Part shown: positions 1 to 64,000 of the stretch, in pieces
Numbering within the stretch: the first letter of the stretch is position 1
Layout: each line of letters starts with the position of its first letter
Source of the DNA: Ptychomitrium polyphyllum
Lineage: Eukaryota
Reading direction: 5' to 3'
Length of the DNA stretch: 64,000 bases
NCBI GenBank assembly: GCA_973851085.1
Contig: OZ316776.1
Span: 13,950,001-14,014,000 of the forward strand
Notes under the pieces: model-generated
What the model was told of the DNA's origin: nothing
The model's input: only the letters and a program-made list of their open reading frames with translations
Databases searched by the model: none
Program-made: the position numbers and the translations under genes

Positions 1-416
1 AACACTACACCATGCCACTATGTGTACCTCAGACACACGTGAAAGCAAAAATGTATTGAAGCGCCAAGCAGGAAGGAGGGATACGATATTCCACGAAGCA
101 AAATTCGAGCATCAATTTCTTGTAAGCAAATTCGACGATTGGAGTCTAAGCTCGGGTCTAAGCTGGCTGCTTGAAGGTCCTCTTCCTCTAATTGCATGTT
201 CGCTCTGGCTAATAACCAAAAGTACGATGTGTACAGCTAGTGAGAGTATTCCCTGTCTAAGTCCTCAATCACAGTAACCCTCGCCAGGAAGCGCAATCCG
301 CAACACGAAATGCCAAAAGGAAAAACAATAACCCCAGGCACCGGCGACACGCAGAGCTTCTTCATGGCCGATCACTAAAAAGAGAAATGTCCTGCAATGC
401 GAAGGAAATGACGTAC

Positions 417-605
417 CTTGAGAGCCTGAACGAAGTGGCGGCTGCGCTGCATTTCAAGCTCGTCAAAAGTCATGTGAGCGGGATCCTGATCGTCGTCGAC
501 GGAGGGAGAAGGCGAGGGAGAGGTGCTGCGAGGGGGCGAATAGGGCTGAGTGGGGATGGGCCGGGAAGACACACTGTCTGGCGCCGGCGCCGTGGCCGTA
601 CCCAT
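417..605 (-). CDS. ABIL: Exon 1 of an ABIL (Abl-interactor-like, SCAR/WAVE complex) gene; the gene continues leftward
   Basis: 63 codons ending MTFDELEMQRSRHFVQALK, then a phase-0 donor AAG|GTACGT at 416. Resembles the recalled plant ABIL1 N-terminus (MTxxEVSMERxKSFxKALQ|ELKNLRPQLY). Confidence 0.8.
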
Positions 606-2157
606 GGCTATTTATGCCCCGAGTTCTGACCACCTAGCCAGCCAGTCAGCCAGCAAAAGCAAAGCAAAGCAGTGAACACCAGTGCAGCAGTGCGCGAAAC
701 GCTGAGGCTGAGGGCGTCTTGTGGGGGAGGGGTAGGGCGTGGGCCGACGTCAGAAGACTCGTACGCAGAAGAGCACCGCAATCACTCACCACAATCCCTA
801 TTCGGGCGTGCACAGAAGACACCGCGCGGGTTTGAGCACAATCCCTGTGGTGCGCAAGAAAACCCAAAAGACAAGAGCCGAAGCACAAGTTGAAGCTGAA
901 GCACACGACGACGACGTTGAAGGGCTCTGAGCAGGGGACACAATGAATAACAATCTCTCTTACTACAATACTCTGCTCATGCAGTCTGTAGTACTAAGTT
1001 CAACGACCCTCCCTCCCTCCCTCCCTTTTCCCGTTTTGGTCTGACTACGCTGTTCTTACCGTGGACCACTCCGTCGCATCTTCCCTAATCGAGGCCCCCT
1101 CACTTCTCTGGGCTCACCCCTCCCCCGCCTCTGCCCTCTGTGTTGGAAGGGACCGATAGAACTCATCTACTATTGGATGATAAATTCCAAGAGATGGTAA
1201 CATCATATCCACTATGATTCATTATGTTTTATAATCAAGACGGGTTTCATTGATTCTGAGCTATGATCAAGAAGAGTAGAAGGGCTATGCTGTCCAATAA
1301 TGTTTTGCAATTATGCAAGGTAAAAAGCTATGCTCTTTATTAACAATTTCTTTAATTATCATGTTAATTAAGCAAAAGGAAAGCGGTGAAATGCAAACAG
1401 ATTTTTAAGCTGAAATTATGGTGATGTAAGTACACAATGATACAAAACATGATTGTTGGCTAAGAATATTTTTCTTGTGAAGAAAGGTACTGTTAACTTT
1501 TTTAATAGTTCATTGGTGACAAATTAGGTTCTAATTGAAGTTTATTTGCAGTTGATGTAGCATAGGATTTGGATTTTTCAAGATGGATGTCTAACTGACT
1601 TTTATCAAACAACAATCTTCAAAGAAATTAATATGGAAAAATTTCAAGTATATAAAGAACAAAAAAAAAACATGGTGAATTAATTCTAAAGGACCATTTA
1701 TAGCTTGAAATAATCATTGTATATATGGAACCAAAACAATTATAGTTTTAAAGTGTTTTTTGGCTCTATATGTCTCAAGGAAATTTAATAAAATTCTAAG
1801 GTTATAATATTGGATGTAGCATTTATAAAGTACAAAAAGCACTTTTGAAACTATTTTATTTTAATTATTATAATTTCGTAATTTATAGCCATTTATTGTA
1901 ATTGAGTTTATGGTTGTTCAAATCTATTTAAAATTAATAATTTGGTTGGATTTGTAGACTTGTCAAGTGGCAAAGTTACATTACTTTTTGCCTTCAATTG
2001 AACTTGCATCCATCAATTGTAAAATAAATAGAATTTGATTAGCAAAGAATCATGTAGTAGATTGCAAATGCAAAGATAAGCTACTAGTTGTTAAGGTTTT
2101 TGAAAGGTGATACTAAGGCAAATCTCATTCTTGCATTTTTTTACTTATTTTATTTAT

Positions 2158-2438
2158 TGAAACTATGCAACAAACATAGTACAACAAACAAGAAGAAAGA
2201 GCAAAGTTGCAACAAAAGAAGTGTGGAGCAAGATGACTCCCACTTCCAAAACCCCTTTACTTATTCTTGAAAGTCATCCAACAAAGTATGCCATTTGGCG
2301 GCCATGCATTTGCCTCCACTAAATGAATGACATGTAGCGGCAAATCCTACTTGCCGTAGCCGCAATCCTAACCCTCATGGCCGCCCTAACCCTAGCCACC
2401 ATACAGAGCCCTTGTTGCCTATTCTTAATCCTAGCCTC
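2158..2438 (-). mobile_element. Older partial copia family A LTR, inverted, cut by a family B LTR
   Basis: Reverse complement aligns to the 3' two-thirds of the LTR at 4473-4897. It ends abruptly at TGTTGGAG (2439). Confidence 0.85.
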
Positions 2439-4383
2439 TGTTGGAGAATAGAGCATTGAATTGCTCGTAGTCTTAGAACTAGTATGGAATAGAGTTAATA
2501 AGTTGAAATGGAGATCATTAGAATAAACCCATATTGTTTGGAGTGGGTCGAAGATTTATTCCATATTGATTGTAAGACTCATGTGGTTTGAAGAGAATAA
2601 AGGGCAAAGCAAGCAGTGGGATTAATACTCTCTTTCCAAGCATTGGTCGCATACTTTGTGTACTATGAGTGCTTGTGGAATCATTTCTCCTCACTTATTG
2701 AACTTCAATAGGGTATGCTTGTTGTGTGAGTTGAGATTTGATTGCGTTAGTGTTTGGACGAGCATCTTAAGAGTCTTCTGTTGGATGTGCATTTGTGCGT
2801 TTTTGGTGCCTTTGAGCAATTTGGAGAGCCACAAGGGCTGATTTGGAGGTGCTTGGAGGCGATACAAGCTTTGGTGGTGCACAAGTTCCCATTTGGAGGC
2901 GTTTGGAGAAGTTTGGTGCAGTGGAAGTATCGTTGAGTACACTTTCGGCTTGTAAGTTTTGCATTTAGTATTTGAGTTTCATGTGAGGTGCGTTTGTGCA
3001 CAATTGATGCTTGTTAGTATTTGAAGCTTGTGCTTTAAGAGCTTGGGTGCTTTGGGTGCGTATGTGAAGCCATTGAAGGCTGATTGGTGTGTTTGAGGTG
3101 CATAAGTGCATATTTGAATGTTAGTGCGTGTATAGGGCATTTATCCATTGTTGGTGCACTTGAGGGCTGATTTGAGTGGAGAGGGTGCAAAAGTACACAT
3201 TTCAAGCCCCATTGAGTGGTGAGGAAGCATTTGAGGCTGATTGGGCGTTGGTAGGGCTCATTTGGCGTTGATAGGAGTGCATAAGTGCACATTTGGGCCT
3301 AAAAGGATCGTTTTGAGGTGATTGAGTGTACTCGTGCACAATGGCATCCTTGGAGGGTGAGAGTGCTCAAGTGGTTGACAAGTTCAATGGCGAGAACTTT
3401 AATCTTTGGAAGTTCAAAATGGAGATGGTGTTGGATTCCATGGACCTTTGGGAGATTGTGGAGGACACTGAGGAGGCTCCACCTTCTAATGCCGACCTCA
3501 AGACCATCAAGGAGTACAGAAAGCGTGTGAAAAAGGCCATGTCAGTCATTGGACTCAACTTGGTGGATAGCCAACTTGCCCACATCAAGAGTTGCAATGG
3601 ACCCGCGCAAGCATGGAACACCCTTTGCAACATCCACGAGACTAGGAGCTTATCCAACATCCTCTTCATAAGGCGAAGGTTCCTCACGTGCAAGATGTTG
3701 GAGAGTGATGACTTGTTAGACCATATTAACAAGGTCAAGGCTTTGGCCGACCAATTAGCTTGCTTGGATTCACCCATGAGGGATGAGGACATTGTCATGA
3801 CTTTGCTTGATAGTTTGCCCCCTTCGTATGAGTTCTTGATCATCGCATTGGAAACAATACCTATGAAGGAATTCACTTTGGAGGTGGTAACGGCAAGATT
3901 GATGCATGAGTTCACCAAGAGGAAGGAGAAGGCACTCCAAGGTGATGATGCGGCAATGGTATCACGTCAAGGCAAAGGAGATAATGCATCTTTCACCAAG
4001 GATACAAGGACATGCTACTATTGTGGCAAAGCGGGTCACATTGCAAGGTTTTGTTTCAAGGCCAAGAACAAGGAGAGGGAGACTGCACACATTGTTGATG
4101 ATTGCTCATTTGTAATTCATGTTGATGATCCATTGAAAGGCCTTTGCAAGTGGATCATGGATTCGGGAGCCACCAAGCACATGACTCCTTACAAAGAGGC
4201 ATTCCACACCTATGGGGTAACCTCTTCACAAAATGTACACATGGGAGATGATAGCATTGTAGAAGCCATTGGTGTGGGTTCTATCGTTGTGGAGACCGTG
4301 GTGGGAGGGCAATCAAAGTGCATTTGCATCCATGATGCCCTCCATGTGCCTATATCGAAAGCAAACATGATTTCGGTGAGCAA
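2439..4383 (+). mobile_element. Copia family B 5' fragment: LTR 2439-2707, deleted PBS, 5' UTR, gag-protease
   Basis: LTR TGTTGGAG...CTTCA is homologous to 15224-15452. The PBS is collapsed (ATAGGGTATGCTTG versus ATAGGTTATGGGCCCACACATGCTTG in the minus copy near 14330-14349). Confidence 0.85.
3341..4383 (+). pseudogene. Truncated copia B gag-protease ORF
   Basis: MASLEGES..., zinc knuckle CYYCGKAGHIARFC, protease WIMDSGATKHM. The frame runs into an inverted LTR B fragment at about 4384. Confidence 0.9.
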
Positions 4384-4472
4384 GCTTGGAATGAGAGTAA
4401 TCATCCCATTCCTTGCTCTGCGCTTTATTCTCATCAAACCACATGGATCTTACAATCAATATGTGATGAACT
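4384..4472 (-). mobile_element. Inverted internal fragment of LTR B
   Basis: GCTTGGAATGAGAGTAATCATCCCATTCC... matches the inverted LTR B at about 14377-14465. Confidence 0.8.
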
Positions 4473-4900
4473 TGTTGCAAAGTGTGAAACATATAAAGTA
4501 ATCCTAGTTGAAGTATCCTTGTGTAGACTTAGAGCATGATATGTTGCTAATGATCAAAGGGGTGTGAGGAAAGAGGCTATAGGGGATATGGAGGCTAGGG
4601 TTAAGAAAAGGCAACAAGGGTTTTGTATGGCGGCTACGGTTAGGGCGGCCATTAGGGTTAGGGCGGCCGTTAGGGTTAGGGTGGCGGCTACGGCGGCTAG
4701 GGTTAGGGTTAGCCGCCACATGTCACTCATATAGTGGAGGCTAATGCATGGCCGCCAAGTGGCACATTTTGGTGGATGACTCTCAAGTATAAGTAAAGGG
4801 GTTTTGGAAGTGGGAGTCATCTTGCTCCACACTTCTCTTGTTGCAACTTTGCTCTCTCTCTTCTTGCTTGTTGTACTAGCTTTGTTGCATTTCTTCAATA

Positions 4901-4914
4901 GGTTATGGGCCCAC
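4901..4914 (+). promoter_or_regulatory. Primer-binding site complementary to the anticodon arm of tRNAiMet (half-tRNA type)
   Basis: GGTTATGGGCCCAC lies 3 nt after the LTR and is the reverse complement of GTGGGCCCATAACC in plant tRNAiMet (sequence recalled). Also present at 11045 (+), about 14333-14346 (-) and, degenerate, about 16354-16366 (-). Confidence 0.9.
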
Positions 4915-5348
4915 TCACACTTAGTTGTGCCTTTTGAAGTAGCTTGAAGTGTTTTGTAGTTGTTGTTCTTGTGTGGAGCAAGATCACTTCATAGTTATTG
5001 AAGATAGAGTTAGAAACGCCTAACTTTGAAGTTTTGCACATGTAGGTGCTTGGTTTGATGTTTCTTGAGCTCTTGGGATTGTGGTTGTTGAAATTCCTTG
5101 GATAGTGAGTTGTTTTGAGTGGTGATAAGACCTTGATAGTGTCTTTGTTGGATTCAAGCTTCCTAACACCATTTTGTTGTGCTTGGTGTTGTTGTCTTGT
5201 GAGTTCATTGATATGTGTGCTCATTGAGTGGACATAGTGAGTTGAAAGGTCTTTCTTGGGACTCATAGTTGTGAAGACTTGTGAGAAGCATAGGAGTCAA
5301 GGAAATAGTTCGTTTGAAGGTTTGTTTTGTTACCTCTCTTCTTAAGCC

Positions 5349-8300
5349 ATGGCTTCGAGTGAAGGTGAAGGTCTTAGGGTCATTCAAAAGTTTCATGGTG
5401 ATAACTTCTACCAATGGAAGGTTAGGATGGAGCTCTCGTTGGCTTCTATGGACCTTTGGGACATCATAGATGAGAGTGAGGTTGCTCCACCATTGTCGGC
5501 AGATGCAAAGGAGAGGAAGGAGTTCCAGCGTCGTGAGAAGAAGGCTTTTGGCATCCTTGCCACCAACCTTGATGATGCCAACTTCGCCCATATCATCTCT
5601 TGCACTGGACCAACAGAAGCGTGGAAGACGCTTTGCAACATCTATGAGAGCAAGAACCTCTCCAACATCATCTTCACAAAGAGGAAGCTCTTGAACTGCA
5701 AGATGGAAGAAGGCCACGACCTCATGGCGCATGTTAACAAGTTGAAGGCCCTTGCAAGGCAAGTTGCCATTGTGGACAAGCCATTGGACGAGTCGGATGT
5801 TGTGATTACATTGCTCATGAGTTTGCCGGAGTCCTATAGCTATCTCATAGTGGCCTTAGAGTCCATTCCCATCAAGGACCTCACCATGGACTATGTGACG
5901 GCGAGATTGAGCCACGAGGACACCAAGAGGAAGGAGAAGGCGAATTCAAGTGAGGACTCCGCCCTCTTCTCGAGGCAAGGCAAGGCCACCTATTCTAATC
6001 AACGTCCAAATCTTCGAACGTGCTTTGTGTGTGGAAAACCAGGTCATTTTGCTCGAAATTGCTTCAAGGCCAAGAAAGGAGAGAGGGAGGATGCCAACCA
6101 TGTGATGGACCACCTTGGAGGTGGTGATTGTGCCTTCATGGCAAGCGAGGGGGCGCCTATGGCGGCCCTATCCAAGTGGATAGTTGATTCGGGCGCCACA
6201 AAGCACATGACTCCTTACAAGTGCTCATTCCATACTTATGAGGCAATTGCAGCCACTAGTGTGCTCATGGGTGACAATGGCGTGGTGGAGGCCATTGGAA
6301 TGGGTTCCATTGTGGTGGAGGTTGTTGTGGGAGGCAAGACCAAGAGGATCACCTTCAAGGACGTGCTGCATGTGCCAAAGATGAAGTCCAACCTCCTTTC
6401 GGTGAGCAAACTTGTGATGGGAGGGTTTGTGGCTCATTTCAATGTGAATGGATGTATTGTGAAGTCATTGAGTGGAGATGTGGTTGCCACGGGGTTGAGG
6501 GATGGCAACTTGTACTTCATCAAGTGTAAGAAGGTGAATGGAGTGGAGGTGGCGGCCTTTGCTGAGTTCATTGAAGACCAAGACAAGTTTGGCATATGGC
6601 ATGGGCGCCTTGGGCACCTCAATGTGAAGGCCATGAAGGAGCTCCAAGGCGTGGTAAGCGGCTTGGATCTCGGTACAACATGCCACAAGGCCAAGGAACT
6701 TGCTTGTGAGGCTTGCATCCAAGGCAAGCAGCAAAGGGCGTCGTTTCCAAGTGGAGTGGCAAGTCGTGCAAGCAAATTGTTGGAGATTGTGCATTCCGAC
6801 GTGTGCGGGCCTATGAGGACTCCATCCATCGGGGGAGCAAGGTACTTCCTCACCTTCATTGATGATAATTCGAGGAAAGTATGGGTGTTCATCCTCAAGG
6901 CCAAGAGCGAATGCTTTGCAAGATTCAAGGAGTTCAAGGCGCTTGTGGAGAAGCAATGTGAGTCCAAGATCAAGGTGTTGCGTTCGGATAATGGTGGTGA
7001 GTTCTTATCCAAATGTTTTGATGACTTGTTGAGGAGTGAAGGCATTGCAAGGCAAACCTCCACTCCATACACTCCACAACAAAATGGAGTTGCTGAGAGG
7101 GCAAATCGCACCATTGTGGAGATGGCGAGGAGCATGCTTCATGCCCAACATCTTGGACATGAGTTGTGGGCGGAAGCGGTGGTGAATGCGGTGTACACAA
7201 GAAATAGGTGCCCCACAAGTGCCCTTGCATCCATGACCCCCGAAGAAGCTTGGAGTGGTAAGAAGCCTTGTGTTTCACACATGAGGACCTTCGGATGCCT
7301 TGCATATGCAAAGGTTCCAGATTGCATGAGGTCCAAGCTTGATGCAAAGGGTACAAAGTGTGTGTTCTTTGGTTATTGTGAGGGCAGCAAAGCATATAGG
7401 TTGATGTGTGTGGAGAGCAAGAAGATCATCAAGAGTCGTGATGTTGAGTTCTTGGAGCACAAGAGTGCTTGTGAGCACTTGGGGATGTGTCCAAGTGGGA
7501 GTAATGGTGTGATTGTGGACACATCCTCCACAACAACCAAGGAAGAAGGTGGAGATGTGGATGGAGGTGAAGGAACAATGGAGGGGGAGAGCAAGGCGAC
7601 TTCCACCCTTAAGACCAGCAGAGGAGCCTCACAAGATGATGGTGAGCATCTTCATCCAAGTGAGGAGGATAATCCTGTAAGTGAAGGAGAAGGGGATGCA
7701 TTACAAGAAGAGAGGCCTGCAATGAGTGGAAGGAGGTATCCCATGAGGGAGAGGAGGCCACTTGGTGAATGGTGGAAGAACCACATCTTTCCAAAAGTGA
7801 GTGCAGAACATGCCAATGTTGCCCTCCTCGTTGATCCTTTAACTATGTGCGATGCCTTGAAGTCCACGGATGCAATGAAGTGGGAGAAGGCCATGGAAGA
7901 GGAGTACAAGTCGCTGATGGACAATGGCACATGGCACTTGACTCAACTTCCTCCAAATCGTTCTTGCATAGGTTGCAAGTGGGTGTTTAGAACCAAGAGG
8001 GATGCTTCGGGTGCAATTGTGAGGCACAAGGCAAGGCTAGTTGCCAAAGGATACTCACAAGTTGCTGGTGTGGACTTCAATGAGACCTTTGCACCTGTGG
8101 CCAAGTTCACCACCATTATGACCATCTTGGCCATAGCTGCGGCAATGGACTTGGAGGTGCACCAGATGGATGTGAAGACGGCCTTTCTAAATGGAGAGTT
8201 GGAAGAAGACATCTACATGGAGCAACCTCCAGGGTTTGTACATGAAGGCTTGGAACACCTTGTTTGCAAGTTGAAGAAGGCCTTGTACGGGCTTAAGCAA

Positions 8301-9382
8301 TCGCCAAGGGCATGGTACCAACGCATTGATGCATTCTTTAGGAAGGAAGGGTTTGTGAGAAGTGAGGCGGATCATTCCTTGTATGTGATGCAGACCATGG
8401 AATTCTTGTTGATTGTGATTCTCTATGTGGATGACTTGATCATGTTGGCCAACCTTTTAGAGAAGCTAGAGTGGTTGAAGGCCAAATAAGAGCAGGAGTT
8501 TGAGATGAGTGATTTGGGCGAGTTACACTATTGTCTTGGAGTGGAATTTGTGAGGGATCGTGCAAAGAGGACCATCACCATGAGCCAGAAGAAGTGTTGT
8601 TGAAGCGATTCAACATGGAAGAGTGCAAGCCAGTGGGAACGCCTTTGGAGGCAAACTTGAGGTTGATGAAGCTAAGTGATGAGGAGTATGCTCAAGTGGA
8701 GGGCGAAATGCAAGGCGTTCCATACAAGGCCGGAGTGGGGTGCCTCATGTATGCCATGGTGGGCACAAGGTTTGATCTTGCGTTTTCGGTGAGTGTTGTG
8801 AGCCAACACATGTCCAAGGCCGGCTCCATGCACTGGGCAACCATCAAGAGGATCATGAGGTACTTGAAGGGCACCTTGGACTTTGTGTTGTGTCTGGGAG
8901 GTGATAACATTGAGTTGCAGGGATTTTGTGATGCGGATTGGGCTGGAGATGCAAATGATAGGCGCTCCACAACGGGGTATGTGTTCTTTGTTGGAGTGGG
9001 AGCCATCTCTTGGAACTGCAAGAGGCAACCCACAATTGCAAGGTCAACCATGGAGGCGGAGTACATGGCGGCAAGTCATGGTGCAATGGAAGCAATGTGG
9101 CTGAGGCAACTCTTTGAGGACATTGGACTTGTACAACTGGGTGCAACGCCCATCATGTGTGACAATCAGGGATGTCTTGCCTTTGCCAAGTATCCCAAGC
9201 ATCACTCACGAACAAAGCACATTGACATCCAACATCAGTTCATAAGAGAAAAGATTGAAGATGGAGTGATAGATATGAGGTATTGTGCAACAGAGGGCAT
9301 GCTTGCTGATTTGTTGACAAAAGCATTGGTAAGAGATAAACACCAGTTGTTGACGAGGTCAATTGGATTAAAGGCCCTTTGA
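5349..9382 (+). pseudogene. Copia gag-pol polyprotein with a premature stop and a frameshift in late RT
   Basis: CFVCGKPGHFARNC knuckle, DSGA protease, WHGRLGH...CEAC and HSDVCGP/SDNGGEF/NGVAER integrase, YVDD RT, DADWAG...RTKHID RNase H. TAA at 8487-8489, then EQEFEMSDLGELHYCLG continues in frame, with a frameshift near 8595. Confidence 0.95.
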
Positions 9383-9825
9383 CCAGTAGCAAAGTGGGCG
9401 TGTTGCAAAGTATGAAACATATAAAGTAATCCTAGTTGAAGTATCCTTGTGTAGACTTAGAGCATGATATGTTGCTAATGATCAAAGGGGTGTGAGGAAA
9501 GAGGCTATAAGGGATATGGAGGCTAGGGTTAAGAAAAGGCAATAAGGATTTTGTATGGCGGCTAAGGTTAACGCGGCCATTAGAGTTAGGGCGGCCGTTA
9601 GGGTTAGGGTGGCGGCTACAGCGGCTAGGGTTAGGGATAGCCGTCACATGTCACTCATTTAGTGGAGGCAAATGCATGGCCGCCAAGTGGCACAGTTTGG
9701 TGGATGACTCTCAAGTATAAGTAAAGGAGTTTTGGAAGTGTGAGTCATCTTGCTCCACACTTCTCTTGTTGCAACTTTGCTCTCTCTCTTCTTGCTTGTT
9801 GTACTCGCTTTGTTGCATTACTTCT

Positions 9826-10616
9826 CTAATGGCCGCCCTAACCCTAGCCGCCATACAAAACCCTTGTTGCCTTTTCTTAACCCTAGCCTCCATATCCCCT
9901 ATAGCCTCTTTCCTCACACTCCTTTGACCATTAGCAACATATCATGCTCTAAGTCTACACAAGGATACTTCAACTAGGATTACTTTATATGTTTCACACT
10001 TTGCAACACTCCCACTTTGCTACTGGTCAAAGAGCCTTTAATCCAATTGACCTCGTCGACAACTGGTGCCTATCTCTTACCAATGCTTTTGTCAACAAAT
10101 CAGCAAGCATGCCCTCTGTTGCACAATACCTCATATCTATCACTCCATCTTCAATCTTCTCTCTTATGAAGTGATGTTGGATGTCAATGTGCTTTGTTCG
10201 TGAGTGATGCTTGGGATACTTGGCAAAGGCAAGACATCCCTGATTGTCACACATGATGGGCGTTGCACCCAGTTGTACAAGTCCAATGTCCTCCAAGAGT
10301 TGCCTCAGCCACATTGCTTCCATTNNNNNNNNNNNNNNNNNNNNNNNNNNNNNNNNNNNNNNNNNNNNNNNNNNNNNNNNNNNNNNNNNNNNNNNNNNNN
10401 NNNNNNNNNNNNNNNNNNNNNNNNGGTTTTCCACACACAAAGCACCTTCGAAGATTTGGACGTTGATTAGAACAGGTGGCCTTGCCTTGCCTCGAGAAGA
10501 GGGCGGACTCCTCACTTGAATTCGCCTTCTCCTTCCTCTTGGTGTCCTCGTGGCTCAATCTCGCCATCACATAGTCCATGGAGAGGTCCTTGATGGGAAT
10601 GGACTCCAAGGCCACT
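9826..10616 (-). mobile_element. Inverted copia A copy: partial 3' LTR 9826-10008, PPT 10009-10018, RNase H to 10324, gap, gag fragment 10425-10616
   Basis: Reverse complement is near-identical to the RNase H, PPT and LTR of copy 1 and to gag VALESIPIKDL...CFVCGK. Confidence 0.9.
10325..10424. other. Assembly gap (100 N)
   Basis: Run of exactly 100 N. Confidence 1.
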
Positions 10617-13600
10617 TGTTGCAAAGTGTGAAACATATAAAGTAATCCCAGTTGAAGTATCCTTGTGTAGACTTAGAGCATGATATGTTGCTAATGGTCA
10701 AAGGCGTGTGAGGAAAGAGGCTATAGGGGATATGGAGGCTAGGGTTAAGAAAAGGCAACAAGGGTTTTGTATGGCGGCTAGGGTTACGGCGGCCATTAGG
10801 GTTAGGGCGGCTGTTAGGGTTAGGGTGGCGGCTACGGCGGCTAGGGTTAGGGTTAGCCGCCACATGTCACTCATTTAGTGGTGGCAAATGCATGGCCGCC
10901 AAGTGGCACATTTTGGTGGATGACTCTCAAGTATAAGTAAAGGGGTTTTGGGAGTGGGAGTCATCTTGCTCCACACTTCTCTTGTTGCAACTTTGCTCTC
11001 TCTCTTATTGCTTGTTGTACTAGCTTTATTGCATTTCTTCAATAGGTTATGGGCCCACTCACACTTAGTTGTGCCTTTTGAAGTAGCTTGAGGTGTTTTG
11101 TAGTTGTTGTTCTTGTGTGGAGCAAGATCACTTCATTGTTATTGAAGATAGAGTTAGAAACGCCTAACTTTGAAGTTTTGCACATGTAGGTGCTTGGCTT
11201 GGTGTTTCTTGAGCTCTAGTAGGGTTGTGGTTGTTGAAACTCCTTGGATAGTGAGTTGCTTTGAGTGGTGATAAGACCTTGATAGTGTCTTTGTTGGATT
11301 CAAGCTTCCTAACACTATTTTGTTGTGCTTGGTGTTGTTGTCTTGTGAGTTCATGGATATGTGTGCTCATTGAGTGGACATAGTGAGTTGAAAGGTTTTT
11401 CTTGGGACTCATAGTTGTGAAGACTTGTGAGAAGTTTAGGAGTCAAGGAAATAGTTCGTTTGAAGGTTTGTTTTGTTACCTCTCTTCTTAAGCCATGGCT
11501 TCGAGTGAAGGTGAAGGTCTTAGGGTCATTCAAAAGTTTCATGGTGATAACTTCTACCAATGGAAGGTTAGGATGGAGCTCTCGTTGGCTTCTATGGACC
11601 TTTGGGACATCATAGATGAGAGTGAGGTTGCTCCACCATTGTCGGCAGATGCAAAGGAGAGGAAGGAGTTCCAGCGTCGTGAGAAGAAGGCTTTTGGCAT
11701 CCTTGCCACCAACCTTGATGATGCCAACTTCGCCCATATCATCTCTTGCACTGGACCAGCAGAAGCGTGGAAGACGCTTTGCAACATCTATGAGAGCAAG
11801 AACCTCTCCAACATCATCTTCACAAAGAGGAAGCTCTTGAACTGCAAGATGGAAGAAGGCCACGACCTCATGGCGCATGTTAACAAGTTGAAGGCCCTTA
11901 CAAGGCAAGTTGCCATTGTGGACAAGCCATTGGACAAGTCGGATGTTGTGATTACATTGCTCATGAGCTTGCCGGAGTCCTATAGCTATCTCATAGTGGC
12001 CTTGGAGTCCATTCCCATCAAGGACCTCACCATGGACTATGTGACGGCGAGATTGAGCCACGAGGACACCAAGAGGAAGGAGAAGGCGAATTCAAGTGAG
12101 GACTCCGCCCTCTTCTCGAGGCAAGGCAAGGCCACCTATTCTAATCAACGTCCAAATCTTCGAACGTGCTTTGTGTGTGGAAAACCAGGTCATTTTGCTC
12201 GAAATTGCTTCAAGGCCAAGAAAGGAGAGAGGGAGGATGCCAACCATGTGATGGACCACCTTGGAGGTGGTGATTGTGCCTTCATGGCAAGCGAGGGGGC
12301 GCCTATGGCGGCCCTATCCAAGTGGATAGTTGATTCGGGCGCCACAAAGCACATGACTCCTTACAAGTGCTCATTCCATACTTATGAGGCAATTGCAGCC
12401 ACTAGTGTGCTCATGGGTGACAATGGCGTGGTGGAGGCCATTGGAATGGGTTCCATTGTGGTGGAGGTTGTTGTGGGAGGCAAGACCAAGAGGATCACCT
12501 TCAAGGACGTGCTGCATGTGCCAAAGATGAAGTCCAACCTCCTTTCGGTGAGCAAACTTGTAATGGGAGGGTTTGTGGCTCATTTCAATGTGAATGGATG
12601 TATTGTGAAGTCATTGAGTGGAGATGTGGTTGCCACGGGGTTGAGGGATGGCAACTTGTACTTCATCAAGTGTAAGAAGGTGAATGGAGTGGAGGTGGCG
12701 GCCTTTGCTGAGTTCATTGAAGACCAAGACAAGTTTGGCATATGGCATGGGCGCCTTGGGCACCTCAATGTGAAGGCCATGAAGGAGCTCCAAGGCATGG
12801 TAAGCGGCTTGGATCTCGGTACAACATGCCACAAGGCCAAGGAACTTGCTTGTGAGGCTTGCATCCAAGGCAAGCAGCAAAGGGCGTCGTTTCCAAGTGG
12901 AGTGGCAAGTCGTGCAAGCAAATTGTTGGAGATTGTGCATTCCGACGTGTGCGGGCCTATGAGAACTCCATCCATTGGGGGAGCAAGGTACTTCCTGACC
13001 TCCATTGATGATTATTCGAGGAAAGTATGGATGTTCATCCTCAAGGCCAAGAGCGAATGCTTTGCAAGATTCAAGGAGTTCAAGGCGCTTGTGGAAAAGC
13101 AATGTGAGTCCAAGATCAAGGTGTTGCGTTCGGATAATGGTGGTGAGTTCTTATCCAAATGTTTTGATGACTTGTTGAGGAGTGAAGGCATTGCAAGGCA
13201 AACCTCCACTCCATACACTCCACAACAAAATGGAGTTGCTGAGAGGGCAAATCGCACCATTGTGGAGATGGCGAGGAGCATGCTTCATGCCCAACATCTT
13301 GGACATGAGTTGTGGGCGGAAGCGGTGGTGAATGCGGTGTACACAAGAAATAGGTGCCCCACAAGTGCCCTTGCATCCATGACCCCCGAAGAAGCTTGGA
13401 GTGGTAAGAAGCCTTGTGTTTCACACATGAGGACCTTCGGATGCCTTGCATATGCAAAGGTTCCAGATTGCATGAGGTCCAAGCTTGATGCAAAGGGTAC
13501 AAAGTGTGTGTTCTTTGGTTATTGTGAGGGCAGCAAAGCATATAGGTTGATGTGTGTGGAGAGCAAGAAGATCATCAAGAGTCGTGATGTTGAGTTCTTG

Positions 13601-13968
13601 GAGCACAAGAGTGCTTGGGAGCACTTGGGGATGTGTCCAAGTGGGAGTAATGGTGTGATTGTGGACACATCCTCCACAACAACCAAGGAAGAAGGTGGAG
13701 ATGTGGATGGAGGTGAAGGAACAATGGAGGGGGAGAGCAAGGCGACTTCCACCCGTAAGACCAGCAGAGGAGCCTCACAAGATGATGGTGAGCATCTTCA
13801 TCCAAGTGAGGAGGATAATCCTGTAAGTGAAGGAGAAGGGGATGCATTACAAGAAGAGAGGCCTGCAATGAGTGGAAGGAGGTATCTCATGAGGGAGAGG
13901 AGGCTACTTGGTGAATGGTGGAAGAACCACATCTTTCCAGAAGTGACTGCAGAACATGCCAATGTTGC
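10617..13968 (+). mobile_element. Copia family A copy 2, 3'-truncated: LTR 10617-11041, PBS 11045, gag-PR-INT ORF from 11495
   Basis: Protein nearly identical to copy 1 up to ...AEHANVA, then it switches into inverted family B UTR. Confidence 0.95.
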
Positions 13969-14578
13969 CAATCAGCCTTCAATGGCTTCACATATGCATC
14001 CAAAGCACTCAAGCTCTCAAAGCACAAGCTTCAAATACTAACAATTTTCAATTGTGCACAAACGCACCTCACATGAAACTCAAATACAAAATGCAAAGCT
14101 TACAAGCCTACAACGATACTTCCACTGCACCAAACTTCTCCAAACGCCTCCAAATGGGAACTTGTGCACCACCAAAGCTTGTATCACCTCCAAGCACCTC
14201 CAAATCAGCCCTTGTGGCTCTCCAAATGCTCAAAGGCACCAAAATTGCACAAATGTACATGCAACAAAAGACTCTCAAGATGCTCGTCCAAACACTAACG
14301 CAATCAAATCTAAACTCACACAACAAGCATGTGTGGGCCCATAACCTATTGAAATACACAAAGTATGCGACTAATGCTTGGAACGAGAGTAATCATCCCA
14401 TTCCTTGCTCTGCCCTTTATTCTCTTCAAACGACATGAGTCATACAATCAATATGGGATAAATCTTCCACCCACTCCAAACAATATGGATTAATTCTAAT
14501 GCTCTTTAATTTAACTAATTACCTCTATCCTATACTAACTCTAAGACTACGAGTAATCTAATGCTCTATTCTCCAACA
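13969..14578 (-). mobile_element. Inverted copia B 5' end: LTR 14350-14578, PBS, 5' UTR
   Basis: Reverse complement of a 229-bp TGTTGGAG...TTTCA LTR, then ATAGGTTATGGGCCCAC. The UTR matches 2715-3090. Confidence 0.92.
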
Positions 14579-15452
14579 CATGGTTGGTACAAGGTTTGAT
14601 CTGGCAGTTTCGGTGAGTATTGTGAGCCAACACATGTCTAAGCCCGGCCCCATGCATTGGGCAAGCATCAAGAAAATCATGAGGTATTTGAAAGGCACCT
14701 TGGACTTTGTGTTGTGCTTAGGAGGTGACAATATAGAGTTGCAGGGGTTTTGCGATGCAGACTGGGCTAGAGATGCAAATGACAGGCGTTCCACAACGGG
14801 CTATGTGTTCTTTGTGGGAGTGGGAGCCATCTCTTGGAATTGCAAGAGGCAACCTACCATTGCAAGGTCAACCATGGAGGCGGAATACATGGCTGCAAGT
14901 CATAGTGCAATGGAGGCAATGTGGCTAAGGCAACTTTTGGAGGACATCGGACTTCTGCAAGTGGATGCAACGCCCATCATGTGTGATAACCAAGGATGTC
15001 TGGCGTTTGCCAAGAATCCCAAGCACCACTTAAGAACAAAGCACATTGACATTCAGCATCACTTCATAAGAGAAAAGATGGAGGATGGAGTGATAAATAT
15101 GAAGTATTGTGCAACGGAAGGAATGCTGGCAGATTTGTTTACAAAAGCATTGTTGAAGGATAGACACCACCTGCTGACAAGGTCACTTGGCTTACAAGCC
15201 TCGGACTACTTGCAAAGTGGGAGTGTTGGAGAATAGAGCATTAGATTGCTCGTAGTCTTAGAGTTAGTATGGGATAGAGGTAATTAGTTGAAATGGAGAG
15301 CATTAGAATTAACCCATATTGTTTGGAATGGGTGGAAGATTTATCCCATATTGATTGTAAGACTCATGTAGTTTGAAGAGAATAAAGGGCAGAGCAAGGA
15401 ATGGGATGATTACTCTCATTCGAAGCATTAGTCGCATACTTTGTGTGTTTCA
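14579..15452 (+). mobile_element. Copia B 3' end: RT end and RNase H (14580-15236), PPT 15214-15223, 3' LTR 15224-15452
   Basis: MVGTRFDLA...DADW...RTKHIDIQHHFIRE, PPT AAAGTGGGAG, and a 229-bp LTR. Confidence 0.93.
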
Positions 15453-15543
15453 ATGGGTTATGGGCCCTCCACGCTTCCGCTGCGCAGCTGAAGCGTGGTG
15501 GGTCCATAATCTATTGAAATACACAAAGTATGCGACTAATGCT
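15424..15543. repeat. 120-bp near-perfect palindrome: LTR B end + antisense tRNAiMet 5' half + sense tRNAiMet 5' half + inverted LTR B end
   Basis: Centre TGC|GCA at 15483/15484. The arms are reverse complements with a handful of mismatches. Confidence 0.95.
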
Positions 15544-15609
15544 CTTCATTTCAAGTAATTACCTCTATCCCGTACTAGGATTACTTTATATATTTCACAC
15601 TTTGCAACT

Positions 15610-16795
15610 GTTCATGCTTTCATAAATGTTGCAAAGCATGTTCCACGCTTCTGCTCGTCCTATGCAAGAGATGATATGGGCAAAGTTGGCATCATTAAGG
15701 TTGGTGGCAAAGATGCCAAAAGCCTTCTTCTCACAACGTTGGAACTCCTTCCTCTCCTTTGCATCCGCCGACAATGGTAGAACAACCTCACTCTCATCTG
15801 TGATGTTCCCATGGTCCAAAGAAGCCAACGAGAGCTCCATCCTAACCTTCCATTGATAGAGGTTCTCACCATGAAACTTTTGAATAACCCTCAAACCTTC
15901 GCCTTCACTCAAAGCCATGCCTTAAGAAGAGAGGTAACAAGCGAACCTTCAAACAAACTATTTCCTTGACTCCAATGCTTCACACAAGTCTTTACAACTA
16001 TGCGTCCAAAGACAAGCCTTTCAACTCAGTATGTGCACTCAATAAGCACACGTATCAAAGAATTCACAAGCCAACAATACCAAGCACAACAAAATGGTGT
16101 TAGGGAGCTCGAATCCAACAAAGACACTATCAAGGTCTCATCATCACTCCAAGCAACTCACTATTTAAGGAGTTTCAACAACCATTACCCTACTAGCGCT
16201 CAAAAAACATCAAACCAAGCACCTACATGTGCAAAACCTCAAAATTAGGCATTTCTAACTCTATCTTCGATAACTTTGAAGTGATCTTGCTCCACACAAG
16301 AACAACAACTTCAAATATTGCAAGCTTTTTCAAAAAGCACAACTAAGTGTGAATGGGCCCATAAACTATTGAAGAAATGCAACAAAGCTAGTACAACAAG
16401 CAAGAAGAGAGAGAGCAAAGTTGCAACAAAAGAAGTGTGGAGCAAGATGACTTCCACTTCCAAAATGCCTTTACTTATACTTGAGAGTCATCCACCAAAG
16501 TATGCCACTTGGCGGCCATGCATTTGCCTCCACTATATGAGTGACATGTGGCAGCTAATCCTAAATCCTAGCCGCCGTAGCCGCCACCCTAACCCTAACG
16601 GCCGCCCTAACCCTAATGGCCGCCCTAACCCTAGCCGCCATACAAAACCCTTGTTGCTTTTTCTTAACCCTAGCTTCCATATCTCCTACGGCCTCTTTTT
16701 TGATACTCTTTTTACTATTAGCAATATATCAAGCTCTAGTCTTACACAAGGAAATTTCAACAAGGATTATTGTATATATTTCACACTTTGCAATA
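15610..16795 (-). mobile_element. Older inverted copia A 5' end: LTR 16370-16795, PBS, UTR, gag start (ATG 15918)
   Basis: MALSEGEGLRVIQKFHGENLYQW... is a diverged copy of the A gag. The LTR reverse complement aligns to 4473-4897. Confidence 0.9.
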
Positions 16796-16809
16796 ATATT
16801 TGTTATTTG

Positions 16810-18200
16810 ATGTATTTGAAAAAAAATATTAGGAAAAAGAAATAATTAAAATGTAAAAGGATTGTGGTCAATCCACAATTTTCATTTGTCTTGGAAGTGA
16901 AAGCACATCTTGTCTTAGCTCAGGATAATTAGGCCGGTTGACTGTAGTTTTTTCTGCCTACCGTTTTTGCTAGTAGTATTAAGTCAAGTGCTGCCGTTTT
17001 ATTTAATGAATCCGACAAGAATCAAACATAGACCGGTTCAGCAGCTGGAACTTATTTAGTCAACCAAGTTCATGACTTGGTGTTTGATCCTATCTTGAAA
17101 ATGATTTTATTCTTAACTTGTTTCTTGTTGAATTTCAATCTTTTTCTCACTTTCTTTAATTTATTTTAGTTATTTAGTTTCTATTTTAGACTTGTGAAAG
17201 TTGATTTTAACTTATTAGTAGTTGAAACCTATATTTCAACCCAAAAATAAAAATAATAAATAATAAATAATAAAAAATTGAGGTTGTTTTTATTTGAAGA
17301 TATGGTTTGATAAAGGTTTGATAAAGGAGATTAGGGGCTGATGTAGAGAGATATAACTGATGTGAAGTGATAAGGGGCGGATGTGGCGGTTTGACCACCG
17401 CCTTCTTCTTCACTCTCAATCTCTCCCATTAGACTAAGAAGATAGCCCTTCTTGGAGTAAGATCTCATAATATATTTCTTAGTTTGAATTGGTTTTTATT
17501 GGATTTTGTTTTTTTCTTTGTAAACTTTCTAAAAAGTTATCACAAGCTCCATTTGAAATTAGTATGTGGTTGAAGTTTTAGTTTGAGTAAAAGTTAAGTT
17601 AGTTGCCTTGAGTTTCTGGAGACAACTATTTGAATGTTTGTAACTTCTTGTAAAAACATCTTTTGTAAGAAAAAGGTTCTAATTACTTTGAAAAGATGTT
17701 ATCAAAATTTGGTGAGCATTGAACTTCTTGAGCAAAAGAAACAAAGAAAAATGCAATTGGAACTTAGAGGGCAGTGTATAGTAGAATTTGGAGTTGCACA
17801 ATTTGGATCATTGTAGATGATTGAAGGAATTTCTAAGGTTGATCTTTTGACAAGGTGTTTATTATAAGATATTTATTATGTATAAAAATTTTGAATATTA
17901 AATATGCGATAGAAGCAGAGTTATGAAGTGGTAAAGTGATAGAGGTATAGAAACTATAGCAATGAAGAATGTAAATTTTGAAGTTATAGATCTTAGAAGG
18001 TGCTAAGGTTTTGGCAACCAAAATTTATATATAGCTTAATAAATGTGTTAAGAATATTTTGTTAAAATTTTAGGTGCTTTGGATTAGTTTGCTAGAGGTT
18101 ATGACACATTTAGCATTTGGAATTTTCAAAGCAGCGTATAGAAAAAATTTGGAATAGAGTATTTGCTTCATTGGATATTAGAAATAGAAACTCTTCATGC
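16810..18200. repeat. Decayed dispersed repeat, probably retrotransposon internal sequence; second copy at about 49800-51000
   Basis: Colinear direct similarity, for example AACCAAGTTCATGACTTGGTG and GGTTTGACCACCGCCTTCTTCTT in both copies. Confidence 0.75.
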
Positions 18201-18449
18201 ATCTTGACTTTAATCAATTAGATGCTAAAAAAGACCCTATGTTTCTTATAGCTACCTCTTTTACCACGACACCGCTAATAGTCCATCAACTACCATTATG
18301 AATACACTGTTAGACACAACGGTCTTTACAACCAAATAAGAATGGATATCTACTAAAGAGAAATATCTTTAAATTGGTAAGTTTTTCAAAGATTATACTC
18401 CCAAATATTGCAACGCTTGGATTTCACAATTATTCCATTCCAATTCATT

Positions 18450-19110
18450 AATAACAATCTCTACTGCTAAAACAAAGATCTCATCTTTTATTGCTATATT
18501 TTCCGTACTGCGGTATAAATGATTCTTACCATACTCCATAATGGCACATGCGGTGGACACTTTTCAATTAACATCACCATCCTAATGATCTGCATAGCTG
18601 ATGATTCAGAGTCCACCTTATATAAAGATACTTTCAACCATTGTCAAACTTATTCTTTATTGTTTATGTATCGATAATCTTACAAAATCAACCACCAACA
18701 AACTTTTTGCATTTCTACCGGCTAAGCCTTTCATGAAACGGGGTCTTAATTTTATTGAATCTCTTCCACGCATCCAATATCATGGTAATTGGTGTATCCT
18801 TCTTGCTATTTGATTATGCTACCAAGTGAGTAGAAGGCATAGTGTTATGTGGCAACCCGGCCTTAGAAACCTTTTGGTTCCACTATGAAACCATCTTTAC
18901 TCGCTTTGGTTGCTTCCTCTATATTTTCAGCAATTGAAGAGTAGATTTCAACAACATGGTATTTCAAATGCTCATGGAACATTTTTTGATCAAATACACA
19001 ACATCCACAACATACTATCTTCAAGATAATGGCCAAGCCAAGTCAACCAACAAAATTATCATTGAAATGCTACAAAAACTCATAAACAATCATAGTACCA
19101 ACTAGGATAT
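18450..19110 (+). pseudogene. Decayed Ty3/gypsy integrase fragment
   Basis: HNGTCGGHFS, GLNFIESL (WGLDFIGPL-like), DYATKWVE-like, and STTYYLQDNGQAKSTNK, with stops and frameshifts. Confidence 0.75.
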
Positions 19111-19640
19111 CTCATTTTAAAAGGTTCTTTTATGGAGAGTTGGAGATGGTCTAAGGATATATAAAGACCTTATAAAGGTAACAATTTTAAAACCATAATT
19201 TTTTTAAAAATATGTAGGAACATTCATTTCAATGAAGAATCTTTTACAAATTTAAAGCAATCTTCCTTCTGAATTCCCCTATATGGAGAAAAGTACCAAA
19301 TATCAAAACAGATAAAGTGTTTGTATAATAATAATATGTTTGTAAATAGAAAGATAACACATTAATACTGGGTGTTACAGGAATGGCTCAGACGAGTCGG
19401 GCAGCACCGCATGGGAAAAAAAGGTGAAGCAACAGTGTCCAAACGAAAGACGCGAAGGCCGTGAGCAAGTAGGGAGTGGGGGAGGGGCGGAGGACACCAC
19501 GCTTGGTTGCTTGGTTGTTTTGTTTTTGTTTGTGTGTGTTTGTATACGAGAGAAAGTCTGCAGCAATCGCACTTAGGGTTTCGCTCGCCATCGCGCCCTC
19601 TGCCGTGCTTCGTCCGCGCTTATGCCCGCTCACCCTAGCC

Positions 19641-21995
19641 ATGGCCGCTGCTGTCTCCGCTCTCGGCGGGGAGGTAACTCTCCCCAGCTCGTTGCTTTGC
19701 TTTACTTTTCTTTGCTTGGCATGCCTCTTTCTCTCGTCTCATCAATATGCCTTTACTCTGCCTTGTGCTTCGGATTCTGCAGCTTGGATTGCGCTTACTG
19801 CTCACGCCAGCCGCTTCGCATGTCATTGTAAGAACTGCCTGGTACGCCCTCATCTTCCTCCTTCCTTCTTTCAATTCTTAATTCTCAATTCTCACCATGC
19901 TGCTTGCGGATCGTCATGGCTTGTCGCATCAGGACGTTACGCACTCAGCGTTTCCAGGGGCTGTTTTGGGGGAGGGGCATCTTTTTATGTTCTTTGCACG
20001 GTGGACTCTTTTCGTCGGCGCTTCACGCGCGTATGACATACCTTTCCTGACGTCGTCCTTGTGGTTTTGTATTTGGCAGTACTGTGGTCGGCATCGGATT
20101 CCCTATCTACTCTACTCACAAAGCAATCGAGAGCAATAATCATACTGAACAAGAAGAGTGGCTTGTTTATTGGGCAGGTATTTACATGACGGTTCTCTCC
20201 GACTCTCAAATTGGCAAGGAAATGCACTTCTTTTGCACGTCATCATTTAGTATTTAACTTCCGGTGTCCTTGTCCACCATTGCTGTCTCTTTGGAAAGAA
20301 TTGCTGAGTTTTCAGGTCACTATTGGACGGGGATTTTTACTTTTTCAATTTTATTTATTTGTTTTTTGTTTCTGAACACTGATGTCATTTACGTCAAGAT
20401 CGACATCGTACAATGTGGTGAATTATTTGTTGATGGGACTAAGCAAAGTTATATACTCTGCTCTTGCTTCTCCAAGTCATAGGGCACATGAATAAGCATG
20501 TTGTTCGAAGTAGGCTCACTTTGATAGACATAGGTGAGCCTTTTGTATTCACCGCTGCAATAATCGGTATCTTAGTTGTGATTGATGTTGTGATTGATAG
20601 AGATTAATAGGTTGTCTTTGATGCCCTATTTGAGAGTGGGACGTTGGGAAGGAAAGGCACATGCTTTTACTCTGCTGATTTTTATTGTGGAGTATGCAGC
20701 CTATGGATGCTTCAGTGTGGCGGAAGTTTTTTCTGACAAGCTTTTGTCTTGGTAAGTGTTTCTAATTTCTATAGTATATCCAATGTATGTTGCTATAGTT
20801 TTTTGAGGTAGGTTTCACAGATGTGACGCCGATGTGCAAATGAGTGCCGGAATGTTGACGAGTTGGCACAAAGCTGAACTGCTTTTTTTGGAGTTATGCA
20901 GGTGTCCCTTCTACTATCACGCAAAGTTTGTGTTTCTAGTGTGGCTTCAGCTCCCGAAAAATTACGTATGCTTTATTAACTCTTTTAACCAAGACTTAGT
21001 GAATGTGACCATCGTCGTAACTTTTAAGTGTTTTCAGTACTCTGATGTTAGTCATTTGCGGCAAACTGGAGCATTGCTGACGTATGTTGACTTCTTGATT
21101 TGAAGTCGTGCAGCATAAATGGAGGCTCTTCTTGGTGTATGTAAACGGGATATTTCGATAAATTATTCTTTAGTGCTTGATTGTTTTGCCGGCTTCGTAT
21201 TGGCATTGCTGGTGTATTTACCTGCATTTAGGTAGCGAATATGATCAAGTGTTATCTTGGTCATGTCCAGGGAGCTCGACATTTGTACACAAATCTCCTA
21301 CGCCCACTGCTACTGAAACATCATATCAGACTTGATCGTATTGTGGATGGCACTCGCAATGAGATGGTACGGCAACTTGCTTCATTGTCAGTTGTTTTTC
21401 AGAAACATTTCATGAACTTGGGAGCAGTTCCATATGTTCAGGATTGTTAACGCTCCATGGATATTGTTCAACCCGAGTCGAAACAGCAGCTGATTCCTGC
21501 TGTGGTATGCATATTCGCTTTTAGTTCACTGAACGTTTGAAGTTAGTTAATTTTCTGGTGTTAATGTGTTAAAATTTTGGTGTGAATGCAGAACAAGTTT
21601 ATTGTTAAGCACCAACACGAAGTGCAAGCACTGCAACGGATGCTCAAGAAGTTCTCCATCCTAGGCACGTGTCATTTTTCTTTAAAAAAAATCACTCCTA
21701 GACGTGTGCATTGCAAGGAAGTCCAGCCGTTTTTTAACATGTCATGTGTTTCTGGTTGTATGGATAAATGAGTAATTTGAATGATTATGATCTGGGTGCA
21801 GTGTATCAAGCCGCACAGGATGTTCTGCAATCTGCAAGAGCTTTAGAGGGTGGAGCAAGTCCAGTGGGAACCAGGTCCAGTCAAGAGAGCACTACACCAC
21901 CACCACCGGCATCACCAAGTGACTCAGCGTATGACGAAAGTACTGATGATGCTGGATGGATCTATACCGACCATCCACGACAGTCAGATCAGTGA
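19641..21995 (+). CDS. HVA22K: HVA22-like protein k (TB2/DP1/REEP family), 8 coding exons
   Basis: Spliced reading: MAAAVSALGGE|LGLRLLLTPAASHVIVRTAC|TVVGIGFPIYSTHKAIE...WLVYWA|AYGCFSVAEVFSDKLLSW|CPFYYHAKFVFLVWLQLPKNY|GARHLY...EM|NKFIVKH...|VYQAA...SDQ*. Resembles recalled Arabidopsis HVA22k. Confidence 0.92.
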
Positions 21996-23103
21996 ATTGT
22001 GACAAGCCTGGTTGGCACCAAGTATCTGATTTAATAGTTTTTGTAGTTTTTGTCCAGTTTCTTCTCAGCTCTTTTGTAGCTGTTGCGGAGTGGGTTCTTC
22101 AATTATCCGTCAAGCTAGTGTACTTCTCCTTACAAGAATTAGAGGTAGAAACTTGATTCGACTTTTTTCAACAAATTCGTGGTATCTTCGGTTAGACCCG
22201 GTTTTCATATCAATGAAGGGGTTACGAAATGGTTTGATAGAGACGCTAACATCGGAATCGCTCGTAGTCTTCAGCTAGGTTGGAGTTATCAAAACGGGTA
22301 ATTGACAGGATTTAGGTTCAGCTTTAGATGTAAATAGGAACTGAGGTTGGATGTGCTTTTTCATCTGTTCCTTGTTGGACTAGTTCAGATCCTTCTCAAC
22401 ACTGAGTGGGAAGTGTGGTAATTTTTACAAGCCCCTATTGTACTTTTCCACAATTACAATCTGCCTATTGTCTTCTGGAAGAGCATTAACGTACTGAAAG
22501 TGATGACAATAAAAGGAAAGTAGAATCTCACCTTCTAATCGCTCAGTCTACTGTATACGTTACGAATTCATGCGTATCTAGAAAGTTGATGAGCACTAAA
22601 AATCAAGTTGACCATGCAAATTCTGATGAACCTGAAAGATCAGCTATACGAAGCAAATTGAAGAGTCAGGCAATTCAGTTATCTGGAAGGTCTCATCAGA
22701 AAGTAAAGATGCGGGCATCAAGTACCCAAGAAATAAGAATTTCATGAACAAAAATATATAGAAACAGTACTTCTGCTCGAATAGATCTGTAATATGGTTA
22801 GAGTTCTCACCATTGCCAAGAATGAAGCACTTAAGGGCTGACTTACGAGTGTAAAACCTGTTCAGTCTCAGAGCCAGTGTAATTGTACTGGAAAATATAA
22901 TCCTGTTGCTGTATTTAGAACAGCAGATAAAAAAGATGTGCTTTCCGATATACCTCAATATAGCACCTGGAAATTGATCACTAATACCTGAATCTGTACG
23001 AAGTACTTATTACATATTGATTCTGCCGAGTTCACCCTTAGAGACAGCTGCAACAAGACGCTTTGCCAATATTGAGAATACAGCATAATAGTACATCTGA
23101 ATA

Positions 23104-26100
23104 TTAACATCCGGCTGCTTTCAGAAAATTGTCGTACGGGCTTGAAGGAGGTAGTTTTAGGTCTCCAACAGTGGGTGATGCAAGCCACATGGGCTTCCAT
23201 GTTGGGCTCTGGTTTATATTCCCGGAATTTCCTGCAGTTTGTGCAACCTCGAGTTCTCCGGTTGAGTCCGACTGTTAAGGTACAAAGCAGAAAGTCAGCT
23301 CTATCCAATTAGGTGGAACTTCATCAAAATAACCGGAAGCAATTCAGATGTAAACAATCCGTAAGTATTGAAGCAAACAATATGAGAGGTAGGGCCACAT
23401 AAATTTTCATAGCACCAAAGGTAATAGTGCAATAGCTGTCCCTTATTGAGGAACTCAGAACTGCTCTTCGATTACTAAAATAGAAAATTTCGAAATCACA
23501 GAAAGGAGCCATCAGATATGTATCTCGATACGGTAATACGATACACATGGTTTTAAAAAAAACTCTTACCCTGGCCTCAGGGCTTTCATGGCCATTCACC
23601 CTGTTACGATCCTCCTTAACATTTGAAAGAGCGATTGTCAATGGAGCACTGTTGCTGTTCAACTTTAACACTGCGGACATCTTCTTGTGAGCACCAGCTC
23701 CAGCTTCTTCACAGAGACTTGCAGTAGCACTATAAGACAGAGGACCGCTGGGAGCATGAGTAAGTCCAACTTGTCCAGCTGTTTCCTTTGCCTGCATTGC
23801 ATATCAAAACATATAAGGTAAAAGACGGAAAAGACTACATGAAGAGCACCAGAAACATAATACTAATCGGTAGTATACTTCTTGAGCGGCCATGGTAGGA
23901 GCAAGTGTGACGTTTACTAGATCCAGAAGCTGCGATACGCCAGGGGCCTGGGCTGGAGCGTTGCCAGCAGTGTCTCTTAGCATAGGTGGTACGCCCGAAT
24001 GTGATCCACTGGAACTTTTATCGTCTAAAATTGCAGCTGTCAACTGTGACTGAAGCACCAAAGCAATAAGCAAAAATTTCCGAGTGTTAGTCATCACAAG
24101 ATACAACTGGTGCAACTTCTCTGCAATCACAAGAACTAATGTTATATGAAGGAACATATTAACATATCAGTTGATCATCAATATCACCATACCTCATCAA
24201 ACGATATGGAATCTTGAGAGGCGTGTGTTGATCGAGCATTCGAGGATTCCGAGTACAGTCGAGACCTGACAAGCTCACTATCCCCTAGTGTAAACTGTTC
24301 TATCAACCTTTCCTTCAGACCCGCACCCTCCACCTACAATGATACGAAACTTGTTAGCTGTAATTACAGGTACAACTGCACAAAATAATTGAGGAAAATA
24401 AAACGCCTGCATTTATTACTCCGACTTTACTGCTGCTTATTGAATATTTTTAAGAAAAGAGCAGGAACCTCTTTAACCACATGAAAACTACGAGGAATGT
24501 GTAAATGTGGATCATGATATGGATTATCATTCCTCAGAATGCCTAAACATGACTAATAATCCAGTTGTGAATGAAGGGTGGAGTTCAAACTTCACCTCGG
24601 CCAAGGATGGAGAGGCCTCAACGATACGAGCTGCAACTGCCTCATTTGATAAATCTCCAACAAGGGAAATGCGGGATAACGAACCCAACGCAGCAGTATC
24701 ATCTAAATCCGTAGCATAATCTAGAGCATATATCTCTGAGCTCACTGCTGTAAGAGTACAGTCCTCACTCAGCTCCAAAAATGGGTCCTTCTGTTTCGAC
24801 TCAAGATTTACATGAGTTAACTTCCATCCATAGTATGTAACTTACAACACAACGAAAAACAAAATCGTATATGACGAATTGACAGACATGTTATAGTGCA
24901 GTGCACTTGGCGATAGGGCACCAAAGTAACTTTGATGTTGATAACTGCTCCGTATGACGAAATAAGTAACGTCGAAACGGGTCAGAATGTTAGAATATGT
25001 AGTAATTAACCCCTAAGAGATGGCGAGAAGACCAAGTCAAGTTCCATTGTCATGTGCCAGTAACAAGCACAGAAACCCTCAATCCCCTTGCACTCTAGAC
25101 AAACTCATAGTCGGAAACAGCAGCGCATTCAGGACTCAAAACGGGGCAAGATCTCTATGAGCGGAAATTGGGCTCAAATACCCTGTTCAAGGCTAGGTTG
25201 GCTATTCCACCCTCTGAAGCCCCCTTGGGGCCTTACGGTCCTTGGGCTTAACAAAAGAGAAAACAAATTGCAGAGAAAGCCTACCACAAGTGAAGTAAGA
25301 GGCACTTTGACAGGGGCAACAATCTGAGGAATATTGTAGGTTTTTGCGGCAAACGCAAGCATCCCGGTGGCTAATGTGAACAGAGACCTTCTTCTCGCTG
25401 AAATAATCTGGAGAGCTACAAAAACCGAAAGATAATTTGGAGTTAGAAAAACCGCTTTACCCAGTTGTACATCAAATGTGTGGCCCATCTAAATAAACAT
25501 GAACACCAAGATCAGTCTAAAAATGTGAACAAAGATGATCATGTGAGCACACTAACTGGTCAACTCTACAATAATTCAGTACTTGTTCACAACTTACCAG
25601 TTGAATCAAGTGCAAGCTTCCTACTGGAGAGAGCCAACTGTAGTGCTCGCAATTGGGTATTATGACTAGCACTCTGTTCAGTATGCACGAAATCGACCAA
25701 AGAGGTTATATTGAAAGCTCAAAAGATTTACAGTATAGTTACAAGGCAGGATAGATTAATTAAAACAAAAAAATACAAAACTATTCATGTGAGCAAGTTA
25801 CCCTTGGCCTTGAGAAAAGAAGGGCAAGACTGTAAGTATGAGCCATTGCCTCATAGCTGGAGGGCCAGTTGTCTGCCATCTTTGCTTGCAACCAGAGAGT
25901 CGAAAAGAGAAGCTCTGCTTGGTTTCCACTTAGCCTTGCAGTGGTCATTTCCTGAAGAACGATTACAGAATAAGACAATAAATACGAGGCTCTATAAACG
26001 TTTCAAACAATAAACTGAACATGAAAACGAACACGGACAGAACACGAACACTACAACATCACCATCAATCAACGTACATCATAGTGGCTTGAAAAAAAGC

Positions 26101-29100
26101 ATGTTATGCTACAATTTATGATCCAAGTCATGAACGAAAACAGACCAATAAGCGAAGTGAGCTACTCACAGTGTCTTTGTTGGTGCCTGTAGAAGGTCTT
26201 CGCAAATGTGCCATAGAGCGGCCCAAGCTCAGTCTGAACGCTTGGAGTCGGCTTGGACTTCCAGCTCCATTTCGATTATCCTCTCTTCTAGTGTGAACCT
26301 CGTCACGACCAAAGCTATCAGAACGCCCTTCAAATTGCCAATCTTCTTTGCCCAGACTATTAGTTTTGCCTACCATCCTACCCATACTGTCAGTTCTACC
26401 CTTCAATTTCCCATCCTCGTCATCACTATCCAGGAAATTGCCACCGAAGCTTCTCTCCCTTTTCAACTTTTCAAACAGCGCGGCAGCCGAAGAGAAGGCA
26501 GAGACCCTTTTCTTACTATGGCTGGGCGATGGAACATCAGAACGCGGAAGGAATTGTTGTTCATAGCGGGAGGAATGAGAAACTGCAGATGGGACTAGGA
26601 GCAGAACAAATATCCTATGAGCCCCAAGGCGAGTTTCCATATCAGGATGCAACATCACCTGCACTAGCTCGTTAAATAAAGACTGGGGAAATTCCTGTAG
26701 AAGAAGCAAGCAACATATCACCATTTGAGGCCCATTTGTACTTCTGCTGAACCAAGGTAATCATTGCAATCGGTGTTACTCTTGTTATAGTTGTACATAT
26801 GATCGATACTGCTGTTAAGAAAACAAATGTAAATTCATGACTGCAGCTCGATAAACCTTTGTTAAAATCAGTTAAATAATAAGGATAAAATTGAACTCCT
26901 TATTAAGCCCCCAATGAATGACAATATGTTAGGGATAGACCCAACCACTAACAAGCCGCTAGTAACGGTAGATGGACAGAGTGACCGAAGGTAACGCAAT
27001 TAGAGAGAAGCAGAATATTCTTTAGCATGGTGCTCAATTCACCTGATGTACATAGAGGTGATCGGGAAGGTAAGCCACAGCAAGGGCTAAAACACAGACA
27101 GCCTGTATAGTACTTCGTGCAATACCAATTTTGAATGATAGTTTTTCCAAGGTGGCAGCTATCATGTCAAAAAGAGGTCCAGCTTCGCCCACCTTCACAA
27201 CATCACGACACTGCAGGGTCAACGATACATTTTCCAATGCCAAAACAAATTGCCAGTAGCGCGCAGCTGCAAGAAATATCATTGCACTACTAAAGAGAAA
27301 TGAGCGAATAGGTCACCAGGAAGTGCTGAAGGTTTGTGTGAGTATACCCTTCTTCCAAACTCCATCAAGCATTCTTCAATGGCAGCTTGTAATAAAATAT
27401 TCTCATCAGGCGCTCTCACACTTCCACCTACTGGGGTTTCCATGGACACCTGCAGGCTTCTTCGTAGATGTTTAAACAGGTCACTCATTGCACCTACCTC
27501 AACGACTGTAGCCTTTGCCTTCGACTGACGAGCTAAAACAGCCGTAAGTGCCACAATGTTTCTTCTGATGACTAGATTACACTCCAAATCTTTGTGATCC
27601 AGATGTCTGACTAGAGCCGCTAGCAGTAATTGACCATTTCCTGCGCAGAACATTGACGAGTATATATATAAATGCAAAGAGGAAACACTATTGACCACAT
27701 TCTATCTCAAGAATATACAGCTGGGAGATAAATGACTGGTAAATAGTGAATAAGAAGGATTCGATGCGCTCATGCATCGCAAGATTCCTCATCTACCCTA
27801 AATTGTTTAAAAGGATGGAAGAGGCATCACGAAAACGTTGGAACTGATTTGACAGTACAGTGGTCAATATAGCCAAAACAGAACCTAACTAACTGGAATC
27901 AAGGGCATGCATGCAATACAGAGCAACAAAAAGAGCACAAGCAAAGGAAGAGGGTGACAGACCAGTCTGTTCCATCATGAATTGCATGTTTTGCAAAACT
28001 ACAAGAGCCAGCCCTCTTTCCAAAGACCAATGCTTTCCATAGTCGAAAAATCGAAACATTGGATCCAACACTCTGCGAACAGTAGTGGCCTCTTTGGCGA
28101 GCGTAGCCATATTTTGTATACAAATTTGAGACCAAACTGAAGGCGCCTCCGCTTCCTCACTGAGAATAAAAAAATGAAAAGAAATTGACAACTAATGAGA
28201 ATTTCATTTGGAGAAAGGGAAAACACTGATAATATGTGCCTAAAATTGAACGCTTCATAAGCCACCCTAAGATCGTCAATAATGAAACGAACTACGTGTT
28301 TATTTGAGGATTGAGAAACCCGAAAGCTTCCTGTCCCCTACATAATTCATACCCACAACCAATACGATAAACGCCTCATTAGTTATTTATATATGCAGAC
28401 CCAAACAATATGTTATCGAGTCAATACCCGAAAATGACGAGGCGTACCTTGTGAAATTTAGAGGATCCTTAATATTAGCTTGTGCCTTGTGACGATGCAT
28501 CTTGTTCAATGTCTCTCTCATGACTTGAAGTGCATGGGCATGGCTCTCTGATCTCATCACCTCCTTCATCCACTGTCTCTGTGCTTCTCCTTTTCCAATC
28601 TCTACAGCTTCAATTTCCACAGAAGGTAGCTCGTAATTCTCAAGCGTAGCTGCGACGACCTACACCAAGAACACGATAAATATATTAGACTGTAAACTGA
28701 AAGCATTTAAATTGAACACACGAGCTAATCCGTAAGGAGTATTGAGACAACGATTGATTCACTGGCTATACCTCAGATCTTATGATCTCCACAAAACGAC
28801 ACCACAAAACGTATTCATGCTTGAGTAAAAGAAGAAGGTGAATATGTCGATTGCAGCAAAATAAACATTTAAAAAAATAGATAGAAGTACCTCGTCGAAA
28901 TCCGCAGAAATGTGGGTGTGTTGGGCCATAAATCCAACCTGGCAAAGCGGAGAACTTTAAAGAGTCAGAATATCTGCTGACTATTTTTGATGTAAAGCAG
29001 TAATAAGAGCAGAAAATCCGCCACGAAGTATCTGCTGACAAGATGTTCACGTATGATTACAGTCCTCACGCAAACCTAACGATGACAATAAAAACAAGGA

Positions 29101-30597
29101 ACCACTTCAGAAATGCAGCATTTCAGCAAATGTATAAGCACTGTACCATAGCTGCAAGGGCTTGTAGCGCAGCTGCCCTGATTGGCAACCGTTTCTTTTC
29201 CTCTCCATGCTCACGCGCTAATGCGCAAAGTGATGGGATTAGCCCTTCTAGATTACGCATGTACGTTGCGTCCGTCTATCAATTCAGGGCAAAACCGTCA
29301 GTGTACACAAGAACCAATTTCACAGCAAAAAGACATGCTTGATCCCCCGAAAAAATTGTCTACTGTCATTGATGATTTCATCTCGGTTATGAAATTCATA
29401 AGAAAATGTAAATACAAAATAGATGATATGAATCTAACTTGCTGGCTCGAAATCGTGACGAAGCAGGACTATCGTACCTGCACTCGAATTAAGTCCACCA
29501 AAGTCATGCAGCCCAAGATGCACATGTTATCATGCTTCGTTTGGTCGAGCAGCGCCTTGATCATGTTTAAAGCATTATTTGCAAACAACGACCTGATAGC
29601 AATCACCATCCAGTAAAACGAGAACTAGGGTTATCAATACATCGTCTACGCTCGAAAATCCAGCGACAAACTGAGGTAGGACCTCAGCAGAACAATATGC
29701 CAACCGCAAAGGCGATAGTAGAAGCGCTGTAGAACCCTGCTTTAGAACTATGAGCCAAACCGAGTCCCATCTTAAGGGCGGCATAGAGTAGGTGGTTCAC
29801 AGAGCTACAATAGGGCCACATGAGAAACGCAAACGTTACATAAGCATAATTATGCCCTTTACTAAAACCGCCAAAATGGTCCATAACTACCACTTACATT
29901 TCATTCCTGCACGCAATGAAGAGCTTCGAGTAGGCCCGCATCACAGTCATCACAGTCCCGACATGCTCATTTTTCAGCTCTTTGAGGCCTTTCTGCTCTA
30001 GGCCACTAGCAATCTGCAGTAAATTGCAATCACCATTACTGATCAACCTCAGACCTCAATTAACACGACGTGCGATGTCAGATCACACCAGTGCTTCCAT
30101 CCCTCGAAACCTGCTCCATAAAGGACTGCTGCAGTTAAATGCTCTTCCCAACTCGACCAATCACAAATCCCTCGAGAGAAGAACACAAAATTTCTTGGCA
30201 GAAGTTGATGAGATCCTTGAAGCTTGGACACCAACTCATAGTGACAGAGATCCAAAAGGAAAGAAGCTGATAGAGCGAAGATGAGAACATACCTTAGGAA
30301 TGCGCAACGGGTTTTTGGCAGCATACTCGACGAGCTTGCCGATCTTGCGGTCATTGGGAGCTTCATCCTGCAATAGAAGCACAGCGTGAGAATAACAACA
30401 GCAACAACAACACGGGAGAAGGGGATGCATAAGGGAAGGGAGGATAGGGATCGGGGGCTTACTTGGGCCTTGGGATAGATGTCGGCGAGGAGCATGTTGT
30501 AGCGCTTAACGGGCTGGCGGGAGCGCGCACGGAGGGCGGGGCAACAGACGCACATGGTGCCGCAGACGGGCAGCACCCGGCGCGACATCAAGCCCAT
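23104..30597 (-). CDS. EFR3: EFR3-like ARM-repeat scaffold protein (plant EFOP/SRL2 type), multi-exon
   Basis: Start MGLMSRRVLPVCGTMCVCCPALRARSRQPVKRY (Cys cluster), then NDRKIGKLVEYAAKNPLRIPK, LAKEATTVRRVLDPMF, MLHPDMETRLGAHRIF. C-terminus LKLPPSSPYDNFLKAAGC* ends at 23104. Confidence 0.93.
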
Positions 30598-30761
30598 GGT
30601 GACAGAGCGAGGGCATGAGAGAGGGAGAGAGAGCAGCGCAGCACTAAACAGACAGACACAGCAAACGCGCGATGAACAGTGCAACGCAACTCTCTCGCTT
30701 GCTCGCTCGCTCTCGCTCTCTCTCTCTGTCTCTGCGCGTTTTCTCTAGTACGCTCTACAGC

Positions 30762-30899
30762 GTGAGGGTGAGGGTGGAGGTGAGGGTGGTGGTGCAGGTG
30801 AGGGTGGTGGTGCGGGTGAGGGTGGTGGTGAGGGTGAGGGTGGTGGTGAAGGTGAGGGTGGTGGTGAAGGTGAGGGTGGTGGTGAAGGTGAGAGTGGTG
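30762..30899. repeat. G-rich 18-bp minisatellite (GGTGAGGGTGGTGGTGAA-like) upstream of EFR3
   Basis: About 7 imperfect tandem units are visible. Confidence 0.9.
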
Positions 30900-30946
30900 T
30901 AATTCTAGGCTCCCCACGGCCCCTCCGGAATTGTCATCTTATTACA

Positions 30947-30973
30947 TAAACCCTAAACCCTAAACCCTAAACC
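30947..30973. repeat. Short plant telomere-type array (TAAACCC)x3-4, tandem telo-boxes
   Basis: TAAACCCTAAACCCTAAACCCTAAACC. Confidence 0.9.
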
Positions 30974-31204
30974 TGTTCTTACTACATTGTAGACTAATTT
31001 GGTAATGTTATTATTTTCCATATAATTTAATCAAAGCGTATATTGCTTCCAACCTTCTAATTGTTAAAAGAACAAAACTTTTACTTTATCTTTATTAACA
31101 TACTTTCTCATTTATCTTTGATGCAATTCTAGCTACACTAATATGATTAGTTATTTATTTATTTGAATTTTTATACTTTATCAATAAACTTTTACTTAAT
31201 CTCT

Positions 31205-32766
31205 TGTTAGTCAAATAAACCCCCTTAATAGGAAGGATTACAAATCTCACACAAGTCTAATTGAGGATGTCTAATATGGAATTTGTAGTGTAGTCCAATT
31301 TTACTAAGCCTTAATTCATTCTAAATTCAATTGATGCAATAAGATTTCTTTCATGATTATACATTTATTGTGCAATATCTTACAATTGATTGGTGATCCT
31401 AGAGACTAAAATTGAGTACAAGAATGGTGTGCTAGTTGGATAATTATGAAACTCCTCACTATTACCTATTGTGCATATGAAGGCTACAATAATTTGAAGC
31501 GAGCCATTGCATAGAAGGGATTAAACATTAGTCAACAAACTTAGCAATTTGTGACACAAAATATGTTCCTACTTTAATCTAAATGCAAGAACTAGCTTGG
31601 GTTTTAGCCTTGGCACTGCCTCTATTTTCCAACTACTCTTTGTTTTTTTCTAAACTGAACTCCTTGCATGTTTTCCAACACTAAACTTTCCCCTAAATGA
31701 GCTCCAACTTTCGAGTACAACCTAGCTACTCACTTCTCTAGTTGTTTACTGAATTCACTCCTACTTTTTACATAAACTACTCAATTTCCTACTGCCAACC
31801 TTTTTTCTCTCAGCGTCCACCACTGAAGTGAACTTTCTCCTACTAATTGAACTTTCTTGCCTATTCATCAAATAAATATAGCCAAATTGAACTGAATTTC
31901 AAAGAGCGACCAATCAAAATTTTCTGATTCGTGAAGTCCTTGAATCTTCCGATTCAGCTGATTAAATTGGATTACTAACTTAGACTATCTTTTTCACTCC
32001 AATCTCCAGCCCCTTTTCACAAAGAGTCCCTCCTAAACTGATTGAATTGAACTCTCTATTTGAACTAAATTCGTAGGTTTCTCACCTTCATTACTGATTA
32101 ACTGATTCTAACTTGTTGTTCACACCTTTACAACTATCCTATTCCAACTCTTGACTTCTCCTCTCAAGCTTAATGTCCTTTTTCTAAAGTACACTTTCCT
32201 CTAACTGAACACACCCTATTCAACTCGCTATTCCTTCACCCCTGATTGAACTGCTTAGACTGATTTAAACTACTAGATTCCAATTCTTTGATTTCCTTGT
32301 AGTTGATCGCCTCTTGGCTAGTATTGAAACCATGTCCCTTCACACAGGGTCTTTTTAGTCCTCACTCTCTCCTTCAACTGTCTTCTCTCTAGAGCCTGAA
32401 CTCCCTGGACTGACTGAATTGAATTTTTTCCACCTTCATCCGAAACCAAGCCCATGACTTAATCGCCTAAATTTTTTCCACTTGTCTTCCAAATTCCTAA
32501 GTCCCTCTAAATTCCAACACATACATACTACTTTTAAAATTGGTTAGCAATTAATTGAACCTAACCTTTTACTTACACTTAAGGCTACTCAAAATCGGAA
32601 ATTGTACATTTTACACAATCACATTCCATCTACTCAATTAACCTATTGTTAAGACATTAGGCTTACCTAAATTCTTCTAAAACAATTAGAATCCCTCTAT
32701 GTTTTTTTTCAGACTTAATTAGAAAGAAATTCTACCATAATGACTACTAATTAGGCTAGTCTCACT
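31205..32766. mobile_element. Probable decayed solo LTR of about 1.56 kb, related to 43325-45423
   Basis: Starts TGTTAGTCAA and shares motifs with 43325 onward (CACACAA, GT..TCCAATT). Boundaries are approximate and there is no clear TSD. Confidence 0.5.
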
Positions 32767-34448
32767 CTACTAATGTTGCTTTGATTAGTTTATGATGGAA
32801 AACAACAAAACAAGCCGTTTTGAGGGCTCACACCTTTCATAATTCTTTAATTTTATTTTATGAAAATACTCCAAAGTATTGTTTTTAATGCAAAGAAGGA
32901 AAAAATTTAAAAAATCTTGTTTTTTTTTCTTCATTGTAAGATATTGACTTAAAATTCTATAAAATGTTGTATTTTTTTGAGTATAAAATTTGATTAAAAA
33001 AATCAAAAAATTATATTATTTGAAAAAAATAAAAATTGCAATGTACAAGATAGAATCAATAGTCTTTGACTTCCTTGAATGCAAAAATTATTAATTTTGA
33101 TACACCATCACGATAAAAATCATAATAGGAATTTATGTATCATATATTGAAAGTAGTTAAGGATGCAATATAATATTTTTAGCTATTCAATGAATACAAA
33201 AATTACTTAGAACATTATAACTTTTTTTCTTGATGTTTGATAAAAGAATATTAAAGCCCTATAAAGCTCTCAAAATTTTATACATTTGTAATCAATATGT
33301 GTGTATTTTGTCTAATAAGATTCAATTTATGGCATTTTAGACTCTCTATGACTAAGGATGGGAGTTTCAAAATGCACATTTTATTCCAATATATCAAATA
33401 TGAACATCAAAGTTTGTCTTTTCTTAGCTCAAACGTTTACAAGAAAAACAACTATATTTGCGGAAATAAAGTAGTTTCTATGAATAATGAGCAACATATT
33501 TTTGAATATTTTTCTTTAACTTTTATTATCTTTGGAATAGAAAGATCATCTATAACTATAATTGAGCGTGGATTCATAAAAAAATTGCTTAGTATTATAG
33601 GTAGGATGATATAAAATTGTGAAAAATAACAATTTGATCAGCTCTAATTATATAAATATTGTTCCTAAATTTTTTATATTATTGTGGATTCTCATTTTTA
33701 TTGTTATTAATTCTTATGGATTTTTATTAATTGTCTCTAATCCAATTTTAAGACGTTTAATCATTAATTTGAATTTATCATTAAGAACAAATATGGCAAA
33801 ACAAACATTATGTTGTCTTTTAAGTTAGCACTTAGTTAATTTTAATGCTTGCTTATAAAACAATGATTCAGTAGAGAATGTTTGTTTTAGGTATAATTTG
33901 TAATTTGCAATACTACTAAAATAAAACATATTAATGTATGAGATGCAAGAACAAATCAAATGCCAAAATAATGATTGTGACCTTAATGTTACTTGCATAG
34001 GCAATGAACATTACTACATTATTGTAAGGATAATTTGATGTCTATTCAAATGCCTCTTTTTAAAACAAAAAAGAGTTCTAATCCAAATTTGAATGTTTTA
34101 AGGTATCAATTATCAATTAACAATTCAAGGTGATAAATTCCTTTAAATTGAGGTGTATTAGTAATTGGCAATAATTAGCGTGGGATTAGTTGTTCAAAAT
34201 TTAATTAGATCTAATTAGAAGAAATAAATAGGAGTATGGAAATTCAGATTAAAAAGAATTAGAATGATAAAAGCAAAGAATTATAAATTCATCTAGGTTT
34301 AAAGTTCTTTTTTTCCTTTTAATTCTACTTGTATTCATCTGCTTGTTCTAATTTGATTTGCAAAAGTAAAATGGATAGTATATTCAAAAAGAAAAAAATA
34401 ATATAAAAAGCTTTAAGGTTGATTTCTTCAAGATTGTGTGCTCTTTTT

Positions 34449-36600
34449 GTCACGGAAATATATACTAGAAGCATCTAAAAAGATTCTTAGAAGATTTAGG
34501 AAGGCTCAAGAAGCTTCCAAAGAAGTTAGCTTGGCTAAAGAAGTTTCTAAAGAAGAAATTCAATATTGCTTGATTGGCTAAAGAAGTTTCTAAAGAAGAA
34601 ATTCAATATTGCTTGAGTACAAAGCAATGTAATAGAAGCTTCTCAAGAAACTAGTATATATAGAAGTTGAGCTGAAAGGATCTTTAGTCTTAATAACACA
34701 TCTCTTGTGGTCTAACTTACACCTCTTTGCCTTGTCTTTTTATTTTATTATAGTTTTGTACTTCTAATATACTTCAGACATATCTTATTTTATATTCTAA
34801 AATCTTAAAGCCTTGCTTTGTTGTTATTCTATCTATAATATCCATGACATGAAAGGTGTTATGGATATATATACTAAATGCTTTTAGAAAGATTTCTAGA
34901 AGGTTTAAGAAGGCCAAAGAAGTTATCTAAACTAAGGAAGCTTCCAAAGAAGTTTTAGTATATATAAGAATTAAGATTGAAGAGATCTTTGGTAACAACC
35001 ACAAATCCCTTGTAATTTAGTTCCGACTTCCTTATCTTGTCTCTATATCTTATAATAGATCTTTGATTTTAATATACCTTGAAAATACCTTATTTCATAT
35101 TTTGAAGTCCTAAAATCTTGCTTTGTCATTATTTTGTCTAGAATAGTTTGTCAAGATTGTCATACAACATTATTAAAGCTTGATCTTTCATCACAAAGAG
35201 TAGATTGCTCATATTCTTAGAAGTACTATATCACTCTAATAGTTGCAAATTATCCTCTTTTGGATTTATATTGCTTTCGGATTTTTTTAATTTTTTACTT
35301 AATTGCATTTGTTTATTTTTTTCATTCCATATTAGGAGATGAAGAGGCCAATATGATTGATTTGAAAGAAGCCAAATTAGATTCAATTATAAATATCTTG
35401 AAGCATTAAAGATCAAGACCAAGACTTTATTCAAATAAAATGAAGAACTTTATATAACCATGCATAATGATTAAAGAGCAAAAGCATCCTAGTTTATTGG
35501 CCCAAGTCACTTTAAAATTCCATTGCATAAACCTAGTTTAATAGGAAACGCACATACTCAAGTCGGTAATTCAATATTGATAGCAAAAAAATCAAGAATT
35601 AGCCTTTTGAAGAATTTTGATGATATATGTTTAAAATTTTGAAGCTTTGTGAACCAAGTTCAGTTTGTTACCTTACTCCAAATTTAACAATATCTTATGA
35701 TTATAGTTTTCAAAATTAAATTTAGTTTAGAAGGGAGATAAAATTACCGGCCTACCCGTTGTTATATCCATTATTACTGGATTTTTTCTACCAATCTTCT
35801 CCTCTTGGACCATCAGACATCTTTTAGCTATAACTACCAAACATCCTCCAATGATAACTACCAAACATCCTCCAACGATAACTTCCAAATGATTATAGAA
35901 ATCTATTAGTTCAAACAATAGATATAGAACCATTATTATAGGATTTAGAAAATAGAATTTAAACCTTCAACTAAGAGAATTGAGAATGTATTGTATCTGG
36001 TTTTTCCATTAGTCAAGTTATAAATTTCATACTTGTAATATGCATCAATTATATTTTTTACAAATGATCTTTTATTATAACAAGTTCTAACGTATTTTTA
36101 TAGTTCAAATTGAAAAACTATTATGTTTTTTTAGTTTGGTACTATCAACTATAGATTTATTTAGACCGCGTTTTTTTTTATAGTTGTTATCATTTAAAGA
36201 ATTACTAAGTTATTAACTACTTGGTAGTTATTGATCCTAACAAGAGAATAAGCTGCAATCTTTAGAATGCTATAATACTTTTAAAAAGAGTAGTGTTTTG
36301 CTCTCTATTAGGATAGACCAAGCTTTGATATTGTTTTATGACAATTACAATAAATTATTATGGATAAAGTAATGACAAGAGAGGGCTTCAAAATTTTAGA
36401 ATATAAAACAAGATATGTCCAGGATATATTAGAAGGAAAGAACTATAACAAGATACAAGGCAAGGTTATGAAGTCTGAATTAGACCACAAGAGATGCATT
36501 ATAGAGACTGAAGATCCCTTGACTCCTATATACACTTCATTTACAAGCCTTGGAAGTTTTTTGAGAAGCTTTTATTACATTGCTTTGTACATTTACATTT
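34449..36600. mobile_element. Cluster of short decayed LTR-like repeats: 34449-34848, 34857-35169 and an inverted copy at about 36313-36600
   Basis: TGTCACGG...CCATGACA and TGTTATGG...ACAACA units are similar to each other. There is an internal 43-bp tandem duplication at about 34531-34616. 36313 onward is the reverse complement of the 35169 end. Confidence 0.6.
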
Positions 36601-36606
36601 ATATTA

Positions 36607-37958
36607 GGTGGTTGTATTTTGAAATCATCATATAAAAATATTATTGCCATAGGTTTAAAAAATGGCATCTTATACTTCATCAATTATAAAGAAGTAACTA
36701 GAGTAGATGTAGCAACATTTATAGAATTCATGGACGACCAAGACAAGTTTCCCATTTGGCATGTTTAACTTGGCCACTTGAATGTGGGGAGCATGAAGAA
36801 TTTGTAGTCTATAATAATTAACTTGGATCTTAGTAAATTATGCCAAAATGCCGTGGAACTTGCTTGTAAAGGTTGCATCCAAGGTAAGTAATAAAAGAGC
36901 TTATTTCTAAACAAAATGACTATATGTACTAGCAAGTTTGTTGGATATTGTTTAATCAAACATATGCAAAGCCATGGAAACTCCATCTTTGGGAAGACAA
37001 GGTATTTTCTCACTTTTATTAATGACATGTCAAAAGAAGTGTAGGTCTTCATCTTTAAGACCAAAAATGATACCTTTGCAAGATTAAAAAAATTTAAAAA
37101 GCTTGTAAATTAACAATGTTACTCCAAAATTAAAGTATTGCGTAAAGAAATTGGAGATGAATTCTAGTCCAAGTAATTTGAAATTGTCCATAAAGATTGA
37201 AGGGATTGCAAAAGAAACCTCTAATTCATGCACTCTATTAGACACATAAGAAATAAGAAGCAAACACGAGGTAATTCTTAAGAATTGGTTTTTAATGAAC
37301 TAATGCTTAACAAGAATTTATACTAAGACTAGAATAAAGGCACAATAAAAATATAATTCACAACTTGTGTTGACAAGACTAAGGTATACCTTTTCTTATA
37401 CTCTATTTATACTATGACATTTGTGTTTCTTTGGATTCTTCTCAAGAAGCTTCCTATAAAACTTAAGAATGTTCTAAAAGTTTATGGAACTTTTTTAAGA
37501 AGTTCTTTAAGAAGATGGAATTTTTTTAAGAAGTTTTTTAAGAAGGTGGAATGGCTATGGAAGTATTTGAAAGGATTATAAGAAGCTACTACAACGTACT
37601 AGAAGGTTTTAGAAGATTTTAAAGATTATGTTGCATGATCTATGTCAATAATACATTCTACAACTAAATGGAGTTGGTGAATAAGCTAATTATACCATTA
37701 TACAGATGGCAAGGAACATGCTTTACATTCAATACTTCAGATATAAGTCTTACGTAGAAGTTGTAGTGAATACAATGTACATGAGGAATAGATGCTTGTG
37801 CAATAATGACCACAAAAGAAGCTATATTTGGAAGAAAACCTTATTTTTTTTATATGATGACCTTTAGATGCATTACATATAAAAAAGCATCAAATTTTAC
37901 AAGATCCAAAGACTACAAAGTGTATATTTTTTTATTATTGTGAAGATACAAAGTATCA
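36607..37958 (+). pseudogene. Heavily decayed copia A-like protease-integrase fragment
   Basis: IAIGLKNGILYFINYKEVTRVDVATFIEFMDDQDKFPIWH aligns to VATGLRDGNLYFIKCKKVNGVEVAAFAEFIEDQDKFGIWH of copy 1. It continues to KCIFFYYCED. Confidence 0.85.
37236..37653. mobile_element. Solo LTR of about 418 bp inserted in the copia integrase
   Basis: Degenerate TG...CA ends (TATTAG...CAATAATA) and a 5-bp TSD CACTC/CATTC. It splits the TPYTP/QQNGVAE motif. A related copy lies at 44308-44879. Confidence 0.75.
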
Positions 37959-50259: not shown

Positions 50260-53200
50260 TTAAGTTTTTTTTAATTTAAAGATATGGTTAGATAAAGGCT
50301 TAATAAAGGAGATTAGGGGCTGATGTGGAGAGATAAAGCTAATGTAGAGTGATAAGAGGCAGATGTGACGGTTTGACCACCGCCTTCTTCTTCTCTTTTG
50401 GCCTCTTCTTTCCTCTTGGCCTCTCCACTAGAATAAAAGGCAATCCTTTCTTTGGGTGATGGATATAACAAACTTCTTATTTTGAATTGATTTTTCTTAG
50501 GTTTTTTTTCTTTTGTTTGTAGGCTTTTTAAAATGTCATTACACGCTCCATTTGGAGTTGTTATATGACAATGGCACTAGTTTGAATAAAATTGGTCCAG
50601 CTACCTTGAATTTTTAAAAGGAGCTGCTTTTAGTGCTTATAACTTTTTGTGGAAAAGGTCTTTGAAGATGAAATTTCGAGGGTAGTATTTTGACTACTTA
50701 AAAATAATGGTGTAAAATTTTTGAAAAAAAAGGGCTTTTGTGGTAGGAGTTGTAGGAGAATATGTAACCGGGTTTTAGAAGGCAGTATACAACAGAGTTG
50801 GAATTATATATTTTGGCTATAAAAAAAGATTGGAGAAGTTTCTAAGATTGATATTTTGGTGAAATGTTTATTGTAAGATAAATTGTATGTATAAAACTTT
50901 TAAAATCTAGATTCATGGTGGAAAAGAAGTCATAAGGTGGTAAAGTGAGGAAATGTGGTGAGAAGGATGAAAGCTTTGATTGCATGGTTCTCAATGAATA
51001 TAGCAACTATGATTATGAAAATTTTAGAATAGTTTTTGCATGCTTTTAAAAACATAGTGCCAAAATATCAAGGTCATTGGACTTTGGAATAGAAAATATG
51101 GACAAATTTGTAAGCAAAATGTTGAGGGCAGTACATGGTTATGGTTTGGATTTGGATTGTGAACTTTACAAAGTATGTAAAATATGATAAACAAACTTTT
51201 GCACATAATTGACTTCAATTATAACACCATTTTATCAAATTATTGAGGAATTAGTAGTAACTAGAAGCTCGGTGTTTTTTCAAAGCAAGGCTTTCTTTCT
51301 ATGACAATGTGATATGGCATCAAGTGCTTAAGTGATGTAGTGATTGACTTACAAGAAAATACTTGAAGGAATATTTTTCAACAGTTAACTACAACATAGA
51401 CTTGCAATTGTTGCAGATTATAATAATTATCTTAAATTTGATATTTAATTGAATTAAATGTATTATTACATTAGAATTTTTCAAATAAGCTTTTTAAAAT
51501 TATTTTTATAAAGGATGTAGTATTATTTCATTTTTTGAACATCAATCATTTTCTACACTAAAATATAAACCTTTCATATGCTTTTCAATCATCACATTTT
51601 AAAATAAGGATTTAAATAATCTCTATAAAAACCTCCTTTAAATAATTATAATTTTTTTGTAATAATATTATATAAACAACATTCAATAAGAGATAAAGTT
51701 TTATATATGTCATTCTTTGCTCTTTATTTGTAAAAATTAAACAAAATAATTCAAATAAAGTGGTTTAATAAAAAAAAAATATATTAACATTATCATGTAT
51801 TCCATGTATATATTAATTTTTAATGGCATAGTATACATAAAGTGTATATTAAATAAATTCAATGTTTTATTGTATTTTCATCTTAAATTGCATTAAATTC
51901 ATTCATTTGTCTTCAAAAAATTTGGAATGTTTTCATTCATATAAATGATTTTGTATGTATATCTTTATAATAGAGAAATATAGTAAAAACATATTTTAAA
52001 TTACTTGTTAAAGCTTTTGAAAGAGGATATAAGGATTAAAAAATCATTCCTTTGAATTGTTTCAATCAATTTTTTTTTCTTTATTTTTTTTAAACCATTT
52101 GGATTGTTCAAGGTATAGCCACATATAGGCAGGAATTGAAATATAATTGGCAATAGAATAGGAAAATTTTCATCCAACATTAAGAAAAGGTTTTATTGTT
52201 TTAAAAGTTATTTGATGGAACATAATTTTTTATTTATTTTATATATGTGTGGAGTCATTGTGTTTGTAACCTAATTTACAAATTTAATTAGTAGGCCTAA
52301 TTAATTATTTGAAAGAAGTCTTAAGACTATGAAGCCAGATTTGGAAGTGATGAAGTATTTATAATATGCCCAACTTAAGAATGTTTTGATGTGCAATTTT
52401 TTTTTTAATCAACTACATGAATTAAAAATTATAATTCTTTCTACATCATACAAGAAAAATAAATAAAAACTTATTTTAAAAATACTCAAATTCAAATAAA
52501 ATAGTTGACCATTCAAAATTCTTCATCAAGTTAAATTAATTTTTGTATAAAAGAAAGCAATGAAGGCATATATTAACAAGCAAGACAATATTCTTTTTAA
52601 AAATAAAAAAATATAATAATCAAAATGATAAATTTCTTAAAGTTTATGGTAAAACAATGCAAAAAATAAATTTCCGTAATACATAATATTCTAATGCAGA
52701 AAAAAATCACTCTTACTATCCAATATTATTTTCTCAAAGTAATATAAGTTTTTTGAACTATATTCACTGTACCTCATCAATGGTCCTTTGTTCCGTATAG
52801 ACATAAATTCAGACCTTTAGTAAGTTCACACCAAAAATGAACTATCAGTTTTCAATATCTTGTCTTAACACATGTGGCTTGTCCAAAATGTGCATATGAA
52901 TCTGTGGACAATGGTTGGCCCATTTTTAAGAAAAATTACCATTCCAAGCCTCTCTAAACCACAAACACAGGTGAATCCATGTTTATAGAATGTTATGTAG
53001 AATATCGTAGAATAATAAGTAGAATTCCTCCTTAAGTAAGTTTTGAGCTTGGAAATGACAACGGAAGATGGTGCTTGTTGCGAAGCTTCTGCCTCAGCCA
53101 AGTAAATTTACTCGCAAGTCATATCTGGTTATAGACTACATAATTGTCGACCAACCTGCAATTCCACATGCACATCGCTAACACTCGGCATCATAGAACC

Positions 53201-53941
53201 AAAATTCCCTAGATTCAAAATATCAATGCCGATGGATAGATGAGTGAGAAGGGTAAATTGTACAAATGCATCAGCACTGAATGATTGATTACGCGCTTTC
53301 CCTGCAATGATTGGTCCACTCTCCGTCCACCCACCATCCCCTAGAATCTACCAAGCGCGACAAATCCATGGAGTCCGACATCCAGGGCGCACCAGCGGAC
53401 CAGAGTGCCCGAGAGCAGCAGCTTCGATCCTGACCACGACCTTACATCTTGGATATAAGAAGAAAATTGTGGTAATTCTATGGGAAAGAAAGATTGGGGT
53501 GAGGAAATTCAGAGTCAGTTGGAGAGGACCCGGGGGGGTTGGGAGGAGAGAGGGTGGCTATGGCGAGGGCGAGGGCGAGCGAGGGTGTGTGATTTTGTAC
53601 GCGATGCCCGGCAAATAATTTTGCACTTCTCTCTCTGTCTCCATCTGTGTTTTTGTCTGTCTGTCTGTCTGGGTCCGTCTGTGGCCGTCTTGCGCCTTTC
53701 ATCGCCAACGCTCTGGGGCTCCCCCTGCGCCGTCGCCTATTCAACCGCTTTTTGTGCGCTTGTCCGCGCCCTTGTGTGCTGCTGCTCTCCTCTTTGCTGC
53801 CGGGCAACTCTCTTCGTCTTCTCACTCAACAACGTCGTCGGCAGTTTCTTGCTGCGTCTGCGTGGAGATCCAGGCTTAGGGTGAGCGGATCGGACGCTAC
53901 TGCTTCTTCTTCTGCTTGACTACTTTCGCCGTGCCGGCACC

Positions 53942-56900
53942 ATGAATCCTGAGTAGTAAGTTCTCTTCCTTTCGCTCTTTGCTTTTCTGGGAGCCGTTTT
54001 GTCGTGCGAGAAGTGTGTGCATGTGCCTTTTCTGCGATGTCGGTGGTTTGCTTGGAAGCCGAGGTTTCCCGTTTTGCTGCTTGTGCTGGTGAACTGGGAA
54101 GAAGCGGCCTATATAGAGAGGGTTAGTGGTTGCGGCTGTTAATAACTTTGGTTGCAGATCCTTCGTGGTGACGTTGACGCAGAGCAGTGTTACGTGGTTT
54201 CATGATGCGCTCTGTTATGTCTCTGTTGGACGAAGTGCCTGATGAGAGGAGGTTGTTAGTATTTGTGTCCACGTGAGGGTATGTAGGATTTGTACTTTGG
54301 ATGGCTTTTCTTGAGACGCGGTCTTGCCCATCCGTCCTGGGCCAGTTCCACAAGCAAGATGTGTAGCCTTGGAGATGCGATGTTTATGGGCAGGGGAGAG
54401 CAGGTGATTCACTGTGGAGAAGTATGGCGAGGCACTTCTGCTTTTTCGATGTGTTCCCGTTAATTGCTTCGGCCACGTTTCGCCTTCTTGATTTTGCAGG
54501 GAATGGCCCAGCTCGTATGTTTGACACGGCGTAGAGATCTGGCCCGTCCGCTCTTATTATCATAACGGCTCATAGCGGCCATGCAGAAGTAGATGTAACT
54601 TCGCATGGAGGGCGTTGCGGTCATGTCTGGGAGGAAATGTTGAGAGATGCTGTATTGTTGGAAAGAATTCGGCCAGGATTTTACGTTGCTTGTGCTGAGT
54701 TCGACCTTCGTAAGAAAAATCCAGAGGGTAGGGTTCGGGTGTTTCCAGGCGGACGGGACAGACGTCCACGAGAGTGGTGACGTCATTAGGTTTGTCAGGA
54801 CGAGGTGTGGTTTGGACGACATATCGTTCTGTCTTGTTGAAACCGTCATTTTCGCCCTTGGGCTTTGATGATCGAATGCTTTTCTCTGAGGTGGGTGTGT
54901 GTTCGTGGGAAGTTTTACCTTGCGCTGAAACGATCATGCGTTCCCCAGGCTGATATTGTCACTCTGGTCCAAGATTCTGCTTCCAGTATTTCTGTATATT
55001 GCTTTATGATCGATGGCGAAGATCCACTCTTAGTTTGGTGAAGACTTCTGAAGGGAAGTGTTTCTTCGCGAGGAGTTCCACCTGCAATGATTGTGCTTTG
55101 CTGATGGTCGAAGGCCTTGTACTTAGGACGGTTGCGGTGGTCCTTGCTGGGCTCATTTTGTGCTCGTTCGTTGGCAATCCGATAGTCTTTGAGGCACCTG
55201 AAGAAGTAGGTGCTAGATGGCGAAGGCCCTCGTCCCGAAGGAGCGCAGGATCCGATTAGGGTAGTTGATCTTAGGGTTGCAGTGGATGTCACCTGGAGAC
55301 CGCTTAAGATGACCGGACGTCTCCATCTGGCGCTGGAGTTCTCTGTGCGTGATGTTCTACAGACGGTGACAATTGCAGCATTGGAGTAGTGCTCTAGTGT
55401 GTTAGATTGGTTGTCATTGTGGGTCCCATGTCTGTGGTTGGGTGCAGTGCACGAGTGTGCATTTCGGGTGGTTCGTGTTTTCTGCTATTCGTGGTTGGCA
55501 AGGGCCGTTATCGTTCCGCAGAGGCCGGACTGAACCTGGTGCCTCTTGCTTTCTTTTTTGCAGTGACTATCTTTTCAAGCTCCTGCTGATTGGAGATTCA
55601 GGTGTCGGAAAGAGTTGCCTTCTGTTGCGATTTGCGGTATTTATCCGATGCCCATTTTCTTCCTTTCCAGGAGTGTTCCCCGCTGCAGAGAGTGTTGGAT
55701 GTGCAGGTCTGCATCGTGGAATCGTTTTGAGGTGACGGCGTTTTGCGGTCACTGTATGAACTTGAGAGAGGACATGTTTGGCACGCCACGTGTAATTCGT
55801 GCTCGGGAATGGAAATGACCGTGGACGTGTGTGCAGGACGACTCGTACTTGGAGAGCTACATCAGCACAATTGGAGTGGATTTCGTGAGTAACAGTGGCT
55901 CTCCTGTGTTTTCCGCAGTTTCGTTGTTTCGTGTCAACAGGGCCTGCTGTGTGGTTTTCGGCAGCCGGAGTTGATACGAGTGGTTGGCCGTGTCTGATGC
56001 AAATAGATGGAATTTCCTACCTGATGCTTTGGATGGCTGTGACAGAAAATCCGAACAGTAGAGTTGGACGGGAAGACCATCAAGCTACAAATTGTGAGTG
56101 GGTTTTGGATGCTATGTCGGGAGCAACGTGTTTGCAAGTAGTCGAGTCGGTCTGCACTCGGTAGCTCCTGTGTCGCAGCAGAAAGCTTTTACTACATTGG
56201 CTTGGTCTTTCTCTTGCACGACACGTTGAGTCCGTCGGTCGCTTTTGCATGGATTGGTCCTGGTGATTGGGTGCCTCTTTGGAGGCCTTGAAGCTGGTCT
56301 GTTGCAAGGGGTTGTTCTTATGGGGTGTTCGTAGCAAACGGGGTCATTCTACGCTCGGGGTGCGGTGCCTCCAGATCATGCCAAGGTTCGAGGCGGATGA
56401 GATGAGTTGACCGCGTCTGCTGTGCATGTGTGCAGTGGGATACTGCCGGTCAAGAAAGGTTCAGGACGATCACGAGCAGCTACTACCGCGGTGCCCATGG
56501 GATCATTGTGAGTGGCTTTGCTTTTTGTCGGGAAGTTTGTGGCGGGCACTGTGGAGTAGGAATATGCTATGAATGTGGAAGATGGGCGGAAGTGTCGCTC
56601 GTTTGTGTTACCGGAGACGAGTGACCAAGTTCGTGCTCTGCTCTGCTCTGCAGGTTGTGTACGACGTGACAGATCAGGAAAGCTTCAACAACGTGAAGCA
56701 GTGGCTAAATGAGATCGACCGTTATGCAAGTGAGAATGTGAACAAGCTGCTCGTTGGCAACAAGTCCGACCTTGCATCCAAGAAGGTGGTGGACTACGCA
56801 ACTGCAAAGGTATTTGAGCGGCACCTCACTCGATCTGCCAGCAGTTGAGTCGAGCTACATCTTGAGGTTCTCCTGGTTTGGTTACATCGCAGTATCACCT

Positions 56901-57564
56901 GAGCCCTGTGCCTCCTGGTGAGAGCCAAGTATTCAGGTGGAACATGCATCTTCGGTCCGTCTGGTGTCAATCAGGTTATCCCGTGTCAAGCCATGATCGT
57001 TGGTGGCCCCTTTCATTTCTGACGCATCTTTGGTCGATCTTATGTGTGTCGCGGCGATCAGGCTTTTGCTGATGAGATCGGTATTCCTTTCTTGGAGACG
57101 AGTGCCAAGAATGCCACCAACGTGGAGCAGGCTTTCATGACGATGGCTGCCGAGATCAAGAACAGGTGGGCAAGGCGTCTGTAGGTGTAGGTGGACTTGT
57201 TTTTATTTCTCACATGCGGCTCTGCTGTAGAGATGTGACAACTGGGATCCTGTGTCCGCATGTACGCGCGGCGGCCTCCGGTCAGTGCAGGGGGCCGAGT
57301 CCGGAGTACATCGCTTTGTTTTGAGGAGATTGGCGAGCAGTGTGTACAGTAGATGCGATCCTTGGTGATTTGGTCATTGTCCCTCGTCAAACGTCGGAAA
57401 GCATCATGAATGCGCTTCACAGGCCTCATGTGGGATCCTGATGCGATGGCTGTTTGATTTCGTGCAGGATGGCAAGCCAGCCTGCTTTGAGCAGTGCCAG
57501 CAGGCCGAACAATGTGCAGTTGCGCGGGCAGACCATCCCTCAGAAAGGTGGCTGCTGCTCATAG
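53942..57564 (+). CDS. RABD: Rab1/RabD (YPT1-type) small GTPase, 8 exons
   Basis: [89 protein letters not shown]...NKSD...|...ETSAK...|...QKGGCCS*. All introns are GT-AG. Confidence 0.98.
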
Positions 57565-60026
57565 GTCACCGGGCTGTTTGCCACTGAGTAGGTGCTGCAG
57601 TGCCTTTGTGATCGGGCATTTGTGTATCTGCCCTGGAGGCTACGTGACTCTGCGGCTGTCCTGTGGAGCCTCGCATACATGGCCGATTTGTGTCTCGGTG
57701 GTAGGCTGGCCTGGAGATGCTCGGGTGGTTCCTGTCTGTTTGGCAGGCAGGAACGTTGCTCTGTGACTGTCTATCTTGGTTTGCAAGACTAGTTGAAACA
57801 TTTCAGGTGTCAGATATCCGCCTCGACGGGGTTGGAAGATTTGAAGGGTACACATGTAGGTAGGCACATTCATTTGTGTGTCCAGACTACTGTAAAGTGG
57901 GGACAGGGTAGGGGGGTGTATGTGGGCTTATATGTATACCATGCGTAGGTATGTGCCGTCTGGGGAGGAAAAGCTTGCCATCCATCCTCGCACTGCAATA
58001 TTATCAATTTACCGTTTTTTGTCATTCGAACATTCAGCTATTGTCCAGCTGGTAAAATGCACATTCACTTTCGTTTCTTTGATATTTTGGAAGGTACCTT
58101 GTGAGGAACTGTGTTCTGTTCTGGGTGTGCCTTTTTCCTTCTCATGGTTGTCTGTGATGTTGCATCCTACTCAGCGTGGCATGTCTTGGAACCTTGAGTC
58201 TATTCCTATCGTATGCTAAGACTTGGGGGCGGGTGGGGGGGGGGGGGTGGGGTCTCTGCAATAGGATGGCAGCGATCTCCAAATGTGAATGTTTCAGCAG
58301 GGCTTCATAGAATCAGGCCATCCACCGTTGTTTTTTGGATGGCTTTGAACGTTATTTCTTACGTGCGTTCGTTTTGCGTGCGTGAAGGATTCATATCTGT
58401 TTTATGGTTGCCCGTAATGTGTTGTCCATCCTTTTAATATTGGTCACTGGAATTTGCATGTTGAGGTTTGCTGTGTAGATTTATCTAAAACGTATGGAGT
58501 TGTTTTCGTCTTCGTTTTAGGTCGTCGAGTGTTGGTCCTATGAAACAGGTTCAACTGTGTGGGGACTTCATGGAAGTGGGTACATTGAGCACGGTAACTT
58601 AATCTTTTGCCGGTAACCGTCGTTGCTATCATTGTAGTATAGTTTTACGTTACGATTTTTTATCTCAACACCAAGCGGTATGTTCATATTCATTGTCCAC
58701 TGTTAATTGTCCACTGAGATCTCCAGAACCCGAGCTTGGGCTGCGAACTGTTGTTGGAAGCGTTATGGCATTTGGTGCCGAAGGTTCAGCTTTTTCACTA
58801 AAGGCCTAGAAATGCACATAAATATGTAGTACTTTTTGATGCATTTTGATCCCTTACAATTTTCACATTTATTATGGTTGTATGTTATTCAAGAAGTATA
58901 TGCTATGGAGTTTTAGGTGATTTAATTTGAATACCCTTTACTTAGTGAATATTATGAAAATGAGTGCATTTAAAGATACTGTAGCCAGTACGTGATTTCT
59001 AACAACCTTCTGTAGTTGCACCTATTACACTCATGTTTTTAAATACATTCAAAAGACAGTTTCAAAATTAAATAGCAGAACAACTATTTTTCTAAAAACA
59101 GTGTTATTGTATTTTTGTTTGCTATGTATATTAGATTAAATATTTAGACAAATTTATCTTACAATTTTTTCTAAAACTTACAAGACAATAAGTTATATAT
59201 CACATGAACTTAAGTTAATGAATTAAGAAATGAAGTAAGGAATGCATAGAGTAACAATAAGAAAAGTTGTTTGTTCATAAAATCATAAAACATAATCATG
59301 ATGTGTTTATTCTCTGATTTTGAAGTTTTTGGTATGTAAGATAGTATTTGAAGAACTTTGCCAATTTTCTACCAATATACCATAGTTTGGATTGAAGTGG
59401 TCTTTTAAGAGCTATCAAACATTAAAATACATGACTCTGAAAATCATAGGTTTTTCATCAGATAAGCAATTTTTAGTGTTTGTTTTTAATTGCATGCCAC
59501 GTGTAAGGGCCTACTGTAAAAGCATCTCCTAGCCAAGGTTTTTAAAATGAAAGAAGAATATTATAAGGAATGGCTAAATTTTTTGTTGAAGAGCTTCCAA
59601 TTGTGGTGATGTTTGTGTGCTTTTTTCCATTTTTTCCATTTTTGAAGCAAATTTGGCTATGTATATCAATTTTTTTTGAGATATGATTTTTTGAAAAAAG
59701 TCCCTTTGAAAAGTTAGCATAGTTTGTTCAAATTCGTTTGTACAAAACTAGCGATGATTAGCAAAGTTGTAGATACCTACTTCCAAGACAACTCTAGTTT
59801 TACTTGAAATTACATGGATTTTATGGTAATGGTTGGGTAGTGAATGCAGGATTGCCTAGAGAAGGTGAAAGCTAAATGTGGAGCAAATCATCTCTAATCA
59901 GTGTTGAATTTTTTGACATATGTGCTATGTATAAATACATCAACAACATGAGGCATTGGGAGGTACACTTTTATTGATAGTTCATCAATCTTTGAATGCA
60001 TAGTGTACCAAAACAACCATTGATTA

Positions 60027-60537
60027 ATGCATTGGACCATGGCCCACGGCCCATATATAGACAATGCAAACAATCCTGGACCTGGAGCTTATTATTTGAA
60101 CTATAAGCCAGTCTTGCTTGAAGCACCCAAATACTCATTTGGATTGCGGACTTACAATCCAAATAGAGACGCCCCTGGCCCTGGAGCATATAGACCACAA
60201 AAGCCAGACCATAGTATAGGCCCTTCTTTGGGAAGAAAATTCAATCCTGAATGGTCTGCAATTCCAAGTTCTAGTCTTTACATTCCTCACAATCCAGGTC
60301 CGATTCCTCCCGCCTATAGTATTGGCCAACACATAAATGATGTTAAGTTTAATACTCCCAGTGTTGGCAAGTATAATCTTATCTCTGCTACATTACAAGG
60401 TCCCATGTTTTCCATGGGCAAACGATTTTACAAGCTCCATAAGCATCCAAAAGAAAGGCAGTACTCTAAGGCTTTTAAGTCGCGCTCCACTTGTTGCAAA
60501 GCTCTCCATGATTTGCCTGCTACAAACTCCCGTGGTG
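60027..60537 (+). CDS. SHIPPO-repeat (ODF3/STPG-like) flagellar protein exon, or a pseudogene of one
   Basis: PGPGAY twice plus degenerate PSSSLY and PSVGKY, each followed by a YSFG/YSIG/FSMG-type motif. Likely donor G|GTAAGC at 60538. The 5' end is unclear. Confidence 0.7.
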
Positions 60538-63500
60538 GTAAGCACACATTTCTTCAACTTATTTTTAATATTTTTATATTCCTATTACTTTTCAATCAAG
60601 CCTTTTTTATGTTTGCATGTCATGCATGTCATGTAGTGCTTGTATACATTTAAGCTTGAATCATAAAAAAATTAAATTATGTCAAGAATTGAATATTGGA
60701 TTAGATCATATTGTGTATTGGAGCAATAATCTATGAAGTTGTTAATTCCTCGTTGCAAGTCTCAACTACTCAAAACATTGAAATATGATATAATGAAGAC
60801 ATAATATTGTAGTAATCATTTATTTAAGAATTGTGTTACCAATGCTAGTGTATAATATGCAAAATTAACTAAATACATGAAATAACTTTGTGGAGTAAAA
60901 TGCAATACAATTGTGGTATCAAGTATTATAAGATACTTACATATAATATGGATGTCCTTTACAACAGACTAAAAAAATCATATTGATATTAAGTGCATAT
61001 ACACCTATATATGTATATTTTAAAATGATATATATATTTTTTAATGAACTTCTTAATTTAATCGATTTAAGTATTTTTTCTATATTACCTTAATTGCATG
61101 TTCATTTTATGAAATTGGTAGACTTCATCTTTTCTTTTTCTTTTTTTCAAATTATAAGTAAACAAAATACTAAATTTTTGCTTCATATTGAAGAAATTGA
61201 TTCTCCTACTATAATGCAATCATATTCCTTCTGTAAAATAGAAGTTTTGTCTATCTAATTATTGTGATGGCTTATAAACAACAATTAAAATCATATTATT
61301 TATCATCATTGATAAGAATTATTGGATAAAAAGCTTTAATATAAAAATGAAGACAAAAATTTGGATTACAATGAATTAGATAGCAATAATGTATAATGTT
61401 CAAAACTTTGTAATACATTTTTGGAAATTATGTTCACAATTAAAGATTTAAAAGATATGTTGACCTTGCAGTGGCCTTGGATACTTTGCGTGATGACATC
61501 AAATCTCAAATGAAAATTATTTGCTGTCTTCATTAATCAAAAATTATTTCTTTGTAAATGCATTTTACTCCTTATTATTTCTTCATTTTAAATAAATTAT
61601 ATTAATAAAACAATAGATGACAAAGTTTTAAAAACATCAAATTTGAATACCATCTTTTTTTATTTAGTATAATACGTACTAGTATAAATCTTCATTTCAA
61701 ATATATCTTCTTGTTTATGATTTGCTATTTGAACTAATTTTGTATTGCATTATTTTTATATAATCGATTTTATAGTAATTCAACCTTTATAGCCATGTAT
61801 GTGGATATGGTGAACGGAGGAATATGTGATGGATTTAAATAAAACATGTAACGGAAGGATAAGCTTTTAAACTATGAAAATAGCCAAGGATCTCTAGAAG
61901 GATCTGGACAATTCAACACGTGCTACATTTGCAGTTCCTTCAAGCATACCATGCAACATTGTTTCGTTTCAAGCATGTTTCAGCAGTTTCTATGCACTCA
62001 TCCACCACCTCTAAAAACAATAGAAAATTAGTGAACCATGAGGAGATATACATAACAGAGGTTAATGTTGCTTTGACACAAGCACAAGTGCACTTGGGAG
62101 CACTTTAATTACTGACCCTTATAAATTTGGAGTCCAAACCTTACAAATCAAAGATACAATCAATGGGCAACCCAAAGAATGTCTGCAAAACAATTTTCTA
62201 AATTTCACAGAGAAATTAACAATAAATTCAATGAAGGCCAATACGAGGCAGAGACTCCACGCCGAGCAGAAATTGACAGAAGATGGCCCAATCTTTACAA
62301 ACAGCTTGCTTGGCACAAATTAATTTAAATTTGAGTAACTGGTAGCTTCAGCAAATAGGCTCAAATTTTTTGTACAAGAATTTCTTTGAACGCTTTTGTT
62401 TTTAACATCGGCCTTTTTATTTTGTTTTTTTATTTCCAACACTTGTATTGAAAGAAGTACTTCAAAAAAAGGAAATACTATTGATTGAAGACTTAATTAA
62501 ATCTATAGGCCCACTATGTAAATGAGTTGCATTTATAATTTTTTTGCATTATCAAACTTTAATTCAATGGTCCTACAATCAACACACTATATAGTAGAAG
62601 GTTTATTCAAACAAGGTGGAGGAACAAATAGTAGCCAGTAGTACTAAGAATTAGACTTGGTAGGCCAGTAATATTATTCCTTGTTATGGTCGGTAACTAC
62701 CAAGTAGTCAAAGATTGGTAGTTTTTAATTAATAATAAATATTAAATAAAAGACAATTTAGACAAGTCTATAATTTATAATTACCAAATAGAAGAAAAAT
62801 GGTAGCTTCACAAACCAAGATATGGAAATATCCTAAAAATTTCTATAATGAAGGTACATATATAAAAATTATAATATACTAAAGTATAGTTGATGCATAA
62901 TCACCTAGTTTGGAGTGTACAAATTGATCAATAAAAAACAAAATACAGCACACCTTCAACTTTCTTGGTTGAAGGTTTAAATACTATTTTCTACATCCTA
63001 TAATAGTGGATTTGCATCCATTATTTGAACTAATAGATTAATACTATCATCTGATAGTTACCATTGGAATATATCTAGTAGTTACTGTTGAAAGATGTCA
63101 TGTAGTTACCGCTAGTGAATGTTGAAAGATGTCATGTAATTACCGCTAGTGAATGTTTGATAACACTAAAAGAAAAAAATTGGTAGAAAAAGTCCAGTAG
63201 GCCAGTAAGATTATTCCCCTTCTAGACTAAGTTTATATTTGAAAATTGAGAAAATGAACTACTAAAACATCTCATGAAATTGAAGTCAATAAGGTGTTTG
63301 GCGTGCAAAAGGAAGAGTAGAGTTGAGAGGGGAAGGAGGAATAGTAGCAACAATGGTAGGAAAAAGAAGAATTTGTGGCCTTGTAGGATGTCGCGCACCT
63401 CTCGTTTAGGAGTGCCCGCAACACTAAGGGCACAAGGGGGATCCCGGAGTGACGTCCAGGACTTGTGGCGCCAATAGTGAAAAGAACCGAGTTGGCCTAG

Positions 63501-64000
63501 CGTGGGAAGGATCCCTAAGAGGAGAAACATCTTTGCCCATGTAGACCGAGGGCCACGAGGAATAAATTGTAGGCATTGGAGGAATCACAAAGAGCTGATT
63601 CTAGAATGCTAAAGATTGCTCGAATCGGACAAGGAAGCTAAAAGTTATGACATCCTAAAGTTGGGGTTGCCAAAGAGTTGTTCTGGACTGTGGCAGCCCT
63701 ACATAGTGACTGTATTGGAGTGGGACAGTCCAGGGAGGGACTCCCCGGGAGTCCCGAACCTTGGAAGAGGCGTATCTACCACACTATTAATTCAAATCGG
63801 ACGTTTAAGGAATCTATAGGCATCTACGCAAAGAGCAAATGACGATAGAGTGGTTGTTTGATACATTTGGGCACCGAAAAAAAAAGATATGGCTCCCTGA
63901 AGGTCCGCAGGGAGTTCCGGAGGCTTCCAACGGCTAAGTCCTTAGGGAGATCAGGTGGTCTTCCAAAACTTTTGGTGTGTCAGGGCTCAGCTAGCTACAG

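What the first reader, a model, noticed from the sequence alone, without database searches (positions are those of the whole stretch)
15424..15543. Genomic fossil of a reverse-transcription intermediate: LTR followed by a tRNAiMet-half palindrome centred on GCGC
Seen: a true 3' LTR (preceded by RNase H and a PPT) does not stop at CA. It continues GGGTTATGGGCCCTCCACGCTTCCGCTGCGC (15455-15485), 30/31 identical to the reverse complement of nt 10-40 of plant tRNAiMet as I recall it. That is far beyond the 14-nt PBS encoded by the element. The sequence then mirrors itself back into the LTR. Inference: plus-strand synthesis copied the half-tRNA primer as far as G10, plausibly stopping at modified m1G9. 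The self-complementary GCGC end then folded back or annealed to a second cDNA, and the product was captured in the chromosome. This would be direct sequence evidence for half-tRNA priming and for where RT stops on the primer. It is also a possible hairpin small-RNA source.
Basis: partly seen in the sequence, partly recalled or inferred. Interest (0 to 1): 0.82.

Follow-up and report, generated by a model that had tools for sequence, protein, structure and literature searches.

The report
Primer-tRNA copy fossilised between two LTRs
A plant copia-type jumping gene ends in a 30-letter DNA copy of part of the initiator tRNA that is joined head-to-head to a second such copy, likely a frozen by-product of its reverse transcription that would show which half of the tRNA primes these elements and roughly where copying of the primer stops.

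Summary
A Ty1/copia 3' LTR (15224-15455) runs into 30 nt complementary to tRNA-Met nt 10-39 (29/30 against a published Arabidopsis sequence), then a mirror copy (27/30) and an inverted LTR piece; the two copies share a 4-nt self-complementary word with no spacer. The family's normal primer site is 14 nt; none of 28 primer-site hits in 80 related loci carries the extension. New here: the element's own 5' LTR is probably 2439-2661, and the whole element plus palindrome fills a gap in an older LTR (nt 119-428 left, nt 2-36 right). Arm divergence (9/94) equals its LTR-pair divergence (21/223), so the palindrome likely dates from insertion. Best reading: plus-strand run-through into an unremoved half-tRNA primer, joined to a second primer-tailed LTR. 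Corrections: this lineage's LTRs end 3 nt beyond the CA, so the copy is nt 10-39; a stop at G10 fits but is not proven (blunt joining at nt 12 gives the same letters); in-cis fold-back needs a loop. Read support and small RNAs are untested. The scan noted two similar primer-copy fossils in other genomes.

The parts
2155..2438 (-). Older family-A LTR, nt 119-428: left half of the insertion target
   Evidence: 254/284 identical to LTR A nt 119-428
2439..2661 (+). Family-B 5' LTR (last 8 nt and primer site deleted); probable partner of the 3' LTR at 15224
   Evidence: 21 differences in 223 nt to 15224-15446; the target-to-LTR junction is also present as a joint in run X1 (table 5c, 16674 to 15224 with 3 letters between)
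2662..4383 (+). Family-B leader, gag and protease
   Evidence: Pfam Retrotran_gag_2, zf-CCHC, Pol_BBD; 55% amino-acid identity to family-A residues 1-358
14333..14346 (-). Normal 14-nt primer site of another family-B copy (control); followed by one bulged base and 7 more partly tRNA-complementary bases, then leader
14579..15209 (+). End of RT and RNase H of the family-B element
   Evidence: 88% amino-acid identity to family-A residues 1130-1336; 182/210
15212..15223 (+). Polypurine tract
   Evidence: same tract plus TG in 39 of 80 related loci
15224..15455 (+). Family-B 3' LTR, 232 nt
   Evidence: 13 differences in 231 nt to the 5' LTR at 14578-14347; LTR end defined
15456..15485 (+). Complement of initiator-type tRNA-Met nt 39 to 10 (left primer copy)
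   Evidence: 29/30 by eye against PMC10344777 supplement 5; lacks the bulge of the element's own site
15482..15485 (.). 4-nt self-complementary word (tRNA nt 10-13) shared by both copies; centre of symmetry between 15483 and 15484
15482..15511 (-). Second primer copy, inverted
   Evidence: 27/30 by eye; 4 differences between the two copies
15512..15543 (-). Inverted family-B LTR, nt 232 to 201
   Evidence: 32/32 to the copy at 14347-14378
15536..15577 (-). Inverted family-B LTR, nt 83 to 42; joined to the previous piece through an 8-nt microhomology (nt 84-200 missing)
   Evidence: 39/42 to the left LTR
15574..15608 (-). Older family-A LTR, nt 36 to 2: right remnant of the insertion target, joined through a 4-nt microhomology; target nt 37-118 missing
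   Evidence: 34/35 to LTR A nt 2-36; nt 37-125 of LTR A found nowhere else that fits this copy
15610..16795 (-). 5' LTR, primer site, leader and part of gag of the founder family-A element of the nest
   Evidence: 89.5-89.9% to 10616-11803 and 4472-5657; outer flanks 2150-2154 and 16796-16800 agree at 4 of 5

Best explanation
The 3' LTR of a copia element is followed by a DNA copy of tRNA-Met nt 39 to 10 and by a second, inverted copy with its own LTR piece, likely because reverse transcriptase ran through the unremoved half-tRNA primer on two molecules whose ends then probably annealed through the shared 4-nt self-complementary word and were fixed when the element inserted. Steps: (1, inferred from the 14-nt site and from Osser/Bryco/Gymco-II, copia and Ty5) the 5' 39 nt of initiator tRNA prime minus-strand synthesis. 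(2, product shown, enzyme inferred) plus-strand synthesis copies the still-attached primer past the 14-nt site; the first Watson-Crick-blocking base on that path would be m1G9, leaving an end at or near nt 10. (3, inferred) such an end carries the self-complementary word at its very 3' tip; a full-length cDNA and a second primer-tailed LTR copy, most simply a displaced plus-strand strong-stop product from the same particle, pair over 4 nt and are filled in. (4, layout shown, route inferred) the product, element + palindrome + inverted LTR, entered an older family-A LTR at nt 118/119; the inverted LTR would have given it a second normal U3 end. (5, shown) two microhomology joins (8 and 4 nt) removed LTR nt 84-200 and nt 1-41 together with target nt 37-118, so no target duplication is left. 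It is a decayed one-off scar with no sign of function.
For: tRNA match of both arms (by eye; for chance). Arms follow the tRNA, not the element's bulged site, from nt 25 on. Normal ends never carry it: 0 of 28 primer-site hits in 80 loci extend in register; of 122 LTR-end-like words in those loci 24 precede a primer site and 98 precede other DNA, none tRNA-like on reading (many of the 98 are chance words, 29 are clear ends of two families). The left LTR is a 3' LTR, which has no primer site of its own. The target LTR is split around the element: nt 119-428 left of 2439, nt 2-36 right of the palindrome. Arm divergence 9/94 (9.6%, Wilson 5-17%) equals 5'/3' LTR divergence 21/223 (9.4%, 6-14%), Fisher p = 1.0. 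No spacer at the centre. A longer, 6-nt self-complementary word at tRNA nt 28-33 was not used, which fits joining at the tip rather than after resection. Human initiator tRNA has m1G9, which blocks RT, while m2G10 and m2G26 are not seen by RT (PMC7293042 passages). In Ty3 the first plus-strand strong-stop DNA copies into the tRNA and is displaced (PMC5371799 passages). The base at 15455 is tRNA-type (nt 40) on the left arm and LTR-type on the right, a weak hint of two primers cut at different places.
Against: One copy only; no recurrence in 80 metagenome loci (407,927 bases including 7 viral loci) or in the 1 viral-collection locus (not scanned for it). Pairing of 2439 with 15224 as one element is by nesting logic and divergence, and 11 kb of later insertions lie between. 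The divergence match has wide intervals and does not separate from the young family-A pair (18/424; p = 0.07). The right junction is deleted, so integrase-type entry cannot be shown. The right arm shares neither of the 2 changes private to the left LTR end, which fits two molecules or later mutation equally. The stop position is confounded with the only 4-nt palindrome beyond the primer site. In a related locus (L043 8058-8150) two LTR ends face each other across 25 nt of near-palindromic non-tRNA DNA, so mirror junctions at LTR ends also arise without a primer copy. The host's own tRNA and its modifications were not seen. No listed contig spans the centre.
Confidence: 0.6

Rival explanations
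1. Same reverse-transcriptase origin for the primer copy, but only one molecule: the 5' end was integrated, the primer-tailed 3' end could not be, and host repair copied that end back (on a sister chromatid or by template switching), jumped twice by microhomology and rejoined the resected target.
For: Two microhomology joins and 82 nt of lost target directly beside the palindrome; no target duplication; a mirror junction at an LTR end without tRNA in L043; age match to insertion fits this too.
Against: A hairpin made in cis needs a loop and the centre has none; a sister fusion needs the break to survive replication; the two arms differ at the LTR/tRNA boundary base.
Confidence: 0.25
2. DNA-level capture: the LTR was the middle LTR of a tandem (PPT before, primer site after), and a broken end at the primer site invaded a genomic tRNA-Met gene, copied 16 more bases and was closed at the 4-nt palindrome.
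For: Tandem elements sharing an LTR are described (PMC11899658 passages) and RNase H-LTR-primer-site layouts occur in several loci (some may be collapsed assemblies); the left arm also agrees with the tRNA at nt 40-41.
Against: No tRNA gene in the window; needs three independent events; no downstream tandem unit is left; does not predict an end beside G9; the split target places the junction exactly at the element's right end.
Confidence: 0.08
3. Assembly or library artefact (fold-back chimera).
For: The region is repetitive and has a 100-N gap at 10325-10424; no listed contig spans the centre.
Against: The arms differ by 6 substitutions and no indels, as much as the element's LTR pair; a fold-back read cannot supply tRNA nt 10-25; the right arm leads into the missing half of the target LTR.
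Confidence: 0.04
4. A family-B variant encodes a 30-nt primer site, and the palindrome is an ordinary rearrangement of two 5' ends.
Against: The one intact family-B site diverges after 14 nt; 0 of 28 hits extend in register; the left LTR follows a PPT and RNase H.
Confidence: 0.03

Closest known systems
Half-tRNA-Met-primed Ty1/copia elements: Bryco, Osser, part of Gymco-II (Neumann et al. 2019, PMC6317226, passages); Drosophila copia and yeast Ty5 (cited in PMC10886601 and PMC5371799, passages); ICTV Hemivirus (PMC8515867, whole text)
   Same: Copia domain order; primer site complementary to the anticodon arm of initiator-type tRNA-Met, directly after the LTR.
   Different: In the plant lineages the passages I saw infer the primer from complementarity only. 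Here a DNA copy of the primer's 5' part is in the chromosome. Lineage membership was not tested by phylogeny.
Plus-strand strong-stop DNA that copies into the primer tRNA (Ty3: 12 nt, then displaced, PMC5371799 passages; HIV-1: end set by modified A58, PMC3832253 passages)
   Same: Reverse transcriptase copies the attached primer; a modified base is thought to set the end.
   Different: Those primers are whole tRNAs copied from the 3' end; here the copy runs from the anticodon stem to nt 10, 16 nt past the primer site, and is chromosomal and doubled.
Primer or PBS insertions at HIV-1 2-LTR circle junctions after faulty RNase H removal (PMC5618025 passages)
   Same: An unremoved primer leaves tRNA-derived DNA after U5 at an LTR-LTR junction.
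   Different: Those are U5-to-U3 joins in episomal circles; this is a U5-to-U5 mirror join, fixed in a germline.
Capture of Ty1 cDNA at yeast double-strand breaks and Ty5 cDNA recombination into tandems (recalled; Ke and Voytas 1997 seen only as a reference entry; Ke et al. 1999 not held)
   Same: Reverse-transcription products enter chromosomes by routes other than clean two-ended integration.
   Different: Here one end looks like a normal insertion into another LTR and the other end is an inverted primer-tailed LTR.
RLC5/tRLC5 clusters of Physcomitrium patens (PMC7466625 and PMC11899658 passages)
   Same: Copia elements that pile into each other, many truncated.
   Different: This nest is about 15 kb; identity with RLC5 and the host species were not tested.

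Membership tests
Ty1/copia (Pseudoviridae) | gag-protease-integrase-RT-RNase H order between two LTRs, RVT_2-type RT | tested here: met
   Pfam on family A 5346-8486: Retrotran_gag_2, zf-CCHC, Pol_BBD, rve, RVT_2 in that order; family B gag-protease and RT-RNase H align to it
Ty1/copia (Pseudoviridae) | PPT directly before the 3' LTR | tested here: met
   15212-15223; same tract plus TG in 39 of 80 related loci
Half-tRNA-primed copia (Hemivirus-type) | primer site complementary to the anticodon arm of initiator tRNA-Met, not to its 3' end | tested here: met
   4 ordinary sites in the window, 3 of family A and 1 of family B; match to nt 26-39 of the printed tRNA-Met (by eye)
Half-tRNA-primed copia (Hemivirus-type) | a cut tRNA is the primer in particles | not testable with these tools
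   needs particle RNA or cDNA ends; the fossil is indirect support
Bryco lineage (REXdb) | clusters with Bryco references in RT, RH and INT trees | not tested
Bryco lineage (REXdb) | moss host | tested here: inconclusive
   host not given; the primer site matches a land-plant tRNA-Met; named flowering-plant homologues reach at most 47% identity
Bryco lineage (REXdb) | 1/2 tRNA-Met primer site | tested here: met
   shared with Osser and part of Gymco-II, so not diagnostic
Over-extended plus-strand strong-stop product | LTR U5 end joined without gap to a complement of the primer that goes beyond the primer site | tested here: met
   15455/15456 junction; 16 of 16 nt beyond the 14-nt site match on the left arm
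Over-extended plus-strand strong-stop product | end at a modified base of the primer | tested here: inconclusive
   end lies at nt 10-12, beside G9; m1G9 seen for human tRNA only; overlap hides the exact end
Clean integrase insertion | intact ends and a 5-nt target duplication | tested here: not met
   left junction intact at 2438/2439; right junction lacks LTR nt 1-41 and target nt 37-118
microRNA precursor (Rfam) | score at or above the family's gathering threshold | tested here: not met
   best 46.8 bits against 100 (MIR862); generic hairpin matches

The most novel reading that the evidence does not exclude
A rescue route for dead-end cDNA in all half-initiator-tRNA-primed copia elements: copying stops at m1G9, which leaves a self-complementary 4-mer at the tip; a full-length cDNA and a displaced strong-stop LTR pair there inside the particle, and the inverted LTR gives integrase a second U3 end. 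The result is an element that inserts with a built-in LTR-primer palindrome, a ready hairpin and fragile site, and a genomic record of tRNA modification state several per cent of divergence ago.
Probability: 0.3. Interest if true: 0.75.

Novelty: new variant of a known kind. Interest (0 to 1): 0.58.

Why it matters
For plant half-tRNA-primed copia lineages the primer is inferred from a 14-nt complementarity. This scar is physical evidence that the tRNA's 5' part, down to nt 10-12, was attached and copied, and it points to where plus-strand synthesis ends on such a primer, a step for which my ten literature searches gave no description. It makes a sharp, cheap prediction: LTR + primer copies in genomes and in extrachromosomal cDNA should end at nt 10-12, and mirror joins should centre on tRNA nt 10-13. 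It is one decayed event with no shown function, and primer copies at LTR ends are known from HIV-1 circles and Ty elements, which caps the interest.

Tried and rejected
No whole genome is held, so host tRNA genes and other family-B copies could not be listed; ARAGORN found 0 tRNA genes in the window, in 7 of 7 viral loci and in 47 of the 80 metagenome loci that I scanned. Rfam gave no tRNA match at E up to 10 in 15200-15700, only sub-threshold hairpins. The 17-nt motif in viral contigs gave 7 loci, none with a tRNA gene; treated as chance. A protein scan of viral contigs gave 1 marginal locus. Sequencing runs: 5 listed, best share 0.42, no RNA holder listed. Contigs of 4 runs laid on 14250-16850 covered all 30 bins in X1 and X2, but the tables were cut and no listed piece spans the centre, so read support is neither shown nor denied. 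The homologue search named no bryophyte. My idea that the 14-nt site ends at a blocking G26 methylation was dropped: human initiator tRNA has m2G26, which RT does not detect; the plant state is unknown. A long mirror duplication of 10617-15485 was rejected: the right-hand family-A copy is 91% to 10617 while 4473 is 97%, and its flank is unique DNA. All 4 transitions between the arms keep G-U pairing on the + strand; 1 in 16 by chance, not taken as evidence of selection. Papers with nothing on the question in the passages seen: PMC7175516, PMC9362929. Searches for a prior description of a chromosomal half-tRNA primer copy listed none by title or abstract start; the library lacks most older and subscription papers, including Ke et al. 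1999.

Full report
Observation. The stretch is as described. 15424-15543 is a palindrome of two 60-nt arms with no spacer and 6 mismatched pairs; it is the only one my scan found in the window and folds far better than shuffles (z = -18, 0 of 200). Against the Arabidopsis tRNA-Met printed in supplement 5 of PMC10344777 (compared by eye), 15456-15485 matches the complement of nt 10-39 at 29 of 30 and 15482-15511 matches nt 10-39 at 27 of 30. The two copies overlap in a 4-nt self-complementary word, tRNA nt 10-13. That this tRNA is the initiator species is my knowledge; the paper says tRNAMet. The host's own tRNA could not be fetched.

Setting. Positions 2155-16795 are a nest of Ty1/copia elements of two families: A, with a 428-nt LTR, and B, with a 232-nt LTR. 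Four ordinary primer sites lie in the window (4901, 11045, 14335-14346, 16355-16366), each complementary to the anticodon arm of tRNA-Met, the type reported for Bryco, Osser and part of Gymco-II (PMC6317226 passages). So 15455 is the last LTR base and the primer copy starts at nt 39.

Is the extension the family's ordinary site? No. The intact family-B site at 14333-14346 has 14 matching bases, one bulged base and 7 more partly matching ones, then leader; both arms lack the bulge and follow the tRNA. In 80 related metagenome loci 28 primer-site hits were found; none extends in register (best 22 of 30), and the distal 17 nt alone hit only gag, 4 times with 2-3 mismatches. Three more distant elements (L060, L068, L086) do carry extra D-arm-like complement after the site, out of register. 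The left LTR is a 3' LTR: RT and RNase H (88% to the family-A protein end) and a PPT shared by 39 of 80 loci precede it.

What lies right of the centre. Read outwards: second primer copy, LTR B nt 232-201 (32/32 to the copy at 14347), an 8-nt microhomology jump to LTR B nt 83-42, a 4-nt microhomology jump to LTR A nt 36-2, then gag of a reversed family-A element. At the far left, 2155-2438 is a reversed LTR A covering nt 119-428, and a family-B 5' LTR starts at 2439 in the same orientation as the 3' LTR at 15224. The two LTR A pieces are complementary halves of one LTR, with nt 37-118 missing; the outer flanks of the founder element agree at 4 of 5 bases (weak, AT-rich). The simplest nesting is founder A, then B (2439 to 15455, plus the inverted piece), then a reversed B (14578 to 4384), then younger A copies. 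The junction at 2438/2439 also appears as a joint in run X1 (table 5c). The B 5' and 3' LTRs differ at 21 of 223 sites; the two sides of the palindrome, with the nt 42-75 continuation, at 9 of 94 (p = 1.0). The intervals are wide, but the palindrome sits at the element's right end and is as old as the element. That ties it to the insertion rather than to a later accident.

Mechanism. Shown: a U5 end fused to a primer complement running 16 nt beyond the primer site, twice, head to head. Inferred: reverse transcriptase copied an unremoved 39-nt primer. In human initiator tRNA the modifications on this path are m2G26 and m2G10, which RT does not detect, and m1G9, which blocks it (PMC7293042 passages), so an end at nt 10 is the prediction, and nothing beyond nt 10 is present. 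The junction cannot prove it: ends at nt 11 with a 2-nt overlap, at nt 12 joined blunt, or longer ends trimmed to the palindrome give the same letters. That the longer 6-nt palindrome at nt 28-33 was passed over favours joining at the tip. A hairpin formed in cis would leave a loop, so pairing in trans is preferred: a full-length cDNA with a second primer-tailed LTR, such as the displaced first-round strong-stop DNA described for Ty3 (PMC5371799 passages). Filling in would give U3 ends on both sides, a substrate for integrase; two later microhomology deletions would explain the missing 117 and 123 nt. The main rival is one-ended integration followed by repair that copied the blocked end back; it explains the same deletions in one event, and L043 shows a mirror junction at an LTR end with no tRNA in it. 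I put the RT origin of the primer copy at about 0.85, split 0.6 for two molecules and 0.25 for one. Capture from a genomic tRNA gene (0.08), artefact (0.04) and an element-encoded long site (0.03) remain.

Against and open. It is a single copy. No listed contig spans the centre, and the tables were cut, so read support is open. One contig of run X3 (another organism) is laid up to 15484 and then goes on for 107 letters that are not tRNA nt 9-1 (table 7); it may be an independent copy ending at nt 10-11, but its other side was not shown and I do not count it. No RNA run was listed, so the small-RNA idea is untested; Rfam gives only sub-threshold hairpin scores. Bryco membership and the host were not established.

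Known and new. Half-tRNA priming is known; copying into the primer and a stop at a modified base are known for whole-tRNA primers; primer insertions occur at HIV-1 2-LTR junctions; capture of Ty1 cDNA at breaks is recalled. Six searches aimed at a chromosomal copy of a half-tRNA primer listed none, but older papers on Ty5 and copia are not held. This scan has noted two related fossils on other DNA (e1-7164468, e1-7808317), neither checked here and neither described as a mirror join. Verdict: real; a new variant of a known kind of by-product; informative about mechanism, without function. Interest 0.58.

Noticed in passing
window 16367 and loci L015, L018, L019, L024-L026, L029, L031, L033, L038, L043, L062, L072, L076, L077, L083: LTRs of this lineage end in ...AATA (TG..TA type) with the primer site directly abutting, not in CA; tools that demand TG..CA would misplace or miss them.
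   Followed up: yes
window 14325-14346, 4901-4922, 11045-11066: Both families extend the 14-nt primer site by one bulged base and about 7 more partly tRNA-complementary bases; similar in L010, L017, L022.
   Followed up: partly
L043 8058-8150: Two 3' LTR ends of one family face each other across 25 nt of near-palindromic non-tRNA DNA, inside a 508-nt inverted duplication: a fold-back-like junction at an LTR end in a related genome.
   Followed up: partly
L060 5306-5345; L086 1141-1170; L068 403-432: More distant copia elements have, after the anticodon-arm site, a second block resembling the complement of the tRNA D-arm (bipartite or long primer sites).
   Followed up: no
run X3, contig with loose end behind window 15484: A contig from another organism follows the window up to tRNA nt 11 and then continues for 107 letters of AT-rich non-tRNA DNA; possibly an independent primer copy with nearly the same end.
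   Followed up: no
window 14579-15223 against 8755-9400; 3380-4397 against 5388-6423: Families A and B are 87% identical in RT/RNase H but 65% in gag-protease and have unrelated LTRs: possible exchange of the RT-RNase H module between families.
   Followed up: partly
window 9085-9585 and 9824-10324: A second inverted pair (501 nt, 97%): a reversed family-A copy abuts a truncated 3' LTR; a 100-N gap lies at 10325-10424.
   Followed up: no
window 2155-16795: The whole 14.6-kb nest is made of two copia families inserted into each other's LTRs and coding regions, as if self-targeting, resembling RLC5 clusters in miniature.
   Followed up: partly
window 30741-30917: 18-nt tandem repeat (7 copies in register) inside a 231-aa frame on the minus strand, probably a proline-rich protein; no Pfam match.
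   Followed up: no
window 60024-60653: Frame with a sperm-tail PG-rich (SHIPPO) repeat match, E = 2e-6.
   Followed up: no
window 16807-17939 and 49793-50948: A 1.1-kb AT-rich repeat, 72% identical, flanks the nest on the right and recurs 33 kb away.
   Followed up: no
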